Source: a virus. From it: a DNA stretch of 64,000 nt. Positions 1 through 64,000 of the stretch are shown here, one piece after another. Below the pieces are notes generated by a model that saw only the letters and a list, made by a program, of their open reading frames with translations, was not told the origin of the DNA and made no database searches. The position numbers were made by a program, and so were the translations under genes. The stretch lies in the IMG/VR virus record IMGVR_UViG_3300043778_000063, positions 1-64,000 of that record; one strand, given 5' to 3'. The first letter of the stretch is position 1. The number at the start of each line of letters is the position of its first letter.

Positions 1-2
1 CG

Positions 3-242
3 ATTGTCGATCAAGCATCTCTGAGGCTCGCAGAGCCGGTCCTGGAGAAGGCCAACAAGGCCGACCTCGCCCTCGCCCGCGCCCTCGCCCTCGCCCGCGA
101 CCTCGCCCTCGCCCGCGCCCTCGCCCGCGACCTCGCCCTCGCCCTCGCCCTCGCCCGCGACCTCGCCCTCGCCCTCGCCCGCGCCGATAATTGGGAGAAG
201 AACGTAATCGGCATTCTTAATGCAGTTTGTTCAATCCCGTGA
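3..242 (+). CDS. Partial (5' truncated) hypothetical protein with DLALAR/ALAR low-complexity repeat
   Basis: Open frame IVDQASLRL...DLALARALALARDL...NAVCSIP*; its TGA overlaps the GTG of the next gene. Confidence 0.6.
   Translation: MVDQASLRLAEPVLEKANKADLALARALALARDLALARALARDLALALALARDLALALARADNWEKNVIGILNAVCSIP
63..186 (+). repeat. Degenerate hexamer tandem repeat (GCCCTC/GCCCGC/GACCTC)
   Basis: Directly visible; about 20 units. Confidence 0.9.
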
Positions 243-430
243 CCCCAGCCAAATACAGAGCGGCATTGAAAAATCTCGGCATCACGATTGTCGGGGCCGC
301 TCTCTATTTCGGGATCGGCCGCCGGCAGGCGCAGCGGATCGCAGCCGGCGATGGGCCGGTTCCGAATCTCGTTGCGAAGGTGATTGATCTGCTGATCGCC
401 GGGAAGCTGAAAAAGGAGGATTTGCTGTGA
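239..430 (+). CDS. Small HTH DNA-binding protein
   Basis: MTPAKYRAALKNLGITIVGAALYFGIGRRQAQRIAAG, an XRE/Cro-like pattern; GTGA overlap. Confidence 0.7.
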   Translation: MTPAKYRAALKNLGITIVGAALYFGIGRRQAQRIAAGDGPVPNLVAKVIDLLIAGKLKKEDLL

Positions 431-618
431 GATTTGAGTGCGAGGCGACCTTTCTCGAAAAGTGTCGAAAGGATGAGGCGGCCGTGCGTGAGTTGCTCGG
501 TCGATGGGTTTCAGAATTGGAGCCCGCCGTCTGTTATCATCGCGGCGAAATTATCGGTCTCACGCTTGCCGATGCTCCGCTAGGTTCTAAGCCATTTATT
601 TTGAGGCGAGATGACTAA
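427..618 (+). CDS. Hypothetical protein
   Basis: RBS AGGAGG; overlaps both neighbours. Confidence 0.55.
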   Translation: MRFECEATFLEKCRKDEAAVRELLGRWVSELEPAVCYHRGEIIGLTLADAPLGSKPFILRRDD

Positions 619-1702
619 ATCCAAACCACTCGCCATCGATCTTTTTGCAGGCCTTGGAGGCTGGTCTCACGGTCTGCTCGCCGAGGGCTGGGATTGCATC
701 GGTTTCGACATCGAACAGCACGTCTACGGCGATCACCGCTATCCCGCGCAGCTCGTGGTGCAAGACGTTCTGACGCTGCATGGCTCGCAATTCCGCAACG
801 CCGACCTGATCGTGGCTAGCCCGCCGTGCCAGGAATATTCGTGGATGGCCATGCCGTGGTCGAGGGCCAAGGCGCATGCGGCGGAGATCCGAGCCGACAC
901 CACGGGCGCCGAGCTGGCGCGGCTCAACCGTCTGTTCAACGCCTGTTTCCGCATCCAGCGCGAGGCGTGCGAAGCGGCCGGCCGCCATATCCCGATGGTG
1001 GTCGAGAACGTCAAGGGTGCGCAGCCGTGGGTTGGCCGTGCGCGCTGGATGTTCGGATCGTTCGCGCTCTGGGGCGACGTGCCGGCGCTGATGCCGATTA
1101 CGGGACGCCGAAGTCATATGAAATGCCCTAACGAAAGTTGGAGCCCATCGCGTCCGAGCTACACTAAAGATCACGCTTGGAAAGATGAGGCGACCAAAAA
1201 CAACGGCGGCTCATGGTTCAACGTCGCGCACAACACGACCAGCGGCAAAGGGCGTAACCCGGATGGGCGGAATCCGAAATGCGATTGCCAGCATCCTGAG
1301 ACAACGCCGGCAGGTTTCGCCGCAGTCAGCGTCAACTGTCCAGTTCATGGGAACGTCGGCCCGACGCTCTGCACCACGTTTCCATCGGCCCGATCGGGCG
1401 GTGCTGATCCAATGTGGCGGCGCGGATTTCAGGCGACGGCCGCAGATCAATTGCAGGCCGAAGGCGTCAAGCAGCGCGGCAGCGGCGCTGCTTGGTTCGA
1501 CGAAGCGCTGAACGAGCGTCGGCGGAATGCCACGGCAGCCGGCATGAAGACGGGAAACCGGTGGTTCGGCGATGGCAATGAACGGTCGCCGATGCGCCAG
1601 CACAACAGCAAATCGAACGCTCGCAAGATGGCCTGTGCCATGATCGCCAAGATCCCCGAACCGCTGAGCCGCCACATCGCCCGGACGTTCAAGCCTCGCT
1701 GA
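611..1702 (+). CDS. DNA cytosine-C5 methyltransferase-like protein
   Basis: Motif I DLFAGLGG, motif IV SPPCQ, motif VI VENV. Confidence 0.85.
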   Translation: MTKSKPLAIDLFAGLGGWSHGLLAEGWDCIGFDIEQHVYGDHRYPAQLVVQDVLTLHGSQFRNADLIVASPPCQEYSWMAMPWSRAKAHAAEIRADTTGAELARLNRLFNACFRIQREACEAAGRHIPMVVENVKGAQPWVGRARWMFGSFALWGDVPALMPITGRRSHMKCPNESWSPSRPSYTKDHAWKDEATKNNGGSWFNVAHNTTSGKGRNPDGRNPKCDCQHPETTPAGFAAVSVNCPVHGNVGPTLCTTFPSARSGGADPMWRRGFQATAADQLQAEGVKQRGSGAAWFDEALNERRRNATAAGMKTGNRWFGDGNERSPMRQHNSKSNARKMACAMIAKIPEPLSRHIARTFKPR

Positions 1703-1705
1703 TCC

Positions 1706-2914
1706 TCACCAATCCAGGAACCGCTTCCCGGCCTCGGGGATCTCAACGCCAGATTCATGAAGGATCTTGTACATTTGCGCTTGCCCGGCCAGGGAAGACG
1801 CAACGTTTTTCACCTCTTCTGGAACGCTATTCCAAGCCACCCCGCCGTCATCCCGAAATGTTGGCTTCCACCCGCTAGATAGAGCCCCTGAGATGATTTT
1901 CTCGCGGTGCCGGTAAACGTCGTCTTTCTGCTTGGCGGCCTCCTGGCGTTGCTTTGCTTCCTCTGCGGCGCGCTCAGCCGACGACATGTTCTTCCAGCGA
2001 TCAAAATCCTTGCGGTATTCGGCATGTTCTTCCCTGACCTCGGCATGCTCCCCATTGATCACCTGATCGATTTCCTCGATCGCCGATTTCAATTCATTGC
2101 GGAGACTTTCAATTCCGTCCCGCAAGGCCTCCTCCGCCTCTTCTATATCGGCCTCAATTTCGTCGGCATCAATTTCAGCAGTCGGAATCTTATCCCCGTC
2201 TTCGTCGAGGCCGCGGATGAGATGATCCAGCGTATCGGACAGCGAATCGACCTCTTCGAACTGACCGGACAGATCCTCAACGACGCGGGCTATCTTGATG
2301 GATTGAATGTGTGACAGGCCGAAATCCTCATGACTGACTTTCTCGATAGTAGCCCCTTCAGGCTTGTCTCCAATTAAAGCCGACAACTTGTTCGTGATTC
2401 CGATCAGATTATTGCGGACGTTAGCCGCCATGCGCGGGGCTTTTTCATACGCATATTCTTGCGCGCTCTGTTCCGCCTCAAACTCCAGCCCCTCTTCCAG
2501 TTCTGCGCGATCCTCTGGCGTGATGTCCCATATCTCGCCGAGCACGCTGTCGAACTCATCGTTCAGGTCGACCAACTTGGAATGCAGCCGCTCGCTCACC
2601 TTTGCCGCCTTGTCGAGCTTCAGTTCCTTCGCTGCCTTCGAGATGGACTGAGCCGCGCCAGATCCGAACTTGCCATCCGGCGCCCGCGGGTGCTCCGATT
2701 CCACGAACTCAGCGTCGCCCGCGAGGAAAGGGAGGACGGCATCGCTAGCCCCGCCTCCCTTGTTTTTCGGATCAAATCCGAGCATGGCAATGACATCTTC
2801 CGGTGTCTCATCAAGCTCAACATCGTCATCAGGTACTTCTGTGATTTGCCGTTTCCTCCAATCAGGAAGCGGAGTTTCAGCGGTTCCGAATCTCGCGTCT
2901 GGTAACATCATCAT
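1706..2914 (-). CDS. Acidic coiled-coil protein with HPRxxxGKF tag; putative internal head protein
   Basis: ATGA overlap with the portal stop; DETPEDVIAMLGFDP and EHPRAPDGKFGSG motifs; very E/D-rich. Confidence 0.75.
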   Translation of the reverse strand: MMMLPDARFGTAETPLPDWRKRQITEVPDDDVELDETPEDVIAMLGFDPKNKGGGASDAVLPFLAGDAEFVESEHPRAPDGKFGSGAAQSISKAAKELKLDKAAKVSERLHSKLVDLNDEFDSVLGEIWDITPEDRAELEEGLEFEAEQSAQEYAYEKAPRMAANVRNNLIGITNKLSALIGDKPEGATIEKVSHEDFGLSHIQSIKIARVVEDLSGQFEEVDSLSDTLDHLIRGLDEDGDKIPTAEIDADEIEADIEEAEEALRDGIESLRNELKSAIEEIDQVINGEHAEVREEHAEYRKDFDRWKNMSSAERAAEEAKQRQEAAKQKDDVYRHREKIISGALSSGWKPTFRDDGGVAWNSVPEEVKNVASSLAGQAQMYKILHESGVEIPEAGKRFLDW

Positions 2915-5616
2915 GCTGCGATCTTCCACGCTGCGAATACGGACGGATTGATATAGCTCTGCAATGCAATCACCGGCGTATTTCCGAGTTTCGAAGATAC
3001 CACTTTTGCCACCTCCATGACGGCCTTTTTATAATCCTTCTCGTTTTTTGGAGCTTCACGATTGGCTACCTCGCTAATCGCCGTGCGCGTGCCAAGCAGA
3101 GTTCGGAAATCTTTCGTTTTGAATCCACCCCCATCGAAGGAATGGACATGGTCCAGCAGCATCTTTTCATTGATAGGAAATAGCTGCCCATTGTCGCCCG
3201 CTGCTGACTTGCGCTCTCGAAGCATTGCCGCCGTTCCTGGATCGGTGACGGGAAGATCAAGCGAGACGCCCTTTTTACCGACAAATTTCAGCGAAACCCT
3301 CTCGCCATCGACAACGACATGCTTACCTTCCAGGGTAGTGGCTCCATACGCTTTCTTCTCTGCTCCAGTATCGTCTTCGCTGCCGGGTCGAATGCCTGTG
3401 GTCATGATCAGGTGGGCGCAATCCGCAGCGGCCCGTTTCTTAGGATCTCCGGATTTGCGAGCTTCTTCATTTTGCGCGTAGATCGAATTGAATTTCTGAT
3501 TAAGCTCATTGATGCGGGAAAACTTTGCTGCTGCTTGCCCGGCAGAAAATTCCGCTGAATAAACTGCCTGCCTACGCCCCTTCACATCCTTGCCTGTCGC
3601 CAGCAATGCCGCCTTCGGATCACTGCTGAACGTCACGTCGGTCCACGCTGGAGGAATCTTGAGCACTTGGATATGCGACGGGAGAGGTGACCCGGTAGAT
3701 GTAACGCGCTTGCCATCCACAATCTTTGTCGGCTGATGTGATGACTTAGAGCCTGATGATCCTCCACTTCCAGATCCGAATTTTCCGTCGTCATCTCTCG
3801 GATGCTTACTTTCGTCGAACGGAGCTTCGTCTTGCGCGCCGCCGCTGGCCTCTTTCTCGAACTCGGTCGCCGCGGAGCCAGCGCCTGGCCCGAGCAGGCC
3901 CTCCTCGGCCGGCGGCTCCGGCAGGTCGTCCGGTTTGAGATTCGTGTAGGGCAACTCTTTGTCGGCGATGATTATCTTGCGGACCTCGTCCGGCCCGACG
4001 GCTCCCATGTCGACATACTTCTGATGCGTGTCGGCGCTGTCCTTGTCCTTCTGTCCTTTCTCTGCCTGCGTGATCGGTCGAAGCTTTTCCCATCGATGCG
4101 TAATTTCCGGATCGATTTCACCCCACAATGACAATTGCTCGAAATTAATAGTTGTTCGAAGATGGCTGTCGAGGACACGCGCTTGATACGCAACAATATT
4201 GTCGTCATAGACCTCGATTTCACCTTCCGATGAGGCGTTCAAACCAGCGGGCTGAATTCCGGTGAATTTTACGAGCGGAAGGCGTCCAGGAAAGGCCATA
4301 TGCTCCTGAGCTTGCGCCTGGAGTTCGTGTAGGCCGGCCAGCGAGGCGGATACGTTCTTGAAATCTTCCGTTTTGTTATTGATTACGAAAGTTCCCATGT
4401 TATCGCGGAACATGTTGAATGCGGCGACTCGCGTCATCAGCGGTGTCACATTTCCCGGCTGCATCAGCGTCGATAGATCGGTCGCCAGCACCATGACCGA
4501 GAACGAGTGGATCAGCGCGTTAACGCTCGATACTGTCGTAATGAAGCGGTCGACGTACGGCTTCGCCATCTGCGTCAGGCTGAGGCCGCCGAACGCATAG
4601 GCTGGCTTCAGCATGTCCGGCACCGGGTGGGGGATGAATGTCAGCAGCCGCGAGCCGTGGAATTCCTGGCCGTTCACGTACCAGACCTGCGGATTGTACC
4701 AGTCCTGGCGCCACGGATATGCGGCGTTGTACATCAGCGGGTAGGCCCACATGGGCTCGATCGTCTTCAGCGCCTTGAACGACCCGATCGGGACTTTGGT
4801 CTTGCTGAGCGCATCGCGGCCATTCCCGATCGGGTTCTTGAGCTCCTCGACGTTGATGTCGTCCGAATCATTGGTCCGGATGTCGTGGAAGAGATGCGAG
4901 CGCCCGAAGAAGCCGCCGTTGCGCGCCTGCTCGTAATAGCGATCGCGGACCGCCAGGCGCAGCTGGTCGTCCTGCAGCGCCTTGACCTTGTCTGTCTTGC
5001 CGGCCGCGCCAACGCGCTTCTTGCGCTCGTCTGGATCGGCCATGCGCTCATCGTAGCCGGCCGGGTCCTTCTCGCGGTCCTCCTGCTGTGTCTTCTCGTC
5101 GCCGACGACGTCGAAGTCGATCCATTTCCTGGTCGCGTCATCAGCGATCGTCTCGGCCATGACGCGGTACTCCGGGCGCAGCGCGAGCTCCGACAGGTAG
5201 GTGTAGCCGAGGAACATGAAGCCCTCGCCGGCGAATCCGCCATCGCCGCCGGCGAGCCACTGATTCGAGGCAAACCCCAGATTGGCCGTCAGGGCGCTGT
5301 CCTGCGCCATCAGCAACTTGGAATCGGATGGAACCGCGGCCTTGGGGAACGCTGGCAGTTGGAACGGGTTGTCGGCCGACGTCCGCTCCTTCTTCGCCGA
5401 GTACTTCCGACTGATCTCCTCGATCTCAGGTAGCATCATCGCCCAGGCACGGGGATCAATCGCGGGGCCGACCTCGCTCTTGGGCTCAGCCGGCGCGAGG
5501 GGCGCGCGCGGCGCCAACTTCGTCTCCGCGACCTGGCGAGGCTTGTTGGGGTTCGGCTTGCGCCCCTGGCCGCGGCCGCCGCCGCCCCAGTTCGGGTTCC
5601 GCGGATTGGGCGCCAT
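2911..5616 (-). CDS. Portal protein (DUF1073/Acb1-portal-like) fused to C-terminal DNA topoisomerase IB domain
   Basis: N-terminal portal motifs (FLGYTYLSELA, HGSRLL, AYAFGGLSL, FTGIQPAGLNASSEGE); C-terminal Topo IB motifs IPPAW, GRRQAVY, GIRPG, YGATTL, FVGKKG, KDFRT, LGNTP..SYINP. Confidence 0.88.
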   Translation of the reverse strand: MAPNPRNPNWGGGGRGQGRKPNPNKPRQVAETKLAPRAPLAPAEPKSEVGPAIDPRAWAMMLPEIEEISRKYSAKKERTSADNPFQLPAFPKAAVPSDSKLLMAQDSALTANLGFASNQWLAGGDGGFAGEGFMFLGYTYLSELALRPEYRVMAETIADDATRKWIDFDVVGDEKTQQEDREKDPAGYDERMADPDERKKRVGAAGKTDKVKALQDDQLRLAVRDRYYEQARNGGFFGRSHLFHDIRTNDSDDINVEELKNPIGNGRDALSKTKVPIGSFKALKTIEPMWAYPLMYNAAYPWRQDWYNPQVWYVNGQEFHGSRLLTFIPHPVPDMLKPAYAFGGLSLTQMAKPYVDRFITTVSSVNALIHSFSVMVLATDLSTLMQPGNVTPLMTRVAAFNMFRDNMGTFVINNKTEDFKNVSASLAGLHELQAQAQEHMAFPGRLPLVKFTGIQPAGLNASSEGEIEVYDDNIVAYQARVLDSHLRTTINFEQLSLWGEIDPEITHRWEKLRPITQAEKGQKDKDSADTHQKYVDMGAVGPDEVRKIIIADKELPYTNLKPDDLPEPPAEEGLLGPGAGSAATEFEKEASGGAQDEAPFDESKHPRDDDGKFGSGSGGSSGSKSSHQPTKIVDGKRVTSTGSPLPSHIQVLKIPPAWTDVTFSSDPKAALLATGKDVKGRRQAVYSAEFSAGQAAAKFSRINELNQKFNSIYAQNEEARKSGDPKKRAAADCAHLIMTTGIRPGSEDDTGAEKKAYGATTLEGKHVVVDGERVSLKFVGKKGVSLDLPVTDPGTAAMLRERKSAAGDNGQLFPINEKMLLDHVHSFDGGGFKTKDFRTLLGTRTAISEVANREAPKNEKDYKKAVMEVAKVVSSKLGNTPVIALQSYINPSVFAAWKIAA

Positions 5617-5922
5617 TCAATTTGATCCTTGCTTTTTGAGCTCGCCGAGGCTCTCGAACACAGTGCAAGGCACGCCATAGCCGTACCATTGACCATTGCT
5701 GCCGAGCGGGTCGTTCTTGATCGGATCATCGAGCACGATCGCCACCGCGTTTTCGTCTTCATCCAGCGTGATCTGATTGATCAGGTTACCGTCAGGATCA
5801 CGGGACCGGAAGATGTCGCCCTTGCGGAGGTCCTGATATCGGCAGGGAGACCACCCTTCGCCGACCAGCCGCTCTGCGGTGATCACCTCGTCGGGCGGCG
5901 TGGGATGCCACTTCGCGGTCAT
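5617..5922 (-). CDS. Hypothetical protein
   Basis: Abuts portal start; ATGA overlap upstream. Confidence 0.65.
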   Translation of the reverse strand: MTAKWHPTPPDEVITAERLVGEGWSPCRYQDLRKGDIFRSRDPDGNLINQITLDEDENAVAIVLDDPIKNDPLGSNGQWYGYGVPCTVFESLGELKKQGSN

Positions 5923-6161
5923 GCGCTGGTCGGCGGCAGGTCCAGATCCGCCATGCTGTCGCAGGCCGTGGACCAGATCTGATGGATGATGGTTCCGTCT
6001 TTGTGGAAAACTGCCCCTTCGCTAAGCCGCTTGGCCTTCCTGCGGGCGCGGCGGGCCTCCGCAGCAGCCTTGCGGTCCTCCGCGCCGGCGCGCTTCTGGA
6101 TGGTCCGGACGGCATGCCGGTTGAACCCGTTCCCATGCGCGTCGATGTTGATAAAGGTCAT
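5919..6161 (-). CDS. Hypothetical basic protein
   Basis: RBS GAGG; overlap with the downstream gene. Confidence 0.6.
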   Translation of the reverse strand: MTFINIDAHGNGFNRHAVRTIQKRAGAEDRKAAAEARRARRKAKRLSEGAVFHKDGTIIHQIWSTACDSMADLDLPPTSA

Positions 6162-6221
6162 GACCCGTCCTCACTTGATTTGGTTTCAAGTTTGAAAATG
6201 CAATCAACCATGGCACGGCAC

Positions 6222-6258
6222 CAAAAGCAACGGCCCCAGGTGTGAGCCCGGGGCCGTT
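6222..6258 (-). terminator. Rho-independent terminator
   Basis: AACGGCCCC...GGGGCCGTT stem followed by GCTTTT on the - strand. Confidence 0.6.
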
Positions 6259-6513
6259 CTGCCGATCCGCGTCGGCTCGCCTACTCACAACCCTGTTCCG
6301 GTGGTAGATCGTCTTACGAGGCCGTTTGACCTCAGCCGTTCCAGATTTTGCCTTTGGTTGCTTTCGCTACGGGATTCTTACGTTGGCGTCACGGTTCTCT
6401 CCACCGCTGGGCCGCACCCGAAGGCCGCCAGTCCTTCCCTAAGCCACACCACTATGCAGGTGTCGCACCGTCTTTTGCCTTCCGCGCGTAAGCTCCTAGA
6501 CGGAGGAAACGTG

Positions 6514-6557
6514 GAACAAAAAGGCGGCCGAGCTGGGGGCGCTTTCTCGGCCGCCTT
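6514..6557 (-). terminator. Rho-independent terminator
   Basis: AAGGCGGCCGAG...CTCGGCCGCCTT 12-bp stem followed by TTTGTT on the - strand. Confidence 0.65.
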
Positions 6558-6815
6558 CGTTGATCCATGCCAGCGGCGACTTGGAGGGCCCACCGCCAGC
6601 ATGGAGGTCCGCGGTACTGTCTGCCGCGTCAGCTACGATCGGAGGATTTGCCTTTGTCTGGCCGAGGCTTACGATCGAAAGCCCCACCGAACTTGCCCGC
6701 TTGAATTGGCCTTGGTGCGTCGGCTACCGTCTGGGCCGTCAAACGATATAGGGAGATTTGTCCCCCGTGTCCAGCGCCACGCGCGGCCTATTCCCAGATT
6801 TCAGCACCGGCCGCA

Positions 6816-8507
6816 TCAATACCTCCGTTGTGGCGCGCCTGCCTGCGCGATCTGCCTCAGCATGTCCATCGTGATTTCAACCGGTGGCTGCTCCATCGGT
6901 GCGTAATGGATCACGACCGCATCAGCCTGATTCGGGCTCTTGCGGCCGTTCGGCTTCTTCTCGATGATGAGCTTGCCGACCTCGTTTTGCTTGTAGGTGG
7001 CCTGGCTCAGTTCCGCGACGAGCTTCATCAGATTCGGATTCTCGGAATTCAGCGAGATGATGTCGTCCGGCGGGCAGGCAACCCCAGTCTCGACCCAGCG
7101 GTAAGTCCGCTGGAACCGCTTCCGTAGCGACCACCACGATTGCGCCTTGTGGTTCCCGAAATAGTCCTGATTCGTGCGACCGGCGTCGCCCTCCGACCCG
7201 ATGGTGCCCTCTACGATCCCCTCCGGATCATAGACCCCTTCCGAGCCGCGATAGCCGATCGCCCGAATCACCCGGGCCTTGTTCTTGACGCGCCGCTCGT
7301 TGATCACCCGGGCATCGCCCCGGACATCTGCGCCCATGCCGTCGGCATCGTACCGGAACTCGGTGTAGCCGTTCTCATCGCAGACATCGAAGACATATTC
7401 CGTCGACGAGAAGATGTCGCCGCCCTTGCCACTCCACTCATCGGTCTCGACGACCTCGGTCCCCTCGCATCGCGCGATCGCGTTCTTGTCGTCCCCCTCG
7501 TCGGCGACGTCGAACGCAACGCCCTTCTTGCCCGACGGCGCGATGCCGAGCTTTTTCTTGGCATCGATCGCCGCGCGCACCCATAGGCCTGGGATGACCA
7601 CACCATGGATCGAGGCCGAATAATCCCGGTCGATCTCCTGGGCGACAATGACCGGATCCAGGTCCTCGCACTGGCGCTCATACCAGGCTTCGTCCTTTCT
7701 CGGGTCCTCCCTCCAGTCGAAGATGAAGACGTCGATCTTGCCGCCCCACCGCTTTTGCGCGAACAGATTGTTCATCCCGCGGACCGAACTCATACCAATC
7801 TGGCAATTGGTCGTCTGCGATAGCGCGGCTGCTACGAGCTCCTGGCGCGGGTGGTGAGCTTCCTCATCGAAGAAATACAGCGTAGTCCGATCGCCGCGGC
7901 CGATGTCGTCACCGCCTTCGCCAGCGATGATGGAGCCGGTCTCGGGGAACGTGATGCGCATGTACGGCGCATCACGCCAGGGGATGAACCCCCCGCGGAA
8001 CTCCTCTGGCAGATGCTCCATGAACATCCTGCCCTTGGGCAATAGCGGTTTGTAGGTACCGATCTTGTCCACGTATTCAGTCTTACGCGACCCGAATCCG
8101 ATCGCCACGCCATCGTTGAACAGACACAGCGTGCAGGATAGCGAGAGCGCCAGCCACGACACACCCATGTCGCGCGATTTCTCACACAGGCCAGGCCGGC
8201 GGTTCTTCCACCGATCGATTACCCAGTCGATCCACTCGCGTTGCCGCGGGAACAAGATGAACGGGATCAGCGTCGGCAGACCGATGTCGGCGTTGCGGGG
8301 GTCGTGCGTCACCCCCCAGTCGTTGATGAAGTCGGCCGGGTGCGCCGCGTAATAGGTCTTGAGCTCTGGTAATCGCTCTGGATGCTCGCGGAGCTTCTCG
8401 AGGTTCTCAAGCCGCGCCCGGAAGATCGCCGCATATTCCGGCTGCTTCCAGTTCATCGCCAGAACCGGGAGGCTCTCGGTCTGGTACTCGATCTTGGGGA
8501 TGTTCAC
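6816..8507 (-). CDS. terL: Terminase large subunit
   Basis: Walker A-like EKSRDMGVSW, Walker B YFFDE, nuclease FDVADEGDD and SPNQADA; GTG start overlaps the HNH stop. Confidence 0.92.
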   Translation of the reverse strand: MNIPKIEYQTESLPVLAMNWKQPEYAAIFRARLENLEKLREHPERLPELKTYYAAHPADFINDWGVTHDPRNADIGLPTLIPFILFPRQREWIDWVIDRWKNRRPGLCEKSRDMGVSWLALSLSCTLCLFNDGVAIGFGSRKTEYVDKIGTYKPLLPKGRMFMEHLPEEFRGGFIPWRDAPYMRITFPETGSIIAGEGGDDIGRGDRTTLYFFDEEAHHPRQELVAAALSQTTNCQIGMSSVRGMNNLFAQKRWGGKIDVFIFDWREDPRKDEAWYERQCEDLDPVIVAQEIDRDYSASIHGVVIPGLWVRAAIDAKKKLGIAPSGKKGVAFDVADEGDDKNAIARCEGTEVVETDEWSGKGGDIFSSTEYVFDVCDENGYTEFRYDADGMGADVRGDARVINERRVKNKARVIRAIGYRGSEGVYDPEGIVEGTIGSEGDAGRTNQDYFGNHKAQSWWSLRKRFQRTYRWVETGVACPPDDIISLNSENPNLMKLVAELSQATYKQNEVGKLIIEKKPNGRKSPNQADAVVIHYAPMEQPPVEITMDMLRQIAQAGAPQRRY

Positions 8508-8833
8508 TTGGATTCCTCGGCAGCGAAAGACTTTGGGCAGCCGGCATTTTCGCGATGATGGTGCGGCCTCCAATTCGTAGGCACTCGGCGCCGGCCTGGT
8601 CTCCACCAATAATCATGCTCAAATCGGTAGACCGCCCATTGCTCTTCGGTCATGTCCCGCTTGACGTGGTTGCACGTGGCGCATGCCCAGACGAGGATGC
8701 GGCCGCCCTTGGATCTCGGCTCGACGTGATCCCTGGTTGGATAGAGCAGCGGCACATCGGTGCTCATCGGCCGCGCGCAATAGGTGCAGAGCTTGCCGTT
8801 CTGCCGGCGGGACCTGACAAACGGCTTCGTCAT
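8504..8833 (-). CDS. HNH endonuclease
   Basis: CTYC...TRDHVEPRSKGG...ACATCNHVK. Confidence 0.85.
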   Translation of the reverse strand: MTKPFVRSRRQNGKLCTYCARPMSTDVPLLYPTRDHVEPRSKGGRILVWACATCNHVKRDMTEEQWAVYRFEHDYWWRPGRRRVPTNWRPHHHRENAGCPKSFAAEESK

Positions 8834-9084
8834 CAGATCCCCGCCGCGATCTCGGTTGCTTGGCGCTTCAGGCGGTCCCAGATGCGACAGGCGCGCGCGA
8901 AGTCAGTCTCATGGTGGAAGCGGCGGTAGGCCTTCTTGACGCGCCCGTAGACCCGCCTGCGGGCCTTGGGCAGCATGATCCAATGATCGCGGCACAGCCA
9001 TTCGCTGGCGTAGATGCCATCTCGGCCCGGGTTCCTGCGGGTATGCCGGCAGAAAGGGATGCAGCAGCCGATTCGGTCGCTCAC
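8833..9084 (-). CDS. Hypothetical Cys/His-rich protein
   Basis: CCIPFC...LCRDHW; coupled overlaps. Confidence 0.65.
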   Translation of the reverse strand: MSDRIGCCIPFCRHTRRNPGRDGIYASEWLCRDHWIMLPKARRRVYGRVKKAYRRFHHETDFARACRIWDRLKRQATEIAAGI

Positions 9085-9299
9085 GGAGCGATGCCCTCAG
9101 CGCAAAAGGCCGCAATGACCTTCGGGACTGGACCCATCATTTCCCTTTCCCAAGCAATTCCTGTGCGAAGTTCTTCTCCGATACGAGCGGAAGCCTCAGC
9201 GAGACAAGCCGCCCGATCTTGCTTTTGCTCAAAATCTAACCCGTGGAAATAAGGGCTGACAGGCGAATAGATCAGGATCAAGACGTAGGCGATATTCAT
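9081..9299 (-). CDS. Hypothetical protein
   Basis: Coupled ATGA/GTGA overlaps. Confidence 0.55.
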   Translation of the reverse strand: MNIAYVLILIYSPVSPYFHGLDFEQKQDRAACLAEASARIGEELRTGIAWEREMMGPVPKVIAAFCAEGIAP

Positions 9300-9505
9300 C
9301 GGATACCTCCGGGCCCGGCGCGCAGCGGGCGAAAGGCCTTGATCATTCTGTCGAAGGCGGCAGCAGCTTCGGCGGCCGTCGCATAATGCGTGCTATCAAC
9401 AAACCGCTCCTCGGAAAGTCGAATGCGAGCATAGAATGGCTTTTTGCGGTGATCAGTTCGCATGCGGACTCCGCGGTAACCGTGCTTATTTCGCGAACAG
9501 GTCAA
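9296..9505 (-). CDS. Stand-alone AP2-domain DNA-binding protein
   Basis: GYRGV...FYARIR...YATAAEAAAAFD pattern. Confidence 0.65.
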   Translation of the reverse strand: MTCSRNKHGYRGVRMRTDHRKKPFYARIRLSEERFVDSTHYATAAEAAAAFDRMIKAFRPLRAGPGGIR

Positions 9506-10097
9506 TTTGCTTCCTCGCGTTATTCAGATTCGGCAGCGTCTTCGCAAATCGACTTACCGATGATCCGTCAAAACTGGTAACTCCAGCGTGCGCACATAGA
9601 AAGACGCGCCGTTGCGTATTGACGCGGCCGACATGGCATATGGCACCGCACTCCCGAGCCAGCGCGCCCCACATTGCCATGGTCGATTCCTTCCACTCGG
9701 TGGTACCTCCGACGAAGATACCGCAACGCTTGCCCAGTCGATGCATCACATCGCTCGGAACCATTCCGTCCTGAACCGCGATTAGCGCCACCATGCTGCG
9801 CTCCAGTACCCACGGTAGCCACTTTCGCGACAACTCGAGGCTTTGGAGGCCGCCGGCGACGATGTCCGGCACTACGACGAAATGTGCATTGGCTCCGATT
9901 TTGGCGACAGCCTCCATGAAAGGCTCCGCCGGAAACGGCATGCTGGCGATGTGCGCGCTCCATGCGCCGTTATCCAGGGCATACTCAAGACCGTAGTTCT
10001 TCAAGCCCGTGGCGGGCGACAGGAGAACGCGCCAGTCCGCACCGCGCAATGCGGCCAAGCTTCTGCGATTCGTCGTATACGCCGCATACGCAATCAC
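9486..10097 (-). CDS. Conserved phage protein, possibly TGT/DpdA-like fold
   Basis: ALDNGAW, VVPDIV, AVQDG, FVGG, HVGRVNT, FDGS motifs. Confidence 0.6.
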   Translation of the reverse strand: MIAYAAYTTNRRSLAALRGADWRVLLSPATGLKNYGLEYALDNGAWSAHIASMPFPAEPFMEAVAKIGANAHFVVVPDIVAGGLQSLELSRKWLPWVLERSMVALIAVQDGMVPSDVMHRLGKRCGIFVGGTTEWKESTMAMWGALARECGAICHVGRVNTQRRVFLCAHAGVTSFDGSSVSRFAKTLPNLNNARKQIDLFAK

Positions 10098-10351
10098 CTG
10101 ATACCTCCCGGTCCCGCCTTGAGCGGGAACCGCTCAACCGACGGGTAAAATCCGTATTCGCACTTCTCGCCGGCATCTGTGGTCAGACGCCCCGAGATTC
10201 CGTTGCGGCAGTCACCGCGGTATCGGCTGCTCTTGCTCGGCCGGAAGTGCTGGCAGTTCGAGCAGAGCTTCGGGATATCGCCGGCGTGCTGCGGAGAAGG
10301 GCGCCGCTGCTTTGGGATTGGGATCTCGGGGCGATCGGCTGGCTTCTTCAT
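10094..10351 (-). CDS. Hypothetical Cys-rich protein
   Basis: CSNCQHF...C...C; ATGA overlap. Confidence 0.6.
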   Translation of the reverse strand: MKKPADRPEIPIPKQRRPSPQHAGDIPKLCSNCQHFRPSKSSRYRGDCRNGISGRLTTDAGEKCEYGFYPSVERFPLKAGPGGIR

Positions 10352-10638
10352 TGGGGGAGCCCAGGCTCGCGATGCGAGGTCTGCCACGGCTCGATTTTGA
10401 GCCATTCCTTTTGTCTATCGAACCGGTAGGCGGAACATGATTGCCGGTCCTCGCTCGCGTGCCGATCGTACGGCGTGCCAGAGCCATGCTCGGTCTTGGG
10501 ATGATGAAAGCTCATTCGAGCATATGCTAATGATCTCCCGAAGTGATTCGCGCAGGATCGCGCGGCTGGGCAACTCCAGTCATCGCAATAGCTTTGGCGC
10601 CTCGGCTTGGTCAGTATGTCGTCGCGCGGACGCTTCAT
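10348..10638 (-). CDS. Hypothetical Cys-containing protein
   Basis: In operon; its stop overlaps the next start. Confidence 0.5.
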   Translation of the reverse strand: MKRPRDDILTKPRRQSYCDDWSCPAARSCANHFGRSLAYARMSFHHPKTEHGSGTPYDRHASEDRQSCSAYRFDRQKEWLKIEPWQTSHREPGLPQ

Positions 10639-10760
10639 ATCGGCACCGCAAAGACGCTCTGGGCCACGCATTGGATCTTGCAGAGGCCCATAAGCTCAAG
10701 TCGATCCAATCGCATCAAACAGCCCGATATCGAACATCGTGATCGTAAAGCACACATGCA

Positions 10761-10949
10761 TCACGCATCATCCTCTCGCACTTCGCCGTTGCGCTCGACG
10801 ACCCGGAAACCTTCGCGCAATTCTTCGATGGCTGTCCCGAGGTAATGACCGGCAACGCCCTTGTTCACCGCATAGGCCTTTCCGTCGATGATGCTGACGA
10901 CCACCGGAGAGCCAGCAGCGATGCGCTCGCCGGTCACGTAGAGTTCCAT
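10761..10949 (-). CDS. Hypothetical protein
   Basis: TGATG coupling with the upstream gene. Confidence 0.55.
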   Translation of the reverse strand: MELYVTGERIAAGSPVVVSIIDGKAYAVNKGVAGHYLGTAIEELREGFRVVERNGEVREDDA

Positions 10950-11167
10950 CAGGACCGTTCCTTCTTGCGGCGCCAATTCTTCTGAGCTTTGGCTTTCTGA
11001 CGTCTCCGCTCGACACAGACCGGGCATTCATGCTTCGGCGCGGTTGAGACCTGAGCCGCCGTCAGCAGCGGAAGCGTACCATCGATATAGGTCAGCCAAT
11101 CGCCGCGGGTCGAACCGAGGGTTCGAAGTCGACTGCCAAGTTGGTGAAGTTCGGAGCGGGTCATCAT
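10949..11167 (-). CDS. Hypothetical protein with CxxC and basic tail
   Basis: ECPVCVERRRQKAKAQKNWRR. Confidence 0.55.
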   Translation of the reverse strand: MMTRSELHQLGSRLRTLGSTRGDWLTYIDGTLPLLTAAQVSTAPKHECPVCVERRRQKAKAQKNWRRKKERS

Positions 11168-11169
11168 GC

Positions 11170-11201
11170 GTAGATACTACATCCCGGCGCGTAGTGTCTA
11201 C
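11170..11201 (-). promoter_or_regulatory. Operator-like inverted repeat overlapping a sigma70-like promoter
   Basis: GTAGATACTAC-N10-GTAGTGTCTAC; on the - strand TAGACA-N18-TATCTA lies just before the ATG. Confidence 0.45.
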
Positions 11202-11203
11202 AG

Positions 11204-11521
11204 CTATCTGACCTGCTTGATCATCCGCTGATACAGCCGGGCCGCCGCCACCGGGTCGTCGATCTGGACCACGTTGCCCTCGTGCTGGATGGTCTTCTGC
11301 TGGTCCGGCATGACCTGCGGGGCCTGGATGCTGGCTATCGCGCCTAGAATCGGGTGGACGAACCTGGCCGCGGCCTTGGCCATGTCGTCGCGGCGCTCCT
11401 TGGAGGCGCGGGGGTCGCGCATGATTCGGAGCATGTATTCCAGTGGGGTGACACCGGATTGAGCAACTACGGCCTCTCGTTTGGTGAGGGGGTTGACCTG
11501 TCTTTTGCTGCGGCGTGCCAT
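11204..11521 (-). CDS. Putative terminase small subunit
   Basis: TPLEYMLRIMRD...RRDDMAKAAARFVHP motif; upstream of TerL. Confidence 0.6.
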   Translation of the reverse strand: MARRSKRQVNPLTKREAVVAQSGVTPLEYMLRIMRDPRASKERRDDMAKAAARFVHPILGAIASIQAPQVMPDQQKTIQHEGNVVQIDDPVAAARLYQRMIKQVR

Positions 11522-11575
11522 TATTTGTACCTGATCGGTAAATGATATCAGATGGTTGTGTTGAAAATCGTCCTG

Positions 11576-12097
11576 TTATCCGAGGTCTGCAAGGTCGAGC
11601 GGCTTCTGCGGTGTAACCGTCCCATCGGCGCCTAAGGTTCTCTCCATGACCCATTCCTGGCGCGCGATCTGCCCCGGATCAAAAGAGGCGACGAAATCCA
11701 GCAGGCGCCGCAGATATGCGCTGCAAGTTTCGTCCTTGCTCTTGCCGCCCAACTCACCGGTCAGCATCAGCATCGATAGGACCGTCTCGCCTTCGGTATT
11801 CACCGTGCCCGCTGCGACAGTCTGGACTGAAACGCCGGCCGCGAGCCGTGCGGAGGCAGATTCGATCGGTTCGATCAGAACTGATTCGCCCTCAGCAGCC
11901 AGGATTGATCCTTCCGGCGGGTGGAAGTGGAAATGGCGGCCTGGCCCGTCAGCCTTGAGGATGGCCTCGATCGCATCGCCGAGCGCGCGCACAAGCGCCC
12001 TCTCGTAATCTGCAGCATGGCTGTCTTTTGGAGCCCGCTCGACCGGATCAAATGCTGCAAAAACAGCATCAGAAAATGCTTTGGCAATCTCACCCAT
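11576..12097 (-). CDS. Hypothetical protein
   Basis: Strong RBS GAGGAGAGG. Confidence 0.7.
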   Translation of the reverse strand: MGEIAKAFSDAVFAAFDPVERAPKDSHAADYERALVRALGDAIEAILKADGPGRHFHFHPPEGSILAAEGESVLIEPIESASARLAAGVSVQTVAAGTVNTEGETVLSMLMLTGELGGKSKDETCSAYLRRLLDFVASFDPGQIARQEWVMERTLGADGTVTPQKPLDLADLG

Positions 12098-12128
12098 TTT
12101 AACCTCTCCTCAATCTTTGCCGCCTAAG

Positions 12129-12260
12129 TTAACCGCACCACCACCAACTTCGAATCATCTGCGCATGCCGGCAAGCCGGTTCAACGTCGATGACGATGCG
12201 CAGCCAGTAGAGCGCAACGACCAACCCGACAAACGCTAAAACCTTGGGAATCCGTCTCAT
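12129..12260 (-). CDS. Small membrane protein
   Basis: MRRIPKVLAFVGLVVALYWLRIVIDV..., 43 aa with one hydrophobic segment. Confidence 0.4.
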   Translation of the reverse strand: MRRIPKVLAFVGLVVALYWLRIVIDVEPACRHAQMIRSWWWCG

Positions 12261-12339
12261 GTTCGCGCAACGCCTTATTCTCGTGATCGCCGCTACTGCC
12301 GCTTGCTCTTGGGCGCTCGGCGTCGCTGTGGTTCAGATC

Positions 12340-12726
12340 CTACTTTAGGGGTGGATTGTCCCCGGATGCAAGCTCGGATCCGCTGGAATCAACGAGGGCG
12401 GTGCGCGCGAGATTTCTCGCCGTATCGTACATTTTGAATGCCTCTTCCGCCTCTGGATCATCGGTCGAAGCTCCGATGATGGCGTTTCCGCATCTCAGCA
12501 GATCCTCCAACGCCTTCACGAGTTCGTCGTGCGCGTTGCAGGCCTTGACGATGAAGTCGGCGTTGGCGCGACGTTCCGGCTCCATCGCCTCAGAAATAAA
12601 GCCGCCGCCGATCTGTCGGATTTGAACGGCACATACATAGTGATCCGAAGGACCTCCGATGATCATGACCTGTTCTGGTCCCGTCCTTCCGTGGGCCCAC
12701 GGTCCCGGCGTTCGCTGTGCCATCAA
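12340..12726 (-). CDS. Hypothetical phage protein (TPGPW family)
   Basis: TPGPW...ANADFIVKACNAHDELV. Confidence 0.75.
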   Translation of the reverse strand: MMAQRTPGPWAHGRTGPEQVMIIGGPSDHYVCAVQIRQIGGGFISEAMEPERRANADFIVKACNAHDELVKALEDLLRCGNAIIGASTDDPEAEEAFKMYDTARNLARTALVDSSGSELASGDNPPLK

Positions 12727-12938
12727 TATATCCTCCGCACGTCAGGATCATCGTCATCAAGCACCGATCTCAGGGCGTGAGCTCTGTCAGTCTGAGAATA
12801 ATCGAACGCCTCAAGCGCGGCGATTTCCTGCCGGAGGCGCCGGTTCTCGGACTTCAGTGAGGAGATCCTGACCAGCAACGCGCCGACGATCCCGTTGCTG
12901 ATCAGACTCGTGATGACCCAGACGTTCATGCCGGCCAC
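12723..12938 (-). CDS. Hypothetical membrane-anchored protein
   Basis: N-terminal hydrophobic segment plus coiled coil. Confidence 0.55.
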   Translation of the reverse strand: MAGMNVWVITSLISNGIVGALLVRISSLKSENRRLRQEIAALEAFDYSQTDRAHALRSVLDDDDPDVRRIY

Positions 12939-13465
12939 CGGGACGGGTCGACCATCAGATCGTAGATGGCGAAAGCGTGAGCCTTGTCGACGATGGTCAC
13001 AGTCGACCAGAACCTTTCGTCATCCTCGACAGGAATCCCGATTCCCATATTTCGAGCGATGGCGATCGCCATCTTTGCGCGATCCGGCCGCAGCGGCGCT
13101 TCCTCTCGCCTAGCGAAAGTCGTGCTGAAACGCAGCGCGGACACGATCTGGGCGACCTCCGAAACCTCCAGCAGGTCGTCGACGTCAAACGCATCCTTGT
13201 CGTCGACGCGCCGCGACACGAACCCGAGACGGACACAGCGTTCCAGCCGGTCGGCCAGCGCCTGCGGTTCGGGATGAGGGCCACCATTGGGCAGCAGCTC
13301 GACGCCGACGAACTGCTTCGTCTCGTAGGTGTTCGACGATTTCGCCATGAACTGCTCCACCTCGGGAGCAGAGACGTCGAACGTCGCGAATTCCTGTACG
13401 GCCGCAGCGCCTGCGACATGAGCCGCTGCATTGCAATTCTGGGTCTGGATGACGATTCGGATCAT
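12926..13465 (-). CDS. Hypothetical protein
   Basis: RBS GAGGAG. Confidence 0.65.
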   Translation of the reverse strand: MIRIVIQTQNCNAAAHVAGAAAVQEFATFDVSAPEVEQFMAKSSNTYETKQFVGVELLPNGGPHPEPQALADRLERCVRLGFVSRRVDDKDAFDVDDLLEVSEVAQIVSALRFSTTFARREEAPLRPDRAKMAIAIARNMGIGIPVEDDERFWSTVTIVDKAHAFAIYDLMVDPSRWPA

Positions 13466-13574
13466 GGCTATCTCCTCGTTGCGGAATCAAGTTTTAGCGA
13501 CAATTATCACCGCTGGCTATGGACAAATACGCAAATCGGTAGATAAATCTTGGTGGAACCCAGGAGATCCACCC

Positions 13575-13982
13575 ATGGCGATGGCCCCGATCAGCGAAAA
13601 CGAACTCCGGAAACTCACCGCTTGCCAACGCAACATGCTGATTGGACACATCGATGGAGAGGTCGACGTCGCCGTCTGCGACCCGCACAAGGTCCAATCC
13701 AGGAACGCGCTCATCGGCCAAGGCTACCTCCGGGGCTCGCCCACCGGAGCTGTGAGGCCCAGGACCACGGTCCTCACCGAGCGCGGCCGGGCCATGCTCG
13801 GCGTGGTTTTGGGCGATTACGCCGATGCGCTGATCCGCGCTGGCATCCTCAAGCAGCAGCATCCGCTTGAGGTTTTGAAGCATCTCAAGCTGTCGCGCGG
13901 CGACGCACGTGATCAATTCCAGCCTGATGTTCCCAAAGCTCAGTTGGCATCGAGAAATTCCAAAATCCCTGATGGCCGTTGA
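13575..13982 (+). CDS. Hypothetical protein, possible winged helix
   Basis: RBS AGGAG; LTACQRNML...LTERGRAML. Confidence 0.6.
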   Translation: MAMAPISENELRKLTACQRNMLIGHIDGEVDVAVCDPHKVQSRNALIGQGYLRGSPTGAVRPRTTVLTERGRAMLGVVLGDYADALIRAGILKQQHPLEVLKHLKLSRGDARDQFQPDVPKAQLASRNSKIPDGR

Positions 13983-14442
13983 TTTTGATCGGTTCATCGA
14001 ATCGTCGAATATCCGACATCGGCCACGCCCAATTGCAATGCTCCAGCCGATCGCTGTCGTTGATCAGGGCTGCCCATTCTGGTTTTAGTTCGCAACTCAG
14101 AGTCGGCTTTCCGATCGTCGCCGTTCCGAGCAGCGCGGAGTGCTCGATTATGCCCATGCACTTGTGCGCTGACATCAGGCGGTCAAGAAGCGGCCGCGCC
14201 AGATCCGGGACCAATCCGGTTGATCCATCCTCGTCATCCAAGCGGGCCAGAAGGTCTCGAACTTCCGCCGGCTTGGTTGGTCGCGCGCCGGCATGAATTC
14301 CGATCGTGTCGCCAACGCGCACACCGACGCCGCGTGTAGCATAGTTCCAACTTCGAAATTCCCACGGCTTCGCGCCGATCATGATCAGGCTTGCCCAGGG
14401 CTGCCATAACGTGATCACTTTGATTTCCTTGAACATGGCCAT
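13885..14442 (-). CDS. ASCH-domain protein
   Basis: ITLWQPWASLI..GAKPWEFRSW...IGIHAG...GHQGFW. Confidence 0.85.
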   Translation of the reverse strand: MAMFKEIKVITLWQPWASLIMIGAKPWEFRSWNYATRGVGVRVGDTIGIHAGARPTKPAEVRDLLARLDDEDGSTGLVPDLARPLLDRLMSAHKCMGIIEHSALLGTATIGKPTLSCELKPEWAALINDSDRLEHCNWAWPMSDIRRFDEPIKINGHQGFWNFSMPTELWEHQAGIDHVRRRATA

Positions 14443-14444
14443 TT

Positions 14445-14807
14445 TCATTCATCCCCTCTGAGTGATGGTCTTTCATGATTCGGCCGCACGAGCTGCCGCT
14501 CGCCGTTGAAATCGACCACGGTCCACCCCATCGACAGCAGCAGCGGGAGCGATACCGTCGGGACGCCATTCGCATCAACCTGCAGCGGTTCGACTCCGGC
14601 CTGTTCGTAATCGCGCCGGATCGCCCGCTTCGTGGTCTCAAGAGTGAACTGCCGCGCGGATTCATGCCGCGCCGCCTCAGCGGCAGCCTCCTGTGCGGCG
14701 GTCGCTGCATTCCGCTCCTTCAGCCGGTCCAGATACGCGCGGCGCTCTGCGGCCTCATGGCGGTCGAAGATGTCCTCCGGTTCCCAGGGCTCGTTGAAGG
14801 ATCTCAT
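14445..14807 (-). CDS. Hypothetical protein
   Basis: ATGA overlap with the methylase stop. Confidence 0.65.
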   Translation of the reverse strand: MRSFNEPWEPEDIFDRHEAAERRAYLDRLKERNAATAAQEAAAEAARHESARQFTLETTKRAIRRDYEQAGVEPLQVDANGVPTVSLPLLLSMGWTVVDFNGERQLVRPNHERPSLRGDE

Positions 14808-15748
14808 TCTGCGGCCCTCGCGAATAGAGGGCTGTCGTCGTCGACGCGGCGGCGGGCCATGGCGGCGTAGGAGGGATTGAGTTCGATGAGGATCGCGTTG
14901 CGGCCCTCGCGCGCGGCGACCATGCCCACTGTGCCGCTACCTCCGAACGGGTCGAGGACGATGCCACCGACCGGGCATCCTGCAAGGATGCATGGCGTAA
15001 TCAGTGCCGGCGGGAATGTCGCAAAGTGTGCCTCGGGATAGGGATCTGTGACTGTGGTCCATACCGTGCGCTTGTTGCGTTTTGTGACAGGCCCAAGGGT
15101 GCTGGCCTGGAAGCTACGGTTGTGTCGGTTACCGCTTCCTGGTCGCGTCGCTTTCGGCGAATTTCCCGTGCCGCGTGAATGGGTATTGGGACTGCAGTCC
15201 TCGGCGATCGCCGCTGCATCGTAAAAATATTGCTCGGACTTGGTAAGCATGAAGAGAAATTCGTGCGTACAGGTTGGTCTGTCCTTGACGTTCTCCGGTA
15301 GCGGGTTGAGCTTGTACCAAACGACATCCCGCCGCAACCACCAACCGGCATCACGCGCAGCGAAGGCGAATCGCCAGGGCATGCCAACCAAGTCCTTTGG
15401 TTTCAGGCCAGTCTTCCGCTTCTCTCGGCCGATGCGCGTCTCGCCGCCATGCAGATATCTCGTGTGTTTGCCCCCGATGGCGCCGCCCCCCTTGCCATCG
15501 TTGGCATAGCAATCACCGAGGTTAACCCAAGCTACGCCATCGTTTCGCAGCACCCGCTTCACCTCGTTGAACACTTCGACCATGACTAGCAGCCAATCCT
15601 CGAAGTTTTCTTCCTGCCCGATCTGACCTTCGACCTCGTAATCTCGGAGCCCCCAATAGGGCGGCGACGTTACGACGCAATTCACGCTCTGGGCCGGCAG
15701 GAGTTTCAACTGCTCGAGCGCGTCGCCGATGATGATCTTGACAGTCAT
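14804..15748 (-). CDS. DNA N4-cytosine/N6-adenine methyltransferase (beta class)
   Basis: VTSPPYW, HFATFP, LDPFGGSGT, IELNPSY. Confidence 0.92.
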   Translation of the reverse strand: MTVKIIIGDALEQLKLLPAQSVNCVVTSPPYWGLRDYEVEGQIGQEENFEDWLLVMVEVFNEVKRVLRNDGVAWVNLGDCYANDGKGGGAIGGKHTRYLHGGETRIGREKRKTGLKPKDLVGMPWRFAFAARDAGWWLRRDVVWYKLNPLPENVKDRPTCTHEFLFMLTKSEQYFYDAAAIAEDCSPNTHSRGTGNSPKATRPGSGNRHNRSFQASTLGPVTKRNKRTVWTTVTDPYPEAHFATFPPALITPCILAGCPVGGIVLDPFGGSGTVGMVAAREGRNAILIELNPSYAAMARRRVDDDSPLFARAAE

Positions 15749-16413
15749 CGCTGCTCCTCGACCGTAGCGGCCAGCAGCGCGACCGCAGAGCGATTCTGAT
15801 ATTCTGCGATCTTCTTTCGCATCGCTGCTTCCTGCTCCGGCGTGAATTCCCGGATCGGTTCGGCGAGCAAGAGTTCGTTGAGTTTGCGTCGCACGGCCAT
15901 GACCCGATAGGTTTCCGTCATCGAGATCGTGCGCAACGTGGATGGGCCTGGCTGCCAAACATAATCGTACTTCTCACCGCACTCGCCGCGGTACCAACGC
16001 CGCATTGCCTCCTGGACGGCCCAACTCGGCACGTCCTCAAGCGCGGCCATGTAGGCCTCCCCTTTGGCGTCGCCGGCCATATCGCCGGCCTCTTTGCTCG
16101 GAAGGGCCATCGTCATCTTCGTCACGGTCGTGAGCGTTGAGACCCCATGCGTAGTGTCTTCCGCCGGCGTCATCTTCAGCACATCGTCCAATGCGGCCAC
16201 ATGCTGCTCAACGAGATGCTTTTGGTTGAGATCCAAAATCAAACCCTTCGGCATAATCGGCACCTCCCGATAGATCCCCTGCTTGTCCGGTTGACTTGCG
16301 CGTTTCAAGGAATCGCAACGCTGCTGCACCCATGGTGGCAACGTGGTGAGCTTCGCGGGCTGTCGCGCGTCCGGCGGACGAATCGGCTCGACTACCGTGA
16401 GTTCCGTTCCCAT
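15745..16413 (-). CDS. Putative helicase loader / lambda P-like replication protein
   Basis: Follows the initiator; AYMAALEDVPSWAV...W.P.P motif. Confidence 0.5.
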   Translation of the reverse strand: MGTELTVVEPIRPPDARQPAKLTTLPPWVQQRCDSLKRASQPDKQGIYREVPIMPKGLILDLNQKHLVEQHVAALDDVLKMTPAEDTTHGVSTLTTVTKMTMALPSKEAGDMAGDAKGEAYMAALEDVPSWAVQEAMRRWYRGECGEKYDYVWQPGPSTLRTISMTETYRVMAVRRKLNELLLAEPIREFTPEQEAAMRKKIAEYQNRSAVALLAATVEEQR

Positions 16414-16969
16414 TCGATATTCCTCCCTGTCGATTCAACTTCGGAGCTTCTCGGCGCATCCAGCCGTAGAATGTCGATCTCCAGTCCGCCTTACGTGCCA
16501 CCGCTCGGTTGGCGTTTCCCCTGGCCCAGAGCCGCATGTCTTCTGCGCATCCATTGACTTGCTGCCGGGTGATCCCGAGCTTTTCGCCGTAGAGATAATC
16601 GGCCTCCAGGACTACCCAATCTTCCGCCAACGATGTCCCGCGTTTTGTCCCACTTTGTCCCGGGACATCAGATTTAGCTCTTCTTTCTTTCTTGTTAGAA
16701 TCCTGAATCTTACTACTATCTAAGGAAGGTATAGCGTTCACTACGTGTCCCGGGACATGTCCCGTCGATTTCTGGGACATTCGGAGACGGTAATCAGCCT
16801 TTCGCAAACGCTCCCTCTCGCGAAAATCAGCATCCGATCCCCTAGATCTAGTAGAGGTTCCCATCGCCGCCTCGACGGTGCGAGCTGTCTCAATGACGAT
16901 GTCCCATGGGACATTCTGGGACATCATCCTTTCGACCAGGTCGCAGATCGGGGTGGGCGTTTCCGTCAT
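16208..16969 (-). CDS. Putative replication initiator (lambda O / DnaT-like C-terminus)
   Basis: RERERLRKADYR, C-terminal KADWRSTFYGWMR; internal iteron repeats. Confidence 0.65.
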   Translation of the reverse strand: MTETPTPICDLVERMMSQNVPWDIVIETARTVEAAMGTSTRSRGSDADFRERERLRKADYRLRMSQKSTGHVPGHVVNAIPSLDSSKIQDSNKKERRAKSDVPGQSGTKRGTSLAEDWVVLEADYLYGEKLGITRQQVNGCAEDMRLWARGNANRAVARKADWRSTFYGWMRREAPKLNRQGGISNGNGTHGSRADSSAGRATAREAHHVATMGAAALRFLETRKSTGQAGDLSGGADYAEGFDFGSQPKASR

Positions 16970-16991
16970 TTGTCCCGCTTGTCCCGGGACA
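16634..16991. repeat. TGTCCC/GGGACA iteron cluster, putative replication origin
   Basis: More than 12 TGTCCC/GGGACA half-sites, including three TGTCCCGGGACA palindromes, around an AT-rich stretch at ~16670-16740. Confidence 0.7.
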
Positions 16992-17169
16992 GATCGACAG
17001 AAAACAGGTGGATCTTGCGGAGGATTTTTGAGGCAATTTCGGAGAGTCTTGTCGGCCTCCAGTCGCCGGCGTCCTCCTCGCAACCACGACGATATCGAAG
17101 CCGGGTATCCCTTGGAATTGGGTAGCCATCGGCATCCAGGCCGTCGTCTTCCCAGTCGTCTTCGGGCAT
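16966..17169 (-). CDS. Hypothetical protein
   Basis: ATGA coupling to the initiator. Confidence 0.45.
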   Translation of the reverse strand: MPEDDWEDDGLDADGYPIPRDTRLRYRRGCEEDAGDWRPTRLSEIASKILRKIHLFSVDLSRDKRDK

Positions 17170-17367
17170 CGGAATCCCTTTGTGAAGGACCGATGAATTT
17201 TGCGGAAATGTGGGACAGGAGGTTGACGGCGGGCGGCGTTCGCCCTACATCTTGTGCCTATCCGATGCTCCCGCGAAGAACCATCGGTTTAGTTTGAACG
17301 GCCCGCCCTTTGCCCCGGCGGGTCGTTGCATTTTGTACGTCCGACTCGGTTCCGAAGTCAATGGCTG

Positions 17368-17568
17368 TCAGGAGCCCTTCCGAGCCTCCAGGAACGCGTC
17401 AATCGCGGCCCGGTCCTCCGGGTCGGCCACCTTCACCGCAAACGACGTGGCGCCAGCGGCGGGCTGGCGCGGGGCCGTTGCCTCGCGGAGCTCGTTCCGC
17501 TCGAGCGCGTACTGCCGGCGGGCCTTGGCGCGGCGGTCGACCTCTTTCTTGCGGAGATCACGCGGCAT
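17368..17568 (-). CDS. Hypothetical protein
   Basis: TGATG coupling. Confidence 0.6.
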   Translation of the reverse strand: MPRDLRKKEVDRRAKARRQYALERNELREATAPRQPAAGATSFAVKVADPEDRAAIDAFLEARKGS

Positions 17569-17771
17569 CAGTTGAGCCCGGCCGCTTCCTGGGCGGCCCA
17601 CAGGAGGTCGAGGGCGCGGCAAAGGCGGCCTTCTATGCCCCGAATCACCTCATCCGTGAAGCTGCACCGCATGCTTCCAGGCGCAGCGGGCGCGCCGCGA
17701 ATCAGCAATAGGGATTGTTGGCAGACACGCAGATTGAACCGCGCCAGGGTAACCACTTCAATCGGATCCAT
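17568..17771 (-). CDS. Hypothetical protein
   Basis: RBS AGGAGG. Confidence 0.55.
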   Translation of the reverse strand: MDPIEVVTLARFNLRVCQQSLLLIRGAPAAPGSMRCSFTDEVIRGIEGRLCRALDLLWAAQEAAGLN

Positions 17772-18360
17772 CGTTTCCTCCTTTGCCATCGCGACGCAGC
17801 CAACAAAGTTCAGGTGCGGCGCCGTCATATCCGCGCTCCCATACCAGCCAGCAAAAGTCCATCTTGCCGCCTCCAGGTTTCAAGCCAGAGGCAATCGTGT
17901 GACCGGGCGGCATGCTCGGCCGCGGCGTCATCAGCCAGACCCGAATCAGCGGAGTTCCGCGCAGCCAGTGAGCGCCATTGAGGCGCGCGGTGGGGAAGAT
18001 CATCGCTACTTTCTCGACGCGGTCCAGGGACAGCGCATGAAGGGCGAATCGACTCGCGATATTGAACGGAGGGTTGCAGACGATATGGCCCGCGAGCACA
18101 CGCTGAGTTGTCAGGAAATCCTGTTTGCAAGCCAGCATGTGGAATCCTCGATCGGCGATATCCGTGCCAATCACATCCAGGCCAGCGCGAGCAGCCGCGA
18201 TCGGGATGCGCCCGAATCCGCAGCACGGATCCCAGACCCTCGGCGAAAAATTCTCTTCCTCAAACAACCTCTCGCTGCACCAAAAAGGCTCGACGTAATG
18301 CTCATTCGACTCGCGCGCCCATCTGTGCGCTTTTACCAGTGTCTTGCCCTTGGTCGCCAT
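17758..18360 (-). CDS. SAM-dependent (probably N6-adenine) DNA methyltransferase
   Basis: WDPCCGFGRI, IVCNPPF, FCWLVW. Confidence 0.85.
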   Translation of the reverse strand: MATKGKTLVKAHRWARESNEHYVEPFWCSERLFEEENFSPRVWDPCCGFGRIPIAAARAGLDVIGTDIADRGFHMLACKQDFLTTQRVLAGHIVCNPPFNIASRFALHALSLDRVEKVAMIFPTARLNGAHWLRGTPLIRVWLMTPRPSMPPGHTIASGLKPGGGKMDFCWLVWERGYDGAAPELCWLRRDGKGGNDGSD

Positions 18361-18362
18361 GT

Positions 18363-19193
18363 TCAGACCCCGCAATGCCCTTCGCACTCATTTCCGAACA
18401 GATCATTCTCGCCGCTCTTTGCCATAAGGTCAGCATGGGCGAGCGGGATGCGGCTATGATGCAGAAAAACCTCGCCATGGAAGCGTGCGACCTGAGCAGG
18501 CAAGCGGAGCCATCCGTCGAGTTCAAGGGTTTCGGACCACTCTTCCGGGCTGTCCCGCAGATCGCGCCATCCCTCATTGCCTTGGAACGGGCAGTATTTG
18601 CAGCGGGATTTCGGCGGGCGCCGATATTGGCGCTTTTCAAGCCAACTATAACAGCCTTGGCGGCTCATCCTCGCTTCGATGAGAATGTGGCGATTGTGGA
18701 TGAAGCGGCATCCGCTAGGTTTGATCCGCTCGATTTCGTCGGTCGAGATGCCGATCCAACTTTCGACCGTATCGGGAGCAATATAGCCGCGCGGACCAAC
18801 GCCCAACAATTCGCGAATCATCCGCCTAATCGGGCGGATTTTCCAGTTTCGAGTGCAGTTCCGACCGCCCATACCGCCAGCGCCGACGAACCATGGGATA
18901 CGAGCGCCGTCTTCATCACCCGCAACCAATGCCGCCTTGAGAGTGCGCGTTGGCCTTACTACGTGAATTGGAAAGGGAAGAACCCCCGGCGATGCCAGCC
19001 ATGCCAGATGCTCGTAGACCGCTCTCGGCTCATCACCGGTATCGGCGAAGATCGCACAATCTGGCGCTGGAATTTCCCCGCGCGCGGCCATCAATGCAAT
19101 AGTGGTGGACTGGACGCCGGCGCCGAGGCTCAAAACCCTGAGTTTTGGATTCGCCAGCGGGCGCGAAATGCCATCGTGCTGAAGTTCGATCAT
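18363..19193 (-). CDS. PAPS-reductase-like PP-loop protein with Cys cluster
   Basis: LSLGAGVQST, IFADTGDE, CT..WKI, KSRCKYCPF, ECEGHCGV. Confidence 0.8.
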   Translation of the reverse strand: MIELQHDGISRPLANPKLRVLSLGAGVQSTTIALMAARGEIPAPDCAIFADTGDEPRAVYEHLAWLASPGVLPFPIHVVRPTRTLKAALVAGDEDGARIPWFVGAGGMGGRNCTRNWKIRPIRRMIRELLGVGPRGYIAPDTVESWIGISTDEIERIKPSGCRFIHNRHILIEARMSRQGCYSWLEKRQYRRPPKSRCKYCPFQGNEGWRDLRDSPEEWSETLELDGWLRLPAQVARFHGEVFLHHSRIPLAHADLMAKSGENDLFGNECEGHCGV

Positions 19194-19196
19194 ATC

Positions 19197-19409
19197 CTAT
19201 TCCGAGATGATGGAGACGCCGAAATGCGCCCGCAGCAAACTGCTGTCGCGAAGTCCCTCCGCAATCACCTCGACTGGGCCGGGGATATCCCGATCGCCGG
19301 CTTCCCAGCGCCGCACCGCACGCCCGCTCGCGACGCGGACGAGCCGGGCAAAGGCCTCTGCGGAGAGGCCTAGGCTGCGGCGGATGGATTTGAGCTCAGA
19401 GGGGGTCAT
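19197..19409 (-). CDS. XRE-family HTH protein
   Basis: MTPSELKSIRRSLGLS...VRRWEAGDRDIPG. Confidence 0.85.
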   Translation of the reverse strand: MTPSELKSIRRSLGLSAEAFARLVRVASGRAVRRWEAGDRDIPGPVEVIAEGLRDSSLLRAHFGVSIISE

Positions 19410-19514
19410 GTCGAAATATCCATTGAAAATTATGTGCAGTCTTTCTTGGACCCGCGCACTGCACGGACGGGTTTGGCGCTGGGAGGACGCATGAACATCC
19501 TCCACGGCCAAGCT

Positions 19515-19706
19515 CTAGTGGGCGACCTCAACCGGCTTGCCGTCGAATTCAGTGGTATTGGCGGGCCACGCTTCGTCGCCGTCGTGCCAGGCTTGGTCTG
19601 ATGCCATCGCATCGCAGCCCTGGATGCCTTGGGTTTTCCAGTTTCCGGTCTGACCGTCGATGATGTCGTATGATTTGGTGATTTCGAGGTTTCGGAACTT
19701 GGCCAT
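19515..19706 (-). CDS. Hypothetical protein
   Basis: RBS GGAG; has its own promoter upstream. Confidence 0.55.
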   Translation of the reverse strand: MAKFRNLEITKSYDIIDGQTGNWKTQGIQGCDAMASDQAWHDGDEAWPANTTEFDGKPVEVAH

Positions 19707-19753
19707 CTGTCGTCTCCATCTCTGGCGGGCACCATTGCCCTGTCGACAAATGC

Positions 19754-19783
19754 AACATAGGGCCAAATGGACCATTCCGTCAA
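19754..19783 (-). promoter_or_regulatory. Sigma70-like promoter
   Basis: TTGACG-N18-TATGTT. Confidence 0.5.
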
Positions 19784-19800
19784 GAGGCCAATGCAAAATT

Positions 19801-20124
19801 TTATGAATATTTATCCCCGATGCCGGCGAATGCGCTCTCTGGATCACGGCGCACCGGAGCCCAAAGCGGCAGCCGGCGGCGCCGAGCGGCCTCCGCGGTC
19901 CGCCAGCGCTCGATCAGTTCGTATCCGAGCGGCGATGGCTTCACGAGCCAGCCGCGCCGGTGGATCAGCCCGGCCCGCGCCAGCGCCGCCAACGCGGCAT
20001 CGAAAGCCGGGATACGATCGCCGCACGGCTTGACGCTCGCCCAGTCCCGACCCGCCACCGGGCTGTTGGGTCGGCATCCTCTGGAGATCGTGACTAGGAC
20101 TTGCGTCAGATAGGCGGTGGACAT
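19801..20124 (-). CDS. Hypothetical protein
   Basis: In operon after RusA. Confidence 0.45.
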   Translation of the reverse strand: MSTAYLTQVLVTISRGCRPNSPVAGRDWASVKPCGDRIPAFDAALAALARAGLIHRRGWLVKPSPLGYELIERWRTAEAARRRRLPLWAPVRRDPESAFAGIGDKYS

Positions 20125-20669
20125 GGCGGCAGGAACTCCCGAACCTCGATGCGCATGGCAGGCGTCGGGTCATAGCGCTTGATCACCCGCGCGTCGACGA
20201 CCTGGCTGTCATCCCGCCAGACGATTTGATTCAAGGAATCTTGAACCAACTTCAGAAAATTGTCGCCATCGGGTTTTGACGTCGGCAAGATCGCGCCGGC
20301 ACGCGCCTTGGCTTTATCGGTCTTGGACCAACTTTCGGGAATCGGTTTGAACGCGTGGACCAACAGCGCCACCGGGTTCTCGGTCGGCGCGCGCCCGCGC
20401 ATGAACAGCGCTGCAGCCTCGGCGAGGACTTTCTCGGCTTTCTCGGTAGTCGGATCGGGGTATTGCTGGATGAAGAGCTTCTTGACGTTCTCTTTGGGGA
20501 TGAAGGAACTCCGCGCCGTGTGAACCCAGACCTCCCGCGGGATCACCAGCCGGGCCCGGTGCCGCGCCTTGTGCGCCGGCGGGCCCTCTAGTTCAAAGCA
20601 CAGGAAGACATCAGGACCGGCCACGAGGGCCGGCCATTCGAGCGTCGGGAGGGTCGGCTGCGCGTCCAC
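20106..20669 (-). CDS. rusA: RusA-family Holliday junction resolvase
   Basis: KPDGDNFLKLVQDSLNQIVWRDDSQVV. Confidence 0.9.
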   Translation of the reverse strand: MDAQPTLPTLEWPALVAGPDVFLCFELEGPPAHKARHRARLVIPREVWVHTARSSFIPKENVKKLFIQQYPDPTTEKAEKVLAEAAALFMRGRAPTENPVALLVHAFKPIPESWSKTDKAKARAGAILPTSKPDGDNFLKLVQDSLNQIVWRDDSQVVDARVIKRYDPTPAMRIEVREFLPPCPPPI

Positions 20670-20672
20670 GGC

Positions 20673-21164
20673 TCAGATAGGTCCGCCAGCGGCCTCGGCA
20701 ACCTTGCGGGCGGCGGCGCCGATCTGGGTGACGTTGCCGCCCTCGGCCGCGCTGATATCGTCACCGGTCGCGCCCTTTCCCTTGCGGCCCTTGCGCGGCG
20801 GCTTGACCGAATCGGCCGTCGCCGTGTCGATCTTGTCGTTGTCGAACATCTCCTCCTGCGCCTGGGCGCGCTTGAGGACGCCGAGCTTCTTGAGGCCGTC
20901 GATGAGGTGGTAAACCGTGACATGCAGGTCGAGGTCGTCCTCGATCGCGTCGAGAGCCAGGACGATCCGCATCGCGCGGCGGTCGACGTGTTCTTCCTCG
21001 ACCAAACGGGCCAGCACCTTGGAAAAGGTTCCATTCGCCGAAGATGCCCGCTTCTTTGCCGTTCGCTTCGCCTCGGCCGCCTCTTCCCATGCCGATTTCT
21101 TCGGGAATATCAGCGTCGTGGCCTCGGTTACGCTTCCTTCTCCAGTTGCCGGTGATCTCGCCAT
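20673..21164 (-). CDS. Hypothetical protein (possibly distant GapR/DUF2312-like)
   Basis: RBS GAGGAG; helical N-terminus and basic tail. Confidence 0.65.
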   Translation of the reverse strand: MARSPATGEGSVTEATTLIFPKKSAWEEAAEAKRTAKKRASSANGTFSKVLARLVEEEHVDRRAMRIVLALDAIEDDLDLHVTVYHLIDGLKKLGVLKRAQAQEEMFDNDKIDTATADSVKPPRKGRKGKGATGDDISAAEGGNVTQIGAAARKVAEAAGGPI

Positions 21165-21186
21165 GTCGTCTCCTCAGGGTTGGGGT

Positions 21187-21405
21187 TCAGTTGAATGTGA
21201 CGGTGCCGGCCTCGGCTCCGGAGGGGCGGTGCGCCTCATCGTCTTCAGCGAGCACGTCGTGAAGAAGGGGCGCTGCTACGCCGATCGGGTCCGCATGGCA
21301 AACGTCAGACAGGTTACGCAGGCGTGCGGCCGTCAGTGGGTCCAACGGGATGCTGATCCAGACGGTGTCTTGGGGGTCTTCCATCAGATTTTCCATGATT
21401 CGCAA
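21187..21405 (-). CDS. Hypothetical protein
   Basis: In operon. Confidence 0.55.
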   Translation of the reverse strand: MRIMENLMEDPQDTVWISIPLDPLTAARLRNLSDVCHADPIGVAAPLLHDVLAEDDEAHRPSGAEAGTVTFN

Positions 21406-21431
21406 TCCCTATCGGATTCGCGAATCGGGCG

Positions 21432-21716
21432 CTAGGAGCGCTTGTCGTCCACGAAGCCTGCGTCGATTTTTTTCCCCAACCTTCCGATGGGGGACGTCTG
21501 GGGCCAAGGCGCGCCTTTCGGCCATCTGGCCCGGAACCGATTCACCAACTGGTAGTACGTATTGACGCCGCACGAGATATCGCCGTTGAGAAACTCGCCG
21601 AAAAAGTCCCCATTTCCATGGATTTTCTTTCCCACGGTCACCATCGAAAGCCCGGTCGCCTCGGCGTAGGCCTGGGCGATCACGAATAGATTTTGGCGCA
21701 TTGTTTGTTCTGACAT
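21432..21716 (-). CDS. Cro-like HTH regulator
   Basis: AYAEATGLSMVTVGKK...WPKGAPWP; first gene at the divergence point. Confidence 0.7.
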   Translation of the reverse strand: MSEQTMRQNLFVIAQAYAEATGLSMVTVGKKIHGNGDFFGEFLNGDISCGVNTYYQLVNRFRARWPKGAPWPQTSPIGRLGKKIDAGFVDDKRS

Positions 21717-21723
21717 GGCCGAC

Positions 21724-21803
21724 CGTCTAGCACCCGTGGAACAAATCGACAACCCGGAAATTTCAAAATTGTTGTGGACACAAGGGAGAATTATCCCTAG
21801 ATT
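21724..21803. promoter_or_regulatory. Divergent sigma70-like promoters
   Basis: - strand TTGTCG-N17-TAGACG (21752-21724); + strand TGGACA-N17-TAGATT (21775-21803). Confidence 0.55.
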
Positions 21804-21839
21804 GATCGGGCAACGTAACCCGGGAAAGGGGCGATTGAG

Positions 21840-21974
21840 ATGGACAGCAATATTTTGAATAATTTAGAGGCCGTGCAGAAGTTTTGCTTCCGCGCGGCCC
21901 TTTACTTTTTGGCGCTCGGCGCCACCGTCACGGCCCTCGCCGTTTGCGGCGCGATGTACGTCGGCCTGATCTGA
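21840..21974 (+). CDS. Small membrane protein
   Basis: 44 aa with a C-terminal hydrophobic helix; TGATG coupling. Confidence 0.5.
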   Translation: MDSNILNNLEAVQKFCFRAALYFLALGATVTALAVCGAMYVGLI

Positions 21975-22174
21975 TGCCGTATGTATATTGCAACCAACTG
22001 ATGGCCGACGATAGCGTGACACCGAGACGCGTGCTTGGGACTTTCAGCAGCCATTGGGCTGCATGCGCGGCGATGATCCGATTGAGCGATCCGGACTTCA
22101 AATCGCTCGGCGGCGACAAGCCGGAAGATCTCGCCACCGAATCGAAAATCCACCATATCGTCGGCCTGATCTGA
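21974..22174 (+). CDS. Hypothetical protein flanked by a 16-bp direct repeat
   Basis: CGTCGGCCTGATCTGA at 21959 and 22159. Confidence 0.55.
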   Translation: MPYVYCNQLMADDSVTPRRVLGTFSSHWAACAAMIRLSDPDFKSLGGDKPEDLATESKIHHIVGLI

Positions 22175-22181
22175 GGATCCC

Positions 22182-22802
22182 ATGACGACCGCCAAAAAGG
22201 ATCGATTCGCCAAGTTCAAGGAATGGATCGTCGCGCGCGGTGCGGAACTGATGGCCCCGACCAATGAGTGGGAAGCCGTCCGATTCCGCGGAGAGGGACG
22301 CACATCAATCATCTATGTGAGCAAGGCCGGCAATATCACATTCACCGGCGAAGCCCGTGCGGCATGGGATGCTTTCGAGGCCGGTGGCCATTATCGCTTC
22401 GCTCCACGCGCGCGCCGTGATCGTTTTGCCGCTCGCGCTTCAGTGGTCACACTGACGCTACTGGATCGTGACGGGCCGCGCTGCTTCTATTGCGCGGTCG
22501 ATTTCTCGGATGATGTCAAACCGACGAAGGAACATCTCGTTCCGATCACCGCTGGCGGTCCGGATCATCTTGGAAATCTATTTCTCGCTTGCGAGCCTTG
22601 CAATCGCGATGTCGGGCACCGCTCGGCGGCGGAGAAGATTCGTTACCGCGATTTGAAACGGCGCGGTGCCGGAACGGCTCTGTTGATCGACATCCGGCCA
22701 ATTCTTTGCGAACTCAACGGCGCGACGCCGACCGAGCTCATCGGCCGACTCGATGCCATCATCCACCACCAACCAAAGGACAACTCCGATGCCACTCCCT
22801 GA
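22182..22802 (+). CDS. HNH endonuclease-domain protein
   Basis: RDGPRCFYC...TKEHLVP...GGPDHLGNLFLACEPCN. Confidence 0.85.
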   Translation: MTTAKKDRFAKFKEWIVARGAELMAPTNEWEAVRFRGEGRTSIIYVSKAGNITFTGEARAAWDAFEAGGHYRFAPRARRDRFAARASVVTLTLLDRDGPRCFYCAVDFSDDVKPTKEHLVPITAGGPDHLGNLFLACEPCNRDVGHRSAAEKIRYRDLKRRGAGTALLIDIRPILCELNGATPTELIGRLDAIIHHQPKDNSDATP

Positions 22803-23286
22803 AGGCTACCTTCCACGTCAGGACGACGAACTGCTGATCCGAGTCAAAGTCTCATACGATTGTGATGATGGCGAAAGCGATGTGCACATCCGACTTGTCG
22901 GCGCCGAGCACAAGACCGCAGTCCTCGGTCTGAGTAGCATCCACGCGCTGCATCTTCGTAATTGGCGGATCGGCGATACCATTTCCTATCCCTCCCTGTT
23001 CGAAGGCCCCGCCGAAGTGCTCGCGATCGACGGCCACGAAGTTTGGGTCCGCGACACCGAGAACCAGCGATGGACCATCGAGGCGAACGAGCTTGAAGCA
23101 TACGTCGAGCCCGCGCCGGACGCGCTCACCGTCACCCCCATCTCGGGTGAAGTGAAGATCGGAGACACGATCACCGGCGCCGGGAATCCATACTATCCCG
23201 ACGACGGCAAGATCGTCGCTGTCCTGCCGCCGTCCCCGCCCGCCGTCGATGCCGCTTCGATCGGCGACGATGACATGCCGATCTGA
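22789..23286 (+). CDS. Hypothetical protein
   Basis: RBS AAGGA; acidic C-terminus DDDMPI. Confidence 0.7.
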   Translation: MPLPEGYLPRQDDELLIRVKVSYDCDDGESDVHIRLVGAEHKTAVLGLSSIHALHLRNWRIGDTISYPSLFEGPAEVLAIDGHEVWVRDTENQRWTIEANELEAYVEPAPDALTVTPISGEVKIGDTITGAGNPYYPDDGKIVAVLPPSPPAVDAASIGDDDMPI

Positions 23287-23327
23287 CGAATCGGATCCGA
23301 TCGCAACCAACCCAGAAGGAATCTCTG

Positions 23328-24218
23328 ATGTCTGATCTAAACCCACGCGCCGGGATCGGCGACAACGTCCAATCAATCGATTGGGCCGGGACGGAAACCG
23401 CCCGCCTGCAACTCGACTATGCGTACATCGGCAAATCGGTCGAGGAATTGCTTTCCGAGGCTGCCAAGTTCGAAGTCGTTACCGACGACGACGACAAGGG
23501 CAAGGTCACCAGCCTAATCAAGCGCATCCGCGATGAGGCCAAGCGAATCAATGGCCTGCACGAAATCGAGAAGGCTCCCCACTTCCGCCGCGGCCAGGCC
23601 GTCGACCAGTTTTTCTTCGGCGCCGAGGACAAGCTCCTGAAGCGGGACAAGAAAGCGAAGGATGGTGCGGCCGACCGACTGGGATCGATCCTGACTGCCT
23701 ATGATGTCCGCAAACTCGCCGAGGAGCAGGAGCGACGCCGCAAGGAAGCCGCTGAGGCCGCCAGGATCGCCTATGCCGCCGAGCAAGAGCGCCTCCGGCT
23801 CGAGCGGGAGGCCGAGGAAGCCAGATTGGCCGCCGAGCGCGCAAGGAAGCCGGAGACCACAGCGGCGAAGGCTGAGATTGCGGAGCAGAAGGCGGATGAG
23901 GCCAGCGCTGCGCGGGTCGATGAGGCCGTCGCAACTGCCGCCGCCGAGGAAGCCTATGTAGCAACACTGGCGCGGCCAGCCGACATCATGCGAGCTCGCG
24001 GCGATGACGGAACCCTGTCGACCATGGGGACCGAGAAGTTCGCGGAAGTCACCGATCGGACCAAGATCGATTTGGAAAAGCTCCGGTCCTACCTGCCGAT
24101 CGCAGCGATCGAGACCGCGCTCCGGAAATACGCCGAATCGGTCGGCTACAGCAACGATGCCTCGGTTCAGATCGCAGGCGCGCGATTCGGCAAGAAGCCT
24201 AAGTCTAAGGTGTATTGA
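23328..24218 (+). CDS. Coiled-coil hypothetical protein (IGDN-type)
   Basis: RAGIGDN N-terminus; long helical region. Confidence 0.8.
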   Translation: MSDLNPRAGIGDNVQSIDWAGTETARLQLDYAYIGKSVEELLSEAAKFEVVTDDDDKGKVTSLIKRIRDEAKRINGLHEIEKAPHFRRGQAVDQFFFGAEDKLLKRDKKAKDGAADRLGSILTAYDVRKLAEEQERRRKEAAEAARIAYAAEQERLRLEREAEEARLAAERARKPETTAAKAEIAEQKADEASAARVDEAVATAAAEEAYVATLARPADIMRARGDDGTLSTMGTEKFAEVTDRTKIDLEKLRSYLPIAAIETALRKYAESVGYSNDASVQIAGARFGKKPKSKVY

Positions 24219-24219
24219 G

Positions 24220-24558
24220 ATGGTCCGCACCGGATGGATTGGCGATCGGAACTGCAGCGGCTGCCGCTATTGGTCCGAGATGATCGCGATGGTTCAGGCC
24301 GGCGAAGTCGTCGCAATGTGCCTCGGAACCGACGCCCTGAAGGGCCGCTATACGACCGAGCGCCAGACCTGCGGGGCATTCGCTCGGAACACCCATGGCG
24401 CCGTGGACGATCCGCCCGACTATGGCGAAGAAGTCCGCGCGATGTACGCAGCGCAGGCCGCTGAGAAATACCCCAATGGCGCACCGAAATACGCCGCCGA
24501 TGGGACAATGCTGGACGACCGCGGCGCGCGGTCAATCTTCGACGATGTCGACCTTTGA
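24220..24558 (+). CDS. Hypothetical Cys-containing protein
   Basis: CSGCRYW; ends RSIFDDVD. Confidence 0.65.
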   Translation: MVRTGWIGDRNCSGCRYWSEMIAMVQAGEVVAMCLGTDALKGRYTTERQTCGAFARNTHGAVDDPPDYGEEVRAMYAAQAAEKYPNGAPKYAADGTMLDDRGARSIFDDVDL

Positions 24559-24569
24559 GGAGAAAAGAC

Positions 24570-24902
24570 ATGATAATCATCATCAACCCAGGTACTGAAG
24601 CAAAATCTGGCGCCACCGAAGCGAACGCCATGATCATCTGCGATCGGATTTGCGATGACCTCGAAATCGATCGCGCAACTGTGTTTCGCCAATCGGCCGC
24701 AGACGATGTGGCCGGAGGATGGTTTGGGTTCTCGTTCGCGAAGCCAAATGGTGATCGGTTCGAAGTCGATATCCCAGGCGACGATCCCGACCAAGTGTGC
24801 GAGGGGCGGCCATTCAAATCTCGGCGTCTCTACGTCGATGGTTCAAGTTGGCTTTACGGCTACGCTTTGAACCGAATCGAAGAACGAACGAAGGGAGAAT
24901 AG
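24570..24902 (+). CDS. Hypothetical protein
   Basis: RBS GAGGAG; RLYVDGSSWLY. Confidence 0.7.
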   Translation: MIIIINPGTEAKSGATEANAMIICDRICDDLEIDRATVFRQSAADDVAGGWFGFSFAKPNGDRFEVDIPGDDPDQVCEGRPFKSRRLYVDGSSWLYGYALNRIEERTKGE

Positions 24903-24907
24903 GAGCC

Positions 24908-25099
24908 ATGAAGCAATATTCAATCGTAGGCCAGAAGCACCGCGGGCTTGACCCGTATCTGGCCGGCACGTTGCCGGGCGTTCCGGTCACCCTGGTTCGG
25001 GAGCCGATGAACCAATACGACCCCATCGCGGATCTTATGAAGCGCCTCAAGGTCGCGCTCGAAGCGTCCGCCGATTGGTGCGATCAGATCCCGTTCTGA
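24908..25099 (+). CDS. Truncated HIRAN-like protein
   Basis: IVGQKHRG...LVREPMNQYDP matches the N-terminal half of HIRAN only. Confidence 0.5.
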   Translation: MKQYSIVGQKHRGLDPYLAGTLPGVPVTLVREPMNQYDPIADLMKRLKVALEASADWCDQIPF

Positions 25100-25224
25100 T
25101 GGTCTCTCCGATGACATTCGGGCCAGCGATGGAGCGCCCGAGATGCGGTGATTGTTCCGAATTCCGAGATGGTTGGTATTGCACGATGAACTGCGGTCCA
25201 TCGGTGCCGATGAAGGGAAAAGAA

Positions 25225-26097
25225 ATGGCCGCCGAGATGAAAGACGTCACGCCGACGAAAGAGCGCGTCAGAGTCCTGAATGCGACAGATGAGACGAGCC
25301 GCAAAAATCCAATTGCCATGCGATCGCAGCCAAAGAATGTGCTCGCGATCATTGCGGATGCGGCGGCTAATCCGGCCATCAATCCGGCCACGATGCGCGA
25401 GCTCCTCGATATGCAGAAGGAAATCGTGGCAGAACAGGCGAGGCTCGCCTACACCGAGGCGAAGTTGGCCCTGAAGCGAAAGCTTCCCGTCATCAACAAG
25501 GATGGTCGAATCGAATTCAAGGACAAGGGCGCCGGCAAAGCCACGCTCCGATTCGCCAGCTTCGAAAATATAAACGAGATCATCGGGCCGCTGCTCGACG
25601 AGTTCGGATTTGATCTTTGGTTCTCCTCTGAACCCGGGCTGGCCGGAATGATAAACGTGATCGGGCATCTCGATCACAAAAGAGGTCATACCCGCGAGAC
25701 GACGTTTCCGATGCCTCACGACGCCTCAGGAGGCAAGAGCGGTGCCCAGGGTTGGGCAAGCGCATTCTCTTTCGGCAAGCGCATCACAACAATCGGGCTT
25801 CTCAATATCCAGACGCGGGCGATGGAGGATCGCGATCGGGATGGCAGCGAGAAGAATCTGAAGCGCGCCAAGGGCGGCGGCCTGGCTGAGGTCCCCGACG
25901 AGGTCCCAACGATCACGGCTGCGCAAAAGGAAACGCTGCTGGAAAAGATCAATTGGTGCGGCGTCTCCCTCGCCAAATTCCACGAGCACTACGGCATCGA
26001 GAAGACCGCAGACCTCCCCGCGAATCTCTTCGATGCTGCGGTGAAGGCCTGCGAAGATTTCCACGCGAACAAGCAGGCTAAGGAACGTCATGGCTAA
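25225..26097 (+). CDS. erf: ERF-family ssDNA annealing protein
   Basis: LPVINKDG, FASFENI, SGAQGWASAFSFGKR, DRDG. Confidence 0.85.
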   Translation: MAAEMKDVTPTKERVRVLNATDETSRKNPIAMRSQPKNVLAIIADAAANPAINPATMRELLDMQKEIVAEQARLAYTEAKLALKRKLPVINKDGRIEFKDKGAGKATLRFASFENINEIIGPLLDEFGFDLWFSSEPGLAGMINVIGHLDHKRGHTRETTFPMPHDASGGKSGAQGWASAFSFGKRITTIGLLNIQTRAMEDRDRDGSEKNLKRAKGGGLAEVPDEVPTITAAQKETLLEKINWCGVSLAKFHEHYGIEKTADLPANLFDAAVKACEDFHANKQAKERHG

Positions 26098-26767
26098 GAA
26101 AGCAACCGTCGCCATTCCGGCCGCGCCGAAGAGCCAGTTGGTAATCGTCGACGTGGCCCAAGGGAGTCAGGAGTGGTTCGAGGCGCGCCTTGGCATGCCA
26201 TCGGCGTCAAATTTCGGCATCGTGATGGCGAGCGGCCGCGATGGCGACAAATCTCTGACGCGAACCGAATATCTCTATCGGATCGCTGGCGAGATCATCA
26301 CCGGTCGCCCGGCTGAGGAGACGTTCAAGTCACGCGCCATGGAGCGCGGTAAGGAAATGGAGCCAGAAGCGATCGCCGATTATGAGATGCGCCATGGCGT
26401 CTCGGTACGTCGCGTTGGTCTGGGCATTAATTTCTCTGGTTTGAAACGGTGCTGCGCCAGCCCAGATGGAATCGTCGGTTTCGATGGTGGCCTCGAGACA
26501 AAGACGATGCGACCTGATCTGATGATTCCACTCCTTGAACGCGGTGCAAGAATGCCGTCGGAGCATAAGGCCCAGGTCATGGGAAACATGCTCGTCTTCG
26601 AGAAGGATTTCTGGGATTTCAAGATCTTCTACCCGAGGATGCCTGACTTCACGGTTCGCGTCTATCGAGATGATTCTTACATCAAGGAGATGCACAACCA
26701 GATCGAAATCTTCAATCACGAAACGAAGCGCCTGGTCGAGAAGCTTCGCAGCATGGGAGCATCATAA
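26090..26767 (+). CDS. YqaJ/lambda-type exonuclease
   Basis: QGSQEWFEARLG, ERGKEMEP, ASPDG, GLETK, AQVMG. Confidence 0.9.
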   Translation: MAKKATVAIPAAPKSQLVIVDVAQGSQEWFEARLGMPSASNFGIVMASGRDGDKSLTRTEYLYRIAGEIITGRPAEETFKSRAMERGKEMEPEAIADYEMRHGVSVRRVGLGINFSGLKRCCASPDGIVGFDGGLETKTMRPDLMIPLLERGARMPSEHKAQVMGNMLVFEKDFWDFKIFYPRMPDFTVRVYRDDSYIKEMHNQIEIFNHETKRLVEKLRSMGAS

Positions 26768-27036
26768 TGGGTATGTTCAATCCGGATAAGGACGAGGAAA
26801 AATCCTTCGGCCCTCTGCCACAACCGCGGCAAATTGGAGACGGCGGCCCTGCGTTTCCGAGCGGAGATGGTCAAGCCGGCGGAGGACCGAATCACTACTA
26901 TGGCATGAGGCTTCGTGACTGGTTCGCTGGCCAGGTCCTCGCCGGATCGGCCCGCCAGTTCGACAAGCCGTCCGGCGCCGCGAAATGGGCCTATGACGTC
27001 GCAGAGGCGATGCTGAAAGAGCGGGAACGGACCTGA
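26767..27036 (+). CDS. Conserved phage protein (GGPAFP...GMxLRDWFA family)
   Basis: Motif visible. Confidence 0.8.
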   Translation: MGMFNPDKDEEKSFGPLPQPRQIGDGGPAFPSGDGQAGGGPNHYYGMRLRDWFAGQVLAGSARQFDKPSGAAKWAYDVAEAMLKERERT

Positions 27037-27584
27037 TGCCGGCCGGCAAACCACGCAGCGCGAAGCTCCGACCAATCATCTGTATTTGGGACGGTCAGCA
27101 TATGATCCCCCTTCCCCGGTTCGATCGGCTTTGCGCTGCGCAGTTTGTCGTCAACGAAGAATACCCTCTGATGCTGGTCGAGAATCGTTCGCTGGCATCG
27201 CACAACCATTATTTCGCGGCATTGACCGAGGCCTTCGAAAATTTGGCTGAAGAGTACGCCCAGGAATTCGATTCGGTGGAGCATCTTCGCGCGTGGTGTC
27301 TCTGCATGGAGGGGTTTTGCACCCAGACACGATACGAACTCAATACGGCCGCCGATGCCAGGGTGCTACGAGACGTGCTGAAGGTGCAGGACAAGGCCAC
27401 GATTGTGAAGATAAACGGGTCGGTCGCGATCGTCTACACGCCAGAGTCTCAGGCGATGTATGGCCCGAACAGAATGCATAAGGACAGGTTCCAGGCTAGT
27501 AAGGATGCAGTCCTCGCTCGAGCTGCATCGATGGCGCGGACCACGCCGGCGGAACTGAAGAAGAACGCGGGGCAATCAGCATGA
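27036..27584 (+). CDS. Hypothetical protein (NinB/DUF1367-like)
   Basis: RSLASHNHYFA...EHLR...F..SK. Confidence 0.7.
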   Translation: MPAGKPRSAKLRPIICIWDGQHMIPLPRFDRLCAAQFVVNEEYPLMLVENRSLASHNHYFAALTEAFENLAEEYAQEFDSVEHLRAWCLCMEGFCTQTRYELNTAADARVLRDVLKVQDKATIVKINGSVAIVYTPESQAMYGPNRMHKDRFQASKDAVLARAASMARTTPAELKKNAGQSA

Positions 27585-27907
27585 GCCTGAACGTATCGAC
27601 ACTGGCGCAGCAGATCGAGGCGATCGAGCAAGTCATCATCGCGCACCGGAGGCGAGGAGAGCCGGCCGGCAATGCGGAGATGTTCGAAGCGCTCACGGCG
27701 ATTGCTGCGGATCTGCGGGCAAGGTCGAAGCTCCCGAACAGCGCCGCACTCACCGAGCTTGAAAAGGTCATGTTTCGGATGAAGGCGGCCAAGACCTCGC
27801 ACGGCTGGTACGACGAAGGCAAGATGATTGCGGTCGCGAATGTAGTGGTCGCCAACTGGCACACGATCAGGCAGGCGCTGGAGAGATTCTCGGAGACGGA
27901 GACATGA
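27581..27907 (+). CDS. Hypothetical protein
   Basis: ATGA overlaps. Confidence 0.65.
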   Translation: MSLNVSTLAQQIEAIEQVIIAHRRRGEPAGNAEMFEALTAIAADLRARSKLPNSAALTELEKVMFRMKAAKTSHGWYDEGKMIAVANVVVANWHTIRQALERFSETET

Positions 27908-28086
27908 AGGATTACAACGGAAGGGAAATAAAAATCGGAGATCGGGTTTGCTGGGCCTCTGATCAATTGCGAGGATGGAAGCTTGGAGTCGTCGTCCAAA
28001 TCGTCGACGACAAAATGGTTACTCTGTCTGGCCCGTTCTGGAGGTCGGCCCGAGGTTTCGACTTAGTAGTCGAATCCGAATCATGA
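27904..28086 (+). CDS. Small SH3-like hypothetical protein
   Basis: DYNGREIKIGDRV. Confidence 0.6.
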   Translation: MKDYNGREIKIGDRVCWASDQLRGWKLGVVVQIVDDKMVTLSGPFWRSARGFDLVVESES

Positions 28087-28379
28087 GCGACCCGCACGAA
28101 TACGACGACGATCTTGACGACAGCGAGTGCTGGAATTGCGGCGGCGTCGGCCGGGTGAATGATTGCATCGACGGGTGCTGCGTTGATCAGGATGATCCGT
28201 GGTGCCCATACTGCTCGAAGCGCTGCGATATCTGCAATCCGAAACGGAAAGAGGAGAAGACCGATGTCGCATGTTACGGGTCCGAAGGAGATGCAGCGCA
28301 GACAAATGCGGGAGGACCGCCACGCCAAGAAGAGCGGCAAGAAGCCCTCGACTTCGGACCTCAGAGCCCAGATTGCTAA
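28083..28379 (+). CDS. Zn-finger-like hypothetical protein
   Basis: CWNCGG...CPYC..CDIC. Confidence 0.55.
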   Translation: MSDPHEYDDDLDDSECWNCGGVGRVNDCIDGCCVDQDDPWCPYCSKRCDICNPKRKEEKTDVACYGSEGDAAQTNAGGPPRQEERQEALDFGPQSPDC

Positions 28380-28421
28380 GACGCAAGGGGCGAAGAAAAT
28401 CAGGTCCGGCGGAAGGAAGAA

Positions 28422-28898
28422 ATGATGAAGCGCGAGCGCCCGCCAATGCCGCCTGTTGCTATATGCGCAATCGTCGCAGAACGGCAATTCCTTGCGATGA
28501 ATCCATCTGTCGGAGAGATCTATGCTCTTCTCAAGAAGGATTGGAGTACGACGCGCCGCTTGCAATGGATGCTGAGCCGGATATTCGAGGATGGCGAGAA
28601 CGTCACGCCGCATGCTCTTGATCACGATCCTGCTCTGATCCTGCGGCCCTACAATTCCCGCATCAGGGACGTCGCCGCGCGCTACACGCCGCACGCTCAT
28701 TCCGCAGATCATCTGATCTACCGTGCGAAGGATGAACACCAGCAGAAGACCACCGGGCGACGCCCGGGCGCCGAGCGAACAATCACGACAAAGGGCAGCG
28801 ATATCGGGATCAAAACCAAGTTCGCCCGGCTGGAACGCGGCCCGAGGCGTAAGGCGAAGATACCAAGCCATCCATTCCCGAAGAGGGCAAAGCGATGA
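28422..28898 (+). CDS. Hypothetical protein (degenerate HNH-like)
   Basis: LDHDPAL...H..KT; basic tail. Confidence 0.65.
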   Translation: MMKRERPPMPPVAICAIVAERQFLAMNPSVGEIYALLKKDWSTTRRLQWMLSRIFEDGENVTPHALDHDPALILRPYNSRIRDVAARYTPHAHSADHLIYRAKDEHQQKTTGRRPGAERTITTKGSDIGIKTKFARLERGPRRKAKIPSHPFPKRAKR

Positions 28899-29104
28899 CG
28901 ACGCGAACCGCAGTCCTGATCGACGAGCGCGACCGCCGAGTCGGGAAGGTCCAGGTCCCCGAGATCTGTTTCGTGATCCAGCACAATGGATGCACGTTCG
29001 TCCGGACGGAGAAGACGGTTCGGCTGCACCACTCGCATCGCGCATTCGCGGTGGTGTTTGATCAGACGGAAATTTTCATCCGCGAGCGGCTGGAGGCGAT
29101 ATGA
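28895..29104 (+). CDS. Hypothetical protein
   Basis: ATGA overlaps. Confidence 0.55.
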   Translation: MTTRTAVLIDERDRRVGKVQVPEICFVIQHNGCTFVRTEKTVRLHHSHRAFAVVFDQTEIFIRERLEAI

Positions 29105-29760
29105 CCGAGCAGCTCGGGCTATTCGCCGGCGCTGTCGAGCCCCGCCAGCATCCTCGACCGTCGGAGCCGATCATTCGTTCGGCCGACATCGAAGGGCCGT
29201 ACCGCTGGTCGATGACGCGCGCCTGGGGCGCTGGCCCGCATGTCCTATGGGGATTGCTCAACCCGTCTGACGCTGACGGCAGGCGAGACGATCCGACGAC
29301 GCTTCGCATGATGCAGTTCAGCTATTCATGGGGCTTCGGGTCAATGACGGTCGTCAACGTCTATCCGTTCATTTCGTCCACGCCGAAGGAAATGATCGCT
29401 TGGCGGCACACGTTCGATCACAAGACGCACGAAGCACTCGGGATGCCACTGTGGGAAACCGGCATCGACCGCGGAAGTTGGTCCGCCTTCCTGCATAATC
29501 AGCGGATCATTTCCGGGCTGATCACCGAGGAAACTACCTGCGTCGCCGCTTGGGGTCTCGGCCCCGACCCGATCGACCTGCAGAACTTCCTGGTCGGCGT
29601 CTGCATGCGCGTTCAGGACACCGAGTATGGCTGCGTTCCGATCCCGCCGACGTGGCATTGCATCGGAACGACATCCGATGGAAGCCCGATCCACCCTCTC
29701 GCGCGCGGACGCAACCGCGTCCCCGAAGGAACCGAATTGCGGAAATGGAAGAGGACGTGA
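29101..29760 (+). CDS. DUF1643-family protein
   Basis: YRW...LNPSDAD..DDPT...VNVY...AAWG...P.HPL. Confidence 0.85.
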   Translation: MTEQLGLFAGAVEPRQHPRPSEPIIRSADIEGPYRWSMTRAWGAGPHVLWGLLNPSDADGRRDDPTTLRMMQFSYSWGFGSMTVVNVYPFISSTPKEMIAWRHTFDHKTHEALGMPLWETGIDRGSWSAFLHNQRIISGLITEETTCVAAWGLGPDPIDLQNFLVGVCMRVQDTEYGCVPIPPTWHCIGTTSDGSPIHPLARGRNRVPEGTELRKWKRT

Positions 29761-29993
29761 TGGACGGAATCGAAATCGGAGAACGGTGGCGACATCGCAA
29801 ACGCGGTATCGTTTACGAGATCATCGCTACCAGTGCGAACCTGCAGTGCTCGGCCGCACCGGAGTTCGAAGCAATGTTCGATGATGACCATTTCATCGTC
29901 TACAAAAGCGTCAGAACCGGAGCATTTTGGATTCGTCCTGCTCCAGAATTTTTGGATGGTCGGTTTGAGAAGGTAGAACAGGAAGAATCATGA
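29760..29993 (+). CDS. DUF1653-like protein
   Basis: WRHRKRG.VYEII...VY...WIRP..EFLDGRF. Confidence 0.75.
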   Translation: MDGIEIGERWRHRKRGIVYEIIATSANLQCSAAPEFEAMFDDDHFIVYKSVRTGAFWIRPAPEFLDGRFEKVEQEES

Positions 29994-30811
29994 GCAAATA
30001 TTTCGACGACCAGCCGATTGTCCGCGGCGCCGATGTGATCTATCGGCCGGCTGGAAATGCCGGCGAATACGCTCCGTTGGCGACCAATCCGTGGAAGGGT
30101 TGCGGGCATGGCTGCAAATATTGCTATGTTCCGAACGCCACCCACATCGATCGCAAACTATTCAATGCTGGAGCCATCTATCGGGGGCCCGAATACGAGC
30201 GGCGGCTGGACCGCGACATCGACCGCCACCGGCATCTGTCAGGGACGGCGGCCGAGCAGGTCTTCATCACGTTCAGCAGCGATCCGTTCCACCCGCATGG
30301 CCGTCTGATCGAGACCACCGGCGTCGTAATGGAAAAACTTCGGCTGGGTGGTCTCGCCTATTGCACGCTGTCAAAGGGCGGCACCCGGGCACTACCGTTC
30401 CTGAAATGCTACCGGCCAGATCGCGATGCCTATGCTTGCACGCTGACGACGCTTGATGATGATTTCTCGCGGAAATGGGAACCGAACGCCGCATTGCCGG
30501 CGGATCGAATTGAAGCCTTGCAGGCCTTCCACAACGCCGGCATCTTCACGTGGGTCTCGCTCGAGCCAACGCTTGATGTCGACGCCAGCCTCAACATCGT
30601 TTGGGAGACGCATCAGTTCGTTGATCTCTACAAGATCGGCCGCGCTAACTACCTCAAAGAGATCACGCGAACTACAGACTGGCGCGATTACACCATCCAC
30701 ATGATTGCGCTCTGCCAGGACCTCGGCGTTAGGCACTACATCAAGAAGGACCTGCAAGAATTTTTGCCGCCCGGCTATCCCAACCCGCTGCGGGTTCAGC
30801 AGCATCACTAG
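29990..30811 (+). CDS. Radical SAM protein (SPL-like)
   Basis: GCGHGCKYCY CxxxCxxC motif; SSDP; WVSLEP. Confidence 0.88.
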   Translation: MSKYFDDQPIVRGADVIYRPAGNAGEYAPLATNPWKGCGHGCKYCYVPNATHIDRKLFNAGAIYRGPEYERRLDRDIDRHRHLSGTAAEQVFITFSSDPFHPHGRLIETTGVVMEKLRLGGLAYCTLSKGGTRALPFLKCYRPDRDAYACTLTTLDDDFSRKWEPNAALPADRIEALQAFHNAGIFTWVSLEPTLDVDASLNIVWETHQFVDLYKIGRANYLKEITRTTDWRDYTIHMIALCQDLGVRHYIKKDLQEFLPPGYPNPLRVQQHH

Positions 30812-30820
30812 GAGAACGAA

Positions 30821-31519
30821 ATGACGATCGAAACGCATGTGGTGGACATGAGCAAATACGCCGTCAGAGGGAAGCTTTCCGTGACCCGATCTGAATCCGC
30901 GCCATCCTCGTTAATGGACGCTGACCTGAGCGACGCAGCATTGATTCACCGTGCGTCCGTGATCGTCGGCTATGCGGCGGCGATTACCGCGGCAATCCTG
31001 ATGCTGATCTTTATCGCGGTTCTCATTTTCATCCCGATCCCGGCAAAAGCCGAGAGCGCCGGCAAGATCACGATTGCCCAAGCCGCCGCGATGACCACGG
31101 CGCTGCGCAACATGGACGGCCACATTATCGTCGTGAAACAGGGCGGCATCGACAACATGGTGATGATCCCGTGGGACTTCGGGTCGGCATCCCTGCGGCT
31201 CCGAATCGCGAGCGACATTGCGATCCTTGATGGCGTCGCGAGATCGGTCGAAGCATCCCGGCAGGCGATCATTAAGGAACTCCTCGCAAAGGCGAATGAG
31301 CGGACCCCGGACAAGTCGGTGACCGAGATCAAGCCGAGCACGCCCGAATATGACGAGTTCCAGCGCCAGTACGCCGACCTCAATGCGAGCCCCGCGCCTG
31401 GAACCCAGGACCTCGCCCGGATCAAGGCCAGCGAACTCCACATGGACCGGAACGATATACCGGTGACGGTCCTTTCCGCGCTTGGCCCCATCCTAGACGA
31501 CGACGTTTCCGCCAAATAG
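30821..31519 (+). CDS. Membrane-anchored or exported hypothetical protein
   Basis: Long hydrophobic segment ending PAKA. Confidence 0.65.
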   Translation: MTIETHVVDMSKYAVRGKLSVTRSESAPSSLMDADLSDAALIHRASVIVGYAAAITAAILMLIFIAVLIFIPIPAKAESAGKITIAQAAAMTTALRNMDGHIIVVKQGGIDNMVMIPWDFGSASLRLRIASDIAILDGVARSVEASRQAIIKELLAKANERTPDKSVTEIKPSTPEYDEFQRQYADLNASPAPGTQDLARIKASELHMDRNDIPVTVLSALGPILDDDVSAK

Positions 31520-31644
31520 ACCCGCGCCGGGCCGCATTCTGGCCCATGCGCGTCATTCCGAACCGTCCGCTACGGTCGTCTACCCCAAAACCAACCGCGC
31601 CCAGCGGCCTCCTCTGGGGCGTCATCCCGAAACAGGAGTTCCCC

Positions 31645-32187
31645 ATGGCACCACCCTTTGTCGAGCGACTTCGCGACCGCCAGATGGCCGAAGCCGTCCT
31701 TTCCATGCCAGATCCGGAATCGATTCGAACGGTTCCCCGCGCCCGCGACAATCCGATCCTCCGCGCCGCCGAGGACCTCGCCGCCAGTTGGGAGGAGATG
31801 CGCCTGGAACGCGACGAGGCGCGCCTTGCCGCCGAGCGGGACCGGCAGGAGAACCTGCGCCTGAGCGAACGGGTTGACGCGCTCGAGCGCGAGCTCCGGG
31901 AAAAAGTCGCGTTCCTGGTCGAGGAGGCCGACGACGAGAAGCGGCGCGCCCTGGACTTTCACGGCCAGGCGCAGGGGCTCCGGGCAAGTTTCTCGGTCAT
32001 CGTGCAGGCGCTGCTTTATGTGGTCCAAGCCGATGCCGCCGCCGGCGGCGTTCTTCCCAAGCCGCCCCCGATCGAGGAGCAGCCCGCAGCGCACCCTGCG
32101 CCTGAGGGTCGTGCCATCCATCCGATGGACCTCGACGATATCTCCAGCATCCTGCAGCGGCTGCCGCCGAACAGCCTGAAGAGGTAA
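31645..32187 (+). CDS. Coiled-coil hypothetical protein
   Basis: RBS AGGAG. Confidence 0.65.
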   Translation: MAPPFVERLRDRQMAEAVLSMPDPESIRTVPRARDNPILRAAEDLAASWEEMRLERDEARLAAERDRQENLRLSERVDALERELREKVAFLVEEADDEKRRALDFHGQAQGLRASFSVIVQALLYVVQADAAAGGVLPKPPPIEEQPAAHPAPEGRAIHPMDLDDISSILQRLPPNSLKR

Positions 32188-32324
32188 CCAATGAACCGCA
32201 ACAGCATATTCGACCCCACCGCATGGATCATGATACCAATCGGCATCACGCTTGCTTTTTGGCAGGCGGTTCTTATGGGCAATCCGCCGCCGGTCATGCG
32301 CGATAGGTTGGGGAAATTGGGCAA

Positions 32325-32528
32325 GTGAGCGCCCTTGAGCCGATCGGGCATCGATCCTGCTCGAACTGCGGCAACTGGAACAAATCGATCTCGGTTCCAG
32401 AGGATGACGTGATGAAAGCGTTGTGCTGCGTCGACAATGAGGTCCGGAGCGGCGGCTATCGGTGCGGATCGTGGATTCGAAGGATCGACTGGCTCAAGGC
32501 GCCTCCGGCTCGACCTTACGAAATGTGA
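32325..32528 (+). CDS. Cys-rich hypothetical protein
   Basis: CSNCGNW. Confidence 0.45.
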   Translation: MSALEPIGHRSCSNCGNWNKSISVPEDDVMKALCCVDNEVRSGGYRCGSWIRRIDWLKAPPARPYEM

Positions 32529-32682
32529 CCTCCCAGGTCTCGCCGATCGCGAATTGAACGATCGCCTTTGAGATCTGGCCCATCAGATGCGATCCGCCGT
32601 CCAGCGGATCAGGCTTCAGCAGGAACATGTCCTCCCCGTTCTTCGATACGGTCGCGAGGCATTTCCACTGCACCGAGGCCAT
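32494..32682 (-). CDS. Hypothetical protein
   Basis: Last gene of the late operon. Confidence 0.55.
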   Translation of the reverse strand: MASVQWKCLATVSKNGEDMFLLKPDPLDGGSHLMGQISKAIVQFAIGETWEVTFRKVEPEAP

Positions 32683-32683
32683 G

Positions 32684-33307
32684 TCACTTCTGCGATTGAT
32701 TTTTCAACTCGACCTCGAGCTTTGAAATCCTCTCGATCAGGGACTCCAGCGACGGAAGCTTGTCGCGTTCGTCGGACCTGATCTGGTCAATTTCCTTTTC
32801 AGTTATGGACTGCCTGGTCTGGAGATTCCCGCGCTCGACGTTCTCACCGGCATGCTCCACAATCCGATTGGTTTCGTCGTCCTTCAGTTTAGCGACATCC
32901 ATAGAATCGATCTGCACGTGAGTTTGGAGGCTGCCCAATTGAATCGCGCCGGAGATAAGCGCGATCACTATCGCCACGATGATGCTGACTCCTCCGATCA
33001 GGATCGCGGGATTGGTCTTTCCCAGCAGATCGACCTTGTCGGAGAGCGCCTTATATTGGGCGTTGTATTCGATCGACTTTACGAACGTGATATTCTGATC
33101 GATCAAAGTCTGACGAAACTCGTTGACGCTATCGAATCGCTTCTCAAGCGCCTTTCCTGCGACATCAACTGCGGCAAGAGCGGCTGCGAATCTTTCTTGC
33201 GCCAATTCCTTCGCCGCACCGATTCTCTCGATCGATAGATCCTCGGCTTTGGATAGGCGGTCCTCGAATTCCTTTTTGGTGACCAAGCGATGAACCTCGG
33301 CGGTCAT
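32684..33307 (-). CDS. Membrane protein with coiled coils (lysis region)
   Basis: Central TM segment; KRFDSVNEFRQTL. Confidence 0.7.
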   Translation of the reverse strand: MTAEVHRLVTKKEFEDRLSKAEDLSIERIGAAKELAQERFAAALAAVDVAGKALEKRFDSVNEFRQTLIDQNITFVKSIEYNAQYKALSDKVDLLGKTNPAILIGGVSIIVAIVIALISGAIQLGSLQTHVQIDSMDVAKLKDDETNRIVEHAGENVERGNLQTRQSITEKEIDQIRSDERDKLPSLESLIERISKLEVELKNQSQK

Positions 33308-33311
33308 GTCC

Positions 33312-33755
33312 CTATCCCCAATACCATGCCGTCGAGACTACAACGGCCGCGACCGACAGCATCCACGGCCAATTCCCAAGCGCTCGTTGCGTCAGGAAAT
33401 AGGTCACCCCGACGCGCCCAATGATCAGGAAGAACGCCCCGATGATCATCAGCGTGACCTGGGTGGAATTCATAGGACCGCCCCCACCTCCGATCCCGAT
33501 CCGGCGCCAATACCAGACGGTAACCCGCGTGATGGCGGCGCCGGCGCCCTCGAAACACAGCAGCCCGGCGACGCCGATCAGGCATCGATAGATGTCGTCC
33601 TCGTCGAATCTCTCGAACTTGATCGGGCTGAGATGCCCGCTCAGAAGCCGAAATAGCTCGTAAATGTAGACGAACAAAACGAGGAGCATGATCACAGCGA
33701 CGATGGCCGACTCTGTGTTCGCGTATTCATTGAGAGCGATCAGCGTTTGCATCAT
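33312..33755 (-). CDS. Four-TM membrane protein (holin candidate)
   Basis: Four hydrophobic segments; lysis region. Confidence 0.6.
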   Translation of the reverse strand: MMQTLIALNEYANTESAIVAVIMLLVLFVYIYELFRLLSGHLSPIKFERFDEDDIYRCLIGVAGLLCFEGAGAAITRVTVWYWRRIGIGGGGGPMNSTQVTLMIIGAFFLIIGRVGVTYFLTQRALGNWPWMLSVAAVVVSTAWYWG

Positions 33756-33934
33756 TCGTCATCCTCATGTTCTTCATTGAAGTGGATGGATATCGCGATC
33801 AGAGGATCAAGCTTGGCGCATAGAATCGATGTGCGCTCTTTGAGACGTTCCGCAGCGACGTGAACTCGATCTGATTCGTCGAGGCGATGAGGCCTGCCGG
33901 TCAGTTTTTCCCACAGCCTCACCCATATGGTCAT
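33752..33934 (-). CDS. Hypothetical protein
   Basis: ATGA overlaps at both ends. Confidence 0.5.
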   Translation of the reverse strand: MTIWVRLWEKLTGRPHRLDESDRVHVAAERLKERTSILCAKLDPLIAISIHFNEEHEDDE

Positions 33935-34224
33935 CGCCGGCCTCGCCCATTCGGCTTCACGTTCAGAACTCGATCGAAAATTCCGTTCGTTGACCGTTGC
34001 ACTTCGGCCATCTTGTCGATTGCGCTCGCGGTGTCGTTCATTGATTCGGTGGTGTCTCTCGACACCTGCTTCAGCTCGGCCTGTGCCGATTTCCGCTCGT
34101 CCCGTTCCATCCACCACCTGAACTCCGCGGACACCCACAGGATCGCGAAGGCTCCAGCGATCCCATGTGCTGCGATGAACGCGAACACTTTTTCGAGAAA
34201 ATCGCCCAAGCTCTCCAGGGTCAT
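33931..34224 (-). CDS. Holin/antiholin-like single-TM protein
   Basis: N-terminal TM plus coiled coil. Confidence 0.55.
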   Translation of the reverse strand: MTLESLGDFLEKVFAFIAAHGIAGAFAILWVSAEFRWWMERDERKSAQAELKQVSRDTTESMNDTASAIDKMAEVQRSTNGIFDRVLNVKPNGRGRR

Positions 34225-34350
34225 CGGGTAGCATCCTACTCTCCGAAATTGTCCTGGGCGACCAAAAACAAACGGCCCTGATTCCTGCATATATGGAATC
34301 AAGGCCGGTTGCATCAGTTGTCATGATTCGCGCGATGCGCGCGATCCGAT

Positions 34351-35091
34351 TCAGAACTCGACAGCGACGCCGGCGAGATACTTCGTCCCGACGGTCGACG
34401 TCACGCCGACCGGGCCACCGAACGTGACGCCTTTGTTTTGAAATACGGTCTCGACGTACTCGCGAACGGCAGAACCGTTGCTGAGTTGCTCCATCAGGTC
34501 GAACTCGATTTTTGGCGAGAACGACCAGACTTTGTTGGATCCGGCGCCGAGAAAGGCGACCGTGACGTCGTCCGCGCGGAAGCCTGCGCCAAAGCCGGCT
34601 TGAACGTTACTTGCAGTGACGCCGACCGGCAGCAACGGGAACGGGGCTACGCTGCTGAACGGATTCGGCAAGCTCAGCAGACCCAACGCGTTCTGGATGG
34701 TCGAAACAGGCGTCCATATCAGTCCGGTACCCTCGAATGAGACCGGGCCCGAGACCGAGAAGCCAGCGTTGGCGCCGTTGAAATTAGTCGCGCTGACTTT
34801 GCCCTCGATCGCATAGGCGAACATGCTGCTTTTGCTGCCCCAGGCATAGCCGGCATTCAGGCCAACACCCGCCGTGGTCGTGGTCAGGCTGGCCGGGTTA
34901 ACGCCAGGGACACTGGCGACCACCGGGCCGCCGCCGGCCTCGGTGAAGATGCCGGCGTAGAAGCCGGAAGTGCCGAACGGATAGCCGGTAAAGACGGGGG
35001 TTGCTGGCGCCTTGACGGCCATGTCCGCAGCAAGCGCGGGACCGGCCAGGAAAGCCGCGGCGATCGCCGCAATGCGGAGGAAGTTCTTCAT
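34351..35091 (-). CDS. Outer-membrane beta-barrel protein (Omp25/RopB-like)
   Basis: Signal peptide, ADMAVKAP, GFYAG, terminal Phe (VAVEF). Confidence 0.8.
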   Translation of the reverse strand: MKNFLRIAAIAAAFLAGPALAADMAVKAPATPVFTGYPFGTSGFYAGIFTEAGGGPVVASVPGVNPASLTTTTAGVGLNAGYAWGSKSSMFAYAIEGKVSATNFNGANAGFSVSGPVSFEGTGLIWTPVSTIQNALGLLSLPNPFSSVAPFPLLPVGVTASNVQAGFGAGFRADDVTVAFLGAGSNKVWSFSPKIEFDLMEQLSNGSAVREYVETVFQNKGVTFGGPVGVTSTVGTKYLAGVAVEF

Positions 35092-35208
35092 GGAGTGTCC
35101 TCTCAAGGGGTGACGGAATGCGCAGGAAGGTACGCGCCGACCACGTCAGGCCGAAAGAGGATTTACGGCGGCGCGCGTCAGATTATCTCCGACTGCGGCA
35201 TTTATACA

Positions 35209-35451
35209 TCACCGCCGTTCGCCGGTCTGTTCGCATCCGTAGCGGCCGCAGGGATGATAGCCAGCCTCGATAGCATCCTTGGACCACGATTGCGGGATCC
35301 AAAATCGCTGTTCCGAATCCAGCGATAGCGGCACACCGCGGACTTGAGCGCTGGTCGTGCAGCAATCCGGAGTTACCGAAAACATCACCATGCGTTCGGC
35401 CGCGGCCGCAGGAATCACCGAGGCCAGCAGCGCCGCAATGACCCGGTTCAT
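35209..35451 (-). CDS. Small exported hypothetical protein
   Basis: Signal-like N-terminus; Cys residues. Confidence 0.45.
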   Translation of the reverse strand: MNRVIAALLASVIPAAAAERMVMFSVTPDCCTTSAQVRGVPLSLDSEQRFWIPQSWSKDAIEAGYHPCGRYGCEQTGERR

Positions 35452-36164
35452 GCGGCCGTCAGCGGCGCCGTGGGGGGAACGAGGAAGCTCGGCGGGGCTG
35501 TTGCCGAAGGCACAATGGGGCGGTCCGTGACCGGAACCGGCGGCTCCGGGCTGTCCTTGTGCGCGTCGGCGATGATGGCGGCGCCTGCGGTCGTCTGCGG
35601 GATGGCATCGATGATTTTGGCGGCGACCACGTCGGGCGTCAGGCCGAACCGCTTGAGCACCCCGGGTATTGCCAGCGACGCCTGATTCGCCGCGCGCGCC
35701 AACATCGCGTTATCGACCTGCACGGACTTCCCGCTCATTCTGACGGCGCCATCGGAGATCAGCGACGCAGCGCGGTTCTGGAGGAACGTCGTCAGCGCGT
35801 TGCGATGCCCCTGGTCGAGGTCGATATTCCACTTCGATTTCAGCACGGTTGCCATGTAGCCGACGAGCGCCAGGATCAGCGCATTGGCAACCGAGTCGAT
35901 GTACGGCTCAAGCCAGCCGAAGGCGGAAAACTGGATGAGGCCACCGGAGGGCGGCGCCGGCGCCGAAATCAGCGCAACCTTGCCGCCATCATCCTTCTGC
36001 AGCTGCGCCTGTCCGATCGCCACCGGACCGCCCACTCGCTGGGACGCCACCACATCGGCCGTCGCCGGCATCGGCACGCCCTCCGGGTGGATGTTATTGA
36101 ACTGCGCGGCCGCCGGCAGAACCAAGGCCAGCAGCATGGCCGGGACGATGAGAAGTCGGCGCAT
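35448..36164 (-). CDS. Exported/membrane protein, lysis accessory candidate
   Basis: Signal peptide plus internal TM; near the endolysin. Confidence 0.7.
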   Translation of the reverse strand: MRRLLIVPAMLLALVLPAAAQFNNIHPEGVPMPATADVVASQRVGGPVAIGQAQLQKDDGGKVALISAPAPPSGGLIQFSAFGWLEPYIDSVANALILALVGYMATVLKSKWNIDLDQGHRNALTTFLQNRAASLISDGAVRMSGKSVQVDNAMLARAANQASLAIPGVLKRFGLTPDVVAAKIIDAIPQTTAGAAIIADAHKDSPEPPVPVTDRPIVPSATAPPSFLVPPTAPLTAA

Positions 36165-36173
36165 CAGGATCTC

Positions 36174-36377
36174 CTATTCGGGGAAAATTCTGTCTATCAC
36201 GGCGCAGAAGGCGGCGTAAGCGTCTTTCAGCTCTTTCATGCCGTTCTCGAACTGCGCCGCAGCAGCGGGAACGCCCTCGCCGATGCCGTTGGTGGCGCAG
36301 TTGGCCGCGCGCGCCTTGGTCGCGTCGATCAGGCCATCCTTGACCGCCTGCAGCATCTCCGCCCGGGACAGGGTCAC
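36174..36377 (-). CDS. Hypothetical protein
   Basis: GTGA overlap with the endolysin stop. Confidence 0.5.
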   Translation of the reverse strand: MTLSRAEMLQAVKDGLIDATKARAANCATNGIGEGVPAAAAQFENGMKELKDAYAAFCAVIDRIFPE

Positions 36378-37228
36378 GTCGAGGTCTTCGGCGCCGCTGG
36401 CTCTTCCTTCGGCGCGTCGAGCGCGGCCAGCGCTTCCTTGAGCGCGGCCACCGTCTCGGGCCCGGCGAAGTCGACCCTGAGGTTGTAGCTGCGCTGGAAA
36501 TGCTCCACCGCCTTTTTCGTCTTGTCTCCGTAGCTGCCATCGACGTGCAGCGGGGGTTCCCAGCCGAGCCGATTCAGTGCCGTCTGAATCCATTTGGTGT
36601 CGACGCCGGTCTCAGGCGCCGCGATGCCGGAATGGATCGGCGGCGCAATCGCTGCGCTCGGCAGCGCCAGCGACGGATCAATCTCGACCATCCGGCGGGC
36701 GACCGGGATGATGCCCAACTGCTCGTCCATCACGGTTGGATCATAAACGTGATCTCTCACGTATTTGCCAGGGGTTTGAATGTTCGTTCCTCCCCATAGA
36801 TAGCTGGTGTGCTGATGATGCTCATCGCGCGGTCCAAACCCGTTAAAAAGTTCTCCATAGAAGCAGATCAATTCCCAGATCCAGTTGGGCGCGCCAACGC
36901 GATCAAGTCCATTCAGATGGTACGCAGCAATCGCCGAATCCGCCCACGTCCGGAAGGGTCCATTCTTCGGAACGTCCTTCGATATGCTGTTCAAGGGCCA
37001 ACCTTGACCTGCGTTTCTAGTGAAATCCGAACCGGATTCGCGCTCGAATAGCGTCGCCATGAAGACGATCGGCACGCCGGTCGCCACGCTCACGGACTGA
37101 TACCGCGGTTTGAACCCGATCAACTTCATCGCGACGTGGTCGACCTCGGCGCGGCATTCCTTCCGGACCACCATCGCGGAGAGCAGTTGCGAATATTCCG
37201 GCTTCAGGATCTCGAAAGGATGACGCAT
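36374..37228 (-). CDS. Endolysin (lysozyme-family catalytic domain plus peptidoglycan-binding domain)
   Basis: ERES, FNGFG, YLWGGT, GKYVRD; IQTALNRLG..L.VDGSYGDKT..AV..FQ. Confidence 0.88.
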   Translation of the reverse strand: MRHPFEILKPEYSQLLSAMVVRKECRAEVDHVAMKLIGFKPRYQSVSVATGVPIVFMATLFERESGSDFTRNAGQGWPLNSISKDVPKNGPFRTWADSAIAAYHLNGLDRVGAPNWIWELICFYGELFNGFGPRDEHHQHTSYLWGGTNIQTPGKYVRDHVYDPTVMDEQLGIIPVARRMVEIDPSLALPSAAIAPPIHSGIAAPETGVDTKWIQTALNRLGWEPPLHVDGSYGDKTKKAVEHFQRSYNLRVDFAGPETVAALKEALAALDAPKEEPAAPKTST

Positions 37229-37240
37229 CGATCCAACTCC

Positions 37241-38401
37241 TCAGTTCTGGGATTCCTTCGAGACGATGAAGTTCGATACGAACCCCGTCGGGTTGGCGAC
37301 CATGATAGCACCGTTGTACGACCGGATGTTGAGGCAATCGTTCAGATTGAGCCACATGCTGGCGCTGACTTTCGTGGTCTGCACGCCACCAGTGCCATTC
37401 TCCTCATCCGCCTTGATGATGCCGCCGTTGACGTACAGCGACACGTAGAACACGGTATTCGGCGGCGCAGAGGGGAAATACAGCGTCGCGTCGGCATGGT
37501 ACACACCTGCGACATGCGGCGTGAAACAGCCTGTGGCCGGATTATAATCCCCGTTCAAATCGGTGTAGATCAGATCCGGCACGAGGAATTGCGGCGTCGG
37601 CGTCGCCGAGAGCGCGACCGCCTCTTGCCAGCCGACTGACGTCAACGTCGGACCGCCGAGCGTGACCGGGATTCCAGCCAGATAGCTCATGACGTCTTGG
37701 TTGAAATACCCAGGCTGGTGACCCAACGTCCGGATCGTGAGCAGAGAGCAACTGGCGCCGACCGCTGGACAGAATATCGACGACGTCAGATTCTCCGGGA
37801 CGGTCGAGTCGTTGTCCCCGTGCCAGATCTGGATCGGAACGCCTACAAAATTTGCTGCATTCAGATTCGGCGTGACTGAACTCTGGATCGCCGAAAATCC
37901 GGCCGCCGTCACGCCATATGCGCTGTATAGCGACGCCTGAAGCGACGGGAAGACAGCAGGGTCGGTCACGGGGAAAACTGCCGCGATCCGAGCGCACATC
38001 GAGGCCGGAGCATTGAAATTTTGCAAGCCTCCGCGCGATTGCGCATAGCAATTCGGTTTCGCCGCTAGCGAATAATTCGACGTGATAAACGCAGCGAATG
38101 GTCCCAACTGCGCGGCGTTATAGCCGTAGTCGTCGAGCCCGCCATCGGCCCCAGGAATCCACATGCCGACCACGGTCTGGCAAAATGGCTGCTGCGATAG
38201 GCCGGCTATCAAAGGGAGTGGTGCGGCATATCCGAGGCCGCCATTTGACACCGGCCCGGTCGGCATGATCAGCGTCCATTGATTGCCCGTGCAGCCGGCT
38301 GCGGGCGTATTCATGAAATATGTGAACCCATTCCATGTCAGAGCATTTGCGGGAAGACATCCGATCGACAACAGGAGCAGTGCTGCTAATATTTTTTTCA
38401 C
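37241..38401 (-). CDS. Signal-peptide alpha/beta-hydrolase with C1q-like C-terminal domain
   Basis: AQSRGG elbow, WHGDNDSTVP, LGH; YNPATGCFTP..AGVY. Confidence 0.7.
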   Translation of the reverse strand: MKKILAALLLLSIGCLPANALTWNGFTYFMNTPAAGCTGNQWTLIMPTGPVSNGGLGYAAPLPLIAGLSQQPFCQTVVGMWIPGADGGLDDYGYNAAQLGPFAAFITSNYSLAAKPNCYAQSRGGLQNFNAPASMCARIAAVFPVTDPAVFPSLQASLYSAYGVTAAGFSAIQSSVTPNLNAANFVGVPIQIWHGDNDSTVPENLTSSIFCPAVGASCSLLTIRTLGHQPGYFNQDVMSYLAGIPVTLGGPTLTSVGWQEAVALSATPTPQFLVPDLIYTDLNGDYNPATGCFTPHVAGVYHADATLYFPSAPPNTVFYVSLYVNGGIIKADEENGTGGVQTTKVSASMWLNLNDCLNIRSYNGAIMVANPTGFVSNFIVSKESQN

Positions 38402-38413
38402 GTTGATTCCTTG

Positions 38414-40504
38414 CTATGGTGAATAATGCTCAAGAACGTAGATTGATCCGACAGCCCCCGCTCCGCCAGGTTGGCCTGTAGATGCCGTGCCTGCAGCCCC
38501 TCCCGCGCCAACGCTATAGGAATAAGTCGCGCTCGGCGCATTGACTATCTTGCTGAAACATCCTCCTGCGCCACCTCCAGTTCCAGCTCCAGCGCCAGCA
38601 AGCGCCGTTCCGCCGCTGCCTCCTCCCCCTGAATTTGTGATCCCGGCCGTGCCTGCATTTCCCGGTGTCGAGATTGGACCACCGCCACTATAAAATCCGC
38701 TATCACCTCCGATTCCAGCGTTTCCGGTTGTCCCGGTTCCCGGGCCGCCGGCTCCTCCTGTAAAATTCAGATCTCCTCCTGTGGCCGTACCGCCGTTGAC
38801 CGCGGCGCCATTATTACCATTGCCTGCGCCACCGCCGTTTGCGGTCAAGAATGATGATCCAAATGTCGTGGCAGATCCTGCTGTGGCTGCAACTGTCGTT
38901 CCGGTTCCTCCGAACCCGCCGCCGCCGCCGCCGCCGCAGCCGCGAATCTCCAGCCACGATACGGCACCGTTGGCGGTCGGTGTCGTGTACGTTCCGGAAA
39001 CAAATCCGCCTGTTCCGGTTGCTGTACCAGAGTTGAGAGCCGTGCTAACCGTGATCGGTCCGGTGCCCTTGATGGTGGTGGCGCTGGCAAATACTGCAGC
39101 CTGGCCGGCCGCTGGTGTGCCGCTGGTCGAGACGTTTCCTGATCCAGCTGGCGTTTGCCATGTGCCATCTCCGCGCCAGAAAGTGGATGAGGATGCGCTC
39201 GTTCCGCTATTCAAGTTCGTGACTGGCAGATTTCCGGTGACACCGCCATTGCCCGATGAGGCTAGATTCGCGGCCGACATGAACGAGCCAGAAACCGTCC
39301 CCGAATTGATCTCCGATCCGGCAATCGACTTGTTCGTGAGCGTTTGCGTATCGGTCGTCCCAACGATCAACCCGCTTGCGGGGAAGGTCTGCGCGGTCCC
39401 GCTGACCGTAAGAGCGGTGAATGCTCCCGTGCTCGGCGTTCCCGACCCGATCGGACCCGGCGTCGCGAAATTGGCGCCATTGATAAATGATGCGTTTAGA
39501 TTCGCGACCACTGTGGTCGACGCCACTGAGAATGGTGCGGTACCTGTTGCGAGGGTCGATGCGATCTGACCTGACGTCGTCATCGTACCCGTGATCGCTG
39601 GTGTGATCATCGTTGGCGATGTATTGAGCACATAGCCGCCAGTCCCGGTTGGTGCGGTACCGTTGTTGTAAATGAGGCCTGCAATATTGAGGGTGCTGAT
39701 GCCCTTGTCACCCCCGGTCGGCGATCCGATCGTGATGCCGCCGCTGGCATTCTGGCATAGTCCATTGGCCAATATCGCCGAGGCGATCGGTGTCGTCGCC
39801 ACGCAAGCCTGGCTGCCCTGATGCCCGGACGAGATGTTCTCCGCCGCATAGATCCGATAAGATGCAATCGCCGTCGTCGTCAGACCCGCGCCGTTGTACG
39901 CCCATGAGTTGAACGATCCGACCTCGGTGCCCGATGTGATCGCGGTTGGACTCGCGTTGGTCCCGCCGTACGAAACCCCGGAGAACGTCGATGGCTGACC
40001 GAACGCGTTGAGTTGGATGCGGCCGACCACGCCATTCGCCGCTCCGACGTTCAATGCAGCACCCGCGATCGCCGCCGGCAACGTGGTGGCGTTCAGGTTG
40101 ATGATCTGCTCGGCGGCAAATGTGTTCGTGGCGTTTATGACCGCACACGTCGCGCACGGGCCAACCCCGATCGGACCGACCGTTGATCCGTTGACCTGGA
40201 AGAAAAATCCGGCAGCGGTATCCCAGACGTCTCCATTGATGGGTGATGTCGCAGGTACGCCAGGCGCAATATTGAACCCGGAACGCGATGCCGTTGATGG
40301 CGCCGTGGTCAACTCGCCGGTCATGATTCCGCCGGACGTCAAGACCGGAGGTGCTCCAAGATAATCTTGCTTCGATGCCCACTCCTCGTTCCATTGCGCT
40401 GTGGTTGGAACTTGCCCGTAAGTCCAGCCGGGGTTGCTCTGCGCCAGCGCGGCGCTCGGCAGGAGCGCCAGCAACGCGAAGAGGGCCGCTTTCAAATGGC
40501 GCAT
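38414..40504 (-). CDS. Tail fibre-like protein with glycine-rich tip
   Basis: G/T/S-rich; [24 protein letters not shown] domain; signal-like N-terminus. Confidence 0.75.
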
Positions 40505-40513
40505 CGATTTCCC

Positions 40514-41386
40514 TCAGTTCTGGAACGGTGGCAGTTTCCACGCATCGACATTCGCCGTGGTCAGATCGGCGACATCCGACATCGCCTGCGCCGCCCATCG
40601 GTGAATCGATTCGACCGTCTTCCTGTTGGCCTCTCGCGCCAGCATGAAGGCGTGATCGGCGGGTGATCTGGTCTTCGCCATCAGGCCAGGCCGGTCGGCA
40701 TAGGCGGCCTCGGCTTGCTTCACCACCGCAGCCTGATCGGCGATCGGCTGATCAAGCGCTTTTGCTGCCGCCAGATCAGAGGCAATCACCGCGCCGAGCC
40801 CGGTCAGAGACTGCATCGCCGCTCCGATCAGTCCCGGCTGCTCGGCGGCCAACTTCATCTCAATTTTCTCTTGCTGGCTATTGAGAGCGGCCAACTTGTT
40901 CCGTTCATTGTCAACCGCGCGCAGCGATTGCTCAACGGCTGCGGCATCCGCCACCTGTATGTCGGCGGCGCGAAACTCGGCGGCGCGCAGCTTCGCCGCC
41001 GGGATGACTTTCTCGATCTGCGCTACCTCGGCCTCCTGGATCTGACCGATCAACGCCTGCTTCTTCGCCGCAAGAACCTGATCCGGTGTCGGGCCATCGT
41101 CCACGATGACATAGTTCGGTCCGGTATCATCGACCGCGCCAGCAACAATGGCAGGAGCGATCGGCGGCGGGAACGGCGCGTGCGCTTTTTCCTTCGGCAC
41201 GCCAGCGGCCTTGTCTGCAGCGACCGCAGCCATGTGAGCCTTCCAATCCGTCATTTCCTTGGCATAGGCTGCGACGTCCGCCTGGAACGTCGGGCCCACC
41301 TGAGACTTCAGAATCTTCGCCGGCTCAGCGGCAAAGACCGTCGACGTGAAAAATATCGCGATGAGAAGCAGAGCTGCGCGTTTCAT
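40514..41386 (-). CDS. Exported helical protein, possible fibre assembly chaperone
   Basis: Signal-like N-terminus; lies between the fibre genes. Confidence 0.6.
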   Translation of the reverse strand: MKRAALLLIAIFFTSTVFAAEPAKILKSQVGPTFQADVAAYAKEMTDWKAHMAAVAADKAAGVPKEKAHAPFPPPIAPAIVAGAVDDTGPNYVIVDDGPTPDQVLAAKKQALIGQIQEAEVAQIEKVIPAAKLRAAEFRAADIQVADAAAVEQSLRAVDNERNKLAALNSQQEKIEMKLAAEQPGLIGAAMQSLTGLGAVIASDLAAAKALDQPIADQAAVVKQAEAAYADRPGLMAKTRSPADHAFMLAREANRKTVESIHRWAAQAMSDVADLTTANVDAWKLPPFQN

Positions 41387-42597
41387 AGTTTGATAATCCA
41401 TATGCCGATCATGGCTCGAGGCGTGTTATTGGCCGGCGTGTTGAAAAGACCGTTACCGCCATCGGTGGCGCCGTTGACGACATGCGTGTGGTTGGCGCTC
41501 TCGGTGCTCGTCGTGAACGAATAGGCGTGCTGATGACGCGTGCTGGCGCCTGACGTGTTGACGTTCGAATTGTTGAAGCTACCTCCGCCAGCGACATTCG
41601 CACCACCGCCGCCGAATCCCTCGACCGAGTGGAAATGATCCGGACTATCGTTTCCGGTCGTGCCGGATCCGGTATGCGTATGGGCGGCGCTCTCGATGCT
41701 GCTCGTGATGTTGATGTTGTGCGTGTGCGCCGGGAGTTCGCCGACAGTGTTGGTGTGAAAGACCTCGCCGATCAATGATAGATTGAAGTTCGGGCCGCCG
41801 CCGAAAATGACCGGGACGCTATTCAGAACCCCTGTGCCCTGGTCGTTCCCCATCTGCATGGAGCCAGCCATCGAAAACACGGCGATTTGCTTGTTCGCTG
41901 CGTAATCCGCTGCAGCATTGGCTCCTCGGCCGCCAGTGACCGGGCACTGCGTGTTCGAGCAATTATTCCACAGCAGAACGTACAGAAGTTGCGTCGTCGA
42001 GTTGGCCACTGTCGCACCGGACGACGCATTACCTATCGTAGTCGAGGCGTTCAGGTTGACCCATCCAGAGGGTACGGTCGTCCAGGTCCACGCGATCGAG
42101 CCGGTCTGATACGTGCTCGGCAGCGGCACCCAATTCGTCCCGCCAGTGTCCGGGTTCGAGGTGTTGTTGTCGGCGGTCGAAAGCCAGAAGTCACCTGGAA
42201 CGATCGTAGATTGGAGAATGGCTCCCTTCGGGTATCCATTCGCGGCTCCGGTCGCAAACGTCGCGTCGTAGAATGTCGGGCCGCCTGCGGATGTCCACTG
42301 ATCCCATTGCGTGATCTGCCGCAGAATGCCGTTGAAGTCCTGCCCGAACGGCGCGCAGCCGCCGGCAGCGGCCGGCACGAAAGTGAGCGGCGGAAAACCA
42401 TCCGTGAGCGAGGCCGAGCAATTCGTGATGCCGATCTGAGACGGCTGCGGAATCGATCGGATGTACGGCGTCGCCGCAAACGCGCCCCAGGTCAGCGCGA
42501 ACTTTGGCGGGACATTGGCCTGCTGGATGGCGCCCGCACCGCTCGCGCCGAACAGCGCCAGAGCCGCGACAAAGGCTGCTATGATTCGGTTCTTCAT
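41383..42597 (-). CDS. Tail fibre protein (baseplate-proximal) with collar-like region
   Basis: GFPPLTF.P..AGG..P.GQDFNGIL, YPKGAIL, HTH/HQH repeats. Confidence 0.85.
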   Translation of the reverse strand: MKNRIIAAFVAALALFGASGAGAIQQANVPPKFALTWGAFAATPYIRSIPQPSQIGITNCSASLTDGFPPLTFVPAAAGGCAPFGQDFNGILRQITQWDQWTSAGGPTFYDATFATGAANGYPKGAILQSTIVPGDFWLSTADNNTSNPDTGGTNWVPLPSTYQTGSIAWTWTTVPSGWVNLNASTTIGNASSGATVANSTTQLLYVLLWNNCSNTQCPVTGGRGANAAADYAANKQIAVFSMAGSMQMGNDQGTGVLNSVPVIFGGGPNFNLSLIGEVFHTNTVGELPAHTHNINITSSIESAAHTHTGSGTTGNDSPDHFHSVEGFGGGGANVAGGGSFNNSNVNTSGASTRHQHAYSFTTSTESANHTHVVNGATDGGNGLFNTPANNTPRAMIGIWIIKL

Positions 42598-42614
42598 GCG
42601 GTAATTCTCTCCCA

Positions 42615-43292
42615 TCATGACGGCGGAGCTGTGATGTTAATACCGACGCCAGCCGGATCGGGCAAGACGCCAGGGGTCTGCAGGATCGCGAGGTCGACCG
42701 GCGTAAGGGGAAAGCTGAACGTATAGGTCGCCGTCATGTTCTGATTGTCGGCGATGTAGGCGGTCCCGCGGCCGGGGAAAAGCTGCAGCAGGATGCTGTT
42801 CGTCGATTGGATGGATCCGTCGGAGATGTTGCCCGCAGCTTTGGCCAGGATGAGCCGCCGAAAATCGGAGTCCTGCAGGATGAAATTGGAAACCGACGAC
42901 GAGCCGCTGGCGAAGCTGCCCTGGTTGAACCCGGTCCAACTGTTCGCCTCATTGAACCCAAAGCTCGGGGTGAGACCAGAGAATTTCAGCACCCTGGTGA
43001 CACCGACGATCCTGCCCAGCACATCGAGACCGTAGCCGACCGCGGTCGTGATATCGACCTCATTCTCCAGGAACTGCTCGTAGAACTGCGTCAGGTCCAT
43101 CGCCGCGTTGAACGACGTGATCAGACCAGTGATGATTGGACTGTTTGCGTATTGGCTGAGAACGATCGTCCATGGATCCCACGGCGAAAGTTCGCCGAGC
43201 GGACTCACGCCGATGGAAAAAGTCCCAATCGCATTCGATCCTGGCGTGAAACCTGGAGCGAACCGGGGATAGGGCGGGCCCGTGTCGGTCAT
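42615..43292 (-). CDS. Baseplate wedge protein (DUF2612)
   Basis: [27 protein letters not shown]. Confidence 0.85.
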
Positions 43293-45154
43293 GTGTGCGA
43301 AACCAAAATGTTCGCCGCGGTGAGCTGCGGCACCTGATTCGCGTTGACCTGGATCACGATCTGATCGGCAGATGCCGCAGTGAATACTCCGTTGGTGGTG
43401 AGCGCCGCACCGCTCGACGTCGTGGTGTTGCTCGTCACGTAAACGCCAGCACCGCCGGGCGTGCCGCTGGTTTGGTTGACGATGATGGTATTGGACGGAA
43501 CGCCGGTACCGGTCAGAACATTGCCGTTTACAATCACGCCGGTCACAGCCGTCACGGTCAAGTTAAAACCTGATCCCGTGCCCGTGAACGTCGCGCCAAA
43601 TAGCGTCTGGGGTTGGTTGACCGTATAGACGCCGACGCCGCCCGGGGTGCCGCTGGTCTGGCCGGTGATATAGGTGGCATTCAGCGTGAGATTGAGCACG
43701 TCGAACAGCGCATCATTCGTGATCAACGTCCCTGACGTCACCGCAGTGACCGTCAGATTATTCCCGGAAATATTCCCAACCACGACCGCATCGGATTCAT
43801 TGGCCGATCCGATACCGATCGCAGCGACCTGCGCCCATGTCCCCAACGCCGCCACAGCTGGGACGTACTGGATCGCGTATAACTGAGAATTGATCCGCGC
43901 CCGCGGAATCGTCGTCCCGGTGGTGGTGGTCGCCGAAGTCATCGGCTCGCTGGTGACGGTCTGCGCCACGCTGACCGAATAGGTGCCGATTCCTCCGGTC
44001 CCGGTGCCGAAACCGGTGATCGTCGTGTTGGCGACCAGATTGCCGGTGAGGTCATCGATCGTCTGGCCGATTGACAGCGTTCCGGAATTCACCGCGCTGA
44101 CGGTAAGCGTCGTCCCCGCCACCGAGCCCGTGAAATTGGCCTGCAGGGATTGCCCCGAGAATGCTGCGAGGATCGCGCTCTGGATCTGGGTCTGGAATGT
44201 CGATGGGACCAGCGGGCCGTTCGCGACCACGATCTTGAACAGCACCTGAAGCGCTGGCGGGATCTCGTAGGTGATCTGGTACGGAACCGGCGCGGAATAC
44301 AGCGGATTCGAATCGTAGACCGTGACCGTGGTGTTTCCCACCATCGGCGAGCCCGGGCTCTTTTTGGACCAAATCGCCTGCGCCACGGCCGCTGGCGCGC
44401 CGCCGGCAACGCAGATGTACGTCGAATAGGCCGCGATCGAGACCCCGTTGATGACCACGGTCCCGTTCGTGGGATTGGCGACACCGTAATAGTCGAGAAC
44501 CCCTGGCACCTCGGCGACGGCGCCGATGATGGCACCGACCGGGCCGAAACTGTTGCCGGCGACGCTATCCTGCCGCCGCGTTTCAAATGCCGCGCGGCTC
44601 TCGACGTTGCGTCCGATCGCGCCCGACAGCACCGTGGCGGAATCCCATCCGGGGATGAGCTGCGTCAGGGTCACCGCGGCAGGTACCGCCAGCGGGCCCG
44701 GCACCACTGCGGCAAACGACAGCGTGATCGCCCCTCCGACTGGGATCGTGCCGGCCTGGACGCACTGATAGAGGTTGTTGTTGATGTCCTGGACCAGCGC
44801 GCCGATCGGAATTATGACGCCTTGGGCGCCGTTGCAGATGATCTGGAGTGCGGTCGGTTCCGAGGGCTGCCGGGCGAAGCCGGGGATCAGCCGCCCCAGC
44901 GCATCCTGAAACCTGCCGGACGCATAGGCCGGATCGAACTGTTGAGCGTAATAGACCGCAGTCGAATACGTATTGACGACGATCGCGCCCCAGGACTGCG
45001 CCAACTGCCCCTGCGGTGTCGTGAGCCCGTAGTTGAGCGCGCTACCGAACGCGCCGCTGATGTCGAGTTGCACGCCGGCGAGAACGGACGGGCCCGATGG
45101 CGCCAGAAACCCGGCCGACGTCCATTGTATTTGGGGGACCGACGTTCCGGCCAT
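43289..45154 (-). CDS. Baseplate J-like protein with inserted repeat modules
   Basis: [25 protein letters not shown]. Confidence 0.88.
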
Positions 45155-45155
45155 C

Positions 45156-45536
45156 TCATCCGATTCCTTGCGGGTTAATGACGGCGAAACTGGCGAACGA
45201 GGTCTGACCTGTCGACGCGCTGGTAACCTGGATTTGGCCGGAAATCGAGCGGCCGCTCACCGACGAGATGAAGCACACCGCAGAACCGACATCGGGCACC
45301 GTCAGAGCAGCACCTACGAACAGCCCCTTGATCTGCGCCAACGAAGGATTGCCGCCGAAGACGATACCCAGATAATCGATGCCGAGCGTCGTATCGAAAT
45401 AGCACTCCCCAATGAATGTCTTGATCGCCGAGGCGGCATCTTGCGCAAGGGAGTATGGCTCGCTGGCGACCGCGATGTTCCCCGAACTATCGAGGGTCAA
45501 ATCCCATTGGGTTCTGTCCAGCAACAAAGTGCTCAT
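45156..45536 (-). CDS. Baseplate wedge / sheath initiator
   Basis: [25 protein letters not shown]. Confidence 0.8.
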
Positions 45537-46294
45537 ACCGGCGGCCCCGAATCTCCACCGCCGGTCTGAACTCCGCTATGCACATGAGTGGCCAAACTCT
45601 TGCCGCCGCCGACGACATCGGCCGCAGTGACCGTGCCGGTAAGCACGATGTTCCCAAAATACGTTCCACCCGCCTCGCTCTGTATCGTCCCGCCGAGCTG
45701 AAAATTTTGCGTCACGACAAGCGCTCCGTTGATGGTCACCGGCTGGCCGGACTTCGGCGTGATCGACCATCCTGTCGATGAACTGACTACCATATTTCCG
45801 TCGACATCGACGAACTTCAAATGACCGTCGGCCGTGAACTGGATGTAGCAGGTTGGGGCCGGGTTCAGGATCGCGCCGACATAGACGCTGTCCGCGAGGT
45901 TGTACCGGCGCCGCGAGCCCGGCAGCGCCGCGGCCTTGGTGTTCTTAACCTTGGACATATCCCGGCTTGCCGCAACGATAAACCCGATGTCCCCCACCAC
46001 CGGATCGCAGATGATGGCGTTTTTCCCGCCCTGGATCCGCGACCATGGGATGCCATGCACTGTCCCGTGGGGCGTCCCATAGCCATTGCCGTCAATCTGG
46101 CTAATGAGCGGCTGGACGTCCACCGTGCCAGCCGCTGGCGGCGTTCCCGCGCCTGCGGTGACCGCCAGCACCTTCACCGGTGTCATGGTCGAGATCTTGG
46201 CGACGACCTGCCGCGCGAGGAACAGCACCGATCGATAGTCGGAGCCCGAATCGTTGGGGGTTTCGTGGCCATAGCCGAATGTGGTGTCGCTCAC
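45533..46294 (-). CDS. Baseplate central spike (Gp138/gpV-like)
   Basis: VDVQPL, DPVVGDIG, SL.THVHSGVQTG. Confidence 0.88.
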   Translation of the reverse strand: MSDTTFGYGHETPNDSGSDYRSVLFLARQVVAKISTMTPVKVLAVTAGAGTPPAAGTVDVQPLISQIDGNGYGTPHGTVHGIPWSRIQGGKNAIICDPVVGDIGFIVAASRDMSKVKNTKAAALPGSRRRYNLADSVYVGAILNPAPTCYIQFTADGHLKFVDVDGNMVVSSSTGWSITPKSGQPVTINGALVVTQNFQLGGTIQSEAGGTYFGNIVLTGTVTAADVVGGGKSLATHVHSGVQTGGGDSGPPV

Positions 46295-47313
46295 ATCCCG
46301 CCTCCCTGCGGCGGGACCGGCGCCGCGAATCCCTTGGGATAGCAGATCATCGTTGCATCCCAGCGCCCCTTGGGGACCAGCGAATCAAGCGCCAACGATA
46401 GCCTCTGCACTACCCAATCGCGATTAGCCTGCGGTACCGCTACGCTGGTGATGTGGATGACACCGCCGAAGGCGATTTGCGGGTTGAACAGCGATTTCAC
46501 GACCGCATAGCCGTTGGGCGCGAAGCTCGGCGCGCCGATCATGCCGGTATCCTTCGACACCAGCGGGACTGGTCCGTTGGTGTTGCGCTGGCTGCCGATC
46601 GGCCAGATCGCCAGAACCTGCTGGCCTCCGCTGCCGGGCAGGATCTCGGCGTTGATATGCGCGTGCTCGGCGCATTCCCGGATCTGATCCCGCAAGGTAC
46701 CCGGGAAATAGCTCGAGGGCAGTTGGATCGTGACACCGTTATTTTCGAATCCGGCCGGGATCTGCCGAGCGAATCCGGCCATGATCGTTGCCACATCGGT
46801 CGAGCCCGGGAAGCTCGATGCGGGGATCGGCACCGTCCCAGCGATCAGTCCAGTCCGGCACTCGAAATGCATGGCCACTTGCGGCATCCCGCTGAAGTCC
46901 GGAAACGCGAAGGCGATCGTCCCCGTGAACACAGGCGTCAGCCCAGCCTGCGCATCCCCTGCGGATATCGTGATGCTATTTTTCTGGACCATGTCGAAAA
47001 TCATGCCGAGCGTCGACAATTGATTCACGAGGTTCGGCGCCAGTCCATAAATCGAGACGGTGGCGCTACAATCCACGCCGCCGCTGTTCTCGATTCGAAC
47101 CGACGTTCGGAAACCCGATAGCGTGATCGTATCGGAATCGGTGCCGGCGAATTTATTCGGCTGGTTGGTCTGCTGATTCGCCTGAAGCGAGATCGTCAAT
47201 TCGATCAGGCGTTGGACGAAGCTCTGCTGACCCTGGAATGGAGGTTGAGGGGCGATCGTTGAGGTGTCGGTCGTTCCGCCGGTGATGATGACCTTCGTAG
47301 GTCCATCCGCCAT
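46291..47313 (-). CDS. Baseplate hub protein
   Basis: IYGL, ISAGD, FENNGV, TGMIG.P; gene position. Confidence 0.78.
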   Translation of the reverse strand: MADGPTKVIITGGTTDTSTIAPQPPFQGQQSFVQRLIELTISLQANQQTNQPNKFAGTDSDTITLSGFRTSVRIENSGGVDCSATVSIYGLAPNLVNQLSTLGMIFDMVQKNSITISAGDAQAGLTPVFTGTIAFAFPDFSGMPQVAMHFECRTGLIAGTVPIPASSFPGSTDVATIMAGFARQIPAGFENNGVTIQLPSSYFPGTLRDQIRECAEHAHINAEILPGSGGQQVLAIWPIGSQRNTNGPVPLVSKDTGMIGAPSFAPNGYAVVKSLFNPQIAFGGVIHITSVAVPQANRDWVVQRLSLALDSLVPKGRWDATMICYPKGFAAPVPPQGGGM

Positions 47314-47316
47314 GTG

Positions 47317-47640
47317 TCAGCCTCCCGGCAGGTCGGTCGTCTCCAGATAGATCAATTGATAGCGGGTTCCGAGGCCGGTGAACACCGGATCCGACGGGCT
47401 GCTACCGCCCTGGGTGTCCAGAAAGCAGAAATCCCCAACGAATCCGAAATAGGCGTCACGCACGATCCGGTTGAGATTTTCGCAAATCACGCTGCCGACC
47501 ACCAACGAATTGCCGACGAACAGCGTCATGAACATCCCGTAGGTGAGTTGCTGGAGTTCGATCACGCATGGCTGATTCGCGACCTGGACCTGAAAGGTCT
47601 GATTCGGGATCGGCTGGACCGGAATCACCTGGGACATCAT
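47317..47640 (-). CDS. Baseplate protein
   Basis: IPV.P.PNQ, GF.GD..F.DTQG, GLGTRY.L. Confidence 0.75.
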   Translation of the reverse strand: MMSQVIPVQPIPNQTFQVQVANQPCVIELQQLTYGMFMTLFVGNSLVVGSVICENLNRIVRDAYFGFVGDFCFLDTQGGSSPSDPVFTGLGTRYQLIYLETTDLPGG

Positions 47641-48257
47641 TGCACCAATGAATTGCCGCTACTGTCCGTCAGGCCCTGAGTAACCGAGCTCGACGGCGTC
47701 GTCGGCGCCACGCTGCCGGTGTTCTGCTGGCCGGCCACCGCAGGCTGTTGCGTGTTCGAATAGGTCGACGTCGATGTGACCCGGATCTCGACGAACCAGA
47801 TGTCGATCACGATCAAGCCCACGCCATTCGTTGCCGTGCGCTTGAAATCGACATGCGTGATGTTGCAGCTCGAGAACGTATATTCGGGCGTCACCACGTC
47901 ATAGAGATCGAGCCCGTTCGCAGCACCGAGGACGGAATTCAGCAACGCCTCCCGATCGGATTCGGCACCCCCCGAGGCAACGCGAACTTTGACGTCAAAC
48001 GGCAACTGGACCTTGTCGTAAGACTGAAACCCGCCGTCCTCGACCTGATAGTCCGAGACCGGGAAATCCTGTTTGTAGTCGAAATCGACCACCGAGTTGT
48101 ATTCGAATGCCTGCTCACCATCCAGGAAGATGCCCCACGGTGACCCGAACGAGCCGCCAAATATCGCCGTCGCTACATCGGCCGCCAGCAGCACAATATC
48201 GCTCACGCTGTAGCTCGAGAGGTCCGGCACGCCGGGAAGTTGCGGCACATCTGCCAT
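47637..48257 (-). CDS. Dit-like tail tube initiator
   Basis: SDYQVEDG.F.SYDKV..P, YDVVTPE. Confidence 0.78.
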   Translation of the reverse strand: MADVPQLPGVPDLSSYSVSDIVLLAADVATAIFGGSFGSPWGIFLDGEQAFEYNSVVDFDYKQDFPVSDYQVEDGGFQSYDKVQLPFDVKVRVASGGAESDREALLNSVLGAANGLDLYDVVTPEYTFSSCNITHVDFKRTATNGVGLIVIDIWFVEIRVTSTSTYSNTQQPAVAGQQNTGSVAPTTPSSSVTQGLTDSSGNSLVQ

Positions 48258-48258
48258 A

Positions 48259-49731
48259 TCACACCAGCCCTGAATTTGCCGGAGACGTGATCGCCGAGCG
48301 CTTCATCGCCGGGCCGATCTCGCGCGCGATCCCGTCGGCATCGGTCGCGTTTGGCGCGTTGATGTGCATATTGTTGATATTGACCTCGGACGTGGATGTC
48401 GACGTGATGGTCGAGCCGCCGCCACGCGCTGCGGCCGCACCGCGGGCGCCCTGACTCGTCCCCTCGGCGCGGCGGATCGCATCGATCAGCCTGGGGTCCT
48501 GATTGTTGACGATGTCTGCGCCCCTGATCCCTAGAGTGCCGCCAACGGTCCCCTCCCATGCCTGACTGCCCTCAGCGTACCGGGCTGCGAACTGATCCAA
48601 CGTGAGGCCGCTATAGGACGTGCCGGTGACCAGCGCGACCTGGGCGGCGCCGCCGAGAGATGGCGTCGGAAAGATCGCAAAGCCGCGCTCATCCTGGCCT
48701 GTGGCGCCATGCGCCTGGGCGAAGGCGCCAAACTTGATGTTGCCAGGGTTGTTGTTGCGGTCACCGCGAGTCGTGCCGCCCGCTGGCGCGCCGCCGCCCG
48801 CCGCTCCGAACCGATCGTTGAACGATGCCCCTTCCCCTGATGATGATACGGCGGCTGGCGCCGGCGTGCGGCCAAGGAGCTTCCCCAGCCAACTGTCCGG
48901 CGAAATGAAGATGCCCCTGCTCAGTTCCTGGATGATCTGCTTCGTGCGATCGAGGAACTGAACTAGCGACGGCGTCAGTTTCACGACCAGCACGCGCTCA
49001 AGGCCCTCGGCCGAGATCGATAATTGGTTCAGGCTCTCCTGATATGCGATCGCCTCCGCCGCGCTTTCCTTCGTCGCGGTACCGGCCGCCTTGGCCGCAG
49101 CCTCCAACTTCTGAAGGTTGGAGAGCATCACGTTGATCATGTTCTGATTCATGCCGGGGACCCAAGACATTTCTGTCGCCGCCATACTCGGCGACATTCG
49201 ACCAGCGCTGATCTGTTCGGTGAAATAAGCCTGAAGTTGACGAAGAATCTGATCTGCGTTTTTTCCTTGCAATCCTCCTATTTGATTCAGCAGAAAACCA
49301 AACTTATTATCAACCATGCCATTCCCGACCACGACATTATTAATTGCCCCTTGCAGCGCCGACATCGTTGCCGTCGCTTCTTCGGCCGATCCACCGACCT
49401 GACGGATCATTCCCTGCCAGGTCGACAGGTTCTCGACGTTCGTGCCGATCGTCTTCGCCCACCGCCCAGTCGCGGCGTCCATATTGTTGAGGTGGTTGAT
49501 GATCGCGAGGCCTTCATACCCACCGATCGCGCCCGCCGCGCCGAGGAGCCCCTTTTTGATGGCCCCAAAGATCTCGGTGAATTTCAGGCCCTGCGCGTCG
49601 ATGTCCTTGCCGAATTCCTCGGCGCCATCGCGCGTTTTCTTGAACGCGGCGAGAGCATCCCGCTGACCCTCAGTGAATTTCCTCGGGTCGATTCCTAGTT
49701 CAATAATCAATTCATCAATAACGGTCATCAT
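48259..49731 (-). CDS. Tape measure protein with lysozyme-like C-terminal domain
   Basis: VIDELIIELG N-terminus, helical body, RNNNPGNI, FAIF. Confidence 0.8.
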   Translation of the reverse strand: MMTVIDELIIELGIDPRKFTEGQRDALAAFKKTRDGAEEFGKDIDAQGLKFTEIFGAIKKGLLGAAGAIGGYEGLAIINHLNNMDAATGRWAKTIGTNVENLSTWQGMIRQVGGSAEEATATMSALQGAINNVVVGNGMVDNKFGFLLNQIGGLQGKNADQILRQLQAYFTEQISAGRMSPSMAATEMSWVPGMNQNMINVMLSNLQKLEAAAKAAGTATKESAAEAIAYQESLNQLSISAEGLERVLVVKLTPSLVQFLDRTKQIIQELSRGIFISPDSWLGKLLGRTPAPAAVSSSGEGASFNDRFGAAGGGAPAGGTTRGDRNNNPGNIKFGAFAQAHGATGQDERGFAIFPTPSLGGAAQVALVTGTSYSGLTLDQFAARYAEGSQAWEGTVGGTLGIRGADIVNNQDPRLIDAIRRAEGTSQGARGAAAARGGGSTITSTSTSEVNINNMHINAPNATDADGIAREIGPAMKRSAITSPANSGLV

Positions 49732-49952
49732 GGAGCCATGTGGTTATAGACCCATGTCTTGTCACATGGCCGCCATTCTGGAAAATAATCGTCAAGATCC
49801 GGATCCTCTGGAACAGTATTGCCGTTCTCCAATAGGAAATAATCATCTGATCCTTGATGATTCTTCCAAGCTATAAATTTGGCCATCTTCCATTGGCCGG
49901 AAACCAGAATTTCGACCGATTGTCCGTGCGTTGGTTTTGTCGTGATCATCAT
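49728..49952 (-). CDS. Small AT-rich hypothetical protein
   Basis: Inserted between chaperone and TMP. Confidence 0.5.
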   Translation of the reverse strand: MMITTKPTHGQSVEILVSGQWKMAKFIAWKNHQGSDDYFLLENGNTVPEDPDLDDYFPEWRPCDKTWVYNHMAP

Positions 49953-49965
49953 GTGTCTCGCTACA

Positions 49966-50205
49966 TTATTCGTATTTTCTCAACTTTTGAAGGACTCGGT
50001 CATTGTATGCGTCCACCTGAATCACCTCAAGCAGATCATACATATCACGAAGGCTGAGCGTTTGCGTCAGCGGCCCGATCAGCGATTTGTCGTGAGAAAG
50101 CAGCATGCCGATCCGCGGCGGAACGTTCACGTACTCGCGGAGGCCGGGGACTTCGTCATAATCGAGGAGATCAAGGCCGACAGAGCGTCGGCCGGCGAAA
50201 AATTT
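49966..50205 (-). CDS. Tail assembly chaperone, frameshifted C-terminal part (gpT-like)
   Basis: -1 frame open from the slippery site; SLRDMYDLLEV...VDAYN. Confidence 0.65.
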   Translation of the reverse strand, partial: KFFAGRRSVGLDLLDYDEVPGLREYVNVPPRIGMLLSHDKSLIGPLTQTLSLRDMYDLLEVIQVDAYNDRVLQKLRKYE

Positions 50206-50603
50206 GTGTGAAGTTTTATCACCTCGCTTCTCAGCCAGAGGCGGGTTGCGACCTCCTCGATATCGTCGGGAGATGTGATCGGCTGCGAAACCTCCATGTT
50301 TTTCTTGTCCAGGATGATCCGGACGCATTCCAGCAGTTCGTTCAGCAGCGGGATCAGTTCGGCCGCTTCCATGCTGCCGCGCAAGAAGGTGTTGATCCCG
50401 AGGATCGCGATCCCCTCCATCCCGATGCCGGCCAGATCCATCGGAAGCGAGCCGGATGATTTGTTGAGCGCGAAGGTCATCCGGAGACCCCATTCCTCGG
50501 CGTGCGCGGCTGGCCACTCGGTGATGAGAAACAGCTTGCCGAGATCCCGGTTGCGGGTGCCGGGGAAACTCGGGACCGTTACCAATTGGCTCTGTCTCGC
50601 CAT
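50127..50603 (-). CDS. Tail assembly chaperone (gpG-like)
   Basis: RDLGKLFLITE.PA..AEEW, DIEEVAT...LR.E. Confidence 0.8.
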   Translation of the reverse strand: MARQSQLVTVPSFPGTRNRDLGKLFLITEWPAAHAEEWGLRMTFALNKSSGSLPMDLAGIGMEGIAILGINTFLRGSMEAAELIPLLNELLECVRIILDKKNMEVSQPITSPDDIEEVATRLWLRSEVIKLHTNFSPADALSALISSIMTKSPASAST

Positions 50604-50803
50604 CAGGACCTTCCGAGCTTGGGGTAATCGTCAGGTTGATCGGCGCCGGGCGCGCTGCGGACCTGCGGCATGTCTGCCGGCGTCAGGAACTCAACCCGGG
50701 CGATCGTCTGACCGTCGGCGGCGAACGTGACGGCCTTGACGTAGGGACATTGAATCAACGGATGATGCCACGCATCGCCGCAGCGCGGGCAAGCCTCGGT
50801 CAT
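50603..50803 (-). CDS. Small Zn-binding hypothetical protein
   Basis: CPRCG..HH...CPYVKA. Confidence 0.6.
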   Translation of the reverse strand: MTEACPRCGDAWHHPLIQCPYVKAVTFAADGQTIARVEFLTPADMPQVRSAPGADQPDDYPKLGRS

Positions 50804-51228
50804 GCCGGCGCGACCGCCATCGACTGGAAGATCATCTGGTAGCGGCGGGGCTGCATGACCTTTTTCGCCGACGGCGCCTTGTAGGAGCTCAGGAACCCTG
50901 CGTTCAGCGCGATCTTCGTCGATGTACCCGGAATTTTCACGGAGCCGAACAATTGATAGGTCGATTTGGTCGCCTGCTGCTGACCCCAGATCCGGTCGAA
51001 GATCGCGTTCGAGGCCGAATCCGCCTGCAGCACGATGTCCCACGGGATTTCGACGAAAACGAATCCGGCCGACAGAACGCCATCCACGCCCATCGTTGAT
51101 TCGATCGACTTGATCGCCGGAATGTCGAAGACGTCATCCGCCGCAAAGCCCTGGAGTTGCTGCGGCGTCGGGTAGAGCAGCGCCTGCGTCAGCGTCAGCA
51201 CGACATCGGATGCGGTGATCACGCCCAT
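50800..51228 (-). CDS. Tail tube protein
   Basis: LQGFAADD, MGVDG.LSAG, LQADS.S; follows the sheath. Confidence 0.85.
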   Translation of the reverse strand: MGVITASDVVLTLTQALLYPTPQQLQGFAADDVFDIPAIKSIESTMGVDGVLSAGFVFVEIPWDIVLQADSASNAIFDRIWGQQQATKSTYQLFGSVKIPGTSTKIALNAGFLSSYKAPSAKKVMQPRRYQMIFQSMAVAPA

Positions 51229-51240
51229 TTCAGATGCTCC

Positions 51241-53238
51241 TCATTGGATGGCGACGCTCGACAGGCTGATGCTTTGCGCTGAGCCCCTATCAAGGTACCA
51301 GAACGTGATTGCCCACGGTCCACGGTTCAGCCGAATGTTGGTCGCCTGCTGCAGGACCTGGAGGTAGTAGCCCTGAGCCTGCAGCGTGTCGGTGATGTTG
51401 AGGCTGGGATTGCCGGCGTTCGCTCCAGCCTGCGAGTTCACTGCGGCGATTTGTGCCGGAGAAATGGTGCCGGGCGCAAAGGCATTGAAATTGAGACCGG
51501 CCTGGATCGGCGAAGCCAGCGCGGCCTCGATGAGCGCCGCGCCGACCGTGTTGAACGGGATCGACAGCGAGTTGTTCATCAGGTTGAGCAGCGCGAGTTG
51601 CAGGTTGCTGTTCAGCCAGATCTGATTGACGTAACTGTCGGCCCAAAGGAATGATCCGGTGATGATCCCGCGCTGGAGCCACGTGAAATTGGCATTTCCG
51701 GAGCCGACGGCACCATAATAATTGTAGCCGTTGCCGCGGTCGCCGAGGACCTGCGGATTGCCACCGATATTGATCGCGGTCTGCCCGGATACGACATCGG
51801 AGACCAAGCCGGTCTGACTTCGGAAGGCGAAATCAGTTCGGCCATTGGTCTGGTTGAAATTGATCGACGCCGCGATTCCCATTACGAAAGCGGCTTGGTT
51901 GAGATCGGTGAGTTCGGAGATCAGGAACGTCCCGGAATCGCCATTGCCGGCTAGAATCTGCCCGAGCGTTTCCGATTGCGGCGGGTTCGACCGCACCAAC
52001 ACGTCGGTGTCGCCCGGCACGTACATGTAGCGGTTCGGGAACGTGTTTTTCCAAGCGGCAAAGGCTTGCTTGAGCGTGTTTCCGACGCCGCCATCCGGAT
52101 CCACCGTGGTCGTATAGGTGGCCCAGTTGGTGGTGATCGCGACCACGGCGTTCATGACACTAGCCGGCGTCGCCGCCGCGGCACCCTGCGAGAGGAACGC
52201 GCCGGTCGCCGAGGTCAGCAGCAGCGAGGCCGCCAGCGTCCCGGTGGCGAATGCCGAGGTCGAGGCGGCTCCGGTGATCCCCGAGGTGATCACGAACGCC
52301 CCGGACTGGGAATCGAACGTCACCAGGGGAGCAGTCGCGATCGCCGTCATGGCCTCGCTGGCGACCTGCTGTTGCGCACCGCTGAGCCGATAGGTTCCGA
52401 CGCCGCCTGCGGGCCCGGTGAGTTGCGCGGTGATCGTCGGCGCGCCCGTGACCCCGGCGCCGACCACGGTCTGGCCGACCACCAGCGACACGACGGATTC
52501 CACCGTGACATTGAGGACCGTGCTCGAGCCGACGCACGCCGCACCGGAGGCAGTGCCGCTCAGGCTGGTGACGTAGACGCCAGCCCCGCCCGTGGTCCCG
52601 GAGGTCTGGGAAACGATCGTGGTGTTCGCCGCGACGCCGGTTCCGGTGACGGTGTCGCCGATCGAAATCAGCCCGGTGACGGCCGTCGTCGTCATGTTGG
52701 TGCCGGCCTGTGTCGCCGTGAAGGTGGCGCCGATGGCCGCGGTAAAGGAGGCCTCCGTCGGATCGGTAAATGCCGCCTGGATCGCGGCAGCAGCGGCCGA
52801 GAAGCTGTTCGATGAGGCCAAACTGATCGACGCGATCGCGTGCGCGTAGCCGTCCATGACGATGTTGAGGGAACCGTTCAGGGCTTGCAGTTGCGCCAGC
52901 GTCAGGGCCGCACCGGCGTTGCCGCCCCACAGATACGCCGCGACGGCGGCGGCATTGTACTGCGCGAACAGCAGCGCGCCCGGCAGCGAATTGGAGTTGG
53001 TGAACCCGCCGAAATAGCCGGTCCCCTTGCCGCCGCCGCCGCCGGCCATCAGGGCTTCCTGGGAGGACGAGCCGAAGAACGCCGCGACCGCCGTGGCGCT
53101 CGCGAAGCTATAGACGGCCCCTAGAGGAACCCGGTTGCTGCCGGTCAGGATCAGGCCATTGAGACTGACGGCCTGGCCGACGGTCGAGAGGACGGATGGG
53201 ACGACGTTTACGAAGAGACTCGCAGGAATCGTCGTCAT
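51241..53238 (-). CDS. Tail sheath protein (DUF3383)
   Basis: IPAS..V.V.PSV, GYNYYG, WADSYVNQIWL, FWY.D.GS.Q. Confidence 0.9.
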   Translation of the reverse strand: MTTIPASLFVNVVPSVLSTVGQAVSLNGLILTGSNRVPLGAVYSFASATAVAAFFGSSSQEALMAGGGGGKGTGYFGGFTNSNSLPGALLFAQYNAAAVAAYLWGGNAGAALTLAQLQALNGSLNIVMDGYAHAIASISLASSNSFSAAAAAIQAAFTDPTEASFTAAIGATFTATQAGTNMTTTAVTGLISIGDTVTGTGVAANTTIVSQTSGTTGGAGVYVTSLSGTASGAACVGSSTVLNVTVESVVSLVVGQTVVGAGVTGAPTITAQLTGPAGGVGTYRLSGAQQQVASEAMTAIATAPLVTFDSQSGAFVITSGITGAASTSAFATGTLAASLLLTSATGAFLSQGAAAATPASVMNAVVAITTNWATYTTTVDPDGGVGNTLKQAFAAWKNTFPNRYMYVPGDTDVLVRSNPPQSETLGQILAGNGDSGTFLISELTDLNQAAFVMGIAASINFNQTNGRTDFAFRSQTGLVSDVVSGQTAINIGGNPQVLGDRGNGYNYYGAVGSGNANFTWLQRGIITGSFLWADSYVNQIWLNSNLQLALLNLMNNSLSIPFNTVGAALIEAALASPIQAGLNFNAFAPGTISPAQIAAVNSQAGANAGNPSLNITDTLQAQGYYLQVLQQATNIRLNRGPWAITFWYLDRGSAQSISLSSVAIQ

Positions 53239-53317
53239 TTTCGGGATCTCCGGGCGATAGTTCCCAATTCAGGTGCTGCGAGCGATAACACGATATGCCA
53301 GAATCCACAATTACGGA

Positions 53318-54067
53318 CTACGGAAGCGGATATTTCGCATCCACACTCACCGGGGTAAGGACGGCGCTGTCGGCGAAGGTTTGTGGGACAGAAATGACGA
53401 TATTCGACTGTAAAATGCATTCCGAGACCCAACGCCACTCGATTTGCGATTCCTCATTCAGGAACGGCATCTGGCGCGCATCATCGGCGTAGAGTGGCGC
53501 CACGCCGTAATAGGGCGATTGTCCCTGAAATTGCAGCACGGCGAATTCATCCCGGAACAGGGCGCTCACGGTCGCCGCCATATCGCCGGCCGAACTCAAA
53601 TCAGCACTATGGAAATCGAGTTGGATCGTGTGCTTGGTCGGCATCATGATTTGCTTGGTGCCGGTCGAGATGGTCAGCGGCCCAACGGTCTGGGGTGGGG
53701 ATACCGTATAGGTCCCGATCTGGCCAGTTCCGGTCAGGATCGCGCTCACCGAGGTCCCGGCCGTGATCCCGACGCCGAAGATGGTGCCGCCGACCCCGAT
53801 CTGCGCGTTCGGAAACTTGGGATTCACTGCGGTGATCGTCAAAGTCGTTCCGGCGATCGACCCCGTGAACACGCCATCGGCGTAGCCATCGACGTTCGTC
53901 TCAAGCCGCTCCTGGCGGATCTGCGTCATCACGACAAAATCGACCCCGGCAGGCTCAGGCACCCGGTTCTGCTGCGCTGGAACCACCACGACACCGGCCG
54001 GCAGGACCGATAGCAAAAAGCTCCGGAGTTGCGCGAAGACGTTCGACTGGGTTGGCGATGGTGTCAT
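53318..54067 (-). CDS. Tail terminator / neck protein
   Basis: [23 protein letters not shown]. Confidence 0.75.
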
Positions 54068-54108
54068 TTCTATCTTGGATAGGAGGAAGCGAGCATTTCA
54101 TTCCTGGG

Positions 54109-55428
54109 TCATGGACCAAATCCAGACGCAAATCCAGACGGGACAGGCTGTGTCAACTGAGAGGCCGAAAAGTTTGACGTTAGTTGGTCGCCCGTGGCCT
54201 CAATCATAGCTATCGGATATCGCTTTCCGGTACCTAGCGGACCCGTGCTTACTCCGCCAACTCCAGTGGACGGGTTAGCTGATCCGTTACCGTTCCAAGA
54301 TTGCGCCACGCCTGATCTAACTCGCCGAAACCAAGCCAAGTTAGCCGTAAAATCCTGACATTCCTGTATGATGTCGCCACCTGTCCACGTCGCCGCCGCT
54401 GCTAATGTCGTTCCGTTTATTTCTATCGCGCCAGTGTCGAAGTATCCGATGCTGTTATTGTCTCCGGTCCCTGGCTGGAACGCGCCATTGTATTCGTTGG
54501 CGGTATTGACCAATCCGACAATTAGAAGATTGTTGAAGGCGTCTGCCGAGATTTCCCAACAGTACTTTCCAGACGAGACGCCTGGGAACCCTCGCACTTG
54601 ACGATTTCCAAAACCGGATAAATTAGTGATAGTTCGATTGCCATTCGAAAGCACACCCGATGATGCGATATCGATCGGACTGAATGTCAAAGGCGCCTGA
54701 ATTTGGGTTCCAGGGTGCTTCATGACGCTGACTATTTGAGGCTCGGCAATCGTTGCTAAGGTATAATACCCGAGCGCCGTGAGGTGCACACAGTCCGATT
54801 GATAGTAGGTTGCGTTGCAAGCGCCAGCTTGCGTGGAAAACGCAGGGTTGGCAAAAAAATCCACGAGTGCGTCGGCACTAAGATCCGAGTTCCAATACGA
54901 TCTGATAAGCCCATTTAGGCTTATGATCGTCGGCATTTCCTGCGTCGTATCGTTGGAGTTATTTCTTGCAATCAAAGTGGCGATAGTTACACGCTGAAAT
55001 CCCGCCGCCCGCGCATCTGCGATAATGCTACGTAAGGTCACGTAGATCGCTGAGGCGCTGGTACCGCTGTTGACATCATTTGTCCCGGCGAACAGAATTT
55101 CAACATTAAGCGCCTTCGTCGCATCGAAATCGGAGACGTATTGCGATGGATAATTGGCTAAAATAGTCGCTGCGGTGATCCCGCTCACGCCATGGTTGAG
55201 CGTCGTGTAGGCGGGACCGTGAGGCAACAGGAACGAGACTTGATCTGGGTAATCGAATGGCGGCGAAACGAATAAACCCGCCGTTAAGCTGTCACCCACG
55301 TAAGTCAGTTTGACGCTCGATGGAAGCCCCGATCCACTCATGATAAGCAGACGACAGGCCCCGGTGCAGGCTCTGGTCTCCGACAGGAACGCCAGAGTTA
55401 CAAATAGGGCGATCAGAATTTTCCTCAT
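54109..55428 (-). CDS. SGNH/GDSL hydrolase plus SPRY-like domain, signal peptide
   Basis: GDSLT, GVSG, GTND, DCVH; SSGKYCWE. Confidence 0.8.
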   Translation of the reverse strand: MRKILIALFVTLAFLSETRACTGACRLLIMSGSGLPSSVKLTYVGDSLTAGLFVSPPFDYPDQVSFLLPHGPAYTTLNHGVSGITAATILANYPSQYVSDFDATKALNVEILFAGTNDVNSGTSASAIYVTLRSIIADARAAGFQRVTIATLIARNNSNDTTQEMPTIISLNGLIRSYWNSDLSADALVDFFANPAFSTQAGACNATYYQSDCVHLTALGYYTLATIAEPQIVSVMKHPGTQIQAPLTFSPIDIASSGVLSNGNRTITNLSGFGNRQVRGFPGVSSGKYCWEISADAFNNLLIVGLVNTANEYNGAFQPGTGDNNSIGYFDTGAIEINGTTLAAAATWTGGDIIQECQDFTANLAWFRRVRSGVAQSWNGNGSANPSTGVGGVSTGPLGTGKRYPIAMIEATGDQLTSNFSASQLTQPVPSGFASGFGP

Positions 55429-56276
55429 GGATCGCTCACATAGGGAGGTCGGTTTTTATATGGATTGTTCGCCGGAAGATTTGACCCGTTTTTCCCGTCA
55501 TACCAACTTTCCCACCCCTCCAGTTTAGCAACCTCGCTAGCCGTCAGAACCCTGTTGAAACAAAATGCTTGTTGGATGACGCCCGTGAATGGCGAGCCAC
55601 CATTCGAGTTTGCCCCGATAGCACCTCCGGCAGTTCCGGTGGCTGGCGTGCTCAGCGTTGCTGTTTGGGTGACCCCGTCTGCAGTGACGGATGCGGCCGT
55701 TCCATTCTGATTCCACACGATCATTCGATCAACCGAACTCCACCCGAAGGTTGTGAAAAAATCGCTCGTAAAGAGGCCGGCGTCGATCGTGCTGCCTGAA
55801 ACACGAAGCATTCTCCAACTAAGATTTGATCCATTGTAACCGTATCCAAACACGCCGACTGTGTTTGTCGTGGCATATGCTGCCAGAGCCAGCGATCCGG
55901 GGGACGCGCCGGAAGGAAACCCAGTTTGCGCAAACGAGAGAAATTGGCTCCCGTTGAAAGTAAGACCAGGTTTTCCGTTCCTGGCGGTAGTGCTATAACC
56001 GGGCTGAGCAGATCCAGTTACTTGCGTTGCCGCAATGCCAGATGCCTTATCAGACCATGATGAAACTGTCGTGCTGTTGAATATTATGCTTGGAAAATTC
56101 TGCGCGTCCCACCACGCTACGAGGGACGACCCAATGTTCAGCGGTGTCCACAGTTTATTGCCACTCATCAGCAACAACCGCCGCCCACTCTGCGCATCCG
56201 CCGATCCGAACCCAAGCGCCAGCAGCTCGGATACCGCCAGTGCGGCTACGACAGTGATGGAAGACCGCCGGCGCAT
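55425..56276 (-). CDS. LamG/concanavalin-like protein, signal peptide
   Basis: WTP....LVAWWDA, VSSWSDK, LP.N.PYK. Confidence 0.75.
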   Translation of the reverse strand: MRRRSSITVVAALAVSELLALGFGSADAQSGRRLLLMSGNKLWTPLNIGSSLVAWWDAQNFPSIIFNSTTVSSWSDKASGIAATQVTGSAQPGYSTTARNGKPGLTFNGSQFLSFAQTGFPSGASPGSLALAAYATTNTVGVFGYGYNGSNLSWRMLRVSGSTIDAGLFTSDFFTTFGWSSVDRMIVWNQNGTAASVTADGVTQTATLSTPATGTAGGAIGANSNGGSPFTGVIQQAFCFNRVLTASEVAKLEGWESWYDGKNGSNLPANNPYKNRPPYVSDP

Positions 56277-56277
56277 C

Positions 56278-56880
56278 TCAATTCTCTTTGTAGGTTCGCA
56301 GGAAATACGAATGCTTTTCGCTGGCGATCGGCGTGTAGGCGCCGATCTCTTCCATGGCATAGATGGTCGCTTGCGGTTCTTGCGATGGAATCGGCTGCAT
56401 GGTCGTCAGCATCAGACTCGAGCCGGAGCATTCCGAGAAATATTGCGCGGTGGCATCGTTCGTCGGCTGCCACGCCGAGCAGGTAAGATTCCCAAGATAG
56501 ATGTTGGCGGCGAGGTCGGCGGCGTAGGGGCCCACGTAGGCGCTACCATCGACGAGGCCTGTCGTGGTCGGCTTGGCAGAATAGAGCCACAACGTCGACG
56601 TCCCCGGCTTGTTGGTGCCGTTCGAATAGATGAGCGCCTTGATCGTGAGCGCCTGACCGGCGGGAACGCTGTTGAGAACGATCGGCGACGCCACGGCGCT
56701 GCCACTATTGTTCAGCGCGAATAGTTGATTCCCCGTGTATGGAGTCGTCCCGGCGAAGTGCGTCGTGCTCCCGAGCCCATTGTAGGCGGTCTGGGAAAAC
56801 GCTGCCGAGGCGAACATGATCAGCCCGAGGACGACGTAGGCGACGGTCAGCCACGTTTTCAACGTTGATTTCGGTTTCAT
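56278..56880 (-). CDS. Exported hypothetical protein
   Basis: Signal-like N-terminus; beta-rich. Confidence 0.65.
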   Translation of the reverse strand: MKPKSTLKTWLTVAYVVLGLIMFASAAFSQTAYNGLGSTTHFAGTTPYTGNQLFALNNSGSAVASPIVLNSVPAGQALTIKALIYSNGTNKPGTSTLWLYSAKPTTTGLVDGSAYVGPYAADLAANIYLGNLTCSAWQPTNDATAQYFSECSGSSLMLTTMQPIPSQEPQATIYAMEEIGAYTPIASEKHSYFLRTYKEN

Positions 56881-57788
56881 GTTTCGACTTCCGTTTTGCA
56901 GGGCGCGCTGTCCAAGGTCTTTGCGAGTCTTCGTTTCCGTTCTACGGCTTTGACCCAAGAAGCCCTGATCGTTATGCCTTCTGAGATTAAAACCCTACGA
57001 ATTTCTCTGCGGCCAGCTCCATATTTCCTGACAATGAAATCGACGCTTTTGCCATCTAAGTATTCGGATACGATCAATTTTGCATCTGTTATTATAGATT
57101 TAGCCCTACTGCCCAATGGGTGAATTTTTATCCCGGCACCAATCACAATATTACGTATCGCATCATCATGGGTATGATATATTTTCTTGAGGGTGGCAGT
57201 CCCCTTACCGGATGCATACAGTGCTATGATTTCTGATTTGATTTGATCCGAAGCGATATTTTCAAAACAATTGGACGGCTTCTTTCCTGTTCTTATGGCC
57301 GATATCTTAGTTCTGAATTCTGGCGAACGCTTTCCTGGACTGCCTTTTCCGCCGCGCTTCGCTGATGCAGCTTTTTCTCGGGCGGATGCTGACCATACGC
57401 GCTCCCGATTTGATTTGGCAGTTCTTTCCCGCTGATCTTTCGAAGGTGATCTTCTAGGGCTATTGGCTGACATTTTAGCCCTGGCTTCATCCGACTGTTT
57501 CGTGCCTAAACGGCTTCCGGCAATAAGGCATGAATTATAATTTGGCTTCAAAATATCGATAGCGCGCTGCTCAAACATCAATAAGTCTGATGGACGACAT
57601 ACCAAAAGTCGAATGAAGCTCAGATTCTCTAATCCATATTTGTTGCAAGCGCGTTGAAGTGCTCGGCTGTGATGAATGCCCCTCCGCAAATGGGATTTGT
57701 GCATGTACCATCGCATATTGAAATTGACCGCACTTCCGACGTAGAATCCGCCAGATGGTGATTTGATCTGGTAAATTCCAGAATTCAT
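56877..57788 (-). CDS. Free-standing GIY-YIG homing endonuclease with NUMOD3-like repeats
   Basis: SGIYQI...YVGSA...R...H, YN, S.EARAKMS; visibly lower GC. Confidence 0.9.
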   Translation of the reverse strand: MNSGIYQIKSPSGGFYVGSAVNFNMRWYMHKSHLRRGIHHSRALQRACNKYGLENLSFIRLLVCRPSDLLMFEQRAIDILKPNYNSCLIAGSRLGTKQSDEARAKMSANSPRRSPSKDQRERTAKSNRERVWSASAREKAASAKRGGKGSPGKRSPEFRTKISAIRTGKKPSNCFENIASDQIKSEIIALYASGKGTATLKKIYHTHDDAIRNIVIGAGIKIHPLGSRAKSIITDAKLIVSEYLDGKSVDFIVRKYGAGRREIRRVLISEGITIRASWVKAVERKRRLAKTLDSAPCKTEVET

Positions 57789-57789
57789 C

Positions 57790-58392
57790 TCAGTTTCCAT
57801 TCTGCAAGGTGATCACACATTTTGTCCATCCAGCAGTCAGCCCCCAAGGCTCAGGGACCAGCGTCACAAGCCACACTGTTCCGTCAGGCAATCGTATCAG
57901 ATCGCCACCCTTGAGCAAAACGCGCACCACTCCGTTCAGCGTTCCCGACACATAAAGCGCGCGCATTTCTCCCTGAAGGTTGAGCCCTTCCGTCTGATGG
58001 AGATCGCGCGTTGATAATGCCTGGACCTGCCCGATCAGGTTGAGCGCGGTGGTCATCGCCTCCGAGGCGATGGGCGTCGGCTGGATTTGGCTGAGGAGGT
58101 AGGTTCCGAGCCCCCCGGTGGTTCCCGTCAGTTGCGACGTGATCGTGGTGGCCGGCAGCAGCGCTCCGGCGTCGGATAGCGTCTGGCCGGCCTGCAGGAC
58201 CCCGCTGGCGACGTTGGTGACGGTCAGGACATCGCCCGAGACCGAGGCAGTGATTGCGCCTGGGGTGGCGAACGAGGGCGCCTGACTGCCATCTGGATTC
58301 TGCGCGCCGGGCCCGGTGCTGATCTGGACAGTCACCGGGATCAGAGGGTTGACCGCACCGACGTAGGGAGAAACGAGGCCGTGAAGGTTGAT
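57790..58392 (-). CDS. Head-closure / neck protein (probable ATC start)
   Basis: INLHGLV...AVNP, QVQALS, GGDLI, WLVT.V.E.W, W.K. Confidence 0.75.
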   Translation of the reverse strand: MNLHGLVSPYVGAVNPLIPVTVQISTGPGAQNPDGSQAPSFATPGAITASVSGDVLTVTNVASGVLQAGQTLSDAGALLPATTITSQLTGTTGGLGTYLLSQIQPTPIASEAMTTALNLIGQVQALSTRDLHQTEGLNLQGEMRALYVSGTLNGVVRVLLKGGDLIRLPDGTVWLVTLVPEPWGLTAGWTKCVITLQNGN

Positions 58393-58402
58393 CGCAGCCT
58401 CC

Positions 58403-59044
58403 TCAATTCATTCCAAATACCTGCAAAAATGCGAATATCGCATCGGTGGCCGTCGCCGCATTGATCGTCACCGCAACCGAGATCGCGGCGGACTCGTTCA
58501 GCGTGAGCAATGAAAATGCGGTGAGCGTGGCTAGATCCGCGCCACATTGACCGGCTTCGTGGATCGCGATTTGCGTATTCGAACCTGCGGCGCCATACTT
58601 GAACACATTGGCCGTGAGTTGCCAGCCGCCTGCCGAGGTCGTGGTGACGGGACCAAGTGCGGCGACAGTCGTGCCGCCGCTGACAATTGATCCAACGGCC
58701 GGCGCCGTCGCACCCATGATGATTTTGAACGTCTTGCTGGTCGCATTCAGTGCCGAGCCGGCTGCCATGATGTTGATGCCGCGATTCGCGATATCAAAGG
58801 CACCAACCGGAATACTCCCCACCGCCACCACATAGTCGCTCCCGGTCCCTGCAGGATTTCGACCGGCCGCTATGGTCTGAACGATCAGATTGCCGTCATC
58901 GCCCATCTGCAACGGGTTGTTGGCATTGGCGCCGAATGTTGCAGCACCGTTACCAAGCGATGCCCCGATCGCGGCAGCTTGGGCAGCGTTCAGATTGACA
59001 TCGCCAAGCGACGACCAAAGCACGAGGGAACTTTTGAGGGCCAT
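58403..59044 (-). CDS. Hypothetical beta-rich virion protein
   Basis: RBS AAGGAG; late operon. Confidence 0.7.
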   Translation of the reverse strand: MALKSSLVLWSSLGDVNLNAAQAAAIGASLGNGAATFGANANNPLQMGDDGNLIVQTIAAGRNPAGTGSDYVVAVGSIPVGAFDIANRGINIMAAGSALNATSKTFKIIMGATAPAVGSIVSGGTTVAALGPVTTTSAGGWQLTANVFKYGAAGSNTQIAIHEAGQCGADLATLTAFSLLTLNESAAISVAVTINAATATDAIFAFLQVFGMN

Positions 59045-59087
59045 GGTAGAACTCCTTCAGGTTTGCTCTGGGCGCCGAGGCGAATGA

Positions 59088-59597
59088 TTACCCGACTGCG
59101 GAGGTCGGCGGAAGCGGCTTGTGGATCTCGGCTTGGAGGGCGGCGGCGGCCGCAGCCTCATCGGTCGGCGGGGCGGGCGGCGCGGGAGCCTTGGCGGCCG
59201 CGGCGGCGATCTCTGCGGCCTGAGCGGCGGCGACATCTTCGGGCGAACTGGTCGAGGAATACGGTGGGGGCGGGTATTTTGCGGCGCTGTAGCCGGCCGC
59301 AACCCACTGCTCGATGGTCGGGCCGCCGGACTGGAGCGCCGGCGCTGATTCGCCGCGGACAGTCGGAGCGGCGGGCGGCAGCGGGACCGCGGCGCTCGGC
59401 GCGGCTGGCGTTGCCGCCAGCACGTGATCGCCACCAAGCGGCGTCATCGGGTTGCTCGGCGGCAGCGGCGCATTGATCTGGGCCGCGAGTTCGGCGCTGA
59501 TCGCCGGTTCCGCATTCACCCGTTCCCAATCGTCAATCATCGGAGCAACGCGCGCCTTGAAGGCCCGGTAGTCGGCATAGAAGCTGTCGAGATCCAT
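59088..59597 (-). CDS. Pro/Ala-rich hypothetical protein
   Basis: GPTIEQWVAAGY.A..YPP motif; RBS GAGGAGG. Confidence 0.7.
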   Translation of the reverse strand: MDLDSFYADYRAFKARVAPMIDDWERVNAEPAISAELAAQINAPLPPSNPMTPLGGDHVLAATPAAPSAAVPLPPAAPTVRGESAPALQSGGPTIEQWVAAGYSAAKYPPPPYSSTSSPEDVAAAQAAEIAAAAAKAPAPPAPPTDEAAAAAALQAEIHKPLPPTSAVG

Positions 59598-59618
59598 AGG
59601 ACCCTCCTCAGGTTGGGT

Positions 59619-60152
59619 TTACGTCACTTCGTGGCTGATCGACCCCAGGAGCATCCCTGTCCAGACCAAAGGTTTGGTCGAGGTGCCGGCCGAAGCCGTG
59701 TGACCCTGGGCGACCAAGCCGCGAGCCGCTGCGACATCTCTAGCACGAATGTCCCAAGGATTCGTCCAGAAAAACTCGCGCAGGACCAGCGTGACAGGGC
59801 TAAGGGGCGGCGTGTTCGTGTCCACGATCGATTGCCGCAATTGACCGGCAATGCCCTCGCCGACCATGTTGAGCGTCGCGGTCGCATCGTAGCCGTTGGC
59901 GACCAGCAGCGCGCCAGCGGCCGGGCCCCATTCATGGCTTTTGGCAGCGATCATGTTGCGGAAGAACGGCCGCGGGGGAATGCCAGCGCGGGGGGCACCG
60001 AATTCCTGTATGGCGGCCACAGTGGCTACCTTGGTGCCGTTGGGATAGGTCGCGTTCTCAAGGAATCCGACCTTGACGGTCTGCGCCGACGTTACGGCAC
60101 CGGCCATCTTCTGCAATTGGGCTTGGAATTTGTTCCCGCCGCGGACAGGCAT
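59619..60152 (-). CDS. Neck / tail completion protein
   Basis: VKVGFLE.ATYP, EFG...IPPRPFFR, KPLV.TG. Confidence 0.85.
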   Translation of the reverse strand: MPVRGGNKFQAQLQKMAGAVTSAQTVKVGFLENATYPNGTKVATVAAIQEFGAPRAGIPPRPFFRNMIAAKSHEWGPAAGALLVANGYDATATLNMVGEGIAGQLRQSIVDTNTPPLSPVTLVLREFFWTNPWDIRARDVAAARGLVAQGHTASAGTSTKPLVWTGMLLGSISHEVT

Positions 60153-60155
60153 GGT

Positions 60156-60659
60156 TCAATATCCGCCGCGCCACCGGCCGCCATACGGGAAGAGCAAGCT
60201 GTTTTCTGGCAGGATCGTCGGCTGCGCGACGTAGAAACCCTGCCGATAATTTGCGCTGGCAAACCAAAATTCTGCACCATAGCGCGTGGTCATAAACCAT
60301 GCCTGCGACGGCGAGCCCTCGTTGGCGTCCCCCATGTCGGCACCCACCGACACCGAGCCCTCCGAGGCCGTGTTGATTCGCCCCACGATCGGCGAGGCGG
60401 GCTGGCCGGTCGCGGCCGGGTTTCCGAACGCATCCCGCGGCGCGTTGAGCCACGCGATGTGCGCCGTCAGCAGGTAGAGCAGCCCCGTCAGTATCCCGCC
60501 GGTCGGGTCCTGCTGATAGGCCGGGTTGCAGGTATCGTTGCTGCAGAAATTGGTGGCCCGGTTGAACCACGCCTGCGCCGCCACCGGGTTCACAGCCGAG
60601 AACTCGCCGAATTGCGCGATCCAGTCCGTGAATACGAATGTGATCGCTGGCGTCGTCAT
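60156..60659 (-). CDS. Head-tail connector (DUF4054)
   Basis: LLTAHIA, VGRI..ASEGSVSV, WF.TT.YG..FW. Confidence 0.88.
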   Translation of the reverse strand: MTTPAITFVFTDWIAQFGEFSAVNPVAAQAWFNRATNFCSNDTCNPAYQQDPTGGILTGLLYLLTAHIAWLNAPRDAFGNPAATGQPASPIVGRINTASEGSVSVGADMGDANEGSPSQAWFMTTRYGAEFWFASANYRQGFYVAQPTILPENSLLFPYGGRWRGGY

Positions 60660-61012
60660 TCCGCAGCCTGATCGGTGACTTTTGGTTCCTGCTCGGTCTT
60701 GTCCTCGTTCTCGCCTGCCAGCGCGTTGTCTCCGAGCATCTTCGCTTTGAATGCGCGCACTGCCGCAGTCTCGGCGCGGATTGCCACTTCAATTGCCTTC
60801 GCGCCCTTGGCCTCTTCCATGAGCTCGGCCGCCGCAGCCACGACGCCGAGTTCTACCTGATCAATGACCTGCTTGACCTGGTCGAACATGGCACCGAGCC
60901 TTCCCGCCAACCGCTTCCCACCGATCTCCTGAGGCATCATCACGTCCTTCAAAGGCGCCGCCAGAACGCGGTCAAGTTCCTGACTCTTCGCGAGCGTCTC
61001 CGCGAAGGTCAC
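60656..61012 (-). CDS. Hypothetical protein
   Basis: GTGA/ATGA overlaps. Confidence 0.55.
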   Translation of the reverse strand: MTFAETLAKSQELDRVLAAPLKDVMMPQEIGGKRLAGRLGAMFDQVKQVIDQVELGVVAAAAELMEEAKGAKAIEVAIRAETAAVRAFKAKMLGDNALAGENEDKTEQEPKVTDQAAE

Positions 61013-61365
61013 AGCGTAGGGTTTGACTTGGCTTCCTCCTCGAGGAGAAAGATCTGCTTCAGTTGGACGGCCGGGTTCAGCCTGTTCTGCGCCAGCCATT
61101 TGCCCCACCATTCCGCGTCGACGTCCGTGATCCCAGGCTCAAGATCGTCCGGACTAGTGTTGCCGGCTCCCGTGTGCAGAGGGGACGGACCGTTGAGCCG
61201 GATGCCGGGTCCATCATGGACCGTCGGCTTGACGCCGGTGCCGTCATCCCAACCCACTTTCGAGAGACGGATTGCGACGCCGTTCGGGATGCGGCAGGCG
61301 ATGCGCACCGTCTTCCGTTCCGGCTGCATCTCGCTAGACGCCTTTTCTTGGTCTGGTTTCAACAT
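61009..61365 (-). CDS. Conserved post-capsid protein (paralog of upstream gene)
   Basis: V.IACRIPNG, T.VD.EWW..W..QN. Confidence 0.75.
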   Translation of the reverse strand: MLKPDQEKASSEMQPERKTVRIACRIPNGVAIRLSKVGWDDGTGVKPTVHDGPGIRLNGPSPLHTGAGNTSPDDLEPGITDVDAEWWGKWLAQNRLNPAVQLKQIFLLEEEAKSNPTL

Positions 61366-62023
61366 CGCTGACCTCTTCCCGGGTGGGCTTGGCGAACGCC
61401 CTGATGCGCGGATCGGACTTCGGATTGATCGGCTCCAGGCCACTCAGGATCGCCGCCTGTTCGGTCGCCTGCCCGCGCACCATATCCTCTTTTTCATGGG
61501 CGAAGATCAACCCATTCATCACGAGCGCGCTGCGCTTGTTCTGGTCCAACCACTGATCGAACCAGTCCTTGTCGATCCCGTAGTTCAGCGCGGCGCCGCC
61601 GACCATGACCGGAGGGTCGGGAAATTCCGATGGCTTCGCGCCTCGAGGATAGGCCGTGCCGCGGAGCCGGACAACTGACCCGGTCCGCCGTCCCTGCATC
61701 CGCTTCCGCGAGCCGGTCTGCGTCTCCTCGTTGACCTCGATCATCTCGCAAAGCTGCAGGTTGACATACGGCACGCCGATCTTGCAGGCGACGATCACCT
61801 TTGCGCCGGCGCGCTGGGGCTGCGCGACACCCCCAGAGGCGGCCGCAACGGCGCCAGGATCAGCGAACGCCTTCTGATTCAGCGCCTGGATTTGCTCGGA
61901 TGTCGGGCCATTGGATTCGCGTGGAGCGGCGCCTGCCATTTCGGCCCGGGCCTGCGCGGCGCCCTCGGCCCGCAGACGATCCTCACGCTCTGCTCGCTTC
62001 TGCTTGGCCGTCAGTGTCGACAT
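61334..62023 (-). CDS. Conserved post-capsid protein
   Basis: VIVACK, V.LRG, ID.DWF..W..QN, SGLEP. Confidence 0.8.
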   Translation of the reverse strand: MSTLTAKQKRAEREDRLRAEGAAQARAEMAGAAPRESNGPTSEQIQALNQKAFADPGAVAAASGGVAQPQRAGAKVIVACKIGVPYVNLQLCEMIEVNEETQTGSRKRMQGRRTGSVVRLRGTAYPRGAKPSEFPDPPVMVGGAALNYGIDKDWFDQWLDQNKRSALVMNGLIFAHEKEDMVRGQATEQAAILSGLEPINPKSDPRIRAFAKPTREEVSDVETRPRKGV

Positions 62024-62048
62024 GATCTCTTCCCTTCGTTGTGAGCCC

Positions 62049-62075
62049 GCCTCTCCACGTTATATATGGAGAGGC
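62049..62075. terminator. Hairpin downstream of the major capsid gene
   Basis: GCCTCTCCA...TGGAGAGGC; no U-tract. Confidence 0.35.
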
Positions 62076-62133
62076 TAAGGCTTCATACACAATTTTCCCC
62101 GGGAAGGGTTTCGATCCACGCCCTCGTGAGCGA

Positions 62134-63246
62134 CTAAACGCCGAGCATCCCAGCTATGCCAACCGGCATTCTCGTGACAACACCGAAGATCCCGCTCGTG
62201 TATTTCTGCAGCCAACTTGAGGCCTGCGGGATCAGTTTGTGTGCGCGGAGCTTCTCGTTGTAGGCTGGATAGGCGACTTTGCCGCCATCGATGTTATCGA
62301 CGATGATCTGAAACACGTTCCCGATGGCGGAATCGCCCTGGGTGTTGTTGGTGGTTTTCTGCCCGTACTGCGGCGCGGGGACAATTTTCATGTTCGGGAA
62401 GCCGCGCTTCAGGAGATCCTTGACGAAGACGCCGAACGAGTTCGCGAATTCCAGGGCAAGTTGCGACTGCGGCGATAGCGCCAGCGTCATCGGCGAGTCC
62501 ATCTCAACCGCACCGTTGGTCTGATTGATGATCTGCTCGACCACCGCCAGGATGTCGTTGTAGACCTCGTTGGCAGTTGCGGCCGGCGAGCCGGCGTTGA
62601 ACCATGATGTCCCGCCCCACGCCTTGATGGCGGGCGTCAAAAACGCCGAGAGGTACGGGTTGTTGATCAAGCCGTAGTTCTGCAGGCCAGCCAGGCCGAA
62701 GGCATATCCGAGGTTTCCGAATCGATTGAGCAATCCGGCCGCAGCGCTGGTGAGTTCGCCGACGTAGTTGATCCGCATCAAGCCGGCGCGCTCGGTCTCC
62801 CGCTCGCCGTAGTTGACGAAGGTCTGGAACAGATAGGACTGGAGTTGCGGGTAATTGAAGTTGATGCCGGTGCGGCCGTTGTTCGAATAATCGTCGTAGC
62901 TGGAAACTTCGCCGTTCTCCTCGATGACCGGGAAGATGTAGGTTTCCATTAGCCAGTCGCCGACCTTGCGCTCACCACCGAGGATCTTGGCGATCTGCAG
63001 CGGGGCAAATACGAACCGGATCACATCCGGGCTGATGCCGGTGGTGAGCATCGCGGGGAGCGCCGCATTCGGATCGGTGCCCAAGGTGCCGGCGGCATCG
63101 AACGCCATTTGTCTGAGCGACTTGTCCCCCGTGTTCTTCCACTCATCGGGAATGAACATTCGGGCGCCATCGAAAATAACCCCGCCCTCGTGGTTAAGGA
63201 CGTGCCTCACCTTGTTAAACTCGGCGATTGCTTGGTTCCGGTCCAT
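62134..63246 (-). CDS. Major capsid protein (DUF2184-like)
   Basis: GERKVGDW, YGE.E, NYGLINNP, KLRAH, P.GIA.M.GV. Confidence 0.9.
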   Translation of the reverse strand: MDRNQAIAEFNKVRHVLNHEGGVIFDGARMFIPDEWKNTGDKSLRQMAFDAAGTLGTDPNAALPAMLTTGISPDVIRFVFAPLQIAKILGGERKVGDWLMETYIFPVIEENGEVSSYDDYSNNGRTGINFNYPQLQSYLFQTFVNYGERETERAGLMRINYVGELTSAAAGLLNRFGNLGYAFGLAGLQNYGLINNPYLSAFLTPAIKAWGGTSWFNAGSPAATANEVYNDILAVVEQIINQTNGAVEMDSPMTLALSPQSQLALEFANSFGVFVKDLLKRGFPNMKIVPAPQYGQKTTNNTQGDSAIGNVFQIIVDNIDGGKVAYPAYNEKLRAHKLIPQASSWLQKYTSGIFGVVTRMPVGIAGMLGV

Positions 63247-63311
63247 CGATGAAGCTCCTGCTTTCCCGTTTCAATCCGCCTCAAACGAGACGTCAAAAAG
63301 TGACAACCCTA

Positions 63312-64000
63312 TCAGTTACCGCCGGCGTCCTTGAACGAACTGATCTTCACGGGCTCGAGCGGCAGGCCAGTCGAGCGCGCGTAGAAGGCGGTTTCGACCG
63401 CGAGGCTGGCTACAATCGTATTCGATGTGACGGTTTGGGTCGGATTCACGGCCATCGTTCCGCCCGTGCCGCCCGTGCCCGTGATATTGGCGGTGATCGT
63501 GGTGCCAGCCACGACAGTCGGGCCAGTAAGCACATCCCCCACCGCGAATGTTCCGGTCGCGGTACCGATGGTCAGGATTCCATAGGTGCCTGAAATCGTC
63601 TCTGATGCGGCCGTGATCTCACCCACGTTAAGGGAATATGTTCCCACTCCTCCGGGAGTTCCAGTCAATTGGGCCACGATCAGCGGAGCCGGTGCGGTCG
63701 GTATCGAAGTGCCGGAAATTGCAGCTCCAGGTGTGACGGTGCCAGAACCGACGTTCGTGACCGTCATGATATTGCCGGAGATCGAACCGGTCACCGAGAA
63801 CGTGGCCGGAGCGATGGTGCTGGTCGTCGCCGAGGCGCCACCGAAGGCTGTCCCGGTCGGTGCGAACGCCACCTTGCCGGTAGCAACGAATGCGAATGCT
63901 TTCTGGCCGTACTCAGCCTCGGTAGTACCGTCGTTCTGAACTGCGAAGTCGCCGGCGATCTGCAGCGCCGTCTGAGCGCCTGGTTGGACTTGCAAGCCGG
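63312..64000 (-). CDS. Capsid decoration / minor head protein (5' truncated)
   Basis: GDF.V, GQKAFA..ATG, VKISS; upstream of MCP; contains inserted repeat modules. Confidence 0.75.
   Translation of the reverse strand, partial: GLQVQPGAQTALQIAGDFAVQNDGTTEAEYGQKAFAFVATGKVAFAPTGTAFGGASATTSTIAPATFSVTGSISGNIMTVTNVGSGTVTPGAAISGTSIPTAPAPLIVAQLTGTPGGVGTYSLNVGEITAASETISGTYGILTIGTATGTFAVGDVLTGPTVVAGTTITANITGTGGTGGTMAVNPTQTVTSNTIVASLAVETAFYARSTGLPLEPVKISSFKDAGGN

Follow-up and report, generated by a model that had tools for sequence, protein, structure and literature searches.

The locus described here raises the question of why a phage portal gene should run in frame into a type IB topoisomerase (TopIB), and of where such an enzyme might act. 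It lies in the window, the 64,000 nucleotides at positions 1 to 64,000 of IMG/VR record IMGVR_UViG_3300043778_000063, which belongs to a complete contig of an uncultured soil phage (72.7 kb; CheckV 94% complete) whose first 139 bases are repeated at its end, this terminal overlap being an assembly feature.

A single open reading frame of 901 aa (P0001) occupies positions 2911-5616 on the minus strand, its ATG at 5616 abutting the stop of a small upstream ORF (5617-5922); on translation, the plus-strand frame has stops throughout. The earlier note had described an in-frame portal-TopIB fusion here; the ORF and the fusion are real, and the strand was overlooked. Also unremarked there were the leader tag, the acidic partner and the identity of the downstream gene as a displaced portal tail. 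On the minus strand, like all features given below, a basic, Pro/Gly-rich leader (residues 1-54, 5455-5616; predicted to be disordered, with pLDDT below 50 in most of residues 1-51) precedes a portal core (4021-5175) that matches PF06381 (Phage_portal_3) over residues 148-532 with E 7e-57 and 193 bits against a Pfam cut-off of 33.8. The protein also matches the portal family phrog_146 (E 9e-73) and, in a PDB sequence search, the Pa193/E217 portal gp19 (9b41, 8fvh; E 1e-28), with fusion residues 275-598 aligning to residues 205-533 of Pa193 gp19. Model helices 517-537 and 542-551 (residues 517-551, 3964-4068; gp19 alignment to about residue 533) are the counterpart of the barrel that closes the visible part of Pa193 gp19. 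They are followed by a linker predicted to be disordered (552-627, 3736-3963; pLDDT below 50 for 568-601 and 615-624) and then by TopIB (628-901, 2914-3735). The layout suggested earlier, about 570 aa of portal and about 255 aa of topoisomerase, holds with slightly different sizes, as the portal fold runs to about residue 551 and TopIB comprises about 274 aa.

Both TopIB domains were identified by Pfam, PDB alignment, the structure model and Foldseek. [quoted passage not shown] The PDB sequence search aligns residues 647-895 with the Deinococcus radiodurans enzyme (2f4q, E 2e-26). In the domain model (pLDDT 92.9) a small N-terminal beta-sheet domain (strands 23-27, 35-40 and 46-50) precedes the catalytic domain, and Foldseek matches the model to 3m4a, 2f4q and variola 3igc (E 1.5e-15, TMq up to 0.80), the full-length alignment with variola TopIB covering 274 columns at an rmsd of 3.7 A. 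R743 (GIRPG, codon 3388-3390), K781 (FVGKKG, 3274-3276), R838 (KDFRT, 3103-3105), N879 (LGNTP, 2980-2982) and Y888 (SYINP, 2953-2955) align to 2f4q residues 137, 174, 239, 280 and 289, respectively, which we take to be its catalytic residues. That the catalytic residues are intact, as had been read from the motifs, is borne out: all five motifs are present in the translation and in register with 2f4q, and the five residues, along with 27 more columns, are invariant across 62 diverged phage TopIB sequences. From its sequence, the domain is a complete two-domain TopIB of the bacterial/poxvirus type with all five catalytic residues in place, and apparently an active enzyme.

The join between the two halves is, on present evidence, no assembly chimera. 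A second assembler's 72,507-base contig from the likely source run shows no differences over positions 1500-6500, but as it was built from the same reads as the window it is not independent support. An independent sample, however, carries a collinear 902-aa portal-linker-TopIB protein (P0002), and a search for other such fusions, as the earlier note had advised, found this protein and further PF06381 fusions. Support for the join is thus at the level of contigs, the full-length contig probably being from the source sample.

Searching with PF06381 as the portal family gave a single match in the 72.7-kb genome. Upstream of it lies a probable large terminase (6816-8609), recognized by weak matches to phrog_5989 (E 4e-6) and PF17288 (E 4e-4, below cut-off); downstream, across the contig ends, come MuF-like, protease and major head genes. 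The fusion gene is, as far as gene content tells, the phage's working portal, sited in its head module. Since it is the sole PF06381 match in a complete genome, the suggestion that each virion could carry up to 12 topoisomerase domains follows, provided that the protein is uncut before assembly. According to the available text on the virion map of Pa193 (PMC11456595), gp19 was modelled for residues 94-528, ending in the barrel, with residues 529-765 lacking density. Given this homology to solved portals, the C-terminus of the fusion portal should face the capsid interior.

Comparison with sister genomes defines the inserted piece. Two phages (L007 and L005), whose flanking head genes have 90-99% nucleotide identity to those here, are missing precisely 1077 nt (2764-3840), comprising a tag, TopIB, a stop/restart and an acidic partner; in both, position 3841 is joined to 2763 with 19 nt between, and contig X2 from a second soil study has the identical junction. 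In L007 and L005 the portal continues in frame into a tail that is encoded here by the separate downstream gene. This acidic helical tail (1706-2656), for which family profile searches found no known family, is identical in the window and in L007/L005 at its start (GGGASDAVLPF...) and at its end (...GVEIPEAGKRFLDW). The cassette thus appears to have been inserted into an ancestral portal-tail fusion, giving two genes, portal-tag-TopIB and partner-tag-tail. The acquisition is recent. The Topo part is more AT-rich than the portal, as the earlier note had judged by eye, with a GC of 0.527 against 0.616 for portal residues 1-600, and the GC3 of the Topo part/cassette is 0.548 against 0.793 for the portal and 0.801 for TerL; this contrast, along with absence from the nearest relatives, agrees with the later acquisition proposed there. 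PF01028 occurs in only 2 of the 120 nearest portals listed and in none of the three closest (93, 95 and 89% identity), which points to a domain that is accessory to the portal.

TopIB also changes carriers. Its nearest copy, in P0002, is 91% identical while the portals share 63%; next come a portal-fused copy at 75% (P0003) and one at 70% on an ADP-ribosyltransferase (ART) protein (P0004). No single architecture is commoner than the portal fusion, which accounts for 68 of 120 listed relatives (a hand count from the precomputed Pfam column) and for 31 or more of 150 cluster representatives. The remaining listed relatives pair TopIB with PF03496, PF00293, PF09979, PF06074, PF04233, PF05136 or PF06414; PF18823 (InPase) and PF18763 also co-occur with it among those listed, and the module occurs in the form of short tagged proteins as well. 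Wherever it sits, TopIB tends to be terminal: in 121 of 150 cluster representatives no more than 30 aa separate it from the C-terminus. Conversely, the same site in sister portals holds ART (19), zeta-kinase (9), NUDIX and other domains, by hand count among the listed portals. The module is, on this distribution, mobile and carrier-swapping, and the fusion, set among virion genes, joins a head-protein carrier to an enzymatic domain that varies. At E 1e-30 or better the TopIB domain has 1209 cluster representatives, a large clade. A close copy of the domain is absent from 50,697 GenBank phage records, three of which hold a relative at 23-28.5% identity. A further, unlikely possibility is that this phage clade, and not cellular bacteria, is the reservoir for TopIB of the poxvirus and mimivirus type.

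A short conserved tag, F-x-E-x-x-HPR-x3-GKF, marks the module. Its first copy, F-D-E-S-K-HPR-DDD-GKF-GSG (residues 600-616, 3769-3819), stands before TopIB and its second, F-V-E-S-E-HPR-APD-GKF-GSG (2657-2707), lies inside the downstream gene; these are the only two matches to the motif in real genes of the genome. The consensus FxExxHPRxxxGxF precedes TopIB in 66 cluster representatives, and the tag is present in 44 of 63 extended portals versus 3 of 57 portal-sized ones, and in 8 of 1260 shuffles.

The acidic partner, defined by ORF, profile and predicted binding, comprises the first 50 or so residues of the downstream gene (2765-2914), whose first ATG (2914-2912) shares bases with the TGA that ends the fusion (ATGA). 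Its HMM was trained on TopIB-adjacent segments, and the IMG/VR and GTDB loci tested were other sequences. Of the 78 IMG/VR loci with room for it, 70 have the partner no more than 300 nt downstream of TopIB, as a separate ORF or frame in 64 and an in-frame fusion in six; in GTDB genomes it follows 9/9 phage-type TopIB loci versus 0/12 cellular-type loci. The predicted TopIB-partner complex scores 0.85, as against 0.06 for the best of three controls. This score is the model's confidence, obtained with self-built alignments, and the benchmark for it (58 of 80 solved complexes, against 2 of 110 mismatched pairs, attain 0.85) is for that reason only approximate here. At least 79% of contacts are common to the runs, with a partner pLDDT of at least 78. 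The predicted interface (chain residues 107-109, 144-146, 202 and 241-247) takes in R743, K781, R838 and N879, while Y888 is outside it. In the model, then, the partner covers the cleft that binds DNA together with four of the five catalytic residues, suggesting that it would bind and inhibit TopIB.

Given the above, we think it reasonably probable that TopIB is an accessory cargo carried in the capsid, like the effectors fused to portal or MuF proteins: a mobile cassette on a working portal that supplies a plugged enzyme for use at infection. As the cassette also brings a partner predicted to plug the enzyme, the topoisomerase is probably carried silenced within the phage head. We infer its location in the head, any cleavage at the tag, its delivery and its benefit to the phage from these features. 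The 12 portal subunits would each have a TopIB attached in the head by a flexible tether of about 75 residues. The partner would prevent the enzyme from reaching DNA both in the cell that makes the phage and in the packed head, while re-attaching the displaced tail non-covalently. Upon infection the plug would be lost, and the unplugged TopIB could then nick and reseal DNA during or after ejection, either following proteolytic release or still tethered, a portal-fused domain being confined to the head unless cut.

The first idea of the earlier note was torsion relief during packaging or ejection. Twelve tethered TopIBs would relieve the twist of phage DNA as it packs or unspools at the portal, with the partner as a gate displaced by DNA; this would dispense with a release step, would suit an enzyme at the portal C-terminus, which adjoins the last-packed and first-ejected DNA, and would fit the portal being its commonest carrier. 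We consider it unlikely, however, as near-identical phages package without the domain, the module also rides on non-portal carriers or occurs as short tagged proteins, host-directed enzyme types (ART, zeta-kinase, NUDIX) occupy the same site in sister portals, and a linked partner predicted over the cleft suggests that the enzyme is held off DNA in the head. These four points favor the note's second idea, release or use at infection. Should the enzyme nonetheless act in place, against which we would wager, twelve plugged clamps at the portal's inner mouth, unplugged by the genome itself as it enters or exits, would form a torsional relief valve for the pressurised DNA spool.

A doubtful variant of the cargo reading, differing from it solely in target and benefit, makes TopIB a DNA-damaging or recombination-provoking weapon against host or competitor DNA, with the partner as its immunity protein in the manner of C-terminal polymorphic toxins borne by MuF and similar carriers. 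A terminal enzyme domain directly followed by a small, acidic, translationally coupled gene, the free swapping of module and carrier, and the zeta-kinase and ART domains in the same slot would all be expected of such a pair; however, every residue needed for resealing is invariant, so nothing marks a poison over a working topoisomerase. Covalent capping or joining of genome ends, for exonuclease protection or circularisation, is very improbable. Type IB enzymes become linked to DNA in 3'-phosphotyrosyl adducts and are capable of strand transfer, the domain would sit beside the leading DNA end, and its fold is distantly protelomerase-like (Foldseek ranks 23-29, TMq about 0.3), but its nearest folds in Foldseek are plain topoisomerases rather than resolvases, and end-specific sequence or hairpin evidence is absent. 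That the cassette is a selfish passenger tolerated without use in a permissive linker would fit its recent acquisition and its absence from close relatives, but it can scarcely be reconciled with the invariant pentad and 27 further columns in 62 diverged copies, the size of the clade, and the joint retention of tag, enzyme and partner.

If the accessory cargo cassette works as read, a large uncultured phage group loads a silenced DNA-relaxing enzyme into its head, the inner end of the portal serves generally as a docking point for cargo, with a short conserved tag as its mark, and type IB topoisomerases have a natural inhibitor in an acidic peptide of about 50 residues. The insertion also illustrates how a portal-tail fusion can be split while a partner may hold the two pieces together. 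Sister genomes differing by exactly the cassette are a natural experiment, with fixed borders and matched genomes for the enzyme's contribution.

Literature searches turned up no publication describing a portal-TopIB fusion, in line with the earlier note, which knew of no characterised example, and, within their reach, no phage with a topoisomerase in its particle. Iyer, Burroughs, Anand, de Souza and Aravind (2017) described portal and MuF proteins with varying enzymatic domains, proposed to be packaged and injected, and the available text names InPase, 2H and PBECR as portal-fused (PMC5512222). In that text 'topoisomerase' appears nowhere but in the title of a reference, the leader tag and acidic partner are not mentioned, and 'HPR' and 'linker' give 0 matches each. 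Effector fusion to portal or MuF proteins is already known; new here are the cassette missing exactly in sisters, the split of portal and tail, the tag and the partner.

The present fusion shares with the effectors in the available text of PMC5512222 a head-protein carrier and a variable enzyme domain, the difference being that sister genomes here set the cassette borders. The closest solved portal, Pa193/E217 gp19, likewise continues well beyond the barrel at its C-terminus (529-765), as far as the text of PMC11456595 describes it. In the window the extension is a recognizable enzyme, borne on a tether predicted to be disordered. Compared with the D. radiodurans (2f4q/3m4a) and variola (2h7f/3igc) enzymes, the phage domain has the same two-domain fold and the same Arg-Lys-Arg-Asn-Tyr set at 22-28% identity (25-31% to cellular bacterial copies). 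Unlike cellular TopIB it sits behind a portal, ends about five residues past the last helix, where cellular copies extend 36-47 residues more, and is followed by the partner, which the cellular-type GTDB loci lack. Polymorphic toxin-immunity pairs combine a variable C-terminal enzyme with a small neutralising gene right after it; the arrangement here is alike, but the cargo is a resealing topoisomerase. In phage T4, a short conserved peptide, the capsid-targeting sequence, marks head-loaded proteins such as the internal proteins and Alt; it stands at the start of a protein that is free, whereas the present tag lies within the chain, ahead of each cargo module. Poxviruses pack TopIB in the virion, where it aids the first round of gene expression, and would be the functional parallel to a TopIB carried on the portal.

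The gene reported in the earlier note as an in-frame fusion of a phage portal to a type IB topoisomerase (TopIB) is borne out, with its strand corrected: a single 901-residue reading frame occupies 2911-5616 on the minus strand, while translation of the plus-strand frame at the same coordinates is riddled with stops. A wrong start codon was ruled out, as the ATG at 5616 directly adjoins the upstream stop. The profile search of both halves that the note had proposed matched each with Pfam, the portal to Phage_portal_3 (PF06381, residues 148-532, E 7e-57) and the remainder to the bacterial TopIB N-terminal domain (PF21338, residues 648-677) and Topoisom_I (PF01028, residues 693-873, 65.8 bits against a cut-off of 23.7). 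The portal assignment also comes from PHROGs (phrog_146, E 9e-73). In sequence searches against solved structures, the portal half (residues 275-598) resembles gp19, the portal of Pseudomonas phages Pa193 and E217 (E 1e-28), and the topoisomerase half (residues 647-895) resembles the TopIB of Deinococcus radiodurans, 2f4q (E 2e-26). Positions 137, 174, 239, 280 and 289 of 2f4q, which we take to be the catalytic pentad, align with R743, K781, R838, N879 and Y888, respectively, so the catalytic motifs named previously also stand. These five residues do not vary across the 62 phage copies in our TopIB alignment. That alignment and the one of the acidic partner retained 61 and 60 non-redundant loci, respectively, from 80; duplicates and loci without an adjacent partner hit were left out, as was L039, which has a stop codon, from the partner alignment only.

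The AlphaFold model of residues 637-901 has a mean pLDDT of 92.9, and its Foldseek neighbours are 3m4a and 2f4q (E about 1e-15). It also superimposes on variola TopIB bound to DNA, 3igc (TMq 0.80, rmsd 3.7 Å, 274 columns), and given these fold matches neither domain of a small TopIB is missing. In the full-length model the portal is folded through a helix at 542-551, followed by disorder over 552-627, with pLDDT under 50 at 568-601 and 615-624, and then by TopIB. At the N-terminus of the portal is a basic, Pro/Gly-rich leader of ~54 residues (5455-5616, minus strand) that is predicted to be disordered. The barrel end of a portal faces the capsid interior, and in the alignment to gp19 the linker and TopIB begin where the visible Pa193 barrel stops. 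According to PMC11456595, the Pa193 portal was modelled over 94-528, the last part being the barrel, with residues 529-765 not visible in the density. The first 93 residues of gp19 likewise lack density. As the genome has one PF06381 portal match by profile search, each particle would hold twelve TopIB domains if the fusion stays uncut before assembly.

Assembly of the join from unrelated sequences was considered and rejected. The join is reproduced in a 72,507-b Logan contig from the probable source run, identical over 1500-6500 (0 differences), but this contig is not independent support because a second assembler was applied to the same reads. Chimerism is instead rejected on a collinear fusion from another sample (P0002, 902 aa; portal, linker, tag and TopIB) and on the search for other portal-TopIB fusions raised in the earlier note, which found PF06381-PF01028 fusions in 68 of the 120 TopIB relatives listed (hand count of a precomputed Pfam column). 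Of the 120 portal relatives listed as best, none but the query and P0002 has PF01028. The three nearest portals all lack TopIB: P0224 (93% identical, 605 aa) is portal only, P0225 (95% identical, 1291 aa) carries an intein, and P0226 (89% identical) has 982 aa. In relatives (locus L007/P0225 and a contig of another soil study), 108 nt of the portal core (4188-4297) are replaced by about 950-1040 nt (8209-9161 of L007). The extra sequence is probably an intein because P0225 has PF13403 (Hint); other close portals have PF14890 inteins.

Two sister phage loci, L007 and L005, suggest how the fusion arose. Their flanking head genes in IMG/VR are 90-99% identical to those of this genome, and in both the position equivalent to 3841 is joined to 2763 with 19 nt between. 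The same cassette-free join is found in that contig from another soil study; its run contained 6% of the sampled words, and the contig served for the join it shows, not for habitat. In L007 and L005 the portal frame continues as '...EFEKEASG...GGGASDAVLPF...HPRAPDGKFGSG...' and reaches an acidic, helical tail, which terminates in '...GVEIPEAGKRFLDW' and corresponds to residues 56-407 of the 407-residue acidic protein (P0121; 1706-2929, minus strand) encoded after portal-TopIB in this genome. Therefore, 1077 nt (2764-3840) were inserted, splitting an ancestral portal-tail fusion. The net change in length, 1058 nt (2 mod 3), exactly equals the frame offset between the portal-TopIB and P0121 genes. 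The insert is compositionally foreign (GC3 of 0.55, where the portal has 0.79 and the terminase 0.80), confirming the impression that the topoisomerase part is more AT-rich. Its nearest TopIB copy, 91% identical, sits on a portal merely 63% identical; after portal-fused P0003 (75%), the next nearest (P0004, 70%) is on an ADP-ribosyltransferase protein.

Both junctions (3835-3845 and 2758-2768) lie within Gly-coding GGC/GGN runs, and each module has a tag ahead of it and a Gly-rich stretch after it. The repeated linker coding sequence may be the site of module recombination. The middle of the tail (1817-2653, minus strand; GC3 0.63) is about 33% identical to the L007 and L005 tails while both ends are nearly identical, which suggests that the core of the tail has likewise been swapped.

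The cassette has four parts: a leader tag, TopIB, an ATGA stop/restart, and an acidic module of ~50 residues. The tag (F-D-E-S-K-HPR-DDD-GKF-GSG, residues 600-616) matches a consensus, FxExxHPRxxxGxF, found ahead of TopIB in 66 aligned cluster representatives with many different N-terminal partners. A second copy, at residues 75-91 of P0121, lies upstream of the tail, and a search with the tag pattern finds it in real genes of this genome in these two places only. In a set of 120 close portals, 44 of the 63 that are longer than 680 residues contain the tag, often one per extra module, versus 3 of the 57 of portal size and 8 of 1260 shuffled sequences. One locus (L008) is laid out as portal-tag-ADP-ribosyltransferase; the tag thus heads each cargo module, and may be a docking element or a protease site. 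After TopIB, the TGA stop is overlapped by an ATG (2914-2911); a programmed frameshift joining TopIB to the partner was considered and is not claimed.

The acidic module, with the consensus LPDVHFG..DWR..D-rich..TP.DV.AMLGFDP, is closely linked to phage TopIB. It is present in 21 of 340 proteins, starting 11-31 residues past TopIB in 20 of the 21. Of the 80 IMG/VR loci analyzed, from 204 confirmed, 78 have room for the module, and 70 of those carry it no more than 300 nt downstream of TopIB, 64 as a separate ORF or frame and 6 as a fusion; five further loci have it about 0.85-1 kb downstream. In species-representative genomes from GTDB, scanned with two narrow peptide patterns that gave 21 loci (L090-L110), the partner accompanies 9 of 9 phage-type TopIBs and 0 of 12 of the cellular type (25-31% identical). 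The phage-type ORFs end no more than 5 residues past the last matched position, while the 12 cellular-type ORFs run 36-47 residues longer without a partner. All 9 close GTDB loci are metagenome-assembled bins, and no cultured lysogen with a phage-type TopIB was found with the two patterns, a null that is not evidence of absence because the patterns were so narrow. The 231-kb bin contig of locus L092 (Castellaniella) may be a prophage in a genus that can be cultivated.

When the TopIB alignment was paired with that of the partner, complex prediction scored 0.85 (runs of 0.88, 0.85 and 0.81), against 0.06 for the best control. In calibration, 58 of 80 solved complexes attain the score mark, as do 2 of 110 mismatched pairs, though these counts apply only roughly to our own alignments. 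Contacts agree by at least 79% between runs, and partner pLDDT is at least 78. The predicted interface (chain residues 107-109, 144-146, 202 and 241-247) takes in four of the five catalytic residues (R743, K781, R838 and N879) together with a large part of the surface that faces DNA; Y888 is absent from the residues named. The prediction supports, but does not show, that the partner plugs the DNA cleft of TopIB. As the partner continues into the second tag and the tail, binding would at the same time re-tether the displaced tail to the portal.

Phage TopIB of this kind is widespread. A search with the TopIB domain alone matched 5416 cluster representatives with E no higher than 0.001, of which 1209 had 1e-30 or better. 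Of the best 150, 121 have TopIB no further than 30 residues from the C-terminus. By architecture, at least 31 are portal fusions of the present type, 22 are apparently solo, flanked on each side by at most 100 extra residues, and 97 have other extensions. By phmmer with the portal part of our protein, portal fusions number 59 of 120 and 31 of 150, both lower bounds. Other partners listed are PF03496 (ADP-ribosyltransferase), PF00293 (NUDIX), PF09979 (DUF2213), PF04233 (MuF) and PF06414 (zeta-kinase), along with Mu-type (PF06074) and lambda-type (PF05136) portals. Conversely, close portals of the present type carry at the same site an ADP-ribosyltransferase (19), a zeta-kinase (9), a NUDIX domain, a phosphatase or nothing; these counts, like those of inteins, were made by hand from the precomputed Pfam column for 120 listed portals. 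With tblastn, no close copy of the TopIB part was found in 50,697 GenBank phage records, three of which match weakly; the whole protein matches 597 such records, and all 40 listed do so via the portal part. The best TopIB match among cultured phages is in Bacteroides phage BS162P1 (28.5% identity, E 3e-15), where it is annotated 'top1E DNA topoisomerase' near the genome start (OP172706.1, 1926-2531).

The IMG/VR record of 72,706 b, whose first 64 kb form the window, is rated 94% complete and classed 'linear'; bases 1-139 recur at 72568-72706, at the genome ends, and the assembly therefore closes on itself. The head module, on the minus strand, wraps round the contig ends. Portal-TopIB lies between a probable terminase (6816-8609, minus strand; weak matches) and P0121, for which neither Pfam nor PHROGs gave a family; in the ESM Atlas no feature match was usable, and the structural rows had TM 0.33 or less. 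A plus-strand block at 227-1702 with a C5 cytosine methyltransferase (PF00145, E 3e-8) breaks the module and is shorter in L007, marking another variable spot. The module also holds a MuF-like head morphogenesis protein (genome 68525-69652), followed by a minor and the major head protein (62134-63246, genome coordinates). Just outside the window, on the minus strand, is a head maturation protease (genome 65684-66955, or L003:5684-6955; phrog_2229, residues 224-408) with an N-terminal NUDIX hydrolase (phrog_1198, residues 20-157), a second head protein of this phage bearing enzyme cargo. The 64-kb window has no tRNA.

Given the above, the fusion-borne TopIB is probably capsid cargo, which would be kept silent until infection. 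The main rival, that it serves as a swivel during packaging or ejection, is unlikely for four reasons that together favour cargo: near-identical phages do without the domain, TopIB moves among unrelated head-protein carriers, the same slot is otherwise filled by enzyme types that are usually host-directed, and TopIB travels with a likely inhibitor. Of the two roles suggested in the earlier note, injected or released cargo is thus favoured, and relief of packaging torsion is set aside as the main reading. It is also improbable that TopIB and its partner are a toxin-immunity pair, a reading that differs from cargo mainly in the target. A role in end capping is very unlikely, as is a passenger without function. 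As capsid cargo, TopIB might relax the incoming genome for early transcription after entry, as poxvirus TopIB does; alternatively, it might relax host DNA, or act while tethered, and its release from the portal would be a further step, if it occurs at all.

No publication on a portal-TopIB of phages, or on TopIB in phage virions, came up in literature searches; among the papers retrieved were ones on giant viruses, recombinases and telomere resolvases, and PMC8097291 and PMC3417536, in their available parts, have no bearing on phages. Effector domains fused to portal and MuF proteins have been described, with injection proposed (Iyer et al. 2017, PMC5512222); in the main text of that study topoisomerase IB, the tag and the partner are absent, and its supplementary architecture lists might include TopIB. 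Head-protein-fused effectors are therefore known. The portal-TopIB cassette with its tag and partner, by which the sister genomes differ exactly, would be a means of putting a topoisomerase into the phage head that is widespread yet absent from the literature searched.

Follow-up and report, generated by a model that had tools for sequence, protein, structure and literature searches.

Sec-type leaders on the tail fiber genes of an uncultured myovirus and a proposed periplasmic route of fiber maturation

Tails of tailed phages normally assemble in the cytoplasm. Why, then, would phage genes that include one for a baseplate fiber begin with what appear to be export signals? The question is raised by IMG/VR record IMGVR_UViG_3300043778_000063, the 72.7-kb, 94% complete genome of an uncultured phage with a contractile tail, most of which is covered by the 64,000-nt stretch that we analyzed (hereafter, the window). 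The late operon of this myovirus ends with four consecutive minus-strand genes (42597 to 37241) spaced 9-12 nt apart, and all four carry the basic-hydrophobic-AxA leaders that were described in the original prediction.

Leader-bearing genes closing the late operon

Gene 1 (41383..42597; 404 aa, with its ATG at 42597) encodes the precursor of fiber 1, and its predicted signal peptide (residues 1-23; 42529-42597) consists of the n-region MKNR, a hydrophobic core, and AGA followed by IQQ. In gene 2, which encodes a putative fiber-partner protein (40514..41386; 290 aa), the predicted signal peptide (residues 1-19; 41330-41386) runs from MKR to VFA and is followed by AEP, and in gene 3, for the precursor of fiber 2 (38414..40504; 696 aa), it runs from MRHLK to ALA and is followed by QSN (residues 1-21; 40442-40504). 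Gene 4 (37241..38401; 386 aa) is read from a GTG and encodes an orphan protein predicted to be exported, with KK near its start and ANA before LTW (residues 1-20; 38342-38401). The n-regions (MKNR, MKR, MRHLK, and MKK) each have a net charge of +2, the uncharged stretches including the core span 15-17 residues, and the only 19-residue hydrophobic window of each protein is the N-terminal one. The residues at -3 to -1 (AGA, VFA, ALA, and ANA) fit the small-residue AxA pattern. Leaders were scored with our own n/h/c heuristic, which returns ~3.6% positives on control ORFs, and genes 1-4 scored 41.4, 40.2, 38.0, and 40.9. Neither a lipobox Cys at +1 nor a twin-arginine motif occurs in genes 1-3, and the core of gene 4 holds SIGC, a poor lipobox. 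By sequence, the four leaders are of the canonical Sec/signal-peptidase-I type; export and cleavage themselves are predicted.

Within the whole record, strong leaders at an ORF start are confined to the block 34351-42618. Across 79 related loci, the heuristic was positive for 79 of the 157 ORFs that are among the first three genes downstream of the fiber versus 19 of 528 upstream tail/baseplate ORFs. The minus-strand genes directly upstream of fiber 1, for baseplate J (43289-45154; Pfam PF04865) and a DUF2612 protein (42615-43292; Pfam PF11041), have no leader by this heuristic, and the DUF2612 stop is overlapped by the fiber 1 ORF, which opens at 42618, 7 codons before its ATG. The minus-strand endolysin gene downstream (36374..37228; C-terminal PG_binding_1 domain) is likewise leaderless by the heuristic, so release would need a holin-type membrane lesion. 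A scan of 33500-43500 for promoters and terminators gave counts no higher than chance.

Beyond the endolysin lie three more leader-bearing minus-strand genes that are conserved in related loci (34351..36164). The 238-aa protein has one internal hydrophobic segment besides its leader and is possibly a holin or membrane protein, the 80-aa protein contains 4 Cys, and the 246-aa protein is outer-membrane-protein-like and ends in Phe. Sec-using phage proteins, such as SAR endolysins, spanins, and outer-membrane morons of the lambda Lom/Bor type, are familiar at the end of late regions. These three genes fit this ordinary lysis/accessory class (for spanins, see the available text of PMC3556154), whose members are not receptor-binding virion parts. 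Three further leader-like N-termini occur on the minus strand of a low-GC island (54109..56880), namely those of a 200-aa protein (56278-56880; score 42.0), a ConA-like protein read from Met29 (55425-56276; 27.6, weak), and a GDSL esterase (54109-55428; 30.5, weak).

The leaders could be artifacts of mis-called starts or chance hydrophobic N-termini, and two observations lean that way: the leader of gene 4 hinges on the GTG, with an alternative gene call beginning at Met30, and upstream of gene 2 there is no clear ribosome-binding site. For genes 3 and 4, the sequences GAGGGA and AAGGAA, respectively, lie 6-11 nt ahead of the starts used. We examined whether the true starts lie downstream of the leaders and found no in-frame ATG, GTG, or TTG between leader and conserved mature N-terminus in any of the four genes; the next candidate starts, at codons 35, 55, and 30, would remove conserved residues or have no ribosome-binding site. 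No in-frame alternative start keeps the conserved N-termini, and a start-codon artifact was rejected on that ground. Given also that more than 100 relatives each of fiber 1 and fiber 2 have leaders, and that the control rate is the 19 of 528 given above, the chance that the leaders are spurious is next to negligible.

A baseplate fiber with and without a leader

Gene 1 contains the GFPPLT..AGG..GQDFNGIL motif highlighted in the original prediction and matches the phrog_12796 tail fiber profile (E 8e-27), position 3 of which corresponds to residue 33 in the long fiber 1 ORF. A tblastn search found matches in 143 cultured-phage records, with a query start at residue 25 or beyond among the 40 matches listed. 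The original prediction took the baseplate-attachment domain to lie normally at the N-terminus, and the alignment with fibers of related myoviruses bears this out: the fiber CDS of all 5 cultured phages that were checked starts 0-3 codons from the match and has no leader. Given the profile alignment and these starts, we take the fiber 1 leader to be an addition ahead of a normally N-terminal domain. Indeed, the precursor carries 23 residues before the domain, which becomes the extreme N-terminus only after the predicted cleavage.

Structural comparison points the same way, with Z-scores that are middling and all below 8. In the fiber 1 model, residues 21-159 superpose on Pa193 fiber residues 1-126, as solved within the baseplate complex (9b45_2; Z 7.2, rmsd 6.2, 120 aligned, Foldseek probability 0.96), and residues 161-404 match the T4 gp37 tip (2xgf; Z 7.3); the former make up a baseplate-binding N-domain, and the latter a C-terminal needle that bears HxH motifs. 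Homologous N-domains occur in the fibers of the Burkholderia phages Bcep1 (gp33), Bcep781 (gp31), phiE131, and vB_E177, and in those of Ralstonia phage RS-CA1, Acetobacter phage phiAO1, and Pseudomonas phage Pa193 (PDB 9b45). These cultured myoviruses share a fiber-type C-terminal part, and the order baseplate J, DUF2612-like gene, fiber was also found in the cultured phages checked. Unlike the cultured fibers, in which the domain comes first, fiber 1 has the 23-residue Sec leader and a cysteine pair within the domain. It is the sole copy of its kind in the record, and sequence and model together identify it as the phage's only baseplate-attached fiber, from which we infer that it belongs to the virion.

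The family of fiber 1 offers a direct comparison, since its members occur in both forms. Among 198 relatives, a cysteine at the N-domain site is present in 111 leader-bearing and 2 leaderless rows (one of these 2 being a truncated gene call) and absent from 7 leader-bearing and 78 leaderless rows. Identity among the leaders is 36%, versus 68% over the first 100 mature residues; to judge from these sequences, the leader architecture is kept although the leader sequence is not. In 107 of 107 leader-bearing relatives, position -1 is A (71), S (26), or G (10), and position -3 is A in 76. From the predicted mature end to a conserved anchor the median distance is 29 residues, and from the Met to the same anchor in 70 leaderless forms it is 28, so that predicted cleavage restores the N-terminus of the leaderless forms. 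The leader state has changed at least 8 times within the family. A scan of genome contigs with fiber 1 alone returned 6 loci, all leaderless, and the forms in the named genomes with relatives are all leaderless as well.

The same register bears on whether the leaders might stay uncleaved and serve as membrane anchors, holding fibers, or even entire baseplates, at the inner membrane while assembly proceeds. Hydrophobic cores of 10-15 residues are compatible with such a role, which we nevertheless regard as very unlikely: small residues at -3 and -1 in 107/107 leaders are not required of an anchor, the cleavage site keeps a conserved register with the leaderless N-terminus, and an N-in topology would place the fiber body in the periplasm with the docking domain at the membrane, away from cytoplasmic baseplates.

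Cysteine content differs along with the leader. The paired cysteines cited in the original prediction are seen in genes 1, 3, and 4, whose mature products have even counts (4, 6, and 8), and are missing from gene 2, which has 0. In the fiber 1 family, 97 of 107 leader-bearing members (p 5e-19) have an even mature count, compared with 32 of 70 leaderless ones, and in the fiber 2 family, where even counts range across 0-20 Cys, the corresponding figures are 112/121 and 11/20, with a median cysteine content of 1.01% versus 0.17%. The association is largely inherited: in a FastTree tree of the fiber 1 family, nearly all rows with both leader and cysteine fall in one large clade. An independent-pairs test of leader against cysteine on the tree, which had no power, gave 4 supported pairs (p = 1).

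We also considered a dual route, in which part of the protein is exported for another role and a cytoplasmic fraction, arising by slow export or from a second start, supplies the virion. A Met directly follows the predicted cleavage site in 26 of 107 leader-bearing relatives, and this residue, probably the old start codon, could still initiate translation. However, L, Q, I, or S occupies this position in most relatives and Ile in fiber 1 itself, and none of the four genes offers an in-frame start behind its leader; the leader-linked cysteine pairs and even counts further argue that the functional protein is the oxidized form. A dual route is thus quite improbable.

The probable partner gene and the two distal proteins

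The protein encoded by gene 2 matches no known family. Its gene carries a leader at 4 of 4 loci with a leader-bearing fiber and at 0 of 9 loci with a leaderless fiber, a pattern that may reflect a single evolutionary event. Complex prediction of gene 2 with fiber 1, run on our own alignments, gave 0.38 versus 0.00 for the best of 3 controls, which lends weak support to pairing. Of 157 solved complexes, 116 attain this mark, as do 2 of 215 mismatched pairs; at 0.60 or under, it is attained by 18 of the 157 and by both of the mismatched pairs. The runs share at least 47% of contacts, with a partner pLDDT of at least 82. Gene 2 is probably a fiber partner, either a chaperone or a connector.

Mature fiber 2 begins with a conserved N-domain (residues 22 to about 135), behind which lies a variable glycine-rich C-terminal part. 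The N-domain is found in 2982 representative relatives with total lengths of 447-1645 aa, and of 114 N-terminal-domain representatives, 106 pass the leader heuristic and 5 more have evident leaders (about 95% leader-preceded). Its fold matches the Bd1334 (Z 11.2) and Bd2439 (Z 9.3) fiber domains, the T5 L-shaped fiber (Z 9.8), and tail-fiber proteins in BFVD, on which basis gene 3 is modeled as tail-fiber-like. The model has a pLDDT of 54.7 overall and is confident only for residues about 30-290, so the glycine-rich C-terminal half stays uncharacterized. No Pfam family matched the 696 aa even at E 5; a protein-atlas hit to Gly_rich_2/DUF2793 (0.86) is a lead only. In the available text of PMC10769870, the MAT fibers of Bdellovibrio bacteriovorus are phage-fiber-like trimers with a signal peptide and then a conserved ~130-aa N-domain, one subgroup ending in an S74 chaperone-protease and others having no S74. 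The fiber 2 family has this same layout of signal peptide, conserved N-domain, and variable fiber, with fold matches to the MAT C-terminal domains only. Unlike MATs, which are chromosomal and shown on the predator's own surface, fiber 2 is encoded in a phage late operon beside a baseplate fiber. By analogy, MATs provide a feasibility precedent for exported phage-type fibers.

The C-terminus of gene 4 falls short of the Pfam C1q cut-off (PF00386; 18.3 bits vs 23.7, E 0.0029), and its residues 268-366 match PDB C1q chains (E 1.8e-4). A protein-atlas pointer to alpha/beta hydrolases (0.82) is a lead only, and we read gene 4 as a putative accessory protein, hydrolase-like with a C1q-like end. In a collection of 5.8 billion proteins, its only relatives were itself and near-identical copies. 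For the unannotated proteins, Pfam up to E 5 and NCBIfam yielded nothing useful, and sequence searches against solved structures returned weak matches only. Of the four genes originally called tail fiber genes, gene 1 is thus a fiber and gene 3 fiber-like, and genes 2 and 4 are better described as a probable partner and a hydrolase-like orphan. Neither fiber 2 nor gene 4 has relatives among 50,697 cultured-phage records, so their placement in the virion draws on gene position and fold only.

This absence from cultured phages, together with the MAT architecture and fold of fiber 2, would suit a reading in which the four proteins are exported to work on the envelope of the infected cell and do not belong to the virion. 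Their tasks might be to mask or destroy receptors (excluding superinfection or keeping progeny from sticking to debris), to remodel surface polysaccharides, or to stand on the cell surface in the manner of MATs. A resemblance to enzymes or lectins is seen in gene 4, the GDSL esterase, and the ConA-like protein, and the outer-membrane-protein-like gene lies in the same block; lambda, for its part, carries lom. Signal-peptide genes with host-type signals have been remarked on in Porphyromonas gingivalis phages and are read, in the available text of PMC10367356, as modifiers of the host outer membrane; unlike the present fibers, those genes are of unknown function, and tail fibers are not addressed in that text. 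Against such a role, fiber 1 retains a complete baseplate-binding domain as the only copy in the record, occupies the fiber position after baseplate J and DUF2612, its ORF overlapping the preceding stop, and regains its docking N-terminus exactly upon predicted cleavage. Moreover, both fiber families have leaderless members at the same gene positions, the four genes are tightly spaced in the late operon, and hundreds of relatives would be left without any baseplate fiber. We consider a purely non-virion role rather unlikely.

A proposed route of assembly outside the cytoplasm

Export and periplasmic disulfide folding, as the original prediction envisaged for the fibers, are well supported by the sequence comparison, strongly so through leader conservation, cleavage register, cysteine patterns, and partner co-switching. 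Given the export signals and paired cysteines, it is probable that the four parts fold in the periplasm and do not encounter the particle before lysis. Leaderless proteins would build capsids, tails, and baseplates in the cytoplasm, while the four precursors would pass the inner membrane via SecYEG and be cut after AxA by signal peptidase I, leaving an N-terminus as in leaderless relatives. The periplasm would be the site of folding and trimerization, with disulfides closed there by the Dsb system of the host; no phage-encoded Dsb or signal peptidase was found among the scanned ORFs of the record. A holin and the leaderless endolysin would then breach the envelope, the compartments would merge, and the fiber N-domains would dock onto fiberless particles. 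Docking at or after lysis would follow logically from export, and we treat it, like export, cleavage, and disulfide formation, as inferred. For the route as a whole, from four Sec precursors through periplasmic maturation to docking at lysis, the balance tips modestly in favor.

Individual elements of this route have counterparts elsewhere. Inovirus particles are put together at the membrane and leave the cell by extrusion, with no lysis. Their virion proteins pIII and pVIII have signal sequences and are inserted by the host export machinery (compare PMC4823517). Unlike in inoviruses, the rest of the present particle is a cytoplasmic tailed-phage build. T4 fibers are built separately and added last, and fiberless T4 particles can be armed in vitro; these fibers are leaderless and rely on dedicated chaperones to fold in the cytoplasm. 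The late joining proposed here thus resembles the attachment of T4 long tail fibers, whereas the leaders and the proposed periplasmic folding do not. The abstracts and paper passages covered by the literature search contained no description of Sec-exported tail fibers of tailed phages.

A broader proposition is that a large, mostly uncultured myovirus clade arms its particles outside the cytoplasm, with fibers and a helper exported by Sec, disulfide-bonded by the host, and added at lysis. We regard this as plausible but slightly more doubtful than probable. If true, it would add an extracytoplasmic branch to the tailed-phage assembly pathway, and, since the leader state changed repeatedly in the fiber 1 family and the fiber 2 family of 2982 representative clusters is almost always predicted to be exported, periplasmic fiber maturation would be a common branch of tailed-phage morphogenesis that has gone unnoticed. 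The Sec, signal peptidase I, and Dsb functions of the host would become phage dependency factors, required for infectious progeny. Such a route would also explain cysteine-rich receptor-binding proteins in soil phages and would bear on the production of recombinant fibers or tailocins from such phages. The system is a favorable test case, in that orthologous fibers exist with and without a leader, and the leaderless form occurs in cultured phages and in a solved baseplate structure.

Late operon and its predicted leaders

The window spans bases 1-64000 of its source record (72,706 bases, IMG/VR; 94% complete by CheckV), which represents a myovirus that is complete by gene content as judged with Pfam and PHROGs, and its minus strand carries every late gene. 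The same profiles identified a portal-topoisomerase IB domain fusion (2911-5616), the large terminase (6816-8609), a Mu-F-like gene and a protease gene of the head/packaging module, and the major head protein (62134-63246). The tail module includes a DUF3383 sheath (51241-53238), an E217_Gp32-type protein (50800-51228; PF22764, named tail fiber protein by Pfam), a neck terminator, a chaperone, a tape measure, a Dit-like protein, and a gp41-like hub. The baseplate module comprises a gpV-apex spike, a gp25-like protein, a DUF2612 protein (42615-43292), and baseplate J (43289-45154). Directly after the DUF2612 gene, with spacings of 9-12 nt or overlaps, lie gene 1 (fibre 1 precursor, 404 aa; 41383-42597), gene 2 (290 aa; 40514-41386), gene 3 (fibre 2 precursor, 696 aa; 38414-40504), and gene 4 (386 aa; 37241-38401), all on the minus strand. 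They are followed by a leaderless endolysin (36374-37228, minus strand) and then by three small leader-bearing genes.

The original prediction attributed Sec-type signal peptides to genes 1-4, and the four N-termini it quoted were found exactly as given. Our n/h/c heuristic, which scores the charged n-region, hydrophobic h-region, and cleavage motif, assigned these leaders 38-41, with an n-region net charge of +2 in each, uncharged stretches of 15-17 residues, and the cleavage motifs AGA, VFA, ALA, and ANA (genes 1 to 4, respectively). No leader signal was returned by this heuristic for the endolysin, the DUF2612 protein, or baseplate J. A scan of the entire record with a crude gene caller, with the 696-aa gene 3 scored separately, placed all strong ORF-start leaders in the block 34351-42618. 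In 79 related loci, the heuristic was positive for 19 of 528 ORFs of 150 aa or more lying upstream and for 79 of 157 genes occupying the first three positions downstream of the fibre.

It is very improbable that the leaders are an artefact. For gene 1 the ATG at 42597, preceded at 10-16 nt by GGGAGAG, is the likeliest start. The reading frame is open from 42618, a position within the stop of the preceding gene, and the leader is included from either start. The gene 4 leader depends on a GTG start, where there is a good ribosome-binding site. As for true starts lying downstream of the leaders, none is available in frame in genes 1-4 without loss of conserved residues.

Other features were observed in the record. 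The portal fusion, a 901-aa protein (Phage_portal_3, E 7e-57) whose C-terminal domain matches Topoisom_I (E 5e-18) and Top1B_N_bact, is unusual. A domain matching phrog_21413 and phrog_38233 (tail fibre protein) recurs in baseplate J (residues 335-409) and in a 321-aa minor head protein (residues 227-300; record positions 63312-64277, minus strand), and it may be a decoration or adhesion module common to head and baseplate. Outside the window, a 423-aa fusion of a NUDIX hydrolase and a DUF2213 head-maturation protease is encoded at record positions 65684-66955 (minus strand; L090:2685-3956). A low-GC island (54109-57800, minus strand; 0.52 vs ~0.60) between the head and tail modules encodes a GIY-YIG/NUMOD3 homing-endonuclease-like protein, a 200-aa protein, a ConA-like protein (matching phrog_10356, virion structural protein), and a GDSL esterase. 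All but the first of these have leader-like N-termini (heuristic scores 42.0, 27.6, and 30.5, respectively). In the early region (29101-31519, plus strand) lie genes for a DUF1643 protein, for a radical-SAM protein, and for one more protein that contains a long hydrophobic segment.

A baseplate fibre behind a leader

Homology and modelling indicate that gene 1 encodes a genuine baseplate fibre to which a leader has been added. Among the PHROG tail-fibre families that it matches, phrog_12796 scores best (E 8e-27), and residue 33 of the long ORF aligns with profile position 3. By tblastn, 143 records of cultured phages contain the N-domain, with phages of Acinetobacter, Xanthomonas, Burkholderia, and Ralstonia predominating, and among the 40 matches listed, all begin at query residue 25 or later. 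In all five records examined (phiAO1, Bcep1, vB_E177, RS-CA1, and Orisa03), the annotated fibre CDS begins 0-3 codons before the match and is preceded by baseplate J and a ~200-aa gene. The fibres of these five phages thus begin at the baseplate-binding domain, in front of which gene 1 has a leader. No second copy of fibre 1 was found in the record.

In the AlphaFold model (81-row alignment, pLDDT 74.8), this leader forms a separate helix (residues 2-16). Over 120 aligned positions (Z 7.2, rmsd 6.2), residues 21-159 match residues 1-126 of the Pa193 tail fibre as present in the baseplate complex 9b45_2. Residues 161-404 resemble the needle tip of T4 gp37 (Z 7.3), the fibre of cyanophage A-1(L) (Z 7.2), and T4 gp12 (Z 7.0); these Z values are middling, and all top matches are fibres.

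We compared the best 120 homologues and 80 IMG/VR loci, of which 198 relatives carry the N-domain anchor motif. A cysteine at the N-domain site occurs in 111 leader-bearing relatives and is missing from 7, and it occurs in 2 leaderless relatives (one evidently a truncated gene call) and is missing from 78. A stricter heuristic applied to the 120 homologues alone gave 79 with leader and cysteine, 2 with leader only, 32 with neither, and 7 with cysteine only, several of the last being truncated calls or having long N-terminal extensions. NCBI genomes also supply leader-bearing homologues, for example P0030, P0040, P0069, P0075, and P0118. Even mature cysteine counts were found in 97 of 107 leader-bearing fibres vs 32 of 70 leaderless ones, a parity signal driven mainly by a conserved four-cysteine pattern (67 rows).

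The association of leader and cysteine is real but mostly inherited: nearly all rows with both fall in a single large clade of a FastTree phylogeny (182 distinct N-domains), and no more than 4 supported pairs were available to an independent-pairs test (p = 1). On this tree the leader changes state at least 8 times and the cysteine at least 6 times, with three small leader gains without cysteines inside the leaderless clade and two poorly supported reversions in which both were lost.

The leaders are 36% identical to one another, vs 68% for the first 100 mature residues. At position -1 all 107 leaders have A, S, or G, and at -3 A is present in 76 of them; that the leaders stay uncleaved and serve as anchors seems decidedly unlikely. 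The conserved anchor lies a median of 29 residues from the predicted mature end and, in leaderless forms (n = 70), 28 residues after the Met, and therefore cleavage would recreate the docking N-terminus. Since a Met that is probably the former start codon directly follows the predicted cleavage site in 26 of 107 leader-bearing fibres, the comparison suggests that a gene without a leader acquired one through extension at its 5' end.

Proteins encoded next to the fibre

Gene 2 relatives lie directly behind the fibre in 13 loci, and they carry a leader in 4 of 4 cases behind leader-bearing fibres and in 0 of 9 behind leaderless fibres. The nine leaderless relatives (one a 36-residue match only) start where the mature gene 2 product would start, and the co-switching of the two leaders may reflect one evolutionary event. 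Complex prediction for mature fibre 1 with mature gene 2, run on our own alignments, lends weak support with a score of 0.38 (best of three controls, 0.00). Of 157 solved complexes 116 attain this mark, as do 2 of 215 mismatched pairs; at 0.60 or under, only 18 of the 157 and both mismatches do so. The runs agree in at least 47% of contacts, with gene 2 pLDDT of at least 82. We read gene 2 as a putative chaperone or connector that would be obliged to share the compartment of the fibre.

Gene 3 is predicted to encode a second, fibre-type protein, of a family that almost always shows predicted export. Its first 135 residues match 2982 representative clusters at E <=1e-3 (1007 at 1e-10). Among the best 150 relatives, 114 have this domain at the N-terminus (a leader is called by the heuristic in 106 and evident in another 5, with 2-3 lacking one), and the remaining 36 have residues ~55-120 as an internal repeat in long, mostly leaderless proteins. 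Lengths of 447-1645 aa behind a conserved mature N-terminus fit the pattern of receptor-binding proteins. Mature cysteines (range 0-20) are even in number in 112 of 121 leader-bearing representatives and in 11 of 20 leaderless relatives, the latter count dropping nine rows that are fragments or have evident leaders missed by the heuristic (P0136, P0193, P0229, P0232, P0235, P0248, P0261, P0227, and P0269); median cysteine content is 1.01% vs 0.17%, respectively. The model, confident for residues ~30-290 only, resembles in that part Bdellovibrio fibre domains (8oml, Z 11.2, 146 aligned; 8ol4, Z 9.3) and the T5 L-shaped tail fibre (5aq5, Z 9.8; 4uw8, Z 9.6), and it has 101 BFVD matches at E <=1e-3, the named ones being tail fibres.

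Gene 4 is an orphan whose mature product has 8 cysteines, a C1q-like C-terminus (sub-threshold match), and an alpha/beta-hydrolase match (score 0.82) that is a lead only. The gene at this position varies between loci, with a leader in about a quarter of those examined. A reading in which the four products are exported and never join the virion is credible for genes 3 and 4, yet difficult to reconcile with gene 1, and overall we regard it as unlikely.

Proposed export and assembly

Our preferred reading, which we hold at somewhat better than even, is that the precursors of genes 1-4 would be exported via Sec, their leaders removed by signal peptidase, and the proteins folded Dsb-dependently; a holin and the leaderless endolysin would then merge the compartments, upon which the exported fibres would dock onto particles built in the cytoplasm. 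A dual route is doubtful.

A canonical holin or lipoprotein spanin was not recognised among the genes at 35209-36164 (minus strand). A 238-aa protein encoded there, with an N-terminal hydrophobic segment and an internal one (residues ~89-110), may be a holin or other lysis membrane protein, and an 80-aa protein has a leader and 4 cysteines. The third small gene (34351-35091, minus strand) encodes a leader-bearing, glycine/aromatic-rich 246-aa protein with a terminal Phe and the look of an outer-membrane beta-barrel. Several related loci (L010, L011, L013, and L020) conserve it behind their lysis genes, and it may be a Lom-like moron.

In the portions of the literature reached by full-text searching, we found no description of Sec-exported tail fibres of tailed phages; the nearest remark seen concerns signal-bearing genes of P. 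gingivalis phages, whose function is not known (PMC10367356). In a study of the Bdellovibrio bacteriovorus surface (MAT) fibres, all 21 are reported to have a conserved ~130-aa domain right after the signal peptide (PMC10769870), and Sec export of phage-fibre-like trimers is therefore an established possibility. A gene 3-type gene lies downstream of the fibre in 46 of the 79 related loci (47 proteins), and 42 of the 47 proteins have leaders. These include 22 of the 26 behind leaderless fibres, and therefore some phages would combine a cytoplasmic with an exported fibre.
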